This document shows, piece after piece, positions 1 through 64,000 of a DNA stretch of 64,000 nt (position 1 is its first letter; every line of letters begins with the position of its first letter). Source of the DNA: Mytilus edulis (lineage: Eukaryota); NCBI RefSeq assembly GCF_963676685.1, contig NC_092350.1, positions 6,696,001-6,760,000 on the forward strand. The letters are read 5' to 3'. A program made the translations under genes and the position numbers. A model generated the notes under the pieces. The model did no database searches, was not told the DNA's origin, and worked only from the letters and a program-made list of their open reading frames with translations.

Positions 1-1765
1 TTGTTTTTATTTGTTAATTAATTTCCAAATATGCCATTTCATTTTCTAAATCGCTTTCAGAGCAAAACTGATTTGTCGTTCAGTTTTTGTGTTTGAATTA
101 CTCGATCTTGGTATGGTAATTTTGGAATTGAAATTAACTGTAGAAACTTATGTAATTTGAATAAAAGAAAAAAAGAAAAAGTTCGATGAAATGATTGCTC
201 TGTAATTACGATTCAAAGTCAAAACGTCTCTGTTTTCCCAATTATATGAGTTATCTCTATCATTATCTTACGCTTGGTGATTTTGTCTTTTGATTGAAAT
301 TTATCTTATCTGAAATAGAATAACGTCATTAAGAAAATTACCCCCTTCACCAATTTCCTTGTAATATGAGACAACCATAGTCTGTATTCTTTCTTTTATT
401 GAAAATCGATTCGTATAATTGCATCTAATAAATGCTGATGTTCGTATTTAAGGTAGAGAACAAAGAACCTAATGATTTCGTATACAATAAATCATTGTTC
501 TTTTTTTAACTATCTGAAAATAGTAAGAGAAACGTCACTTTAATAGGTAAGAAATGATAAACTGACTATCTTCCCTAAACGTCAATTCGTAAAAAAGAAA
601 GTGTAAAAAATGTATGACAAAACACTATTTGCATGTTTGTGTCTCACCTATTTGTCCACCATATGCATTGTATGGCAATACTGTAATGATTGCAAACACA
701 TCCTCATTGAAAAATGTTGTCGTCATTCACATTGATTTCAGTCTTCGCTTAACCACAGTTGAGCTATATTTGCTTACATCTACTTAAACTTGTATATGAT
801 TGATATTATTTTTCTCATTGAAAATAATTTCAAATGTATTTATTGATAAGTTAATTTTGTTTAACGTTAAATAATTTCAAGACTTTACCTTCATCAGGAA
901 CGCTCAAAGCCATACATTTGAAATCCGAGGATGTATAAGTACTGAAACCGTTGAAGAGCTTTATGACAAAAATACCTAAAATGATAGCCAAAATCACCAG
1001 TGTGTTTGTTACCTTGATTTGTTTTCTTCGATTAAGAAATGTAACAATGTCTTAAATTTGGTTTGTTCACTGATCATTGTCAAAATCATAAAATTATAAA
1101 CGACTGCCATTCAAGTGAGCGATTTATCTAGTTATTAAACCAGGTTAAGTCCACCATTTCTACATATTAAAATGCATGTACAAAGTTAGGAATATGACAG
1201 TTGTTGTCCATTCGTTTGATGTGTTTGAACTATTGATTTTGCCATTTGATTAGGGACTTTCAGTTTTTAAATTTAACGTTGAGTTCAGTATTTTTTCTGA
1301 TTTTAATTACTAATTAATGTTATCATAATCCAAATGGTATATACTTACATGCTATTCATTTACAATACATTTTCAGTTTAAATAAAGGCAACAGTAGGAT
1401 ACTGCTGTTCGAAATTCATATATAAATTGAAAAGAAAACAAATCCGGGTTACAAACTAAAACTAAGAGAAACACATGAAATATAAGAGGAAAACCACGAC
1501 ACAACAGAAACACAACACTAAACTGCAACACACAGACACGAACTATATTTTAACAATGTCTTCATGTAGTTGCTTTGAAAAGTCGACGTACTCGTTTTGT
1601 TTGGGGTAAATGCAATAAACAAAGGGTTTGTTTTCTAGTAAGCTTTTGAATTAAAAAAAAGTACAGATTTATCAATTTTACATAACTTGAATTATTGTAT
1701 GCTGGTTCATATTCTGGACGCCAGTCTTTGCTCTTTTATTATATTATTCACTAACAAAAACAATT

Positions 1766-4605
1766 ATGAAGCTAAGAAATGGAAAAATATTAAATACTAA
1801 ACTTGTTCAAAGGGTATCTACACGTCTCAATCTTCAAAATCGGTTATCTAAAAATACTACCATCGCTAACATTTTTAACAATAAAAATCGTGGTTACCCT
1901 TCTATCGCTAAGTGTCATGCCACAAAATGACTTACATGTCCCCATCTTTCCACCAACAATACTATAAGGTCCACGTTTAATGGTCGCACATTTTCTTTGA
2001 ATTTTGAAACTGATATAACTTGAAAAACAAACAGTATTATTTATTTACTCACATGAAACAAACCGGGATGTGGTATTCAGTACGTAGGAGAAACTGGACG
2101 ATATTTATCTAAACGCACTCAAGAACATCTGTATCGTTTTAAAAGACCCAATACATTCAAAAGTATCATTTACCAACACCTAAAGAAGCACAACCATCCT
2201 TTTAAATATTTAGCAGTTCAACCTTTAGAAGTAGTAAATAAGCAGCCTGGTGAATCTCATTCAAAGTTTGTACGATCACGAAAAATAATTGAATTAAATT
2301 GGATTAAAAAATTACAGACAGTCTACCCTCTCGGTCTTAATGATAATATCATGGGAATTGGTAATATATCTAGAACCGATTCCGTTAACATTTTGGATAT
2401 AGTTTCTAAAACTGTTCGTAAAAACCGTTCTCACGGTCGTAGAACAAATCGTAATCAAAGAAAATTTCGGACCAATAATACCAATATTTCGGACCTAATT
2501 TCTATTTCAAAAAACAACGGCAGACATTATCTGTTAACAAAACTCTGTTCATTACCGGTTAATAAGTTAAATAAAATTTGGAGGATTGCAACACAATTTC
2601 ATATAGCAGTCCTAAGTATGATACTGTTCAAATTATTATGGCATATTGTTATTTTAAACTATTTTCCAAAATTGATCGCCCTGAAGATCATAAAAAACAT
2701 TTTATTAAAATAAATTATGTCAATAAAGGTTTTGATTTTGTAAATATTGCCGGTGTATTTAACGACCATTTTGTTAAAGAACACATTGCTGGATATTTTG
2801 ACAATACTGAGCTACCTCTTATTTGTTACATTTACAAGAAATCTACCCGGAAATTTGTGTTTAATTATAGTCAATTGTGTAAATGTTAATATCAGTATAA
2901 ATACACCTACTTCATGTAATTGTAGTACCTCCGAATATATTTATGGACCCCCCATGTTATAACAGGAGATCTTAACATCGTTAAAGTGAGAGTTAAAATC
3001 AAATCTCAGTAAAGGACCTTAATATCGTCCCCCGTCAACTATTAATTGGAATGAGTGTTCTAATAGCATCCACGACTCACTCCATACTTACTGTATGAAA
3101 TGGATAAAACGGGAAAAAGCTGACAAAAATCTTTGGACTCTTTTTTTAATTCATGAAGTGAAGATAGTTGATATACGTATTCAACATTTTACTATTAACA
3201 ATAACCACAATAAACCTAATTCTCGTATCAAACATAAACTAAATGAACTAGCCAAGAAATTTGTTTTTGTCTCGGCCGATAAAGCTGCTAATAATATTAT
3301 TATTGTTTGACGTAAATTTTACATTGAGGTTCTGAAAAAAAAAATCACCAATTCACCAACATTCCAACTGACTTCATTTTCAGAAAACGACATCTGTAAC
3401 AAACATAAACTTTTAGCTACTGCTTTACAAGCAGAGCAAAATACAATGAAAGTCCCAACTATGTATTGGCTTCCGAAGCTACACAAAAGACCTTACAAAT
3501 ATAGATTTATTTTGTCTTCAAGCCATTGTTCCACTACTAAATTGTCTATTCTTCTTACCAGCACACTTGGTACCATTAAAAACCTGATAATAAATTGTTC
3601 AAATAAGGCCTTCGAAAATAGTGGAATTAATTACTTTTGGAGTGTCAAGAACTCGTTGGAAGTACTTGATAAATTGCATGCTTATATTGGTGATTTTGAA
3701 TCTGTTCAAAGTTTTGATTTTTCTACCCTGTATACCACATTGTCTCACATTCTCATAAAGAAAAAATTCACACACCTAATTAAATGGGCATTTAAAAAAT
3801 CAGAATGTGAATATATATGTTCAAACTCTTTTAGGTCATTTTTTAGTAGCAATAAACAAAAAAACTATGTCAATTGGACATGCTTTGATACTATATATGC
3901 CCTTGAATTTTTACTAGATAACACTTTTGTTCGCTTTGGGGATTCCGTATATCGTCAGATTATCGGAATTCCAACGGGGACTAACTGTGCACCACTTATT
4001 GCGGACCTGTTTTTGTCTTGCTATGAGTTACAATTTATGACAAAAATAAGCAAAGACCCATCGAAACAACATCTAATCAACAAATTTAATAATACTTTTA
4101 GATATTGGGATGATATTTTGGCTCTCAATAATGACGACTTCAGTATGTATAATAAAGAAATTTATCCTGTTGAACTTATTTTAAATAAAGCTAATAATAA
4201 CAATGACCACTGCCCTTTCCTCGATCTTGATATCTATATCACTAACGGAAAGCTGAATACTAAAAGTTATGATAAAAGAGATGATTTTTCATTTCCTATC
4301 GTTAATTATCAATTTTTAGATGTTGACGTTCCCTTGTCACCATCTTACGGTGTTTATATATCTCAACTTGTACGATTCGCTCGTGTATGTAACAATGTTT
4401 TAGATTTTAACGAGAGAAATTTATGTATTACTGAAAAATTATTACACTAGGGTTTTCGATATCACAAACTAGTCAAAACATTTACTAAATTTTATCATCG
4501 GTATAAGGACATCATTCGTAAATATAGCTCAACATGCAGACTTCTTTTACGTTCAAGTATTTCACATCCAATTTTTTATGGAAATATTCTTTATAAAGCA
4601 CAAAG
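1766..4605 (+). mobile_element. Naiad-type Penelope-like retroelement (Zn-knuckle + GIY-YIG endonuclease upstream of RT), decayed copy, putative selenoprotein ORF
   Basis: The frame from ATG 1766 reads KCHATK*LTCPHL...DIT*KTNSIIYLLT*NKPGCGIQYVGETGRYLSKRTQEH...ELNWIKKLQTVYPLGLND (GIY-YIG). PLE RT motifs follow: ADKAANN, YWLPKLHK, SFDFSTLYT, QIIGIPTGTNCAPLIADL, RYWDD, CPFLDL, YGVYISQLVRFAR. Frameshifts at ~2580-3090 and TAG at 4448. The 3' end is replaced by another repeat at ~4605. Confidence 0.93.
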
Positions 4606-4731
4606 GACGCCTCCGGGTGCGGAAATTTTTCGCTACTTTGAAAACCTGTTAGTGACCTTCTGCTGTTGTTTTTTTCTATGGTCAGGTTGTTGTCTCTTTG
4701 GCACATTCCCCATTTCCATTCTCAATTTTAT
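4605..4731 (+). repeat. Interspersed repeat 3' end (GGACGCCTCCGGGTGCGG...CATTCCCCATTTCCATTCTCAATTTTAT family)
   Basis: A longer second copy lies at ~63470-63685. Confidence 0.8.
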
Positions 4732-7700
4732 CATGTGTTGATGCAATGTTAAAAATTAGTTTATATCATGCTACATTTCATGTTGAAATATGTTAATGAA
4801 AATACTGATTATGTAATTTTTTAATAATACAGCTTGTACAAATAGTCTGATGTTGCATGGTTCTACATCGAATACTCTCTTTTGTTTAAATAGAAAGAAA
4901 ACTATTTACTACACACTGAAAGATTATTGAGAAAAAAGCACTTATAATCTGTGTTCCGTATATGCAAAAACGTTTGGTCACCGTACAAGTTATTTTTTGC
5001 TACAAAACATCTACATAGACCGCATATTCCTGTATGAATAAGACTACGTATATGAATAATTCACCCTTATATCGCTAAGTTAAAAACTATGAAATAAACA
5101 AAGTTTGTGTTTACTCCAAACAAAGTCGTTGTAATAATGTAAATTTCATAGTTTTCATCATTAAGATGAAAAGTCTTACAAATAAATTACATTGCCGTCT
5201 CCAGTTTTGTACTTTTATCAATATTTAAATCGATGATTTACTGCTATTTCAGAATCTAAGACTGCGAAGTACCCTATTTGTCCTTAATCCATTATTATCA
5301 CATGGATAAACAGCGGTAAGAAAATGTAATCAGACTTCATAGTAATACAACATGGAAATATTGACCAATTCAAAGTTCAATGTGATATACAACCTGTCAT
5401 ATAGGGTATATACATGTATCTGCCAGTAAAGTTTTTTTTATTTTAGTTTACTTCTCTTTTTAGAAAGAAAGGGGTTTATGGGGTTCTTGATTGAATTTTG
5501 TCTATTTACCATTTAATTAAATTCATGATATAATACGAGATATGTCAATCGGCTACTACATCCAAAACGTAAGATTACAAAATACTGAACTCCAAGTAAA
5601 ATTCACAGCGGAAAGTCATTTGTTCAATGGAAATGTATGCCTCAAACACATCAAACGAATGATAAACAACTGTCTTACTTCTGACTTGGTACAGGTATTT
5701 CCTTATGTAAAAACTGGTGAGTTGAATGTTCAATCAGCTAATGTAGAAAGCTTTGCAGCAAAAACCATCTAAATGTCATCTTTAAATAGAGAGCCGTTAG
5801 ATATTTACTTTAACCTGAAACTCTGTCAAAACCGGTGGGAGTAATTATCATTTTAAAAAAAAGAGAATTATAATTTATTTCAGTTTTTGTCAATTTGAAT
5901 TACAAAAGGTACATGATTTGGTATGTTAAGTATAAGTTGCAGAGATGTCAAGTAAAAACCCTGATTATTTCATTAGTTATTGTCTGTTGTCCCCATCTTT
6001 CAATCTATTCTATTTCGATTGACAATGACTGTAAACCATTGAGGTGTTTAATCTGGAAATTCATTATAATTATCTGTATGATAGAACTTCAGTTAATGAC
6101 ACTCCGTCTAGTCCATTCATTAGTTGTTTGTCATTGACATCTGAAATGTAATACTGGTATACATGTACGATTAGTTTCGTATGAATAACTAGTTACAAAA
6201 CATTAGGTTTCCGTTAAAAGTTCATATGTGCTGATTTGCAAATAAACTCATCATAGATACCAGGACTAACTTTAGTATATACACCAGACGCGCGTTCTGT
6301 CAAATTGTTCCTTTTAAAATTGTTATACGATAAATTCTATATATAACTTTTGAACTATTTTCAATCTCGGTCTATTTCTGAAATTTATTTTTACATAATT
6401 TTGATGTTTTAATCCTATATGCTAACATTGCCTATAATTTTTTTTTAAATTGTTTGTATGCACATTAAACAACAAATCTATGTAACGTATCTATGTAAAG
6501 TATAAAATTTTCAAACGTCAAACACACAAATCAATGAATGTGTTTGTAGATAGATGTTTTTGTGTTCTGTAAAATTGTTCCTTTTAAAATTGTTATACGA
6601 TGATGACTGATGTACCCATATTTTGACTGTTTTATTTATTGTGTCTGTTTAGTCAAAGCATCAATATAAATATAACGGAATTTGATGAGACTGTCAATAA
6701 AGTGAGAGGGTTAGCGCTATAAAACCAGGTTTAATCCACCATTTTCTACACTTGAAAATACCTGTACCACGTCAGGAATATGACAGTTCTTGTCCATTCG
6801 TTTTTGATGCGTTTTGTTATTTGATTTTGCCATGTGATTATAGACTTTCCGAAGTGATTTTCCTCTAAGTTCAGTATTTTTGTGATTTTACTTTTTACGA
6901 GAATTGGAACATATACATGCATGTCGTCATGTGTTAAATAGACATTTCATAAAGGGCAACGAACTCGTAATGGTGTTCCTTTAATTTTCGAAGGGTAGAC
7001 ATTAACATTTAAAAATTAAAAGTACAAAAAACTAAATTACAAGGTAAACTCGAAAAGGGGAAGTGCATAAAGCTGACAGAATCAAACGCTATCAATCAAC
7101 GTATGAAATGACGAACAATTAATCGCCATATTCCTGACTTAGTAATTGCTGGATTATAACTGGTTTTATAGCTAGTTTAATTTTCCACTTGGTATTGCAG
7201 TTGTTTAAAGTTCCGATATATTTACTAAATGAGGTATGAAATCCAAACATACATAATAGATTGTTTCACACTAGTCGTTTTGGGACCCTTTATAGCTAGT
7301 TGTTCGGTGTAAGCTAAGGCTCCGTGTTAAAGCCGTACTTTGACCAAAAATGTTCACGATTTTTACATTGTGACTGATGCCACATCTTCCTATATATAAT
7401 GTGACAATAATAGGGACACAACAATCAAACGTGTGTACCCATACAACACGGATATACAATACAACTGACAAAAAATTCAAATAAACAAGCAAATTAATCA
7501 AAAACAAACAACAAAAAATTGTAGGTCTTGGCAAATTGCAATGAACTTTTTGAGAAAATAAACGAGTCGTCCTGTGAAAAAACCAAGGCTTGTTAATTTT
7601 TTGCTAAGAACCAATGACGTATTACTAAGTCTTAGTAGCAGCTGAAGGCTATTTAATACCGTTCGAGGACGGAAAAATTCTAAAATTGTGATCTTTTTGT

Positions 7701-8224
7701 TTGTCATCGATTATGGTACTGAGAAGACCTTTGTTTGCAAATTTGAGAAAAATGTCTAGAAAAACGGTTGAGGAAGCAGAGTTTGTTGTTTCTTTAATAG
7801 AGTTCAGAGGGATATATTAATGGGAACCAGTCAGATGCGGTCTAGTTTATTAATAAAAAAAAGAGCATTATCAATATACCTGTAAATGAAATCGAATAAT
7901 ATACCTTATTTAACCTTCTTGTTTACATGTTTATGAAAAAAGAGACAGGACAACAAAGAAGGGTGGATAAGTTTTCCCATAGAAAATTTCAACAAATATG
8001 TATTTCAACAAATATGTATTTGGTTTTGATGTTATATTTGTTATTCTCGTGGGATTTTGTGTGAAGCTTGGTCCGTTTCTAAATGTGTTACATTGTAGTG
8101 TTGTGTCGTTGTTCTCATCTTATTTTTAATGCGTTTCCCTCAGTTTTAGTTTGTTATCCCGATTTTGTTTTTTGTCCATGGATTTATTAGTTTGAACAGC
8201 GGTATACTACTGTTGCCTTTATTT

Positions 8225-9231
8225 GCCAATGAAAACTTGATTTTTATCTCTGTAGAAGTCGCTCCTCGCTATCCTACTGCCTGTCGATACATTGATTTTT
8301 GGCATTGCACAAGTCATGTCTTCTCTGACTGTTCATGACGTTAAAATGCTAATTCCCTGGGATGTGTTTTAGTTGATTTTAGTCTCTGATGCATGATTTT
8401 TTTATTATTAATTGGTTTTGGCTTTTAACTAGCTGTCAGTAACTGCGAGTACTCTCAAATCGTATTTTCCTGTTAATTTGACCTGTTGATACTGTTTATA
8501 ATGCCTTTTTGTTATTTTATATTAATATGGAACTTGTCTATATACCAGCCTTGACTATTTGGAATATCTTCTAATTTTCACTTACTACATTTGTATAAAC
8601 TTCGAGATTTACCTGTATTATTAAAACCGGTTTTTTTTTTCAAATGTGATAATTTTTGTAGGGTTAAATGTTTTGCAGTGGTGTCTTGACATGGTTTTGT
8701 TTGGACTTATTTGTTTGCTTTTTGGCCATGAATGTTTATCCCTAATATTTTATTAACTGTGCATTTACGTTCAGATATCGCAGATAAAATTTATTCGTTC
8801 ATAGCGTATAAATTTACGTTTTTTGATTGAGTTAAGCCTGCCAGTTGATATTTTATCGTATGTTTTTCTATGTTGTGATGTTATGCTATTGTTTCAGAAA
8901 AAGGGAGAAGGTTTGGTACCATTAAAACGTTTAATCCCGCTGCAAATATTTGCACCTGTCCTAAGTCAGGAATCTGATGTACAGTAATTGTCGTTTGTTT
9001 ATGTAATTTATACGTGTTTCTCGTTTTTTTTATATAGATTAGACGGTTGGTTTTCTCGTTTGAATGGTTTTACACTAGTAATTTTGGGGCCCTTTATAGC
9101 TTGTTGTTCGGTGTGAGCCAAGGCTCCGTGTTGAAGACCGTACATTGACCTATAATGGTTTACTTTTTTTAAATTGTTATTTGGATGGAGAGTTGTCTCA
9201 TTGGCACTCACACCACATCTTCCTATATCTA
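8225..9231 (+). mobile_element. 5'-truncated Penelope-type 3' fragment (3'UTR/pLTR) carrying the SECIS
   Basis: Absent from the paralogous duplicated unit near 31.0 kb. It ends in ...GGCACTCACACCACATCTTCCTATATCTAT, as do shorter copies at 10260-10537, 43838-44121, 7270-7397 and 39095-39209. A shared 3' end with variable 5' ends is a retrotransposition pattern. Assignment to the Naiad family is inference. Confidence 0.6.
8313..8397 (+). promoter_or_regulatory. SECIS element (eukaryotic type II selenocysteine insertion sequence)
   Basis: Folded by hand: AUGA 8335-8338; 10-bp helix II (8340-8349 with 8364-8373, several G-U pairs); unpaired AA 8351-8352; apical mini-stem UCC/GGA; 3' GA 8375-8376; helix I GACUG/UAGUC; outer UCAUG/CAUGA stem. 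Confidence 0.75.
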
Positions 9232-10259
9232 TTGTTCGTCGGTTATGCTTTTTTTGTCCTTCATGTTTAACAACATATGAAAAATGATATTCCATAATAA
9301 GTTTGACGATGGACAGCACAGGGGATTATTTCTTTAAGACGGGTTTTAATTTTTCATGCTGTATGTTGGTGCAAAAGGTTGAAAAACAAAGGTTTACCCA
9401 GATGTATATCTTTGAAAAATTCTCTTGAGTTCTTAAATGTCAATATATGGGTAATCCTAGGCGAGTAAACAGTGTCACAGTCTTTTAGCAATCGACCTTT
9501 CACTACATTTTGATTTTATAGCGGATTCCTATGTAGAACATGCAGATGAGCCGGCAATGTTACTGCTGTTTGTCGAAGCTAGATTTGGTATTCAATACAA
9601 ACAAGATCATCTATTATATTATTTGTTCATTGAATATTCAATTCGGCCATGAAAAAAAATGTAGTTTTGTGGAACTAATCTTTATCAAAGATAACGCTTT
9701 TGTACATATGATTACCCGCGTGTCCTTTTTTCAGAATCCCTTGACAAGAAACTCTTATCAAACAGCTTTCGTGCAAACAGCAATTGTTTATTCATGAAAA
9801 ATATGAAAGGTAAAACTAATTTCGTATCAAAATAATTATTCGACCTTCAGATCTCATTTTGTTTCCTTTCTATTCAATCCAAAAACACAAATATACCCTT
9901 CAGATGTAACAATTGCTACCTTTACGGCATTACATCTTCTTGATAAGAATTGAAGAGTGAAGGAGAAGCATGCTGTTATATTTTGTCAGTTTGGTATCAT
10001 ACCACTGGGTTTTGAAATGTTATAATGATTTCCATTGACGACAATCAGCTGCTAATGTCGTATGTTGTTTAATCGTTGACATATTTCGTCGGAAAGGCTT
10101 CAGGTAAAGTATTAAGTAAACTTTTAATTAATCAGATGAAATCTCTCTCTAATTAGATCTCTAGTAAAAAGTGTGGAAGTGTTGTTTTAATGTATAAAGT
10201 AAAATAACACAAACATCGAGCTCAACGGAAAATTAGAAAATAAAATTATCTTATTAAAA

Positions 10260-10537
10260 GGAATCTGATGTCCAGTAGTTGTCGTTTGTTTATGTAATTT
10301 ATACGTGTTTCTCGTTTCTCGTTTTTTTATATAGATTAGACCGTTGGTTTTCCCGTTTGAATGGTTTTACACTAGTAATTTTGAAGCCCTTAATAGCTTG
10401 TTGTTCGGTGTGAGCCAAGGCTCCGTGTTGAAGGCCGTACATTGACCTATAATGGTTTACTTTTTTTTTTTTTTTTTATTGTTATTTGAACGGAGAATTG
10501 TCGCATTGGCACTCACACCACATCTTCCTATATTTAT
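10260..10537 (+). repeat. Short copy of the same 3'-end repeat family
   Basis: Near-identical to 8969-9231. The empty site is visible in the paralog at ~31910 (TTATTAAAA...AAAATCAAAAGCTC). Confidence 0.85.
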
Positions 10538-13500
10538 AAAATCAAAGCTCAAACACATCAAACGAATGAAAATGATTGAATAACTGTCAAATTCTTATGT
10601 TCAAAATAGTGGATAAAACCTAGATGTTAGGAGGTTCTGGCAGGCACAGTAAGGATGCCAGAATCAAGGTAAACAAAACCAATCCAGAAGTTGAAAAAAT
10701 ACAATACACATTTTCAGAACAGAAACTAGGAAATTTCATAAATGATATGGTTCTTATTGTATTTCCAGACTATCACTGGGTGTGTTTTGATAATGAATAT
10801 CAAATAAGTTTTGATATGAATTCCTTCAAAGAATCGGTGACATTATTTTCTTCTTACCAATTTGATGAACACCAGTAGTTTACCTAAGTCCAAATACAAA
10901 TAAGTAAACTTATTGTTTATTCCTTGATAAAGTTGAATTACTTACTTTACATATCAAAATGTTTTACATTCATCATGTACAGGGAAGCATTACTCGTATA
11001 TGAAAAATCAAACCGGGTTTCCATTCCCGAAATTGGAATGAATTCAGCATTCAAAAGTCTCTTTCTTGGTTTGATGATACTTATAAATATTACTGTCGAT
11101 CGAAGTATAAACTGATAAGAGATGCGTCTTCTTATTTCTGCACTTACCTTATCGGTGTTCATTGTCGTAATACTTGTCTACCTTATTTTGGTGACTGCAG
11201 TAGCTGGGACGTGTTGACACTGCTTTCAAACTTGTTAATTGTGTTTCTTTTATTCTTGTTCATGTGAGGAAACATATCTATAAGAGTTGTATTGCAACTA
11301 TCAACTATTTATTGTGTTTAACACTTTTATGTCAATTGCAAAACAAGGGGTATTTGAATATATAGGATGATTAAATCCCGTTTTAGGTTTTTTTGGCTAT
11401 TTTGATAATAATTTTGCAGTTATATAATTATGTCTTTCAATGTACCACTATATTGTTAGTGTAATATATATGGTATTTGAAGTTACAGTGTTTCATATAT
11501 TGTATAAATATTATTGCTTTTTTTTATAAAATTTTAAGGTGCCCCTGTCGTGTTTGCAACTTGGTTTGTATAAACTGAGTAGTCCTGCAAGATAAAAGTG
11601 ATATTTCAATGTTATCGTAGATCCCACAAGTGTATCCGTTATAAATATATGCTTGTTAATGCTACCAAAGAGTGTTTTAAAATCAATTAGGATGGTAAAT
11701 GCTTAAAATGCAGTAGGAAGATTCTTGCCTTGTTGACAAAACTGCTCATATTATGATTAAGTTCATATTAGTCCATGTTTGTATTCTGGTCTGTCATATT
11801 TGCTAATACATTGCCTATTTGTTTTTTTTTGTGTTTCTTTTAAATATAATGACGTGGCTTCTAATATTTTAGAAGAAATACACAACTAATATTCAAGCGC
11901 CAAGAAGGATACGTAAACTCCTTATTTACATTCTAAAGAGGATTTGCTTGAATAAATATAGACTATGTTATTTTCATACTTTGAACGACAACATTATTGT
12001 ATATCTCTACCTGTGTGACATTTACATTCTAACGTCAAACGCTACGTTAGGGTTAGTGTTTATCAACTATTCGGTCCCAGTACTTAAAAGCTTTCAATCG
12101 TTTTTGCATGGATTCAATATACACAAATAAACAAAAATAAAAAACAAAAATAAGAATGCATTGAATGAGATTGTTAAATTTGATATATGCCTTTTTGTTC
12201 TTCGTTTTTGAATATTTGTTTATTTGTTTTTGAGAAAAAGATACTTGTGTTACTTGTACATTCTGTCATTATTGTTTATAAAACTTTCATATTATTGTCT
12301 TTTTGCTAATGTGCTTTGACTATAACCCTTTTGGTGTTACTTTGATAGATTTAGCAAGGTTCTGTACTTATACATTCCGTTATTGTGCTATTGTAAAACT
12401 TGTTTGATGCTTGTCTTTCATTTTTGCTTTGTGATTTGTCTATAAGCCTTTTCATGTTTCTTTGTCGTATATATGACGTGGCTCTGTACGTATACATCCT
12501 GTCATTGTGTTATAGTGTTATGTTTAATTTATGTATTCTTGTTTTACTTTTTGCTTATATGCTTTGTCTATATGCCATTAAGTGTTTCTTTGCTACATAT
12601 TTGTTTGTTTTGTTTTAGTGATTAAGATAATGACACAATGTTGATTGCTGTATTTTGAACATTTTTACCCATTATGCCTGTTTGTTTTGTTCACGCATCG
12701 TTGCCAATATAATGGAATTTGACGCAACTGCCATACAATTAAGAGGTTTAGCTAGCTGTAAAGCAGGTTCAATACACCATTTTCTACATAGGAAAATGCA
12801 TGTACTAAGTCCGGAATATGACAGCTGTAATCAATTCGTTTGATGTGTTTGAGGTCTTGATTTTTCGATCTGATAATAGAAATGTAAAAACAAACCAAAC
12901 AAAAAAAAATTTTGATTTCGATTAATCGACCAACCCAGGCACCCTAGAAGGCGGTTCTGGAAACTTTCCTATCCACTAGGCAAGCTATTAATGTCAACTG
13001 TTCTTTGTCAAGTGGAATAGTGTACCTCAAAACAACGATACAAATTATTACAGATTAAATAATGTACAACTTATGACCACATATGTATGATACATAAACA
13101 AAATGTCACGAACAGGGAGAAAATGATAGAACAGTCCTTTTTGAATTTGATTAGTTATATCTTAGAATTTAAAAACGCACTGCATGTTAAAAAATTGAAT
13201 TTTGCTTACGATATGGCATACTACATAGTAACTGAAGGCAGGACATGTTAATTCCATAAACAATTTTTAGCAACTGCTAGATAAGAAGACGTAGCTATGT
13301 GTCTTGTCTTGTTTACCAGTTCGTACAATGCCCCTTGCATACTTTATATTTGTTATTATATTTAATTTCAAAATATGTAATTTCATTTTTAATTCGCTTT
13401 TGAAGCAACACTGATTTTGTCGTTGAGTTTTTGTGTTTGAATTACTCGATCTGTTTCTTTATATGGTAATTTTGGAATTGAAATTAACTCTAAAACTTAT

Positions 13501-14111
13501 GTTATTTGAACAAATAAAAAAGAAAAATGCTCGATGAAATGATTGCCCTGTAATTACTATTCAAAGTCAAAACGTCTCTGTTTTCCCAATTATCTGAGTT
13601 ATCTCTATCATTATCTTACGCTTGGTGTCTTTTGTCTTTTGATTGAAATTCATCATATCTGAAATGGAATAACGTCAATAAGAAAATTACCCTCTTCACC
13701 AATTTCCTTATAATATGAGATCACTATATTTTGTATTCTTTCCTTTATTGAAAATCGATTCGTATAATTGCTTCAAGTAAACGCTGATGTTCGTATTAAA
13801 GGTAGAGAACAAAGAACCCAATGATTTCGTATACAATGAATCATTGTTCTTTTTTAATTATCTTACAATAGTAAGATAAACGTCACTTTAAAAAAGAAAG
13901 GACTGATAAACTTATTTGTTATACTTACCCGGCAATTAGAAGAAAAAGTCTAATAAGTGTTTGACAAAACACTATTTACATGTTTGTGTCTCACCTACTT
14001 GTCCAACATTTGCAGTTTATGGCGTTACTGTACGGATTGCAAACGCAGACCCATTTAAAAAATTTTGTTGTTATTCGTGCATGTTGATTTCAGTCTCCGG
14101 TTAACCATAGT

Positions 14112-15059
14112 CACTGGAATGAAAGAGATAATCGTAACTGGCATTACGACTATCTCAATAAGGCGACGGCAGATATAGGTAAAATTTTTACAGTAATTGT
14201 TCACAAATGTAGCATGTTTTTGTCAATAGTTACTCATCTGTAAGGTTTTTCTATAACATTACATCATATTTGAATCATAACGGCGCACTGGAATTGTCTA
14301 AGCGCTTTGAAAATTGCCGTTGAAAAAGTCGGGATGATTATCGTAATTCTATGGCATTTTTCTTGTTTGATAATCGTAATCGCTTTATCGGATAACCATA
14401 ACTGAAAAATAATAAATGTGTCTTTCAGCATTTCAATGGTATTTTGTGTGTTAAAATTCAAATGTCCAGTTACACGATAACATTTACATAAAAATAAATG
14501 AAGACACTTCCTTATATATCTCGATTTATCATGTTTATCACTAACAACAATATGCATAACCTTTTTTAAATATATAAAACATGAAGAAATAAATTTAGAA
14601 GGAGTGTATAAAAAATTGACGACATTAGGGACTATATTCGTGGACAACGAAAATGGACGATAACTGTGTACTCGTACCTATTGATGTAAAAAAGTAGATA
14701 TTTTAGTTTGTTTCAAATTTACAATGTTGTGTGCGCGTTTAAGGTTTTTTTGGGGGGAGAGGAGAAAAGGGGGGATTAGCAATATCCCATATTCCAAAAG
14801 TGCAATCCTTTCAATTCATTGCTCAAAATTAAAGTCCCGTATATCACATTTTAATATGCTATATGTTTTGCCTCCAATATCACGTTTATACTAAGATTCA
14901 AATATGATGTAATGGTATAGAAAAACCTTGCAGCTGAGTAACTATTGACAAAAACATGCTACATTTGATAAACATGACTTTAAAGATTTCATCTATATCT
15001 GCCGTCGCCATATTGGGATAGTCGTAATTCCAGTTACGATTATCTCTTTCATACCAGTG
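14112..15059. mobile_element. Non-autonomous TIR DNA transposon, Transib-like (CAC termini, 5-bp TSD)
   Basis: Imperfect TIRs of ~170 bp (CACTGGAATGAAAGAGATAATCGTAACTGG... / ...CCAGTTACGATTATCTCTTTCATACCAGTG). TSD ATAGT at 14107-14111 and 15060-15064. The paralogous empty site (~38150) has a single ATAGT. Confidence 0.85.
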
Positions 15060-15339
15060 ATAGTAGACCTATATCACAACAATTAACCTGAATTATAAAC
15101 TGATTTAAATATATCAAGTAATTCATATCTCTCAGTTGTGTTCAAACTATACGTTTTTACAAACTGTGTCTGCTTTTTACACACTTTTCAGACAGAGAAC
15201 TTATGAAAAGTACTAACAACGAAACAAAATGTTATTTGAGGTAACTTTCACGCATGCATGTAGTTTTTACTATATATTTTTTTTTCTCTCCCATGGTTTC
15301 AATCGTTTGCATATTTCGGTAGATAGGTGAAGCGCGTAT

Positions 15340-18300
15340 AGATTAGATTAGATTTTATTTTATTTAAAGTGCAACCTGATACAATATACATGAAATTACA
15401 ATTACATTTCAATACATTAGCAATAGTATACCATATCAGCCAGCCTTTAGAGGCTTATGAAGCACTAACAATATTCATACAAGATTATAAACATACAAAG
15501 AATATATATTAACTCGATTATTCATTCTGAGATCTGAGGTTGTTTTAAGTTTTTATAAAAATATTTCTCTCTTTTTTAGTGTTTGTTCTTTTACATCATT
15601 GCATAAGTGGTGGTTTTAATATGTTAATTGTGAAATTCTCATTTAAAATAGATCTGTAATATAAATATGTATAATTTGAAAACATTTTAAGCTGGAATTG
15701 CTTCTCTTAAAATCAAGAGCAAAAATAATTTAGATGATGAACTCAATTAAAGTATGCATAATTTTTTTCTGTATGTGTTCAGTAGTAGCTGCTGTTTGCA
15801 CAAATTGTTTCGAATATCAATATCAATATCAAATCAATTTCCGAATATATCATAAATGAAAGGATAAAAAATGGATGTTTTCATATGAAAATGTATGTAA
15901 CATATCAATATGAGTTGCTTCCCTTAGCCACAGAGAAATGTTATTTTGATACATGTATATTGTCTTTTTTTTTATTGTTATGTTGCATTTTTCTGTCATC
16001 ATCTGTGTATAATGTTTAAAATCAAATTAGTGATATAGAAAATAGCCCAGGAAATATCGAAATACAAAAGGTATAGATATCATATGCCAATCAACTTATA
16101 TTATATAAATACAGTAATACTTTTCTTATAAATGCTGTTTACAATATTTCCAAGTAATATGATACTTAATAACGAAAAGATATAAATATAGCAGGGCATT
16201 GCTACTAAGCTCGTATATTATGAATTAATAGATGTCATCATTATGCCTATGTCACTACCTTTAATGTTTGCACAACAAACACATTGTATATTGTGAAAAT
16301 AAATATTATTTGCTATGTTTTTCAAAATTTCTTTTGGTTCTATACACTGTGCACTACACTATTTATATACTCGAGTCCTTATATGCTTCTCTTTTAGGTG
16401 CATGAGCAAGTTATTATTCTTCAAGATATACCTTTCCTGTTCTAAATATAATAATGAAATTTACTTAAGTGAGTTTGTGTCTATGTGTAGGGGAGACAAT
16501 CAACACTAATTATCTCCCCTGTCCCAAGTACTATTGTTTAGACAAAAAGCAAAATAGTAAATTCTAATAATATTAAAAAAATCATACAAGTGATAAAATA
16601 ATGAATTATTTTACGGATAGTAGTATTACATTCTATCTGAGCACACACATACATATGTTTCTGAAGCTATCCTTCTAACTATGCTAGTTGAGTTTTCTAT
16701 TTAGTTACAAGCTCAAAACATGTATATTTTAAAAAAAGCAAAATGATGGTTTTCAAGTATTATCTCATCTAGTAAACATTTCAACTTGGAAAAGAATTTT
16801 TATCTTATTAATGTAATATGAATTTATGTCTGTTAAAAATTATTGTTTCTTTTCGAAAAAATATATATCATCATGATCATGTAAAGTTGTAAAGGGTTTT
16901 ATTCTTCAAAAAATAAAATTAATATAGAAAATATAGTATAGTGATAAAGAATATTTTATAAAAAATAGAGATATAATATGTGAAGTACATATATTTATAA
17001 TTGAAATAAAGGTTCATACCAACAGTCTATTGATAGTAAAAACATAACTGTAGCAGTAGGTAAGTTAATATTGTTAATATTTTGCTGATCTAACATCCAA
17101 GGAAAGTGTTAGGTAGTTTGCAACTGCACATATTGATTCTGGTTATGTCAAGAGGGTTTTAAATTGTTCTTCGTCACTTAGTTCTTGTAAGTCAATGGTA
17201 AGTTTCTGATTGGCAATGTTAAACATAGTTTGTCATATTCTGCATATCATTTTCTGTTTCTGAAAGTATAATAATATCATCAGCATACATGAGCACACTT
17301 AATTTTGAGTTATCACACATTTGTATTCCCAAGTTTAAATTATTAATGTCAAGTGCCAAGTCATTGATAAAGATAGCAAACAATACGGGTGCTAAGTTGT
17401 CCCCTTGCCTTACTCCTCTTTCCACTGCAAACCAATCAGTAGCCATATTTTCAACTTTTACACAACTGTGAAGGTTTTTATACATTGTTTTTATGACTTT
17501 GTATATTTTTCCAGTTATACCATTGCTCAAGATCTTTGTAAAAAGTAGCTCATGGTTCACAGAGTCAAATGCCTTAGCAAAATCTATGAAACATAGAAAT
17601 GTTGACAACTTTTCATGTTTTCTTCTTCGTAAGATTGATTATAAAGTATATATATGATCTATGCATGATCTTAGCTTTCGGAAGCCGTTTTGTTCCTCAC
17701 AGAGTAACTCGTTTGAGTCTAGATATTCTGTTATCCTTTTACTAAGAATAGAGTTAAAGAGTTTTGCTACTGTTGACATTAAACTATTTGACCTATGATT
17801 AAGGGGCACTCTATTGTCTTTTCCTTTTTAAGTATAGGATGGATAATACTGTAATCCCATTTAGTTGGCAAAATGTTTCGATCAAAGCACAACTTTTAGG
17901 TGCATGAGCAAGTTATTATTCTTCAAGATATACCTTTCCTGTTCTAAATATAATAATGAAATTTACTTAAGTGAGTTTGTGTCTATGTGTAGGGGAGACA
18001 ATCAACACTAATTATCTCCCCTGTCCCAAGTGCTATTGTTTAGACAAAAAGCAAAATAGTAAATTCTAATAATATTAAAAAAATCATACAAGTGATAAAA
18101 TAATGAATTATTTTACGGATAGTAGTATTACATTCTATCTGAGCACACACATACAAATGTTTCTGAAGCTATCCTTCTAACTATGCTAGTTGAGTTTTCT
18201 ATTTAGTTACAAGCTCAAAACATGTATATTTTAAAAAAAGCAAAATGATGGTTTTCAAGTATTATCTCATCTAGTAAACATTTCAACTTGGAAAAGAATT

Positions 18301-20400
18301 TTTATCTTATTAATGTAATATGAATTTATGTCTGTTAAAAATTATTGTTTCTTTTCGAAAAAATATATATCATCATGATCATGTAAAGTTGTAAAGGGTT
18401 TTATTCTTCAAAAAATAAAATTAATATAGAAAATATAGTATAGTGATAAAGAATATTTTATAAAAAATAGAGATATAATATGTGAAGTACATATATTTAT
18501 AATTGAAATAAAGGTTCATACCAACAGTCTATTGATAATAAAAACATAACTGTAGCAGTAGGTAAGTTAATATTGTTAATATTTTGCTGATCTAACATCC
18601 AAGGAAAGTGTTAGGTAGTTTGCAACTGCACATATTGATTCTGGTTATGTCAAGAGGGTTTTAAATTGTTCTTCGTCACTTAGTTCTTGTAAGTCAATGG
18701 TAAGTTTCTGATTGGCAATGTTAAACATAGTTTGTCTTTCTTGGTCATACGCTGGACATTTAATTACAAAATGAATCTCATCTTCTATTGCTTGTTTGGT
18801 ACAAAGTTTGCAAATCCTTCTTTCTACTTGTAGTTGCCTATATCTTCCTTTCTCAATTTCTATAGGAAAAGTTCCACTTCTCAGTTTTGAAAGCACAGCA
18901 CGTTTTTTTGTTGATAATGTTTTCAGAAGTGTTGGTTTTTGGCAATAATCAGATTTTATTTTTACATATGTTCTTAATTTAGGCATTCCTGCACATTCCA
19001 CTTTCCAGTTTTCTGCTGCTATAGTTGTTAATCTATGTTTAACTAGACCAAGAAAGTTTTTGTTACTCATACCGAGTAAACTACTCATGTTGTAGTGGTT
19101 TAGAAGATCACATTTACCCAATATTGTTTTAATTTCTAAAGCCCAACTATTTCTCATGTTCTTTTCTTTTTCACTTAGATAGGCAATCTTTGGTAGTCTA
19201 TTGCTTGACATGTTAATTATTCTTGCCCATAGTCTGATCATGTTCAAATGGTGTCTGAGTTGAACTTCCATCCAGCATGTTTCTCCTGTTAAATATGGAA
19301 TGGGTGCTCTTTTACCAACGCCTAGAAATGTCCTTGCAGCTCTAGATTGCAGTTTATCAGCAAAGTCATATTTTTTGAACCCCCAAATTTCTGAGGCATA
19401 ATCTGCCACCGGGACAACTGTATTATAATATAGTTTTTCGTAAACTGGAAAACTTAGTCCTTTTATACTGAAATGTTTTGAAATCATAGCACCAAGAGCT
19501 CTACCGCCAGCTTCATGTAGTAGCTTAACTCCTTAAGTAAATTCAACTGTTTCACATATTTCAAATCCAAGATACCTGTAGGACTTACACAAATCAATTG
19601 TTTGATGGCCTATATTGAACGTTTTGTCTGTTGGTTTCATACTTGCTTTGCGACAGTGTATTATTTTTGTTTTGTCTATGTTCATTTTCAACTGCCACTT
19701 TTCAGACCAGCTGTGTAAGGTATCAAGCATATTCTGCATATCATTTTCTGTTTCTGAAAGTATAATAATATCATCAGCATACATGAGCACACTTAATTTT
19801 GAGTTATCACACATTTGTATTCCCAAGTTTAAATTATTAATGTCAAGTGCCAAGTCATTGATAAAGATAGCAAACAATACGGGTGCTAAGTTGTCCCCTT
19901 GCCTTACTCCTCTTTCCACTGCAAACCAATCAGTAGCCATATTTTCAACTTTTACACAACTGTGAAGGTTTTTATACATTGTTTTTATGACTTTGTATAT
20001 TTTTCCAGTTATACCATTGCTCAAGATCTTTGTAAAAAGTAGCTCATGGTTCACAGAGTCAAATGCCTTAGCAAAATCTATGAAACATAGAAATGTTGAC
20101 AACTTTTCATGTTTTCTTCTTCGTAAGATTGATTATAAAGTATATATATGATCTATGCATGATCTTAGCTTTCGGAAGCCGTTTTGTTCCTCACAGAGTA
20201 ACTCGTTTGAGTCTAGATATTCTGTTATCCTTTTACTAAGAATAGAGTTAAAGAGTTTTGCTACTGTTGACATTAAACTATTTGACCTATGATTAAGGGG
20301 CACTCTATTGTCTTTTCCTTTTTAAGTATAGGATGGATAATACTGTAATCCCATTTAGTTGGCAAAATGTTTCGATCAAAGCACAACTGGAATAGTTTCA
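15340..20400 (-). mobile_element. 5'-truncated non-LTR retrotransposon (LINE; RTE-X/CR1-Zenon-like) with long 3'UTR and internal tandem duplication
   Basis: RT motifs EEQNGFR, FIDFAKAFDSV, GVRQGDNLAP, YADD, YRYLG. C-terminal LRSGTFPIEIEKGRY...CKLC...EDEIHFVIKCPAY. Premature TAA stops at 19533 and 18645. AATAAA plus an (AATCT)n tail at ~15340-15365. Confidence 0.92.
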
Positions 20401-21402
20401 ATAATAATTTATATATATGGCGGTGCGCAAGTATAAAAAAAAAACTGTTACAGTGAGAACGACTGAATTCGAATACAGCGAAGTTTCACAAGCATCATTA
20501 CTTATTGTTTAATTGTTGGTTTTTTTTATATGTTTTTGCGGCCATGAATCTTTACATATTAATCGTTTATAATCTGTACATATGCCGATTGTGTCATATC
20601 AGTTTTATTGACATATTGACTAAAGTATATTTGCATGGTTAGTAATGAATTTTGGCAGCAATTACTTAAAATGTCGACGTACTTGTTAATGTTTTGTGCA
20701 TGCAATTCACAAAGGATTGTTTCTCGTAAGATTCTGAATTAAAAAGGGATAGCATGTTTTCATGCATTGTTAAAAATGTACATGTGTTTGGAAACATTTC
20801 AACGAAAATACTGATTATTGATGTTCTTGATGATATGGCTAGTCCGAAATAATTATCAATTTTGAATACAGTCATATATACCTCAAACTCTCTTTTGGTA
20901 GAATAGATACAACACTACTTACTTTATACAATTTGAAAGTTTTTTGAGAAAAAAAGGCTAATAATCTGCGTTCCGCAAATTTTGTAATGCATTTTATGTT
21001 TTTGGTCACCGTACTTGTTTTTATTTTGCTACATAATATCTGCATTGGCTGTATATTCCTGTATGAATAAGACTATGTATTTGCATAATCACCCTTATAT
21101 CGCTAAGTTAAAACAATGAAATAAACAAGTGTTTATTTCAAACACAGTCGTCGTAATTATGTAAATTGCATAGTTTTCATCATTTAGATAAAAAAATCTT
21201 ACAAATAAATTGCATTGCTGTCTCAAGTTTTGTATTTATCATGAATATTTAAATCGATGATTTACTGCTATTTTTAAATCTCAGACTGCGAAGTACCCTG
21301 ATTGTCCTTAATCCATAACTATCAAATGGATGAACAGAAAATGTTATTAGACTTCATAGTTATGCGAAATGAAAATAGTGACCAATTCAAAGACTGATGT
21401 GA

Positions 21403-22063
21403 TTTTGAGCCATACTTATTAAAATTACGATATATTCAAAGAAGTGTATTAACAAGATTAAAAATCGGAGCTCACAAACTTGAAATAGAAAAAGGTCGTT
21501 ACTTTAATATTAAACTATAAACTATTAACATGTAAAACTTTGGATAATGTAAGATATCCCTTTCTTAGCAAAATATATAGTAAAAATAAAAATATTTCAA
21601 AATGTGATGACAAATCTTTTTTTATTTGGTTAACGGGAAATGAAGATAAAATATTTTGATAATAATTTGTCAATAATTAAATGTTTTAAATATAAACAGG
21701 AATACAATATTAAATTAGATTTCCCTAAATAAAGATATAGAATGTATGATCAAATATGCATTTACATAGTTATTTCTTTTACATTTGATAAATTATTAGT
21801 ATACTATGAGATGTGCTGTCCAATAATGGGACCAGAGTAACAGACAATGGGTCATATTGTATTATATATTTTTATTATTACAAGTTGCTTACTTCATTTG
21901 CTTTGATATTTTATATTAATCAATTAAATCAAAATTAATCATATTATTTACTTGGTTTAACCTATTTTTAATTTACTTTACATTATGTTTGGAAATTATA
22001 TTGTATTTATTCTGCTCATTTTGGGCGCCACGATTGGCAAATCAAACATTTGTTTGTTTGTTT
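21403..22063 (+). mobile_element. LINE 3' fragment (same broad class, different family)
   Basis: Encodes LTRLKIGAHKLEIEKGRY and ends in (TTTG)n. It interrupts the GTGATATACAACC site that is intact in the paralog at ~5381. Confidence 0.8.
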
Positions 22064-22328
22064 ATGATATACAACCAGCTGTCAAATAGGGTAGAAGTCT
22101 GGCATTAATATGCCAGCTTTAGCTGGCACTTATGGTAGAAGCTTCGTTTTTGAATAAAGAACGATAACTCTCTCTACACGACCCATCTGAAAAGTTTCGT
22201 CACTCTCGTTAAATCTCGTACGATTATTTTTTTAATGGCGGCCGAATTTAACGTTTCAACGCGAACTTGAAAAAACTGGACAGATCGGAATAATTTCGAT
22301 GTTAAATACGACATGAATTTTATGTTTA

Positions 22329-23127
22329 CTGAGCCAAAAAAGTTTAGCAACAAAAATATGAAATTTTATTTTATTACAAAATCATAACAACATATAATTT
22401 TAATAATAAAAAACTGGAATTATTACATGTCAGAAGCAACATGGGTGTTTATCACTCACATTCATTAGGATTTTCTTTGTATGGAGAGCGGGAGGGTCAA
22501 AATGCGGAAATGAATATACTGTTATTCAAAATCAATTTCTCAGCCATGCCCTTAGTGCACCAATGAAGGATTGACAGGCACACCAGCAGCTGCCCTTAGT
22601 CAATACACTACTTTTGTGGCCGGAAAAACTTGTCACGTGTTGATGAAAAGCGAAGGTAGCGCTCCTCCTTTGGCGATAGTTTTTTTGGTCTACGGGATAT
22701 CGACCTATCCTGTGCAGTTGCAATTTGTCTATATCTGTTTGTTAGTCTCTAAACTGTTGCCGTATGCAACACTCATTCCGACATCAACCATTCCAAGACC
22801 TTTCTGACGGTCATTTTCGGGGAGCCCTGGTTGACGCACCATGCAATTTTTTAAAAGGTGTATGTGTTTTTCCTATCAATGGCATGTTTCTGAACGTCAT
22901 TGAAAAAGAAATTTTTACTATCGTTTTAAAAGTACAGGTACAGAAGGTAAAACTTCAATTACACGTGCAAAGCTGAAATGGCGCGAAATCAATCACCAGG
23001 AAAAAAGTACGTCTGTTTTAAATTACAGGTAAAACTAAGGATTATATCAATGATGTTTGAATATTTTTTTTCCAGAAACAAACAAAAAAAATTAAAATAA
23101 AAGTGTTGCTAAACTTTTTTGGCTCAG
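22329..23127 (-). mobile_element. Internally deleted Tc1/mariner element
   Basis: 24-bp TIR CTGAGCCAAAAAAGTTTAGCAACA with TA on both flanks. Minus-strand remnant ENDRQKGLGMVDVGMS...RLTNRYRQIATAQDRSISRRPKKLSPKEERYLR resembles the Tc1 HTH/GRPR region. Confidence 0.85.
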
Positions 23128-26012
23128 TATATTAACAAAAACAAAATTCAGAAATTTTGGTAACTTGTGTAGTTTATTTATATTTTATTGTAGGCACCTT
23201 CCACGGAAATTACCGAAGTTAGGACAACAACATCTGACGCCATGTTTCGTCTGCTTCAACTTTCCATTATCAGTGAGGTCAAAACAAATTACCTAAATAA
23301 TCACAGGTACTTTATTTAAAAGTCATAAAAATCATAATTAACGATAACATATATAGCGTAAACGTTCCGTCCAGCCATGGGAACACAGAAAAAAACTCTG
23401 CCATGTCGGATTTTTTATTTGTGTAATGGCCATACGGCATGCGGGGTAAACTCCAGTTAGGTGCACTGGTTGACCAAGACTTCTTATGTTCATCTGTCAC
23501 ATAATTCACCACATCAAGGAACAGTGATAATGACGTTGGTTAAGCTGTCGAATGTGATAACGGTTATTCATGTAGCTAGTTGCGAATCCAGAACTTTTCA
23601 TAAGGGGGGAGGAGCGCTGACTGACCTAAAAAAAGGGGGGCACTCTAGTCATGCTTCAGTGATTCCCTATATAATCAACATTTTTTCCCACAAGGGGGAG
23701 GGCAGCCCCCTGGATCCGCCTATGGTAGCCCACAGACTTATTCAAAACTTAACAAAAGTTTAAAACAAAAATAAATATACAAATAATTAACAATCTTCTA
23801 ATTCTGTACTTTCTGCAACTCTCAACAATTCTTTTCATTGATTATGTCACATATCAGATATCTACCTGATACAGTCCCAGGAGATGGAAACTGTTTTGTT
23901 TTCTCTCTCTAAGTTTAGTCATAAAAGCAGACTTGAGTCTGAGTATTTATTTAGTAAGTACTGTATATATTATATGCTCCCATATATTGTACAAAATTGG
24001 ATTTTATGGGAAGATGGAGTTATTATGATAACCCATGAGAATACCATGACTTTTATAGGTATATACAGGGCATGTTACTTGGAAGTAAGTGGGCTACATT
24101 CTTTAAAATTCAAGCTGAAGCAGTCGTCTGTATATTTTATTCGTCAGGTTAAACCTGATCAAAACATTTTCACTCTACCAAGTACATGTGTACTATATCA
24201 TAATATCAGGTTCACATTTCAACCTATTTAGCAATACACACTTATGGTTACATTACAGTACCAAAATTGCACTCAGTAACCAAATTGCACCTACATGTAT
24301 TCAACTAAAAATCTGAAGAAAGTTTTCTTTCACCATGTGAAGTTATCTAATTATCATTTTTTTAAAATGAGCAAATTAAATGTTTTACCAGCATCCTTTT
24401 CTTCAAAAAATAAAAGTCAGGACCCCACAGTTGAAACATGGAATAATGTCAAATTGTTCAAATATTTGAAGAAATAAAACAAAACATCTGTCTATATTCC
24501 AGTTTTTAAGGATTTGAAATTTAACATGTAACATGTAATGATGTATGGCTTTTGGGTACTGACCTCATTACCGAATCATGGATTGTTTGGAGGTCAGTTC
24601 AACCCCATTTCTCTACTCTATAACTCTACATACATGTACTCAAAATTAAATTGGTGTCACTTTATTGTAAACAAGGATAGTCTACAAAATAAGCACAGAA
24701 TAGACTTTTGTCTGGTACATAAAAAAAGTTGGAGGAAAAAACTGACAATTTAGGTGCAATTTGGGTATTCTCATGTTAGCAACTTCACAACTACAAATTT
24801 ATTTTTATGACCAAAATAAAAAAAAAAGTACAAACCTAAAGGCAATAAAATGCTTCGCCATGCACAGCTTGATACGTCAACAGATGTATATTTATGTCAA
24901 ATGAAATCAAACATATTTTAATTTTGGACCCTTCTAACTTCAATATGGATTAATTTGAAAACAGGCATCAGGTGAACCCAAACATTTCTATTCTCTAACC
25001 ACATATCTCTTTAATTTTATATGATAGTCCTACAAAAATATTGAAAATGTGTAGATTTAATTTATTTTCTAGCTTCTCTCATGTGAAAGCGGTACCTTTT
25101 TTGTCACTATTTATGTGTTGCGTCTAAATAAGAATTGTAACACTTTATAGTGACTGAACAGGTTAAACAAATACTTCTCAAGAAGCCGAAAAAGAAGACA
25201 ACTTGACACAGCACCAGCCATGCCAGTATATATATGAATAAAAACTCAGATCAGAATAACATGGACGATATGTGAGATATATGTCCTTGTGAATAGTAAG
25301 GAAAGTTATCAATAATTCAATTTTTATATCAAGCCTATGACATTGGTCCTGAACATGCATGAAATATTTGCCACTGGACGTTAAGCAACCAACAACCAGT
25401 CAATGTAAATTGGACATAATCATTGTCTTGGTATAAAGCTGGCATTTAAGGTAGCGCCTTCCTCATATTATGTCTATAATTTGAAAGAAACGGTGTTTTT
25501 GGGGTTCTAAATTAGATTTTGTGTGTTCACCTTTCAACTGTGTCATTGGAAATTTTTGAAATCGTACCTTTTTAGGGTTGTTGACATTGGCGTATAGGAT
25601 TGCATAATTTCGGCAAATATTCTTAATTCTAATGCAATTCGGATGTAACAATTTTTCTCATTGGCTAAAAGTTGCCGTCAAATCCACAGTTGACCAGGCG
25701 TAACGAAGGAGGGACCCGCCATTTATAATTGATTGAATCAAGAAATGTTCGATTACTGCTATATAATCGAAAATAAAACAACACCTACCTCGAATTCGCC
25801 GTTTTAATGCAATTTTATCAGAATTTGAAGCGTACAGGTGACGTAATAACCTCCAGTTTGTAAGTTTTCATTTGTATGACGTCACGTTTACCCATGACGT
25901 CTTTGTGCTAAAATCATTCATAAAGTTTCGCGGATGTTTGTATTTATTTGTCAAATTTAGACATTTTTCAAGTTTTATCGTATATTTTTTTCTTTTTGTA
26001 ATGCATTAGAAT

Positions 26013-26179
26013 CGGAATAGCAATACTGTAGTTGAAGAGTTGCCACCGTCAATTTTTATTTGACGGTCGCAAATCTCCGTATTTCTGTCTCCGCTACGCG
26101 TCGCCAGTAAAACTGCATTTGAGACCGTCAAATCTACAATTGACGGAGGCACCTCTTCAACTACAGTACTGTTATTCCT
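26013..26179. mobile_element. Foldback/palindromic MITE
   Basis: Near-perfect ~165-bp hairpin (GGAATAGCAATACTGTAGTTGAAGAG...CTCTTCAACTACAGTACTGTTATTCC, followed by TTAA). Degenerate second copy at ~29095-29252. Confidence 0.8.
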
Positions 26180-27623
26180 TAATTTGATGCGTGTTTTATT
26201 TTTATTTTACTATCATGAAAAATGACGATTTACTGGTTGCTGCCTGTGCAATTTTCGTGAAAAACTTATGTTTTGGTTATAGTGTTGAATAATAACCATA
26301 TTCCCAATGTGCTTGTATAAAGCTTACGTATTCTGTAAATTTTACTACATGTATTTACTATTTTAATGGTTTTTTTAACAGTAAAAATACAGCGCATTTT
26401 TAACTATATGAATGTAATTTATGGTTAATTAAGAACTATGTCGTTGTCACATTGCATTTCTGACATAAAAAGGGGCACTTTACAGATTAAAACAACTGTT
26501 AAATCAATTGCTAGTGATGTTTCCAATTGCTTATAGATTTTGTATAGAATGAAAGTATATTCAGCATTGATAGTGTTGTCATTTAAGGACAATTTTCATG
26601 TTCTGTACAATATTCATTATTCAATATGATGATGTTTTTCAAAAGTTCAATTCAAATCATGTTTTTGACGTTAAATGATACATGTAGAGTAGTATATCGA
26701 AAAGTAAATTAACAAAAATACCAAACTTAAAGGAAAACTTCAAACGGAAACCCCATTATAAATATATTAACTTATAGTATCAATCATAAATTTTTGATTT
26801 TTTATATTTCACATCCTTAAGAGTGAGTTGGAGAGATGTCAAGTAAAAAGCCTGATTATTTCATTAGTTATTGTCTGTTGTCCCCATCTTTCAATCTATT
26901 CTTTTTCGATTGACAATGACTGTAAACCATTGAGGTGTTTAATCTGGAAATTCATTATAATTATCTGTATGATAGAACGTCAGTTAATGATACACCGTCT
27001 ATTCCATTCATTTGTTGTTTGTTATTGACATCTGAAATTTAATATCGATCAACATGTACGATTAGTTACGTATGAATAAATAGTTACAGTTCATTAGATT
27101 TCCGTTCAAAATTCAAATATGCTGATATGAAAGAATTGATCCTTAGCACATTATTATGTTTTGCGAATTATTCAACGTACATACTTGAACTGTCTTTAGT
27201 ACTTGGTTGAACGTATTGTATGATAAACCCATATGTTAAAGCATTAAATGCATCTATTTAAAAGTATATAGGAAAGTATTATACCACTTTCCATGTTCAC
27301 AATGTTTTTTCTGCCTTTTAAGTGTGGAAGGTATTAAAATGTCATTGTAAAAATTAATCATTTGCAATCTGTAAACGTAGGAAATATTAGGATATTAAAA
27401 GTACAAAAATGCAAAACAAAAATACTAAATTCAAAAGCAAATTGGAAAAAGTCCACAATACTGACAAATGAAACGCTAGCAATTAACGCAACAGATAAAG
27501 AACAATTGCCATATTCTTGACGTTGAAAATGGTGGATTGAAGGTGGTTTTATAGCTTGCTGAATCTAAAGAAATGACATCTTTAATGACCTGACAATAAT
27601 ATTGTAATTATATCCCTTCTTAA

Positions 27624-30600
27624 GGTAAGGTTTGCGTACACCGGGAAATAACTCGAATTCAAATAATTGAAAAAAGGAGGGAAAATAAAACAACACCTAC
27701 CTCAAAATCGCCGTTTTGATGTAATTTTATCAAAATTTGAATCGTACAAAAAACGTTATGACCTTCAGTTTGTTAGTTTTCATTTATATGACGTCATGTT
27801 TAGCCATAACGTCTTTGAAGTTTCGCGGAATTTTATTTTATTTCATAAATGTACATTTTGATGCCCCCGCCTTAGCAAAGGGGGCATTGAGTTTTATCCT
27901 TGTCTGTTTGTACGTCCATCTGAATGTACGTACCATAGTGTACATCTGTTTTTACAAAATTGGTTTCCGTTCTCTAACTTTAAATAGCATCAACAAACTG
28001 ATATAAAACTTATGCGCAGTGCTTTTACCACAAAAACACAGAATAAATTTGAATATTGATTTCATCACTTTTACAGTTCTAGGTTTATGAGGGGTCGGAC
28101 AGGGGATACATTTTTTCTGTCTTCCGTCCCCTTTCTCTTGTCTCCCGCCGTAAAAACTTAAAAAAACAAATGTATTGGAAGCTCATTTCAACAGAAATTG
28201 ATCTCCTTTTACAAAATAGAAGTGTTGTTTATTCTGCTTCAAGAACCCCACAACTTTTTCACTGACTGTTAAGCTGTCTCTTTCATTGAATTTGTAAGTC
28301 TGATGCACGCGTTTCCGATTTTTTATAAAGTATAAATACAAATTATAGAAACGCAGAATTGAGTGAAAAACGTCACTTTGTTGTGACACTTTTAGTCAAT
28401 TTCGTTTAAAATGGTTGGAATTTACATAATGCATCATGTGTTTTACTTACAGAGGATGCATATATATATATTCTCAGTTATTTGTATTGCATATTTTTTA
28501 CAAATAACAGAATGTTGAACTTGGTCTTTTCAAGTGTACAGTTAGCAAATTTGTCCCCAAATACGCACACAACCCACACGTTTACATCATTCGAAATATT
28601 GTTATTTTATCAATCACTTTTACAACTGACGGAATGTTTCTTATAGTATTTTTTTTATGGATGCATTAACAATGTGTCTTTTAGACACAACTATTGTATT
28701 GTGTCGTCCTGCACATGCCTGATCTATTTGCCACCGGACATTTTACAACCTCTTTACCTCAAACGTTTATGTATATCAGTCAACTTTGAATCAACTTTAT
28801 CTAAAAACAAGGATGGACACATGTGTATGCACTATAAAATCCAGGAAATTGTTAGTTTTTAGTCTTTCTCTGTATATATGAGATCATAATGAAGTAGTGA
28901 CGACGCTCGGCCTGAGTATTTTTTTTAGGTCTTTTTCTGAATTTTTGGTTTCTTTTCTCTACCTTTGCTTCGACCAAATGTAATAAAATGTATACGTAAT
29001 GCTTTATAATGTGTTATGTTTATGCAAAAGGGAGCATTATCAGTGTCTCATGGACACATTCCCCATTTATTCCAAGCTCTAACATATTATTTTACATTAC
29101 TGTGGTTGAAGAGTAGCCACAATCAATTTTGATATGACGGACGCAAATTTCCGGTTTACTGGCTCCCCAACGCGTCGACAGTAAAACGGCATTTGCGAAC
29201 ATCAAATCGCAAATTGACGGTGGGGACTCCCCAACAACAGTGCCGTTACTCCTGTGAACTTCATTGAAGTGATTTTAATTTATTGAAAGTATGTGGAAGA
29301 TTTTCATATTACAGGTCTACATAACTACATTTCTTATTTTGAATATGAACAATACATATACGACTGGTCATTTGTATTCCCAGGCCATCATCTGTTTCGT
29401 CTTTCATCATGTATAGGAGCATGTAGTTTGTTTGTTTGGTCAAATACCCCAAATCTGAACATCATGTGTAACAATTGCAAAAATCATACCAGTAATCTAT
29501 ACTTCTCCTGCAAGGCTTTCCCCTGCTAAGTCATAAATATTTGATCATATTTGAATAACATTTGTAGATGTCGAGATTTAAATGAATGGAATAAACATGG
29601 CTGCTGTAAATGATTTAACTAGTCAAAACTGATGTCTTTTCATCCATTTGCTTCATACAAACAATTTATCAGACATGGGCAATAAAGCAATTTTAATTAC
29701 TTTTAATGGCAATTTGAATGCTTTCCTAGATTCAAAATATTACAGTTTGAAGCACTGAAAGAATATAAGTGTTTCCTTCAAAACCAGTGTCTTGTTCATT
29801 TTGTACATGTATTAATACACATTAATGACCAAAGTTAAACACCTCCCCTTCCAACTGATAGGTGGGCATAACAGTTAGGGGACGACATCAAAAGTTCAAT
29901 GCAGGAAAAAACATCACATAGCTTGTTCACTAACACCCCCCCCCCTTTTCCAACCCCTTACCCCTCTTATCTTAATTTGGGGAAAATTTATTGACCAATA
30001 TGGATATATGTAAAATCCATGTTCAATTAACAAAACTTGCAGCAACTTTTATCCCCCCACCCCCAAACTATTTGAATTAATTTTTTTTTATCATACATTG
30101 ATCTGTTGATGTCATCCCTAAAATAATCACTGCTTTCTCTCATTGATTATGGTCAATCCCAAAAAGTTACAAGACAAAAAGATTCTTTGTTAAAAGATGC
30201 TTTAAAGCTGACTTTCTTCTTTGCAGATCAACAAAAAATATATTGTTGTGTTTTACAGAAATGACAAGATGAACGCATAACGCCCATTACCGTAAAAACG
30301 AGTTCGGGGACATATCAATTTTATTAGCTCATTATAATGCAAATAGTTAAATCGTTATGTTCACAGTTTTTTACAAAATCGGTGGACCTGGAAAAGGGCT
30401 ATTTTTGGCTTTTTGTTGCCATGGAAACGGGTTTTTTTAATTAAAAAATCTTGTTTTTAGGAACTTTTATATCATTTTTTTATTTAAAAATTATTATTAA
30501 GGAATGGACCACAATTATTTATACATGTTTTATTCAGTTTTATTTTTTCATAATCACTCGCATACATTATTATTTCAGAAGAATTAAAATACAATTTTCA

Positions 30601-30769
30601 CTAAAAATCTTTAAAAATCAGAATTTTGAGCTTTTCACCTGAAAAATCGGGACGGGCGATCTTCGATATTTTTCATTAAATGATTGGGTACTCCTCCCTG
30701 AACAAAATGATGTATCATATTAGTACAATATTACTAAGACAAAAATCCAGGTTTCATGCAAACCTTACC
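27624..30769. mobile_element. TTAA-targeting TIR element (Kolobok-like), non-autonomous, with nested repeats
   Basis: TIR GGTAAGGTTTGC...GCAAACCTTACC flanked by TTAA (27620-27623, 30770-30773). No transposase ORF seen. Confidence 0.7.
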
Positions 30770-32204
30770 TTAATTAGTCTGTTTAAAGGTTTTGTTAGCT
30801 TTTGATGTGAATGCCGACATTCTTTATTTGATCTTCTCTTTTTTTAACATGAGTCCGAAGTAACTCAAATTTATATGACAATAGGAAAACAGGGACAAGC
30901 CAACAGGGAGAGATACACATTTGTTTTTGGAAATGCTGAGAACCTGCAGAACACGTCTTCTTCAAATTTTAAATAAATATGTTGTCAATGAGAAACTCAT
31001 TGTTCTTCGTTGTAGCATATGCTTATTTAGGGATTCATTTTAACCCAAAAAAAAGGTAGAATCAATAACAAGTATGATGAAGGATATTATTGGGGATTAT
31101 TTCTTTAAGACGGGATTTTAATTTTTCATGCTGGACGGTGGTAGAGAGGGTGGCAAAACAAAAGTTTTGATAGTTTTAATTTCAGAAATATGACTCAGAC
31201 GTTTTTCAATTTTAAAGAAGTTGTTTTGCGTTCTAAAATGTAAATATATGGTCTATGCAACTATGCGAATAAACAGTGTCACTGTCTTTTAGCAATCAAC
31301 CTTTCACTGCAGACAATTTTTTTTATAATTATTTTGTAGAACAATTTACTGTTATTTGTCGAAGCCATGTTAAATAATCAATATAAACAAGATACGCTAG
31401 TATATTTTTTGTCAATTTTGGCATGAAGAACATGTAGTTTAACAAGAGCTCATCTCTATCAAAGATAACGCTTTTGTACATATGATTATCCGCGTGTTCC
31501 GTTATTCCCAATCGTTTGACAAGAAGCTCTTAACAAACAGTGTTCTTGTAAACAGCAATACATCTTCAGATATAACCATTGCTACCTTTACGGCATTAAA
31601 TCTTCTTTATAAGAATTGAAGAGTGAAGGAGAAACATGCTGTTATTTTTGTTAGTTTGGTATCATACCAATGGGTTTTTAAATTTTATACTGATTTCCAA
31701 TAACGGCAATCAGTTGCTTATGTCGTATGTTGTTTAATCGTTAACATATTTCGTCGGAAATGCTCCAGGTAAAATACAAAGTAAACTTTTAATTAATCAG
31801 AAGAAATCTCTCGCTAATTAGATCTCTAGTGAAAAGTGTTGAAGTGTTGAATAAAGTAAAACAACACGAACATCGACCTCAAAGGAAAATTGAAAGATTG
31901 AAGTCTCTTATTAAAATGCAAAATCAAAAGCTCAAAGACATAAAACGCATGGAAATGAATAAACAACTGTCATATTCCCGATTAGGCAAAAGCCTTTTCT
32001 TATGTACAGAATTTTGGATAATACCTGGTCGTCATTAGTTCGTGAGAGGCACAGCAGGTATGCCAGAATCAAGATTTACAAAACCAATCCAGAAGTTGAA
32101 GAAATACATACAAATATTCAGAATAGTAATTGGGATATTTCATAATTGATATGGTTCTTATTGTATTTCAAAATCATCACTGGATATTCTTGAAAATGAA
32201 TAAC

Positions 32205-32510
32205 ACACAGATTTTATGTAGCAACATATCAGTAGCGCCTGCATACGGAGTATATATCTCCAAATTGATAAGATATTCAAAGATTATATTTCCTGTCATG
32301 CTTTCCTTGATAGATGGTTGCTGCTCACAGGGAAGCTATTAAACCAACAGTTTCCAATGTTGAGGTTGAAATCATCCTTTCGTAAACTTTACAGACGCCA
32401 TCCCGAGTTGGTTGACGGTTATGGAATATCCGTTTCAAAGATGATATCGGAAGTGTTCCTTATAACGTTACTACAATCCAGTTTCCTATCGGCTTTTACA
32501 TATCATACAT
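32205..32510 (+). mobile_element. Penelope/Naiad RT C-terminal fragment
   Basis: LCSNISVAPAYGVYISKLIRYS...LLTGKLLNQQFPMLRLKSSFRKLYRRHPELVDGY. Confidence 0.85.
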
Positions 32511-32511
32511 A

Positions 32512-34754
32512 CACTACAAACTAGTGTTGTCAAATCGTACACTTTTGCCTAACCGGTTACTCGGATAATCGTTCGACCGATTAACCGGTTAACCGGTATA
32601 GTTTAAATTGGGGTTTGAAAGCCTTATCAATAGTACCCTACACATAGATATAAGATGTGGTATGAGTGTCAATTTGACAACCTTTCATCCAAATCATAAA
32701 TTTACGCTTTTAGAATTGAATATTGTCCTTTGGCATTATCAGGTTGTCTTTGAGGATTCCTGGCGAAGTTTGACTTTTAATAATCAAATGCACCGTATCA
32801 ACTATAGCGTCTGTACCAACTTCAGAATGAAAAATAAAAAAAAAACTTCTTGATCTCGTAGAATTGAATATATGTCTGAAACCTATTATTCTTTACTTTT
32901 CTCTTGAGATAGCATTTCGTTTAACTATTTAATGATTTCAATACAAATTTATATCAAATCTACCAAAATTGAAAAAAAGTCCGGTTAACCGGTTAGCGAT
33001 TTTGGTATTCGGTATTTGGTCGTTCGATCGGTTAACCGGTTAACCGGTTAACCGTTGACAACACTACTACAAACCATTAAAGTCTGAAATGGCCTATATC
33101 TGTACTCGACTGTACTGATTTTTACTCGACCAGCCTGAATTGGTCTGACTTTTACTTGACATTACTCGACCCCAGTCTGAACCATACTTGACTGTACTGA
33201 ATCGTACTAGACCCTTATCTTTGCTGTTGAAAATAGTCTGAACTATTACCCGACCAGTCTGAATCGGTCTTAACCCATTCTCGACATGTACTCGACCTAT
33301 TTTTCAAGTCTTAACCATACTTAACCAAAGGTCTGAACAATACTTGACCAGTCTGAACCATACTAAACCAAAAAAACTCTACTTTTTTTAACTGTTAAAA
33401 TAAATTTCTTTTTAACTGACATATATAACAACAGCCAACAAAATCTATAAAATATTTTAACCTTATAAAAAAATTATATATCTCTGATTATATTTAGGAT
33501 AAAAAAAAATATATTATATATAACATGTATTACTTATATCAAAAAGCGATAAAATTAAATAAATAAATAAAATAGTTTTTCTGATTAGTGGTGAAATATA
33601 AAGTATAACCTCTGCTTGGGGGCAAACTCATAAATAAGATCACACCTGATCAGAGGTATTAAATTCTAAATAACATTGATTCAAAATTGCAACATCCTGT
33701 TTAAATTAAATAACAAGGCCTTTCGAATAAACATGTATGTACTAGATAAGTAATACACGAATTTAAGAAAATAGGGTTTTCTTTTTACCTGTAAAACACA
33801 CATGTACTGAGGTAATTAGAACATATTAAAGTGCTTTATGAATGCCATTTTAATTTGACAAAGAAATACTTAAGTTAATTGAAAATTTTTTACTGTTACT
33901 TTGCAATACATTTTCTTTTTTAAAAAGGTTTTATCAAGGATTGCTATGGAAATTCAATTATAATGATTATGTTTAAATTATTGGTTTAATAAAACAAAAC
34001 AATTAAGCTCTCATTTTTTTAAAATTTATTAAGTTGTTTTATATACTATTTTATATATATCTAAATAAAAACATTAACTGCATTATTACCTGAACTAAAC
34101 TGACACCATAAATCTATACTAGGCTTTAGTTAATGGTGAAAATAGTCCAGTTACTATAAAATACTTCCGAAATATTCATAAAATTTTGAATAATATTGAA
34201 AATATTAGCCACAATTTATTTTTTTAGATTATTTGATCAGCTTGTTTTATTTATATTTTAAAAGTTGAAATATAGTATTATGTTAGTGTTGATTTATATT
34301 GAGTTGAAGTTATATTATGATTGATTTTTGTGAAATTTTAATTTCAATACTGTATTGAATACATTTTTAATATCAAGTTGTTGTTCATATTTCATTTTTA
34401 TTAAAAAATTTCGTAAATTGATAAAATTCAGTTGATAGATAGAAAGAATATGTCTAGTTTGGTTAAGACTTGGTCGAGTATGGTTCAGACTAGGTCGAAT
34501 ATGGTTCAGACTAGGTCGAGTACGGTTCAGACTAGGTCGAGTACGGCTCAGACTATGTCGAGTACGGTTCAGACTCGTATAAAACGGTTAAGTACATTTG
34601 TACTGGTCAAGTACACATTCAAACTGTTAAGTATGGTTTATACTACAGTCGAGTATTATCAAGTAAATCTCAGACGAATTCAGACTGGTCGAGTAAAAAT
34701 CAGTACAGTCGAGTACAGATATAGGCCATTTCAGACTTTTAATGGTTTGTAGTG
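32512..34754. mobile_element. Non-autonomous CACTA/EnSpm element
   Basis: Termini CACTACAAACCATTAA...TTAATGGTTTGTAGTG; 3-bp TSD ATA; subterminal arrays of ACTCGACCAGTCTGAACC-like repeats in inverted orientation at both ends. Confidence 0.88.
32522..33066. mobile_element. hAT-type MITE nested in the left TIR of the CACTA element
   Basis: TIR TAGTGTTGTCAA; 8-bp TSD CTACAAAC (32514-32521, 33067-33074); subterminal AACCGGTT palindromes. Confidence 0.9.
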
Positions 34755-37700
34755 ATAGGAATCAGAGCGATGAGTTGTACAGAAAATATGTTTGCTTCTC
34801 GTTGTTACTATCTACAAATGTATTTGAAGCAAATGTTTGCTGTGACTCAAAGACATTAGTTAATTTGCGCATCTACTCATATAACATGGATAAAATAATA
34901 TCAAATTTGAAATAATACAAAACTAATAAATCGAATTTTTATACTTGGCAATGTTGACAATGTAGCAATTCTCAAATCTACAACTAATTGATTACAATGA
35001 ACATGAAAGCTTTGATCTGGATAGCTTTGTACTGCGATACAGATAATTACTTTTTGTTATTATCATTTGTCAACATAACAGGAAAGTAAGTAGTGAAGCA
35101 CTTTTACTATAGATTTGATAGTTATGTTATGACAATATGTTCAGTATTGTTGTACCATATATTGTGAATTGCAAAATCAGCAAATGGTTTATGTCAGGTT
35201 TTATTGCTCAGTTATATTCGGTGGTCAACTTAACCATGAACACGAGTACTATATCAATGTCCAACCTATAAATATTTCATGTGCAAGCAATATCAAAATG
35301 TAAAATACAAAAACTAATGCAATATCATCACAGGAAAATTTCTTGTAAAATGATGAAGTTTGGTGTACTAAGGAATCTTTTTGTATCGGTTACATCTGAT
35401 AGTTTAGTGTTTATTACGTGTTATAGGGTTGTTTTATTTGTCTTCATTAATAGTACTTTTACTGTTTGGTCTATTGTTTGTGTTATCTATTTCACGTTGC
35501 TCTGTACTTATGCATTCCGTCATTGTGTTGTTTGCATTATGGTTCATATCTACTTTGTTCGTGTGAATTTCTACGTTTTTTTGATACATATGACGTGGCC
35601 CTGTACTTACACATCCCGGTATTGTTTTATGTTCTATTATAATGTTTTTGTATTCTGGTCTTCCATATTTTCTAATGCTTTGCCTATATGCCCTTTTGTG
35701 TTTCTTGTTAATTGTTTATATAATGCCATTGCTTTTTTTTAGAAGAAATACACAATACGCATATCAACAAGCGCCAGGAAGGATAGGCAAACTTCTTATG
35801 TACATTCTGAAGTGGATTTGCCTAAATAACTATAGACTATATTATTTTCATACTTTGAACGACAGCATTTTCTTTTATATCTCTACCTGTGTGATGTTTA
35901 CATTCTAAAGTCAAACGCTACGTTAGAGTCAGTGTTTATCAACTTTTCGGTCCAAGTACTTAAAATCTTTCTATCGCTTATGGGTGGATATAACATACAT
36001 AAATAATATTTAAAAAAATCAAAAATAAGAATGCATTGAATGAGGTTGTTAAATTTAATATATGCCTTTTTGTTCTTCTTTGTTCAATATTTGTTTGTTT
36101 TATTTGTTCATTCGGTGATTATTTTTTTATGATATTCTCATATTCTTGTCTTACATTTTTGCTTATGTGCTTTGACTATATGACTTTTGAAGTTTTTTGA
36201 TACATTTAGGAAAACAAAACAGGAATATGACAGTTGTTATCCATTCGTTGGATGTGTTTGAGGTTTTGATTTTGACATTTGATAAGGAACTTTCCGTTTT
36301 GAATTTCCTCGGAGTTCAGTATTTTTACTTTTTACAACGATGTCGGTAGAATAAAAGGTATAATAACAAGTAGTATCGACCTTATTTTTGTTGTTTAACT
36401 GAGTGAAATGCTTTTTCACCAGAATGAACAATATCCGAACTTACAATTTAAAATCCTAAAGGCGTGTACTTATCTTCAAACCTTACTTCGTGTATTTCCA
36501 TATTTTCATAATGAATCATATCTCAGGTGAATATACCCATTCCATTTGCAAATATATTAATATAGACAATGGCAATTTAAAACAAACCAATTATTGCCGT
36601 ATTTTAAATAATAATGTGTAGAAATATATCTATTAATCCAAACCATATAATTTGTTCAGCAAAAACACTTTTTTAAATTGTGAACAGCTACCTGAAATAT
36701 ACTACATTTAAGAAAACAAAATCCAAATTCGATAAACTGTTTTTGATTTCGAAGACTATGTTCATCAAGAGTTAACCAACACCGGCACCTTGAACGGCGG
36801 CTCGGAAACCTTTAGTATTTATTAGACAATCTATGATTGTCTACTACTGTTTGTCATGCGGTATTTATCAAAGGTACCAGAATTGTAATTTAATACGCCA
36901 AGCACTCGTTCCGTCTACATAAGACTCATCAGTGACGCTTAGATAAATATAATTATAAAGCCAAACTAGTACAAAGTTGAAGAGCATTGAGGACCCAAAA
37001 TTCCATTTTAATTATATCTTGGAATAGGGAAACTCTAACAATTGCCTTATAAGAAAATGTAGCTAGTTGTTTTGTTGGAGGAGATTTTGACGGTTTGACG
37101 ATTCGAAATTCACCAAAACCGAAAAACAAAGCAACGTACAGAAGTTATCCCTTGTATGTTAAACTTAAAACAATCATGAAGCAGTAATAAAAAAAGAAAA
37201 GAATTTTTTTCTATTCTGTTTGTCATGTTCAATAACTTTGTATTAAAATATTTCTGTAACAAATTGCTCATAATAACATTATTGTTTGTCTCGAACATTT
37301 CGCTAGGTTCTTGTAGATACCGGGTAATAGAATTTTACCTGTTCATACAATGTGCCTTGCAAACTATTTGTTATTGGTTATATTAATTTCAAATATGCCA
37401 TTTCATTTTCTTAATCGCTTTTGAAACCAAACGGATTTTGTCGTTCAGTTTTTGTGTTTGAATTACTCGATCTATATCTTGCTATGGTAATTTTGGAATT
37501 GAAATTAACTGCAGAAACTTATGTAATTTGAATAAAAGAAAAAAAGAAAATGTTCGACAAAATGATTGCTCGGTAATTACGATTCAAAGTCAAACAATGT
37601 CAAAACGTCTCTGTTTTCCCGATTATTTGTAATATCTATATCATTATCTTACGCTTGGTGTCTTTTGTCTTTTGATTGAAATTCATCATATCTGAAATGG

Positions 37701-39246
37701 AATAAAGTCAATAGAAAAATTACCCGCTCCACCAATTTCCTTATAATAAGAGTCCACAATATTCTGTTTTCTTTCTTTAATTGAAAATCGATTCGTATAA
37801 TTGCATCGAATAAAGGCTGATGTTCGTATTGAAGGTACAGAACAAAAAACCAAATAATATAGTATACAATGAATCATTGTTCTTTTTGTAATCATCTTAA
37901 AATAGTAAGATAAACGTCACTCTCCCGATAAAGCTTTAAGCGGAAAGGAATGATAAACTTACTTGTTTTTACCTACCCGGCAAATCGAAAAAAAAAAGTC
38001 TAATAAATGTATGACAAATCACTTTTGCATATTTATGTTTCATCTATATGTCCAACATTTGCATTTTATTGCAAATTTGCATGGATTGCAGACACAGCCT
38101 CATTTCAAAATGGTGTCATCATTCATTTTGATTTAAGTCTTTACTCGACCATAGTTGCATCTACTTAGTCTTGTATCTGATTGATATGTTTCTCATTGAA
38201 AATAATATCAAATCTTTTTGTTGTTAAGTGAGTACTTTGCCACGTTATATTTTACCGTACGATATGTGATTAAATGTCCACATTCGAGACAACAACTATA
38301 ACACAACAGTTGAATCTGAATCAATCATAATTGATTTACATATATCAAACAGTTCAGAACTCTCAGGTTTGTTCAAACTATACGTACTTAAAAATGGGTC
38401 TGCTTCTTATACAACATCTGTTCAGACAGTGTCCTGACGAAAAACTACTACAATCGACAGAAGATGCCATTTTAGGTTACTATTACGGATGTGTTGACTT
38501 ATACAACGTGACTGTGTCTAAGCTTACAATCAACATGTTTGGTCGGTCTTTGATCAATACTCATGTATTCAAGGGTAGTCGTCTCCCGATCGTAACATTT
38601 ATTTGATGTGTGATGTTTTTTATGAATAATAATTGTCGTAGTAAACGATTGCTATATCACTATACTCTCTTATGTGGCTCTTTTGACAATGTCTTCAAAA
38701 AGAGGGACAAAAGATACCAGAGGGTCATTCCAACTCATAGATCGTAAGTTCCTAGAATTCAATAGAATGCTGTTAAACATATATAGTTTGTCATAATATT
38801 ACATGTCTGAATAATATGCAACGATAAATCTTAGGGGGGCGATGAATCATATAATTATGATTCAGTATACTTCAAAGTATAAAATAAAATAAGTAAGTCT
38901 AAAACATCACAAAAAAAATCATGAACTAATACCCTTTATCTGTTAGCTATCAAACGATTTTTATCTTGACATGTGGTTGTCACACTGTAAAAGTAATCTT
39001 GCTCGTTATGCAAATTATCACGAATCAATACGCTGGTGAATATTTGCAAAGGAGGAATAAATTTCTTAAAACTGGAAGAGTCTGTACTATCGCATGAGCC
39101 AAGGCTCGGTGTTGAAGACCGTAGTTTGACCTATAATGGTTACTTTTACAAATTGGGACTTGGATTGAAATTTGTCTCATTGACTCTGATACCATATCCT
39201 ATTATATCTTTGAGTTACTGGATACAAGTGACAGTAGATACTCGTT

Positions 39247-39730
39247 CTATAATTTTCCATTAATGCCCACTGGGGAAACTGTCCTTAACTTCCTTAGGTA
39301 AAAATATTCACGGGCAAGTCTGTCGACCCTTAACCAACACTCGGTGTGGTCTAGGATAGTAATGATAAAGTTTTCGGGATAATCTTGGACATGCCCATGT
39401 GACAATTTAAGGGAAGGTCGGGCTACAGGTGTAGTCACTTCTGTCTCGCCAACATACTACATGACACATTGACACTGTTGAAGTTATACAACATTTTGGG
39501 TTTTGTAATTTACAATGCAATACATAGCTATATATATATATAGTGTACATGGACCCAGTACTAGTGGAGTGGCAAGTAACAGTTTGAGTGTTTAGTATTT
39601 GTTGGCAAGTCAGACATCATCTGTTACTACTCAACTTGCACCATTCTGTAGTTGAGAAGCTCTCACAAATAAGTCTTTCAGTCTGGCTGGTCTCCGAATA
39701 GCCAAATCAGGAGGTTTTAGAAAGATTTTT
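39247..39730 (-). mobile_element. Penelope-like element fragment, canonical C-terminal GIY-YIG (Neptune/Poseidon type)
   Basis: LAIRRPARLKDLFVRA...CLTCQQI...NVV*LQQCQCVM*YVGETE...ITILDH...REYFYLRKLRTVSPVGIN; several stops. Confidence 0.82.
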
Positions 39731-42094
39731 GATGATTGACAATAATCTATCAATTGACTCAGATCAAATGGGACAGGTCAGTAAATGCGGAATTTTGTGT
39801 TTAAGAAAACTATTTCGCTTTGCATTTTTTTTTGTACTGAATAAATAATTCAGGCTGTTATTAAACATCAAGCTTATCCCTTATCTAAGCCCCATTTTTA
39901 ATAACCTCGTTTGGTAAAAAAATCCTTAAGTCCCTATAACCTTTGTCGTATCGGCACAAATTTTAGGAATTTTGTGTTCTAAATGCTTTTCAACTGTATA
40001 CTTTCTTTACGTTTTCGTATAGTATGGCTTTCTAACAATGTTTGATCTGAGCGTCACTGGTGAATCTTATGTAGACGGTACGCTCGTCTTGGGTTTTAAA
40101 TCATAAGCTGTTACCTAAGATAACTATTGCATATTTGATAGAATCATCCAGTTTTTGTTGTTATTCAATTCATTCCATGTCAAAATCATCGATGAAACGG
40201 AACCAAGATTTTAAATGAAGATATTCAAATAATGTGATTTTTTAATTGGCCATGAAAATATTTGGCGTAATTTAGATCTGTGACGTTCTCGTCCCCATCG
40301 CTGTCCAATGTATCTGATAACGTTTACAATTGTCCAATTGTAGGTGACATTGTCGCATTCGGATGGTGTTTCTCCTCTTTTTGCTATTTTTATCTCAATA
40401 TCATTTCGCTTTCACGGCGATTTTATGGCTTTTGTTTCGTCAGAAAAGGTATTACAAAAGGAAGAGTTTAAAAGCACGTAATTCTGATTCCTGAGTCACA
40501 ACTTTCCCGCGACTTCCTTATTATTCTTTAATTCTGAGGATTATGGAAAAATTATTCATCTCAACCGTTAGTTTCATATAATCTATGTCACTGGGCGTAG
40601 GGCAATAATTCAAACCCTTAAAGAAAACTTTAATTTCATCCCCATCTGAATAAACTGTTGACAAATTGACAGCAGTGCTATTTTGATTGACCGGAATAGA
40701 ACAATTAATTAAACAAAAATATGAGAATATCCATTTTACTTGTAAAAAAATATCTATTTCTTAGCCCTTAGAAATTAAAACAAATATATTACATGTTTAA
40801 TATTTCACAGAATAGTGATTCACCATCATAGGTGGTGTAGCTCATTATATCTAACTTGGAAACACTATGTATGTTAATCAATTATTTTTTGAGACTTCAT
40901 GGAATCTTAAAGGTTTGTTGTCACTACTAATCCTTTTGTTTTATGCTAAAGCTAAAGACATCAAGACAGTGTTATCCTGTTGATAGCTGCCCTGTTCAGG
41001 TTTTTGTTAGGTGTCTTTTTTACATTGAAGCAAATGGTCACACCAATTGAAAATGCTTTTACCAAAAGAAGAAATATTTAAACCAGTTTGATCTTGATTT
41101 TTTCAATTGTTCTTCGTGCAGCTGGTAATAAAAAATACAAGTTTTAAAAGGCCTACTCGATTGTCAAAACAAAATCTTCAAAACAATCAGAAGATCCGAG
41201 AGAAAAAAAAATAATCAGCAAAACAGGATAAAGTAAAACTGAATAACATCAAAACAAACACAACCAACGACAAATTAGACACTGGTTTTTATTCACTCAC
41301 TACAAAGTTTGGCCTTTAGATAGAATAAAGAATTTGTTTAATTATAGTTTGATTTCGATTAAATAGTGACGGTTAAGCAGCCAGCGCTAATACAATAAAA
41401 TGCTCACCAATATTCCTATTACATCGACACGTGGGATTAATCTTTTTGTTAAGTAAAGAAAAGGATCAATTCATCAGGCTAACGTTTCTACGAAAATACA
41501 TATGTCTTCCTAGTAAAGCTATAATCAAATCAAGATTTATCTTCAGGTCATAATGAATAACTTTCGTGCTAAATGAGATATGGGAATCTGCTTCAGATCT
41601 ATATTAAATGCTGCCTTATAGTGAGATATTACTGTATTACAGACAGACTTCTATGAATTGAAATCATTTTCTCTTCAAATATCAACGACGACAAAGTATA
41701 GTCAAATGAAGACTTGTGATTTGAAATGCTTTTAACAAATTATTTTAAGTAAAGGAATCGTATGTTAGTCAAGAACCGAGCGGAACGCATGTTTTGAAGC
41801 TTATTTGCGTTTTAATTAGATCAAAATTAATGTAAAAGACAAGATAAAACATTATTATTAACATTTCTGGAGTCTACGTAGTAAAACCTTTTTTTACAAA
41901 AATGTAATGGAAAGCTTTAATGTAAGGACACGTGTCATCTGCCAATTCATTAAAGTATCTAATCAAATAAGGAGAAATTGCCTGACAATCTTTTTAAGCC
42001 AATTGAATTAGGCATTAGGCTGTGCAAGAATTTGTTTCAACATTTTGTATTTAAATAGCCCATCCGAGCTTACAAACATCAAACAATTTCTAGT

Positions 42095-43145
42095 ACCAGC
42101 GGACAGTCAAACTCATAAATCGAAAATAAACTGACAACGCCAAGGAAAAAATGAAAAACAAACCAGACAAACAATAGTACACATGACACAACATAGAAAT
42201 CTAAAGAATAAGCAACACAAACCCCACCAAAAACTAGGAGTGTTCTCAGCTGCTCTGGAAGGGTAAGCCAGATCCTGCTCCACATGTGGCACCCGTCGTG
42301 TTGCTCATGTTATAACAAATTCGATAAATAGTCTTATTCGGTAGGTCACATTTATGAAAGGTGAGGGGATTGTAGTCACGACGTAAGGAACATATCCGAT
42401 TTCATCTGTAAAACGATTATTCAATAACGGTCAACCATCTCGTAATGGCGTCCGTAAAAGTTACGAAGGGATGACTTCAACTTCACCATTTGGAACCCTT
42501 GGTTTAATAGCGTCCTTGTGAGAAGCAATTCTATATCATGAAAATAATGATAGGAAATACAAGCACGGGAATATCGTATCAATTGGGAGATATTTACCCC
42601 GTATGCAAGTGCTCTTAGAATGTTGCTACTTAGAAATGGAAAGTCACCATTGAAAAGCTGAAATCATCTATTTGTCGTAAAGTTTTGTTTTCAACCGACC
42701 CTCATTGTCAATTTTTAGATATAAGTCAAGATACGAGGCCGACTTAACTGTAACTGTTGCATCCTTTATCTCTAGTTCAAAGGGATAGATGCGTTCAACA
42801 TAGTCACAAAATTTTGAATTATTTAGTGAGAGAACATCATCTACAATATATAGCGGAAATTCAAGTTAAAGGATATTGCCAAATTTTTATCTTTCTTTCT
42901 AAGAAGTTCCTGTATGAAGTCAGTCTCATAATAATAAGGAAACAAGTCGACAAGAAGAGGAGCACAATTGGTCCCCATTGGAATGCCGACAGCCTATTGA
43001 AAAAGCGTCCTTTGAACGTAAAAAATATGTTGTCAATCAAGAAAACAAGCATCTTGATAATGTCATTTTCAGAGATATTTTTGTTTGAATCAGAGTGATC
43101 ATTTACACAGTAGGATTTATCTCTCCCTCAGATACTTGTATCTAT
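42095..43145 (-). mobile_element. Penelope/Naiad RT fragment with 3' tail
   Basis: Frameshifted FLIDNIFFTF, GIPMGTNCAPLLVDLF, SYLDL and AYGVNISQLIR motifs. Confidence 0.85.
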
Positions 43146-43837
43146 GCTGGCCAATCGGATAAATAAAAATACATTGGTATGATTATCCGTCAAAAACCGT
43201 ATTTAATGTGCTTCGTTAATTTGAATCGATCTGTAAAATGGATTATATTAAATAAGCATTTTGTATATAGATATGCATTTAAAAATTGAATTAGAAAAAA
43301 ATGTTCTTTGTCTGTTTATTATTGTATCAACGTAGGAATTTGCTTTTGTTGCATTTCAGTGTTTTGGGGTAACCGATGTTTGCCTCTTATAGTTGATGTG
43401 CTTCCCTAGGTTTTGGTTTGTTCCCCGGATTTGTTTGTGACTATTAAACAGTGGTAAACTAATTTTGGCTTTATTAGTCTTTGTGTTATATTAGACAAAA
43501 TGTTAATTCATCAGTGTTGACAGATCATTTAACAATTGGTTATCCTACACAAAGCTATTGGAAAGCACATTGTAAGTATGATGATTAAAATATGAATCAG
43601 CGTGACAGTCAATTAGAAAATTAGACATATTTTTCTTTATATATTTGATACATGTTCCAAGTGTGCATCAATTTAATACATCCTCTATTAACTGCTTATA
43701 CATGTCATACAATTATTGACAAATGTTTGTTTTTATGAAACCAGACGTCTCACCAGATGTATGACATTTTGTAGGTTTTTCTTTCCGAAGATATCACCAG
43801 CTTAGTACTCAGCACTTCTGTATTGACATGTTTTGCA

Positions 43838-44121
43838 TCTGTCCTAAGTCAGTTATCTGATGTACAGTAGTTGTCGTTTGTTTATGTAATTAATACGTGT
43901 TTCTCGTTTCTCGTTTTTTTTATATAGATTAGACCGTTGGTTTTCCTGTTTGAATGCTTTTACACTAGTAATTTTGGAGCCCTTTATAGCTTGATGTTCG
44001 GTGTGAGCCAAGGCTTCGTGTTGAAGGCCGAACATTGACCTATAATGGTTTACTTTTTTTTAAATTGTTATCGGATGGCGAGTTGTCTCATTGGCACTGA
44101 CACCACATCTTCCTACATCTA
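43838..44121 (+). repeat. Short copy of the same 3'-end repeat family
   Basis: Aligns with 8957-9231. Confidence 0.85.
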
Positions 44122-45533
44122 TGTATTATCATCGATAAATTTCAAATTTAAGAAGAACTCAAGTCTGGTAAAAAAAATCCGGAAATAGAAAGGACTTTCT
44201 ACCTAAGAAAAAGATTACCTGAGCTGTATTTGGCAAATGTTTCCTGCATTTTGGGTCCACAATGCTCTTACATTTTGTACGTTACTTAACCATTTATTTA
44301 TTTTCCTATTCAAACGCGACTGATGAACCTTTTCAAGAAAATGAACGTAACAATGATGTTTCACGCCAGCAAAAATATTCCTGCTGGGCGGGTGATAGTT
44401 ACAAAAACGAAACTTCCACCAAATTGGCATTAGACCCATGGTTGTAAAAACTAAACAAATAAACCAAATGTATAAAATGGTAATCACGTTTCGTCTAAAT
44501 CATGGTACTTTGCTCAAATTGGAAAGCCAATTGAATACAAAGTAAAAGAACTTAAATGAATGTAAATTCAGAAAACCTAAGGATAGAAAAAACTAAACAA
44601 TATACTGTGACAAACATCTGTTTGAGCATCAAATCAATTATGTTAAAACTTAGTATTTTGAGAAAACAAGACACAAAATAACTGTTTTCAATATAAATCT
44701 ATCCACTTTTACTTCATGACCTTTCGTGTCTATCAAAAATTCCGTAAATAAAAGAAATATGTCAATATGTACAACATTATACTTATTTATTGACCCAAAA
44801 TTATCATACACTGTACATGGTAATTTGACTAAAACACAATGTTCATATATATTTTTTATTGTTTGTTTTTCAAGAACATGAATGACTCGCAAAACATATT
44901 AACTTTTTTTATTTATGTTACACTTAACGGTGTGTGTAACATTCAAATGTTACCTATCATTTATTATAGTTTTGTATCCATTTATATAAGGAAATTCACA
45001 TTCCTTTAGCATTTTATTATCAATATATCATTGACTTTTCGGATACACTTTGAATTAAAACTGATTTAAAAATTCTTCTCGGAACAATCTTGACATTTTC
45101 ATTTACGTTCGCATTTTTGTATGGCGCCTTTAAGCTGTTCCTGGCCACCTGCAACATAAAACATTAAATGCTCAACAATGGGTCCGGTGGCGAATCGACC
45201 ATGAGAGGGCTGTATCGCCAGTTAAAAATGATGAAAACTTCCCTCGTCAGTTCCTTTTCTGAATTTTTAAAACCAATGTAAAACAAACGTAGCTTTGTCT
45301 TTAATTTGCAAACTATGTGGAATATGCTAGTAATTTTTGCTGCTAACCTTATACCAAAATGCTTTAAGCATAACTAGTTATTTCATTAACAAGCGTAAAC
45401 TCCAACTGTATAAAAGTTTGATTACAAGTAAAAAACACATTTCCCGATACAATATTACAACAATGTTTAAGAACGTCTAGGACAAGTAGGATCCAATGAA
45501 CCTTTTTTTTATACAAATATAGTGCGTTTTTAA

Positions 45534-46214
45534 AGGGGCACTAGCTACGAGATATATAGATATCTAAAGTTTGATTTTTTTCTGTTCAATCAATAATGAA
45601 AGTGAAATAGTGAAATAGCAATTCGCTTTTTGCAGCCAAAAAGGTTTCATGTTGTCAAATTACGCGAATAAACATTGATAATTAGTTCTTCACTTGCAAG
45701 TGAATGAGTCGACCTCATTTAATCCGTATGCATGTGAACTTAAATTTAACCCCTAGCTAGAGACTGACAAAGCATGCATTGTACGTGTACTGGTTATTTA
45801 AAGAAAAAGACTATCAACAATGAAAGTGAAACTACGGTAAATCATTTGATTACTAATTCGATGCACATAAAATCATTCTTATACGGGTAAAAACAATGAG
45901 AAACATCTATTTTTAATCTATAAAATAAAATCAAACAGACCTATAAAAATCCAATTGCACGTGTTGATTTAATCTATTCATATCTTTATTTATGTTTACA
46001 TCGCTTATAGTGGCATCTGGGGTCAAATCGATAGTTAATTAGATGGCGTCTAGACTAAAATACACACGAAACGAACTTATATATTATATATCCAATGCTC
46101 TGTAAACTGTTTTTTAGACTTTTGATAGTTTGGATAAATGTTTTACATTGTTATAAATCAAATATGAGAATTTGAGTCAAATCGGTGACCATGAATTTGA
46201 CAGCTAGTGCCTCT
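45534..46214. mobile_element. Kolobok-like MITE (TTAA target)
   Basis: TIR AGGGGCACTAGCT/AGCTAGTGCCTCT with TTAA flanks. An inverted second copy lies at 55930-56790. Confidence 0.88.
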
Positions 46215-47914
46215 TTAATGTACTTGAATTATAAACTACCTTTTTTTTCTTTAGACATGCTCACAATAAAGAAATACAAAGTTTTACCGTGTTGTTATTA
46301 CATTATATTTTATATTTATAAATCAAAGAAAAGAAATTATTGAACGCTAAGGTGTTGTGTACATTTTCCAAGTTTGTAGGAAATTATTTGATTTCGTAAG
46401 TCCTTTGTACATTCCTTGATCAAAATTACAGCAGTTTCAGAGGGAGAGAAGTTAGAAATGGCACATTTTATAACTTTACTTAAGCATGAACAACTCATTT
46501 CATCTCAACGTCTGCTGCCATAGTTATTGATATGGAATATAAACAATACACCTTTTATGGTTTTCAAGATAGAAAGATCCATAATAATACGGGAAAAGGG
46601 AAATATTTCAGGCAAACTAACAGATTTTTAAATTCAGTTTTCTACCCTTTAGTATTAAAACCCAATTTTATTTTTACATGTTAAACAGAGGAGTTATAAA
46701 ACTTCAATTTGATGTAAAGTTATACGTGTTTCTTACTTGTTCATAAAATTAAACATCTTTGAATACTGTGCTATTTACGGAATGATTGGAATTAGTGGTG
46801 ATTTAATATTATTAATTTTATTTGTATCACTATTTGTTGGTGACCATTTTTTGTATATTCATATCTTTTTATACTATAGTGACGATATTTATACTAAATA
46901 AACTGAGAATTGGTATATTGCATTGGATGAATCACTTTTTCTTTTAGATCTGCCTGGTTCTTACAAATAGCTGTACTTAACAAGAATAGTTCGTGTGTTC
47001 TGCCAAGAATGTACTGGAATTAAAGACTACCAAGCTCTTTTATTAAATTTTAGAGATGCTCACAATAAAGAAATACACAGTTTTACCATAGTGCTATTAC
47101 ATAAGATGTTATCATGATAATTCTAAGAACATATTCAATATATGATATGGTGCTGTTTTCAAGACAAATCAATAACTTAACATGTAATATGCAGCTGCGT
47201 TAAAGAATCTATTCTTTTAAAAAGCGTATTAAAAGTAAATTTCCTACGGGGTTTTTCTTTTTCAGACTATACTAATAAATCGTTAAAAGAGTGTGAATGC
47301 TGACATTGGATTTAAAGTAATACAATGCTTCGTATTTCAAGATTTCTGCAATGTTTTGTACATGCTAGACTCATACCGAGCTTTAATAAGATAGATCAAA
47401 ATTGACGAACCAAAACCAGAAAAAAACAACAGCCTAAAACACCTTACACAGAAATTAAAGTAATATGAACACGACACTCACTTAAAACCAGGGATGATCT
47501 CATATGCTGCAAAAAGGTAAGCAGATTGCGGTTGCGAGTGCTGCCTTGTAGCGGTTTTCTCTTTTTCGAAATCTACCAGGGTGTCGTTTACGTGAAAGAG
47601 ATATGGCTATCTCTTAACACAGTTTGGTCATTTATCGTCACTTTCAGACGGACTATCATTGTTATTTCCGCCAATCGTTAGTATTCCATACCTTTAGCAT
47701 ATGATAAAGTTCTACCTTCGAGATGATCCTGATACTACTACTCCAAACTAATAAGAATAGTTCTACGTTCGAATAGATATAGGATGAACCAGTATTTAAC
47801 TTAGTTCTGAAGAAAGTCATAACTGATCTCAACTATATTGATAACTATATCACCCATACAGTTGTTGATAATTTCACAGTTTGTTTAAAGTTGAATCGTT
47901 CGTCCCGATACCAG

Positions 47915-50680
47915 TGTCGAGATTACCGCGGGATTACGACGTTCCTAAGTTTGTACATTACCATTGGCGACGATGGCGACTTCAGTGACGTCTTGGGGTT
48001 GTTATTAAAAGTTATGGCTGAACAGACGTATTTGTTTATATTAGCGAAAATATCCTACTTTTAACCTCCACATTTATGGTACCGTGACCAATGGATTTAA
48101 AGATGCTCAAGTCGATACGATCCGGGAACAGAAGTGCTGTTACCAAACTCATTCGAAAGATAGATGCAGCGAAGCATGATATAGATTTTGATCCAGAAGA
48201 ATTAACTGCAACATTTGACAACCTTATCCAGAAGCAAAAGTTATTGAACAACTTGAACGAACAGATACTTAACCTAACGGAAGCAGAAGATATAGAAGAT
48301 GAAATCCTAGACTCAGATGAGTATTTTATAAATTTAGAAACAAAAATCAGACACATACGAAATTTTATTCAAGATACGCATACCACATCACAGTCACGTC
48401 AGAGCGAAACTTCATCACAAATACTAAATGTTGAACATCAACCGTTCGTCACAGCAAACCTCACAGAAAATTCATGCACGCAGCCGTTCCAAAATCCGTT
48501 CGCTCAAGCTAGTAACACAGTGAGTACTAATATAAATCCGTATACATCCACAAGCAGTCAGAATCATTACTTACCCAAACTCACACTTCCGATATTCACA
48601 GGGAACATATTAGAGTGGCAAACTTTCTGGGATTCGTATGAATGCGCTATACATTTAAGCCCTTCATTGACCGATGTCCAGAAATTTAATTACCTCAAAG
48701 CACAATTACAGAATGAAGCATTACGCACCATAGCAGGTTTTGCGCTTACTAATGCAAACTACGCAGACGCCATTATTTTGTTGAAGGAGAGATTCGGGCA
48801 AACACACAAAATTACACAAGCGTACATGCGAGCTTTACTAGAAATTACACCGCCAAGAAACAATCTTGTCAGTTTGAGACACTTTTTTGATCAAATGGAA
48901 ACTTACGTAAGAGGGCTAGAATATTTAGGACAATCACAAGATTATTATGGAACATTACTTGTGCCAATCATTTTGAGTAAGTTACCGGGAGAAATAAAAA
49001 AAAACCTTGCCCGTGAACATGGAACAGAAAACTGGTTATTACGAGACCTCCGGAAAAGTATTTGCAATGAAATAAACATAATTGACGTGGGACAAGACAC
49101 TGAAACTTCTAACAATTTGCCAAGTGCATCGTCTTTCTTTACTGGGACAAAATGGATAAAACCACCAAACCAAACTCTAGATAGGAGACATACACACCAG
49201 AATTTGCAATATAAACCTTTTGTATTCTGTCACGATTTACACGCACCAGCGCATTGCACGAATGTATCTGATTTAGAAACACGCATGGATATTGTAAAAC
49301 GCGAACAATTATGTTTCAACTGTCTAGGTACACACCGTTTACACGAATGTTATTCAAATCAGTCTTGCCGCATTTGCAATAAAAGACATCACACAAGTCT
49401 GTGTACCGATAACCCATTTAACAGCAACATTGTCCATGATAATGACACCAGCAGACATATCCAGCAAAATGCAAATGACAGCCCACAGAATACAAATTTT
49501 CCTATTAGCAATGGACATTTACAGAACTCACCAAATTTGAATCAGACATCAGTAAATATTGTAAATGATACAAATCAGAAAGAAGAGGACACTACAATTT
49601 TACACTCCTCGTCAAATGACGTACGCATGCATGTACTTTTGAAAACTGCCGTCGCACCAGTATGGTCAGACAACTTATGTATAGATACCCATATAAATTT
49701 TGACGAGGGATCACAGCGATCATTTGTGACCGAAGATTTAGCAAGAAAACTTAATTTACATACAGAGGGAATTGAAATTCTACAATTATCGTCATTTGGA
49801 GATAGAAACAAAAACGTACGACATTTAGATAAATCAACAGTATTCGTAGAATCAAATGCAGGACAGAAAATACCGATACACGTTCTAATTGTACCAATGA
49901 TTGCCGTACCTTTGCAGAACAATATTCGCCACATCAACAGAGGACTGAATTATTTACGGGGACTTAAGTTAGCACATCCAGTAACACAGGAAGAGTCTTT
50001 CGAAATATCGTTATTAATCGGAGCAGACTACTACTGGGACTTAGTCGAGAATGAAGTCGTAAGAGGAAATGATCCAACAGCCGTAAAGTCAAAGTTAGGT
50101 TTCTTACTTTCCGGTTCAATAAGGGACAAAAGCGAACACGCATTTATATGTACCAACATATTAAGCATTCTTGTTTCGCACAAACCAGAGGAACACGATA
50201 TAAAAACCTCTCTAAACACAACACACAGAAGTACTCAATCTAGACGATTAGCAAGTGCCAAGGTCCGGAAGAAGATACGGAAGCGTACGAATTACCAATC
50301 ATAGACGAAAATGATGAAGAAGACTAGAACTTTAACAATTTTAAAAAGGACTTTCGAAGTTAATTCAATTTTTCATTTATGTGAACAAGAACTTAGTTAA
50401 TTCAATTTAGTTCATTCATGGAGATAGAGACTTTTTTAATTTGATTTATTTACAATTATGGACAGTTAATGTGAAATTTAAGATAATTTGCACTTTTTGC
50501 GGCCCCCAGTATGTCGAGATTACCGAGGGATTACGACGTTCCTAAGTTTGTACATTACCATTGGCGACGTTGGCGACTTCAGTGATGTCGCCGTGGGCTC
50601 TTGGAGTTGTTATTAAAAGTTATGGCTGAACAAACGTATTTGTTTATATTAGCGAAAATATCCTACTTTTAACCTCCAAA
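47915..50680 (+). mobile_element. BEL/Pao LTR retrotransposon, non-autonomous (Gag-PR only)
   Basis: 5' LTR 47915-48072 (TG...CA) and 3' LTR 50512-50680. TSD ACCAG at 47910-47914 and 50681-50685. PBS TGGTACCGTGACC at 48077 (tRNA-His-like). Empty site in the paralog at ~55630. Confidence 0.95.
48091..50304 (+). CDS. BEL/Pao Gag (DUF1759-like) + Zn knuckles + aspartic protease (DUF1758-like); no RT/RNaseH/integrase
   Basis: 737-aa open ORF: LPKLTLPIFTGNILEWQTFWDSY, QKFNYLK, LKERFG, CFNCLGTH...CRICNKRHHTSLC, FDEGSQRSF, LLIGADYYW, SKLGFLLSG. Confidence 0.92.
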   Translation: MDLKMLKSIRSGNRSAVTKLIRKIDAAKHDIDFDPEELTATFDNLIQKQKLLNNLNEQILNLTEAEDIEDEILDSDEYFINLETKIRHIRNFIQDTHTTSQSRQSETSSQILNVEHQPFVTANLTENSCTQPFQNPFAQASNTVSTNINPYTSTSSQNHYLPKLTLPIFTGNILEWQTFWDSYECAIHLSPSLTDVQKFNYLKAQLQNEALRTIAGFALTNANYADAIILLKERFGQTHKITQAYMRALLEITPPRNNLVSLRHFFDQMETYVRGLEYLGQSQDYYGTLLVPIILSKLPGEIKKNLAREHGTENWLLRDLRKSICNEINIIDVGQDTETSNNLPSASSFFTGTKWIKPPNQTLDRRHTHQNLQYKPFVFCHDLHAPAHCTNVSDLETRMDIVKREQLCFNCLGTHRLHECYSNQSCRICNKRHHTSLCTDNPFNSNIVHDNDTSRHIQQNANDSPQNTNFPISNGHLQNSPNLNQTSVNIVNDTNQKEEDTTILHSSSNDVRMHVLLKTAVAPVWSDNLCIDTHINFDEGSQRSFVTEDLARKLNLHTEGIEILQLSSFGDRNKNVRHLDKSTVFVESNAGQKIPIHVLIVPMIAVPLQNNIRHINRGLNYLRGLKLAHPVTQEESFEISLLIGADYYWDLVENEVVRGNDPTAVKSKLGFLLSGSIRDKSEHAFICTNILSILVSHKPEEHDIKTSLNTTHRSTQSRRLASAKVRKKIRKRTNYQS

Positions 50681-52048
50681 ACCAGAATGTCATGGAAAAC
50701 TTATTATTTCCTTGGTTTACGGATTTTTTTTTTGAAGCACAGTTTTCAATTCGTTACCGTTGACTTGAATCAAATGTAAGAATATATAAACCAAAGGAAA
50801 TATTTGAAAAGTATTGTCATATTCGAAACTTAGCACAGACCAAAGTTAATGTGGGTGTTATCTGTTTCAACAAGAGAAATCATTTATTTGCAGTACAGCT
50901 ATTTGAATGTCAGTCATATTGGGTAAGCAAACCAGACAGAAGTAGTTAGTAAAGCTAGCAAGTACTAAGCTATGTAAAAATAAATCACAAAATACACAAC
51001 AACAAAAAAAATTCAAATAAACATACAAATAACACTGAAAAAGAAGCACAACAAACAACAACAAAAAACACCAAACAACACACACACATTACTGTACTTT
51101 ATTGTTAATCTAAAAACAACGCCAACACAAATTATTGTTTTCTAGATCACAGTGCATACAGTATTTTAAACTATAATGACGTACTAGCATACATTTTCTG
51201 GATAGAGTAAATATATAAATACACATGAAAGCAAAAATAAACACAACACTGCAAAACACATCCTGTGTCCAAATCGTCACGGCACGTCAGACATAAATAG
51301 CAATATGATTTCTTATCGTTTCTACTCTAAAATGATGTGAACAGATTTCATGATTTATTTCTGAGTTTATAGAATGCAATTTGTGTGTCAAAAAGATGTA
51401 TAAAAAGAATTCGTTGTCATGAAAAGATGAAGTCATAATTTTTCTTTTAATGAAATAATCATGCAAACTACAATGCAATGTTTTTGTTCGTTATCGGGCG
51501 TTTAAACGTTTTCCCGTAGTTTTGTCCTTTGAAATTCATTTGTAAATGCAACAGTTTATCTGAAATGTTCTTTGATGTGCTTCTTTGGAGTTAGTTTCAT
51601 ATAGAAACATAATGCAAATATATATAGTTGTTTGAGATGGATAATTTAATTCATCAAAGACACATAATGTAATCAAACCGTAAAAATCTACTTGCAACTC
51701 TTGTAGGCGATACAATTTAATTTGTTTTTTAAAATTAAAATTGTGTGATCACAGTCTAATTATACTTAATAATATCAGAGTTATCAAATGGTCTTTGCTT
51801 GGTTGAAATATCCCAAAAACTCATTTGTCATTTATAATGATATAATAGGGAATTCAGAATATTGGTTAATGTCATATTCTAAATTATATTTTTCCCTTTT
51901 GCAGTTGTTTTTCAAAGTTGATGCAAGCAACACACTTATCCTTTACTTAACTTTGAAATTAATTGAATGATTGCTCAGTTAAATACAACTCTTTTGGCTT
52001 TTCTATCTTAGGAAAAGATTACCTTAGCTGTGTTTGGTAAAACTGATA

Positions 52049-52494
52049 GGTTGCATTTCTGTAAATATTGACCATGCAATGTCCTATAGGAACTCATTTT
52101 ACAGCTAAACCTGTTACACTTTTACAATGAATTTTTGAAAAAATCATATCCTAGAATCGAAAGTTCTTATGCACGACAATTGTTTTCAAAGGTAAAAATA
52201 TAGAGCTGTGTTGCATATTGTCTTCAGTTATATGCCCTGTACTTCCCAGAGTTTAAACTAACACTAATTTTCTTAACTGCCCCTACTGGACTATAGGGGT
52301 ACTACATATTTCAATATAAACAATAAACACATGCATACTCACTGGTAATATTCCCAAGTTATGTCTCTGTGAGATGCAACACAGAGAACATAACTGGGAA
52401 ACAGTATGTAAACAAAATTAATTTTCTATGAATATTCAAGTTCTCCCGAAAATAGGCGTGGTTTGAGAAACAGCAGTATTTACAAAGTGCAACC
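52049..52494. mobile_element. TA-flanked MITE inserted in the hammerhead-bearing repeat
   Basis: Imperfect TIR GGTTGCATTTCTGTAAATA / TATTTACAAAGTGCAACC with TA on each side. Confidence 0.65.
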
Positions 52495-52569
52495 TATAGT
52501 AAGTTTTGGTCCTCAATGCTATTTAACTTTGTACTTTATTTGGCCTTTTTAACAATTTTTGATTCGAAT

Positions 52570-52609
52570 GTCACTGATGAGTCTTTTGTAGACGAAACGC
52601 GCGTCTGGC
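52570..52609 (+). ncRNA. Minimal type-I hammerhead ribozyme (Penelope-associated)
   Basis: Stem I GUCA/UGGC, CUGAUGA, stem II GUCU-uuugu-AGAC, GAAA, palindromic stem III CGCGCG, cleavage triplet GUC (cut after 52605). Confidence 0.88.
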
Positions 52610-52820
52610 TAAAATATAAAATTCAATCCTGGTAATTATGAGTTTATTTGAAACTTTATTTTTTTTACTACAGATGGGTGCGGTCCTAACCTTGACAAAA
52701 GTTAACTTAGCGTTAATTTGTTGACTGCTCTTTAAGTTAACTTGAGAATTTTTAAGCAGACCAGCAAGTTAACTTCGTCTACGGTGGACCAGACCTACGG
52801 TCCGCTTTTTATGACTGCTG

Positions 52821-53007
52821 CAGACCTATTGACGGGTCTGTTCCAGACCAGACCTGTGGACAAGTCTGCTTTTGACCAGTCCTGAGGACAGGTCTGTCCC
52901 AGACCAGACCTGTGGACAGGTCTGCTCCTGACCAGACCTGTGAACAGGTCTGCTTCTGACCAGACATGTCGACAGGTCTGCTTCTCACCAGACCTGTGGA
53001 CAAGCTA
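52821..53007. repeat. 28-bp minisatellite with internal 20-bp palindrome
   Basis: About 6.7 units of CAGACCTGTGGACAGGTCTG + 8 nt. Confidence 0.9.
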
Positions 53008-55929
53008 TTGACCAGAAAGGGGGACAAGTCTGCTTATGAAATGTTATCGTTTTCGACTTTTCATATCAGACTTGAGCTTTATTAAAATATGTATAAACAA
53101 CATTCGCATTGTTCTTCCCAGGACGCTTCTTTACTCGCTATACTCTACTAGACATTATTCATAACAACACAATTCTTTCTTTTTTTTTATTTTAAATATT
53201 CTTATATACATTAGTCAATTTAATAGAGCTATCATGGAATTGTATTTCCTATTTGCGTCTTCCACCTGTTCCTCACTGTCTGCAACAAAAAATATGTTAT
53301 GCTCAACTATCGCTTCCGGGCAATGGGAGAACTTACGAGGGCTGTAACGCCAGTTAAGGACGTTAAAACTTCCATTATCATTTCATATTCTATAGTTTTA
53401 AAAACCAATGTAAAACGCAATGAACTTTGTCTTTAATTTAAAAGCTATGTGAAATTGTGCTAGCAACTTTTGCTAATACATGTAATCTAATACCAAATGC
53501 TTTAGGCATAACTAGTAACTTCATCAACTGTCGTAAATTCCAAACGGATAAAAGTTTGATTAAAAGTGATAAAAACATTTTCCAATACAATATGACAACA
53601 ATGTGCAAGCACGTCTATGACCAGCAGGGTCCAGAGGAACTATTAGTTTCTTTACAACAATTTTGTTTTTAAAGCATTAGAATCTAAATCTATCAATTTC
53701 GTTTTTAAATTTGAGACATGCTCATAATAAAGAGTTACGCAGTTATACCATATAGTAATTACATTGATTTTATCATTTTGTCTCGAAGAAAATATGTATT
53801 CAATGATAAGGTGTTGTATTCCAGACAAATCGTTAACTGAAAATGTGATATGCAGCTGCGATAAAGAAACTTTTCTTTAAAACGCATATCAAAAGTGAAT
53901 GTCCTACTGCGTTGTTCTATACTAGTGAATCGTTAAAAGTGTGCGAATGCTGATAGTAGATTTAAATAAATACAATGATTCGTATTTCAAGATGTATTCA
54001 ATGTTTTTGTACATGCAAGATTTATATCAAGCTTTTGAAAGATAGAGTATGTAATGTGGAATCATGAATCTCTTTATGGAGAGGAAGAAGAAACTTAAAT
54101 AGATATGTAATCGAAAACGAACTTACAAAGTCATGGCAAAAAAAAAAAAGTCTAACAACAGTATTCAACACTTATCATAAACAACTAAAGAAAAAGGAAC
54201 ACGATACTTATTCAACACCACGGTGATCCCAGATGCTTCAAAAGGGTAAGCAGATTTTGTTTCCCATGTGACACCCGTCGTGGAATTCTATAACATAAGT
54301 TTTATCGGGAAATTAACTTCAAACAAAAGAGTATTGGTAATAGACTTCAGTTTATATCAGGCATTATCAAATTCGACGGTCATAAAATTGTTCACACCCT
54401 TCAACTTGACCAAGTGTAAAATGACAGACATGAAATGCGAAAAAAACTGAAAAGTCTATAGTTGTAAAGGATGTTTTTGTTCATAACTTTTATAAAAAGC
54501 ATTGCTCACTGTGAAAATGTTTACTCTCCTAACCTCTACGAGGACAACAAGAGCTCTTACCAAAGACCAGAATGCACTTTCGTCATTTATCACTGTTCTT
54601 ATCCTGATTAGATTCTTAGCATTCAATGCGATTTACAGTTCTGTCTTATATCAGATCATTATCTTCCATGAGCATCCGAGCTCACTCACGGTTTTGTGGC
54701 CAAAATATTCTGTGTTGTGTTTTATAAACTGTTCGTCTTTTTATCGTTTTTTGTTGTTTGTCCTTGTTGTTTTTAATTGGTGTTCGACCTATTAGTTAAA
54801 ATAGGCTTTGATATTTTTGCCTATCGTTTGTAGTTCCTTCCTACAACATATAATATAGTTATACCTTAGAGACGATCCTGACAGTTCTATCATAAATAAA
54901 TATAAACAGATCTACAGTTCTTAACAGATTCTTATGTAGAAAGTCATAACTGATCTCAAATAAACCTGCTATAATGAGTAAAAATTATGTAACCACATGT
55001 ATCAAACTCCAATGTAAATTATGAAAGAGATAGCATATAAGAAAATAAAACATAAACCATAAAACATATTAAAAGTTATGGCTATAATTTTTGGACCTTT
55101 TGGATTATATCTCTTCGTCTTTTATATAAGCTTTGGATTTCAAATACTTTGGGCCCCGATCATCACTTAAGAGACATGTATTGTCGGAATGCGCTTCTGG
55201 TACCGTTAATGTTATTTCAGTCTATCAAAAGATACAGTCTATCAAACAACGGAACGTACGTATGGAATGAAAACATCTGATGGGTTAAACCAGTTTTTAT
55301 CGTTAGCTAAATCTTCTATTTGTGTGACAGTTGTATAATTTAAAACGTGTTGTTTAGTCATTAGTTTTCTATGGTGTGGCTTGTGCTCTTTTATTTGCAC
55401 ATGTCTGTTTGTCTTATTCTTTTTTAAGCCATGGCGTTGTCAGTTTATTTTCTATCTATGAGTTTTTCTGTCCCTCTAGTATCTTTCGTCCCTCCTTTTT
55501 ATAAAGTATCAAAATAAATGCAAGAACCATGATTCCGGATTTCTGGTGTTTTCGTTTAGCGTGAAATACACAAATAAGTAATACAAACATAAATTATGAT
55601 TTCATTAACAACTGAATCGTCCGTCCCAAGACCAGAATGTCATGGACAAATATTCCTATCCTTGGTTAGCTGACGCTTTATGTCGAAGTACAGTTTTCAA
55701 TTCGTTATCGTTGAACTGAATTAAATGTAAGAAGATTTAAACTATTGAAAAAGGATTGCCATATTCCTGACTAAGAAGTAGTTTTATTGAACAAAGAACT
55801 TAGCTGTGTAATCATAAATCACAAGAATACAACAAAATTGACAAGTAAATTCAAGCAAACATACAACTCAAACTGACAAAGAATAAACAAAACAAAATAA
55901 GATTCTTGTGCTTAAAAATATTTCGCTAA

Positions 55930-56790
55930 AGGGGCACTAGCTGTCAAATTCGTGGTCACCGATTTGACTCAAATTCTCATATTTGCTTTATAATAGTGTA
56001 AAACATTTATCTAAACTACCAAAAGTCTAAAATAAACAGTTTACAAAGCATGGGGTATATAACATGAAGGTTCGTTTCGTGTGTATTTTAGTCCAGACGC
56101 CATCTAATTAACTATCGATTTGACCTCAGATGACCATATAAGCGATGTAAACATGAATGCAGATATAAATAAATTAAACCAACACGTGCAATTGGATTTT
56201 TTTTAGGTCTGTTTGAGTTTATTTTATAGATTAAAAATATAGTTTCTCATTGTTTTAACCGTTTAAGAATGATTTTATATGGATCGAATCAGTATTCAAA
56301 TGATTTACCGTAGTTTCACTTTCATTGTTGACATTCTTTTTCTTTAAATAACCAGTACACGTACAATGCATGCGTTGTCAATATCTAGCAAGGGGTTAAA
56401 TTGAAGTTCACATGAATACGGATCAAATGAGGTCGACTAATTCACGCTTTTATTAAGAAAATTGCTTGTTTATTCTAAAATATTTACCATTATTATTGTA
56501 TTTCTATGCGTTTAGATAGTACTGCATGCTCATTTCGTCATTCAATTGTTTATGTATTATACTTTGACCTCATGTTACACATTTATGTGTCTGAGCGTTA
56601 TCAATAAATCTTGAAATCTTGAATCTTGCAAGTGAATGAGTAATTATCAATGTTTCTTCGCTTAATTTGACAAAATTGAACCATTTTGGCTGCTAAAAGC
56701 GAATAAGTATTTCACTATTTCACTTAAATTATTGATTGAACAAAAAAAAAATCCTTTAGTTTCTTTATATATCTCGTAGCTAGTGCCCCT
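55930..56790. mobile_element. Kolobok-like MITE, second copy, with a nested ~180-bp LINE tail (~56446-56625)
   Basis: Reverse complement of 45534-46214. The extra insert ends in AATAAATCTTGAAATCTTGAATCTTG. Confidence 0.88.
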
Positions 56791-59664
56791 TTAAACAACG
56801 CCAACGATTTATTTTTAAACGATATTGCAAACAGTATATTTAACTGTAATACTGTACTGGCATTGACTTTCCAGATAAAGTACATACATAGAAATACTCA
56901 TGTAAAAAAATTCTCAACACTACAAAACAATTCTTGCGTTCAAAACGGACATCTGGACCGTCAAGTCAGGAATAAATAACTTCCTGTTCAGTTTTAAAAA
57001 ATTAGAAAGATTCCATAATTTATTTCGAACTTTATAGAATGTCTTTGCGTGTCAAAGGGAGGTTTAAAAATAATTCGTTGTCATCAAAGGTGAAGTTATA
57101 AATACTCACTTAATTAGGTAATCATGCACACTTCAATTTATCATTGTTTGTTCTTTATCTGTCGTTTCATCGTTTTCTCGTAGTTTTGTCCTTTGAAATT
57201 CCTTTGTGAATACAACAGTTTATGACTATCTGAAATGTTCTTTCATGTGAAAGGGACCTATTTTCATATCAAAACAATAAAGCAAACTGATATTGTTGTT
57301 AAGATTGATCGTTTGATTTATCACACACACATTATGTAATCAAACAATCAAAACGCTAATTTTCACTCTTACAATTTAATTTATTTTACAATTTGAAATT
57401 CCGAGATCACATCATAAAGATACTTAATAAAATCAGAGTTATCAAATGTTCTATGTTTGGTTTGAAATACCCTCGAAATCATTTTTCATTCATAAATACA
57501 TTGTTTAACAATGTTTAATGTCATATTCTAAATTAGATTTTGCCATTTCTAAGTCGCTTTTTAAAAGGCGGTGCAAACAGGTCAATTACTTTTTGCTTCA
57601 TTTTGAGATTATTGATTGCGCATGCTCAAATAAATACAACTCATTTGTAACTTTTATTATTTAAAATAAAATAAAACATGTGTTACAAAACAAAATGAGA
57701 TCCTTAGACAAGAAACACATTTACTAAAAGTGCTGGTTTTTCATATTGATTTTCAAACCATTTGAATTTAGCTTAAAAAGCAAAAAACATCGATACGTAG
57801 ATCTAACACTAAATCGGGAATAAGTATTTAAAAAAAGAATGCCAAATATCACAACATTCACAATAACCAGTAGACAAAGAAATTTAAGACTTAAAATTAA
57901 ATTTGAAGGAAAAAATCTATATTCTTAATAGTTTTTATATAATAAACATTTGAGTGATCTTCCATTATAATGAATTATGGTGTTTGCTATGCTTAATAAG
58001 AGAATAATTTTATGGTCAAGTTAACAATGTTTACCATCCTCTCTTTATTATAAGTCTTTAATAATCAATACTGATCAACCTAATGTCTGTATTAAGAAAG
58101 ATAACTTGGATTTTTTCACACATACTTTGTAACGCAAATCGTGTATAGTGTGCTTTATTTTCGAGATAGATAATGAAGCGAATACACTGGCAATTTTAAT
58201 TTGTAATGTTCATTATGAGAAATAAAATACTCTTCTATACACAAACTGTAATGTGCATTCAACAGCGACATTTTCTCTGATATAATGCTACCAAATGCTT
58301 CAATATCGTAAGAACCAATTTTACAAAAGAAGATGTTTCTGAACATGTTTTATAAAATGCACGTGTTCTTTATTATGGTGTGGTATATACGATATGAGTT
58401 ATATGTAAATTAACCTATTCAGAAACCTTTGATCACATTATTGATACAACAGTAACCTTATTACAGTAGATATGGTAAAGTGATTTGTTGCAGACTAGAA
58501 CATACGACTTTCAGTAAATACTCATTTTTCTTTTACCTTTGTCATGTGTGGTTTGCGAATGCGTATACCAACACATTTGATGACTATTACATAAATTTGT
58601 AATTTCATTTGTTTTTCTTTTTTTGAGAAATTTGGTTACGTAAGTAAGTCATTTTAAGCCTTGTAACTTGCGTAAACCCTAAGTATCAACAAAAACGTCT
58701 GCTCCTTGAAATCAGACATATGTTTACATTTCATAAATTAAGGTTCTGACTAAAAACATTAATGACCCAGGGCTCTGTAAAAGTACTTTGCGTCCCTTTT
58801 CACTAACACCAAGACCTAACGGAAAAATATTCAGAGTCTACTTAACAAAATATACAACATGATCTTGAGGTATAATCTATAAGTCCTGTATCTGTAAAGT
58901 ATCCGTAATATAGAAAACAACCATTGTGATTGGATCCATTGGCTCTGAGAAAAGTCCCGGAAAAAATTAGGTGGACGAATACTTATAAGAAGAATAGGGA
59001 AAAAGAAACAGGAAAACCAATATGTGTATCACCGCACATTGTCGATCGGGTGACGTAATAAACAAAAGGATTTACCCTTCAGCTAACTCTATTGTAAACA
59101 TGTTTTGAGCTTTCTTTCTTTATACGGATATTTATCAGATATTTGTTTTTCTTTTTGTATCAATTTATAACTTGAAAAAGAGTGACTAATTTTCTTTATA
59201 TACCCCAGGCGCGTGTTTCGTCTACAGAAGACTTATCAGTGACGCTCGAATCCAATAAAGTTTAAAAGGCCAAATAAAGTACGAAGTTGACGAGCATTGA
59301 GGACCAAAATTCCTAAAAGTGTTGCCAAATCCAGCTAAGGTAATCTATGCCTGCGGTAGAAAAGCCTTAGTATTTAGCGACTTATATATTGCATTTACTA
59401 CAAATATCTTCCTCATTATATTATAATCGAGAGCAAATAGTTTGATTGTATATTTAACAGAAAACAACATCGCGATTTGTTAATACTTCAGTTTACTTGT
59501 CTCTATTGTAAAACTTTTTTTTTTCTGCTATCAAAAACAAGATTATCTATGAAATCAAGAAAAAGTCCGTGTCCTCTCTTTCAGGCTTTGAGTTGAAATG
59601 TTGTAAATCATTTTGGTGGCCCATGAAATCGCTGCATAAAAGGGTTTGTTGTTTTGTTTGTTAA

Positions 59665-59971
59665 TCAACATCTAGGTGCGAATACAGTGCATATTCTATT
59701 GTACGGAATAAAACTTTTCCTGCCTCTCAAATTTATATGTGATAAATTGCAGGATATGTACCGTCTACAACCGGGACTGTCTTTGACAGTCTTGCCATCA
59801 TACTTGTAAGAACAAACACACGTTATGCGAAGGCCAATCCAAATGAGAAAATATCTCCCACAAAAACGGTATTGTACCATCGATTTTTTGGGACATAAAA
59901 TATGACGAAACATAAAACAACAACAAAAAAAATCGAATAACACGAATACAATTCTTGGAGACCAGTTGCAT
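59665..59971 (-). pseudogene. Small secreted chitin-binding (ChtBD2/CBM14, peritrophin-A-like) protein gene, frameshifted
   Basis: MQLVSKNCIRVIRFFLLLFYVSSYFMSQKIDG (signal-like), then a frameshift into VCSYKYDGKTVKDSPGCRRYISC...(*EAGKV in a shifted frame)...FIPYNRICTVFAPRC*. The Cys spacing resembles CBM14. Confidence 0.55.
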
Positions 59972-61245
59972 ATCACCGCGTACACTAGCAAGTGCAAAAG
60001 ATTTTAAAGGCTTTTGGAATTGACAAAATATGAATCTGATTCTGATTAAGATGAACAGAATATTCTTGTATATGACTCTTTTTTGTTTGTTAATATATTT
60101 CTATGCCATAAATACAGGAGTCATAATTCATGACAATAAGTTTTAGTCCGTTTCTCTGATCTTCAAACATTATTGTCGAGTTGAATATAGGGGTGAGTAC
60201 CGGGGGTTGTAACTCCCCTTTGTCTTCCGATTTTCTTTGATTTTCAATTATATGATCGTATCATGGTGTTCAAATTTGAAGGATCCGAGCACATTCAACG
60301 ATTTAAGCTACGGATGCGATCCGACATCATATGTGGAAATCTATATTAGTCCTGGATTTCCGTATTGTACCCATAGTCATACGTAGTAGTACTTGTACAA
60401 TGTATATTCTTGACAATTATTGAGCACGGGCAAAAAATTGAATACGGATAAAAAAAACCGTAGTAAACCTTACTTAACCGTACAAGACACGTGTCGGTGC
60501 GTAATTAACTGTGTATTTTCCGTATCAAACCGTGTCTCATCGTAGGAGTCCATATCACTCATGTGGCGCCCGTGTTTTTCATTATCCGTAGAAGTACGTG
60601 AAAACCCGTCGTCATACCATTGTGCATCCGTATCTAATTACTGAAACTGCCTTTCCGGGATTATCCATGAGATTTAATCCGTAGTGTATCCGGTGAGGTT
60701 ATCCTTGAATTTGTGACCTATGCATACTAAAAATGTCTCAACTATAGACTATCGAATCTCAATTGTCAACAATAGATATTTATCTCAAATGTCTATTATA
60801 CTTATATATTATGTCCCAGATTTAAATAATCCATGTGTATAGTTTGTTTAACTGTGTAGCTGATTCTGAGATTCTAATTAAATTTATGTCTTACACTAGT
60901 ATATACTAGATAGACAGAAACTTAAATGAACGGAAATGATCAATAATATAAAAAAGAAGATGTGGTATGATTGCCAATAAGACAATTATCCACAAAAGAC
61001 CAAAACGAATAAGTCCAGATCTTTTTTTCTTGCATTTTGCATTAAGGATTTTTTTACTCTCTTTTGTGTTTAAGCAAAATCTGAAGAAGATAGATAGAAA
61101 CAGACCAAATGATTAGTAATACTAGATTAACAAAACAGTCAATTTTGTCATGTATTTTTTATTATGGTCTCCATTGTTGGAGAACGTTTTGCGTCAAAAT
61201 GACCTTATATATTATCAATGGCATACTAGTTTATTAGATTAAATA

Positions 61246-62925
61246 TTAGAAATACAAACCCTTACATTTTTCTTTATATAATTTTGATTTAGCAAAATAA
61301 AATCGAGCCTCTTTCGGCTTTCCAAGGATCACCAAAGCTGTTGCTAAACAATGGTTGGCTTCACCGAGAGCACATTCATGCTCTTCACGATGTGTTCTGG
61401 ATACGGATAACCGAAGGTCTTCAATCGCTTGCATACATTGAAAATCTTCCTGTAATAGATATAAACAGAGAAACCTTAGGAAATAAATATATACTCTCGA
61501 AGGTATGTACGCTAGTGTGGTAGGCTGTACAACCAGTTCTGGAGGAATAACTGGAGAATTATAATAAAAAGATATCTCATTTACCAAATGATACTTATAA
61601 ACATGTCTCCTTTTCCATATCTTCTGTCGAATTCCTTCTTTCTCAATCGCAGAAATATTACTGGAAGTTAATGTACATTTTGCGTTGAACAACTTGTCAT
61701 TGGTACATTCATTCCAAGCATGGAATATAAGTTTAAGAGACGTTATGTAATGACCAAAACAATAATAACATGTTGCTCAATACATCCAACATGCAACTGA
61801 ATCCGTATGAAGTCCCATAAAAAGGTATTGCAAAAATTGCTTCAATAGTTTATATCTATACATGTTAGGACATTTTGAGTGACTATCCATACTTTTACCT
61901 ATAAGCTGACAAAACCAACAAAAAGCAATAAATGGTATGAATCCATTGGGTCTGATCTTCAACATTCTCTTGATAAATACTTTTCCATTTTCAATTGTGC
62001 GGACGGTGTTCCTAAGATACCGAAAATTCCTATAATCCGGAAATATGACCGTGAATTCATTCGAACTATTGCATTTAATGAACAGCAAACAACTTCTGTA
62101 TCAGACATCTTTGGTGCAAGTGGGATGCGGTTGAAGAAGTTTGACAGCAAACGGCAATTCCTTAAGCACATTATTCCGTTTGAATACAGTTCATTCAGAA
62201 ATAGTAAAAAATCCTGATGTTGTTGTCGGTTAAATCTACAATCAAACACATTGTTTTCGATTATAAAATAATGAGGAAGATATTTGTAGTATACACAATG
62301 TATGAGTCTCTTAAAACATTTCATAAAAACTGGCCATGTATTTATTGGTCGCCATATAGATTGCTGAGACTCCTCTGACACCCAGAACAGTACCGTTTTC
62401 AAGAAATAAGAACATAGTAAGCCATTAAATTTCTCTTTTGTGTCAATGACTTGCTTTAACATAAGTTTCAAAAGAGCATAACATAAAAACTGAGTATGCG
62501 TAAACGTAAATATCAGATGTTTTTCAGCGACGGAAAAAGACATTCTCCATTCTAAATGTTCATTTTGCGAATTCTTAGAACCTATTGGTACTACTAAAGT
62601 ACCATAACTGCATATAGTTGACACCAATTTCGGAGAAGGCCAAAAACGTTCTCTTTGAATCCATGGTTATGCTTGTTGAATAAAAACTGGACATCGCAGA
62701 CAAATAGTGATATCACTAAATCCTCCCGACATTACGTCTATATCACTCTCCATTTCTAAGCCTTCTGCTCTGCTGTCACTAATAACTAGTGATAAGTCAT
62801 TTTTTTTCTGTCAAATAATCTACTGTCGCATAGAATTGTCGTCTTACTTTAACAACCTCCTCCGATCCTATTGTTTCACACAAACAATAACAGAGTTGTT
62901 TGCAAATGTTTTTGTCCGTTTCCAT
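61246..62925 (-). pseudogene. Mab-21 / cGAS-like receptor (cGLR) nucleotidyltransferase, disrupted
   Basis: Acceptor TTTTACAG then METDKNICKQLCYCLCETIGSEEVVKVRR. NTase motif ISDSRAEGLEMESDIDVM; WPSPKLV; VVPIGS...EWRMSFSVAEKHL; CYALLK; LCSYFLKTVLFW; LPHYFIIENNVF; helical/TPR-like C-terminus. Several frameshifts and in-frame stops. Confidence 0.9.
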
Positions 62926-64000
62926 CTGTAAAAATAAGACACCTTACTCATGATATGTGCTTTAACAAAGTTATTATATCATTGAAAAACTATCTTCCAC
63001 CTTTCAAAAATATATCAAAAAATGGGAACCATTTTTAACAGGTAATTTAACGATACCGGAAAGATAACTCATATTCAATTGAAAAATAAATGTGTAACAC
63101 AACTGGATGCATCCTATAGATATCATATATCTGTATGTAAGAATTAAATATGTGCTACTAAGTGATGATAACAGGAGTTAAAATACATGTATTGTTTTAT
63201 ATGTTTTCAAGTCTTTGATAGAAATACGTATGTAAAAAACAATGTATTATTCTTATACATTAGTAGAGAAAATAATAACAAAATATGTCACTATATTTCT
63301 TTTGTATCAGTACATGTATAAATATAATAACTATGTTGCACCAATAATGAAAATAATCTATTAATACCAATATAATGTTAAATGAAATAATCTAATGATT
63401 TTTTCTTTGTTTTTATTTGCTTCTTTGGTTGTTTTTTTTTTGGGGGGGAGGGTAAAAAAAAGTTATGATTTTTAATTTTAGTTTCTTGTGTATAATTCGG
63501 AGTTTAGTATGACGTCCATTATTATTGCACTAGTATACAATTTCAAGGAGCCAGCTGAAGGGCGCCTCCGGGTGCGGGAGTTTCTCGTTACATTGAAGAC
63601 CTATTGGTGGCCCTCGGCTGTTGTCTGCTCTATAATCGGGTTGTTGTCGCTTTGACACATTCCCCATTTCCTTTCTCAATTTTATTTTAACATTAATGTC
63701 ATTCTTCTTTGATTAAAAAAAATGCATATAAGCATTGAATGAGATGGAGGAATTCAAAACAAAAGACTTATTTACAAAAACATATGTGAACCAATGCAAT
63801 TAAAATGTTTTAACACATGTTTGTTTTCCAAAATGACAATTTATCTTTACAATATCAATGAAAGAAAAATGAGAGCAGTTGATTTTCACATGGGTGTTTA
63901 TAAAAATAAGAGCATTTGGTATGCGTCGGATTTATGGAACAACACATTATATCGGATGAAGTGTGATTAAACAGTTTGATCCTCATTCTCAAGGAATTCG

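What the first reader, a model, noticed from the sequence alone, without database searches (positions are those of the whole stretch)
1766..3446. Retrotransposon ORF with four in-frame UGA codons at conserved Cys positions: a selenoprotein-encoding Naiad element
Seen in sequence: the frame from ATG 1766 to 2713 is interrupted only by TGA, at 1928 (C-HATK-U-LT-C, Zn knuckle), 2021 (DIT-U-KTNSIIY) and 2054 (YLLT-U-NKPG-C-GIQYVGET). A fourth TGA at 3308 (DKAANNIIIV-U-RKFY) is the only interruption between the 3095 ORF and the RT ORF at 3446, in the same frame. All four fall where PLE proteins have Cys, while the decay stops I noted are TAA/TAG at non-Cys sites. The ORF track therefore misses the whole endonuclease. 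Established: Naiads have N-terminal GIY-YIG, and selenoprotein Naiads were reported from some spiders and clams (Craig et al. 2021, from memory). Inference: this family is Sec-recoded, so its mobility would depend on host selenium supply and Sec machinery. Sec as a metal ligand in a nuclease Zn site is unusual. I cannot tell whether it is already described in this lineage.
Basis: partly seen in the sequence, partly recalled or inferred. Interest (0 to 1): 0.92.

Follow-up and report, generated by a model that had tools for sequence, protein, structure and literature searches.

The report
Selenocysteine-coding Naiad retrotransposon, dead mussel copy
This is a broken copy, in a mussel (Mytilus) genome, of a Penelope-like "Naiad" retrotransposon whose intact copies use four UGA codons for selenocysteine in place of conserved cysteines; such elements were known from clams and spiders, so this adds mussels rather than a new principle.

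Summary
The frame from ATG 1766 carries TGA at 1928, 2021, 2054 and 3308.

Three full-length copies of the same family from independent marine metagenomes (L001-L003) have a 1002-codon frame. Its only interruptions are those four TGAs, and it ends in TAA.
- All four TGAs fall on near-invariant Cys columns in 32 all-Cys Naiad-like proteins.
- Each segment between TGAs is under strong purifying selection (dN/dS 0.03-0.11, dS 0.28).
- A canonical SECIS hairpin (AUGA, AAA, GA) sits 51 nt after the TAA. Across families, 15 of 18 pairs show compensatory changes.
- Related all-Cys elements have no SECIS.

The window copy itself is dead. It is 5'-truncated by about 262 nt and has seven private indels and a private TAG. 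A 657-nt deletion removed the last 48 codons and the SECIS.

The host is Mytilus. Craig et al. 2021 described Sec-Naiads only in two clams and two spiders. This family combines the three clam positions with a spider-type position (second Cys of CX4CxxC).

The parts
1659..4731 (+). Degraded copy of a Sec-type Naiad retrotransposon. It is 5'-truncated by about 262 nt and carries an internal 657-nt deletion. The intact unit is about 4.02 kb.
   Evidence: It is 95.7% identical to L001 401-3363, plus the terminal tail. The insertion is bounded by a paralogous unfilled site at 20666-20975. The junctions were read.
1766..1768 (+). Start codon of the single Naiad ORF
   Evidence: ATG is conserved in L001, L002 and L003. 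The 1002-codon frame starts here.
1913..1939 (+). CX4-U-xx-C Zn-finger-like motif (Cys50, Sec55, Cys58)
   Evidence: Codons 50 and 58 are TGT and codon 55 is TGA.
1928..1930 (+). TGA, codon 55: second Cys position of the CX2-5CxxC motif (putative Sec)
   Evidence: TGA in the window and in L001-L003. Cys in 22 of 23 aligned homologues.
2021..2023 (+). TGA, codon 86: the Cys just before the GIY motif (putative Sec)
   Evidence: TGA in the window, L001-L003 and L009/L010. Cys in 27 of 27 homologues.
2054..2056 (+). TGA, codon 97: first Cys of the CCHH motif, between GIY and YVG (putative Sec)
   Evidence: TGA in the window, L001-L003 and L009/L010. Cys in 28 of 28 homologues.
2036..2350 (+). GIY-YIG endonuclease core (IIY ... 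YVGET ... conserved R/H/E/N region)
   Evidence: Alignment with all-Cys Naiad-like proteins. Pfam GIY-YIG scores 26.1 bits, above its 22.6 cutoff, on the homologous region of the relative L013.
2577..3183 (+). Stretch holding seven private indels relative to the intact copies, at about 2577, 2883, 2951, 2987, 3125, 3154 and 3183. The first four indels (at 2577, 2883, 2951, 2987) shift the frame off the true reading between about 2577 and 2990, and the offsetting pair at 3125/3154 shifts it again between about 3125 and 3154.
   Evidence: Indel list from the MAFFT alignment of the window with L001-L003.
2915..2923 (+). CxC linker motif (C-N-C), diagnostic for Naiad/Chlamys
   Evidence: L004 and L009/L010 carry TGA at its first Cys.
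3308..3310 (+). TGA, codon 522: the Cys eight residues after the DKA motif (putative Sec)
   Evidence: TGA in the window, L001-L003 and L009/L010. Cys in 32 of 32 homologues.
3446..4450 (+). Reverse-transcriptase part of the ORF, listed as a separate 334-aa ORF only because of the upstream TGA and the TAG at 4448
   Evidence: It is 96% identical to P0001, a cluster of 133 sequences.
4448..4450 (+). Private TAG: an in-register decay stop at a Gln position
   Evidence: Sense codon in L001-L003 and Q in all protein homologues.
4603..4610 (+). Junction of a 657-nt internal deletion (equivalent to L001 3364-4020) with AAGG microhomology. It removed the last 48 codons, the TAA stop and the SECIS.
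4603..4731 (+). Terminal 3' tail of the element, about 130 nt
   Evidence: It matches L001 4-135 and 4021-4093, and L002 3554-3680, which lie at the unit ends of tandem or circularly assembled copies.
63464..63688 (+). Second, heavily 5'-truncated copy of the same family. It holds only the last 225 nt and has no SECIS.
   Evidence: 88% identical to L002 3460-3683.

Best explanation
Window 1659-4731 is a dead copy of a roughly 4.0-kb Naiad element, a Penelope-like retrotransposon with an N-terminal GIY-YIG endonuclease fused to a reverse transcriptase. It lies in a Mytilus genome.

In intact copies of the family, one 1002-codon ORF is translated through four UGA codons as selenocysteine. A single SECIS hairpin in the 3' UTR, 51 nt after the TAA stop, directs this.

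The four Sec residues replace conserved cysteines:
- Sec55 is the second Cys of the CX4CxxC knuckle.
- Sec86 is the Cys just before GIY.
- Sec97 is the first Cys of the CCHH motif inside the nuclease.
- Sec522 is the Cys eight residues after the DKA motif at the start of the RT.

What is shown: the fixed TGAs, the Cys/Sec pairing, purifying selection across every inter-TGA segment, a SECIS with covariation, and co-occurrence of the SECIS with TGA-bearing families.

What is inferred: that Sec is actually inserted, that Sec55, Sec86 and Sec97 act as metal ligands in two Zn sites of the endonuclease, and that expression therefore depends on host Sec machinery and selenium.

The window copy cannot make the protein. 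It is 5'-truncated, frameshifted, has a TAG, and has lost its C-terminus and its SECIS.
For: - TGA at 1928, 2021, 2054 and 3308.
- The same four TGAs are the only interruptions of a 1002-codon frame ending in TAA in L001, L002 and L003. These come from separate metagenomes. L001 and L002 differ at 7% of bases.
- The four sites align with Cys in 22/23, 27/27, 28/28 and 32/32 all-Cys homologues.
- dN/dS between L001 and L002 is 0.10 overall at dS 0.275. It is 0.026 upstream of the third TGA, 0.10 for codons 98-521 and 0.11 for codons 523-1002.
- Rfam SECIS_1 hits of 31-32 bits (E 0.007-0.017) lie at the same place in L001, L002, L003 and L008, with 28 bits in L004.
- The related TGA-bearing family L009/L010 has a SECIS of 42-43 bits, above Rfam's cutoff of 35, in every unit.
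- The seven-sequence SECIS alignment keeps AUGA, AAA and GA invariant, and 15 of 18 pairs show compensatory changes.
- The all-Cys relatives L013, L014, L015, L020 and L021 have no SECIS.
- In the RT tree, one clade with 100% SH-aLRT support holds all verified Sec copies and all ORFs that break right after codon 522. All 24 uninterrupted all-Cys proteins lie outside it.
- No member of the 133-sequence P0001 cluster that was read extends upstream of Met568.
- Published precedent exists: Craig et al. 2021, PMC8557442.
- Decay of the window copy is shown.
Against: - There is no experimental evidence of Sec insertion.
- The Mytilus-family SECIS scores 31-32 bits, just under Rfam's gathering score of 35. 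Its fold is not more stable than shuffles (z = -1.5).
- The full-length copies are metagenome contigs that probably collapse many genomic copies. They show the majority state, not individual loci, and their Mytilus origin is inferred only from 91-96% identity to the window copy.
- One SECIS would have to serve four UGAs up to 2.9 kb away. That is unusual outside SelenoP.
Confidence: 0.85

Rival explanations
1. The TGAs are ordinary inactivating mutations. They were inherited from a dead master copy or arose by Cys-codon decay, and the family is simply a set of pseudogenes.
For: The window copy is clearly decayed. TGT/TGC to TGA is a single-base change. L007, a degraded single copy, has a TGA at another Cys that could be decay.
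Against: - The four TGAs are the only stops in 1002 codons in three copies from two subfamilies separated by dS 0.28.
- dN/dS is 0.03-0.11 both upstream and downstream of every TGA.
- All four sit on invariant Cys columns.
- A SECIS is conserved with covariation.
- A distant family at 45% identity shares three of the sites.
Confidence: 0.03
2. The UGAs are read through, but not as Sec. For example, Cys or Trp could be inserted by near-cognate or suppressor tRNAs, or read-through could be leaky, with the hairpin downstream serving another role such as RT template recognition.
For: - The 3' UTR is more conserved than synonymous sites (6% against dS 0.28), so it has functions beyond the SECIS.
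- One relative has Trp at codon 522 (P0096).
- From general knowledge, SECIS-dependent Cys insertion at UGA is known under selenium deficiency.
Against: - The hairpin has every canonical SECIS feature: the AUGA/GA quartet and apical AAA. It is found by Rfam's SECIS model, above its cutoff in the sister family.
- It is absent from all-Cys relatives.
- UGA pairs specifically with Cys, which is the signature of Sec.
Confidence: 0.08
3. The UGAs act as real stops, so that the element makes separate short peptides, or makes the RT alone from an internal start at Met568.
For: Gene callers list the 435-aa RT ORF from Met568 in many copies.
Against: - The TGAs cut through the GIY-YIG core and cut off the DKA motif from the rest of the RT.
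- Homologues are single uninterrupted proteins of 900-1100 aa.
- The 45 codons between the TGA at 522 and Met568 stay in frame and conserved, and are included in the low dN/dS.
Confidence: 0.04

Closest known systems
Selenoprotein-encoding Naiads of clams (Naiad_Mmer in Mercenaria mercenaria, Naiad_Scon in Sinonovacula constricta; Craig et al. 2021, PMC8557442)
   Same: - The architecture matches: N-terminal GIY-YIG, a CxC linker, then RT.
- UGA sits at the Cys before GIY-YIG, at the first Cys of CCHH and at the Cys eight residues after DKA (one search compared).
- There is a single SECIS just after the stop.
- The host is a bivalve.
   Different: - The host is a mussel (Mytilus, Pteriomorphia), which that paper does not name as having Sec-Naiads.
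- A fourth UGA lies at the second Cys of the CX2-5CxxC motif, a finger reported as recoded only in spiders.
- All four UGAs are at Cys sites, whereas Naiad_Scon's fourth is at a non-Cys RT6 site.
- The SECIS is 51 nt after the stop, against 1-21 nt reported there.
- Sequence relatedness to those two consensus sequences could not be tested, because the supplements are not held.
Selenoprotein-encoding Naiads of spiders (Naiad_Sdum, Naiad_Smim in Stegodyphus; same paper)
   Same: UGA lies within the CX2-5CxxC knuckle. Naiad_Sdum recodes both the first and second Cys, and here the second is recoded. UGA also lies at the pre-GIY Cys and at DKA+8.
   Different: The first Cys of that knuckle is TGT here, and the CCHH first Cys is also recoded. 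The host phylum differs. The paper infers an independent origin in spiders.
Ordinary all-Cys Naiads (e.g. the extended Penelope-2_CGi of oysters; here L013 and P0151)
   Same: The domain order and motifs match, at 37-47% identity over EN plus RT. L013 matches Pfam GIY-YIG above its cutoff.
   Different: They have no in-frame UGA and no SECIS. They fall outside the Sec or 'break-at-522' clade.
Selenoprotein P (multi-Sec host selenoprotein, especially Sec-rich in bivalves)
   Same: Several UGAs are decoded as Sec in one mRNA, which requires processive recoding.
   Different: The proteins are unrelated. From general knowledge, SelenoP typically uses two SECIS elements and Sec-rich tails. Here one SECIS serves four structurally placed Sec residues in a transposon enzyme.

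Membership tests
Naiad clade of Penelope-like elements | GIY-YIG endonuclease N-terminal to the reverse transcriptase in a single ORF | tested here: met
   The motif order in the intact copies is IIY...YVGET at codons 91-110 and the RT from about codon 510. One tblastn alignment spans EN plus RT of the all-Cys relative L013, and L013 matches Pfam GIY-YIG at 26.1 bits against a 22.6 cutoff. The Sec family's own pieces give no Pfam hit because the TGAs split the domain.
Naiad clade of Penelope-like elements | CX2-5CxxC and CCHH Zn-finger-like motifs in the endonuclease (these distinguish Naiad from Chlamys) | tested here: met
   C50-x4-U55-x2-C58, and U97-x4-C102 followed by His residues. Cys is replaced by TGA at positions 55 and 97.
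Naiad clade of Penelope-like elements | Linker with a CxC motif, then GxKF/Y and DKA motifs before the RT core | tested here: met
   C-N-C at codons 385-387, G-P-K-Y at codons 420-423 and DKA at codons 512-514 in L001. The motif definitions are from PMC8557442.
Naiad clade of Penelope-like elements | Tandem or pseudo-LTR organisation and frequent 5' truncation | tested here: met
   The ends of the L001 and L002 contigs repeat, giving units of 4017 and 4031 nt. L002 runs into the next unit's 5' end. L009/L010 are head-to-tail arrays. Both window copies are 5'-truncated.
Naiad clade of Penelope-like elements | No canonical hammerhead ribozyme | tested here: met
   No hammerhead family appears among the Rfam matches up to E=1 in L001-L008 or in the window at gathering threshold.
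Naiad clade of Penelope-like elements | Insertion-in-fingers domain in the RT; placement within the published Naiad phylogeny | not tested
The IFD was not examined.
Eukaryotic selenoprotein gene | In-frame UGA aligned with Cys in homologues, with a conserved coding frame on both sides | tested here: met
Eukaryotic selenoprotein gene | SECIS element in the 3' UTR (AUGA/GA kink-turn core, unpaired AA in the apical region) | tested here: met
   This is met in the intact copies. Rfam SECIS_1 gives 31-32 bits in L001-L003 and L008 (below the cutoff of 35) and 42-43 bits in the sister family L009/L010. Invariant core motifs and covariation are shown. It is not met in the window copy, where the region is deleted.
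Eukaryotic selenoprotein gene | Selenium actually incorporated; host Sec machinery present | not testable with these tools
   This needs 75Se labelling, mass spectrometry or a reporter assay. Bivalve Sec machinery and Sec-rich SelenoP are taken from the literature cited in PMC8557442.
Reverse transcriptase (Pfam RVT_1) | Match to the RVT_1 profile | tested here: inconclusive
   There is no hit for the window or L001 RT pieces. The relatives L013 and P0037 score 19.6 and 16 bits, below the cutoff of 29.6. The RT motifs (FDFSTLYT, GIPMGTNCAPL, RYLDD) are visible in the translation. My understanding is that weak RVT_1 scores are usual for PLE RTs.

The most novel reading that the evidence does not exclude
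Sec-Naiads may not be rare curiosities of two clams and two spiders. They may form a large and abundant bivalve-wide clade, here extended to mussels.

In this reading, Sec at the DKA+8 site and in the nuclease Zn sites is ancestral, and individual Cys positions keep switching between Cys and Sec while the SECIS is retained.
- The second knuckle Cys is UGA in Mytilus.
- The first CxC Cys is UGA in L004 and L009/L010.
- DKA+8 has reverted to Cys in L004 and P0002.
- DKA+8 is Trp in P0096.

That would make this the most dynamic Cys/Sec exchange system known, and a mobile source of SECIS elements for host genes.
Probability: 0.45. Interest if true: 0.7.

Novelty: new member of a known kind. Interest (0 to 1): 0.5.

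Why it matters
- **Range.** Selenoprotein-encoding transposons have so far been reported in only four species. Finding one in Mytilus, an abundant and experimentally tractable genus with very many Naiad copies, widens the known range.
- **Recoding patterns.** This family combines the clam and spider recoding patterns. That bears on whether Sec use arose once or repeatedly.
- **Abundance.** Protein-database ORF boundaries and the RT tree suggest that a whole clade of bivalve Naiads is broken exactly at the DKA+8 codon. If those breaks are UGAs, Sec-recoded transposons are common.
- **Annotation.** Such elements would be systematically mis-annotated as pseudogenes or split ORFs. The ORF list here missed the endonuclease for this reason.
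- **SECIS dispersal.** 5'-truncated copies scatter 3' ends through the genome, and a weak SECIS-like relic lies at 8319-8391. This is a possible route for host genes to acquire a SECIS.
- **This locus.** The copy in the window has no function.

Tried and rejected
Genomic DNA for the 133-member P0001 cluster and for the other protein hits could not be fetched, so no genome-wide copy census was made.
- **Viral-contig scan** found nothing.
- **Rfam on the window** found nothing at gathering threshold. No SECIS appeared in 4300-5300 at E up to 10. At first this looked like evidence against recoding, but the 657-nt deletion explains it.
- **Pfam on the window pieces and the L001 pieces** gave no GIY-YIG or RVT_1 hit. 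Domain identity therefore rests on alignment with relatives.
- **The 3' tail (4603-4731)** was first suspected to be an unrelated SINE that had truncated the element. This was rejected because the same tail ends the unit in L001, L002, L003 and L008.
- **A single-sequence fold of the SECIS region** is not significantly more stable than shuffles (z = -1.5). The support comes from covariation, not from energy.
- **The paper's supplements** are not held, so no comparison with Naiad_Mmer or Naiad_Scon was possible.
- **Structure prediction was not run.** The tool returns no coordinates, so it could not show which Cys/Sec residues share a metal site.
The read-through of L001 was done only inside scripts, with X at each TGA.
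Full report
**1. The observation**

The peptide contexts are exactly as quoted. The 334-aa RT ORF (3446-4450) and the 71-aa ORF (3095-3310) in the ORF list are in the same frame, separated only by the TGA at 3308.

Two details need correcting. First, after about 2577 the copy is frameshifted, so the apparently open stretch to 2713 and its TAA are out of register. Second, frame 1 also contains a TGA at 2987 inside the shifted region, and this is not a Sec codon.

**2. What the window copy is**

A self-comparison shows that 1575-1657 and 4785-4958 are the two halves of a sequence that is contiguous at 20666-20975. The element is therefore an insertion of about 3.1 kb, at 1659-4731.

The RT ORF has thousands of relatives in public protein collections. 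The closest, P0001, is 96% identical, 435 aa long and represents 133 sequences. Its alignment shows two things:
- The window copy lacks the last 48 codons.
- The TAG at 4448 sits where every relative has Gln.

Instead, a metagenome scan with P0001 returned three full-length copies (L001, L002, L003) and several partial ones. Against these the window copy shows the following damage:
- It is 5'-truncated by about 262 nt.
- It has seven private indels between 2577 and 3183.
- It has the private TAG at 4448.
- It has a 657-nt deletion, with AAGG microhomology at the junction. The deletion joins codon 954 directly to the terminal 130-nt tail.

That tail (4603-4731) is the true 3' end of the family. 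The same tail ends the unit in L001, L002, L003 and L008. The L001 and L002 contigs are circularly permuted, with units of 4017 and 4031 nt. This is the tandem or pseudo-LTR arrangement typical of Penelope-like elements. A second copy at 63464-63688 retains only the last 225 nt.

**3. Are the TGAs fixed?**

In L001, L002 and L003 the frame from the homologous ATG runs for 1002 codons to a TAA. Its only interruptions are TGA at codons 55, 86, 97 and 522, the same four as in the window.

L002 and L003 are 99.9% identical to each other but come from different samples. L001 differs from them at 7% of bases. Because metagenome assemblies collapse repeats, these contigs approximate the majority state of the family.

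Between L001 and L002, dS is 0.275 and dN/dS is 0.10. Every segment delimited by TGAs is constrained: 0.026 for codons 1-96, 0.10 for 98-521 and 0.11 for 523-1002. The whole frame has therefore been translated through all four TGAs during the divergence of the subfamilies.

**4. Cys/Sec pairing**

The L001 frame, with X at each TGA, was aligned with 32 uninterrupted Naiad-like proteins of 830-1113 aa from the representative search. The four X positions fall on Cys columns in 22/23, 27/27, 28/28 and 32/32 of the non-gap rows.

In the terms of Craig et al. 2021 (PMC8557442):
- Codon 55 is the second Cys of the CX2-5CxxC knuckle.
- Codon 86 is the Cys preceding GIY-YIG.
- Codon 97 is the first Cys of the CCHH motif.
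- Codon 522 is the Cys eight residues after DKA.

**5. SECIS**

The window copy has none, because the region is deleted.

The intact copies carry a match to Rfam SECIS_1 at L001 3562-3626, 51 nt after the TAA. It is also present in L002, L003 and L008 at 31-32 bits (E 0.007-0.017), just under the curated cutoff of 35, and in L004 at 28 bits.

A related family, recovered as contamination in bacterial MAGs (L009/L010, 45% protein identity, head-to-tail arrays), has a SECIS of 42-43 bits in every unit. L012 has one at 39 bits.

Aligning seven of these SECIS elements gives invariant AUGA, AAA and GA motifs in the canonical places. Of the 18 pairs, 15 show compensatory changes.

The uninterrupted all-Cys relatives (L013 with 1.1 kb of 3' sequence, and L014, L015, L020, L021) have no SECIS, by either Rfam or a model built from the alignment. 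The SECIS therefore travels with the TGAs.

**6. Host and literature**

A neighbouring BEL/Pao-type ORF (48091-50304) is 97% identical to a Mytilus edulis protein, and its next-best named hits are other Mytilus species. The window therefore comes from a Mytilus mussel.

Craig et al. 2021 is the only paper in the held library that describes Sec-encoding transposons. It reports four families, from the clams S. constricta and M. mercenaria and from two Stegodyphus spiders. It mentions M. galloprovincialis Naiads only for copy number and for a 5-aa insert in the knuckle.

The family here combines the three clam positions with a position in the knuckle that was reported as recoded only in spiders.

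**7. Wider pattern (leads, only partly verified)**

- **L009/L010** share TGA at codons 86, 97 and 522. They add one at the first Cys of the CxC motif and one at a non-Cys site.
- **L004**, 80% identical to L001 in protein, keeps the SECIS but has TGT at codon 522. It has a TGA at the first CxC Cys, although that lies at the very edge of the contig.
- **L007**, a degraded copy, has TGA at another Cys.
- **ORF boundaries.** Of 148 RT ORFs from the protein searches, 92 begin at positions equivalent to codons 523-570, many at 524-531. Only six read through codon 522 as Cys and one as Trp.
- **RT tree.** A clade with 100% SH-aLRT support contains all verified Sec copies and all of these 'break' ORFs, with the few Cys or Trp forms nested inside. 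All 24 uninterrupted all-Cys proteins lie outside it.

There is a caveat. The word-index search sees only proteins of 0.55-1.75 times the query length, so it is biased towards split ORFs. The representative search had no such length limit, however, and its best full-length uninterrupted hit was only 47% identical.

**8. Mechanism**

The evidence shows a single-ORF EN-RT protein whose mRNA needs SECIS-directed decoding of four UGAs.

The following are inferred:
- Sec55 and Sec86, together with Cys50 and Cys58, and Sec97 with Cys102 and two His, form the two Zn-finger-like sites of the nuclease. Sec522 sits at a conserved Cys at the RT N-terminus.
- Because three UGAs lie within the first 97 codons, failure of Sec insertion would abort translation early. 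This would tie transposon expression to the host's Sec capacity.

None of this applies to the window copy, which is a relic.

**9. Verdict**

The specific locus is non-functional. The phenomenon is already published, so this is a new member (mussels, with a new combination of Sec sites) of a known kind.

Noticed in passing
window 8319-8391 (+), with 8898-8971: A SECIS-like hairpin (AUGA ... UGAU) was found by the family-built covariance model at 25.4 bits (E about 0.001-0.003), but not by Rfam SECIS_1. About 550 nt downstream, a 74-nt stretch matches the 3' UTR of Naiad copies L006 and L001-L003. It is probably the relic of the 3' part of a diverged Sec-type Naiad.
   Followed up: partly
window 63464-63688 (+): A 225-nt copy of just the 3' end of the same Naiad family, heavily 5'-truncated and 88% identical to L002 3460-3683.
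   Followed up: yes
window 42424-43008 (-); also 27578-27623, 30769-30824 and 42925-42989 (-): A degenerate Naiad/PLE RT fragment (31% identity to L001, 8 stops), and short fragments matching the part of the ORF 3' end that is deleted from the main copy. These are older, scattered Naiad debris.
   Followed up: no
window 1575-1657 plus 4785-4958, against 20666-20975: The flanks of the Naiad copy are the two halves of another repeat that is uninterrupted at 20666-20975 (70-77% identity). This serves as an empty-site control. No clear target-site duplication was seen.
   Followed up: partly
window 48091-50304 (+): An intact 737-aa ORF of a BEL/Pao-type LTR retrotransposon (gag-protease; Pfam PF03564 and PF05585 on its homologues). 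It is 97% identical to a Mytilus edulis protein, and this identifies the host genus.
   Followed up: partly
window 18645-20102 (-): Two adjacent ORFs of 280 and 189 aa with non-LTR (LINE-type) reverse-transcriptase motifs, probably one frameshifted LINE.
   Followed up: no
window 8949-9232, with copies at 43832-44122, 10259-10537, 7260-7371, 39095-39209 and others: A short interspersed repeat of about 280 nt, present at least seven times in the window at 79-91% identity. It is unrelated to the Naiad tail.
   Followed up: no
L009 and L010 (contigs CBDDTI010000653.1 and CBDDTI010000448.1, labelled as a bacterial MAG): These 'bacterial' contigs are head-to-tail arrays of a eukaryotic Naiad with five in-frame TGAs and a SECIS above Rfam's cutoff. 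They are therefore animal DNA binned into a MAG. The TGA of the SECIS core is itself in frame with the ORF. Nearly identical RT ORFs (P0083, P0091, P0101) stand for 116, 477 and 769 sequences.
   Followed up: partly
L001 3511-4017 against L002 3041-3560: The 3' UTR differs by only 6% between subfamilies whose synonymous sites differ by dS 0.28. The UTR is therefore under constraint well beyond the 65-nt SECIS, possibly for RT template recognition.
   Followed up: no
P0002 cluster; P0096: Within one 90%-identity cluster, some ORFs read through codon 522 as Cys (535-543 aa) while others start only at Met568 (435 aa). This hints at a Cys/Sec polymorphism among close relatives. One relative has Trp (one base from UGA) at that site.
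   Followed up: no
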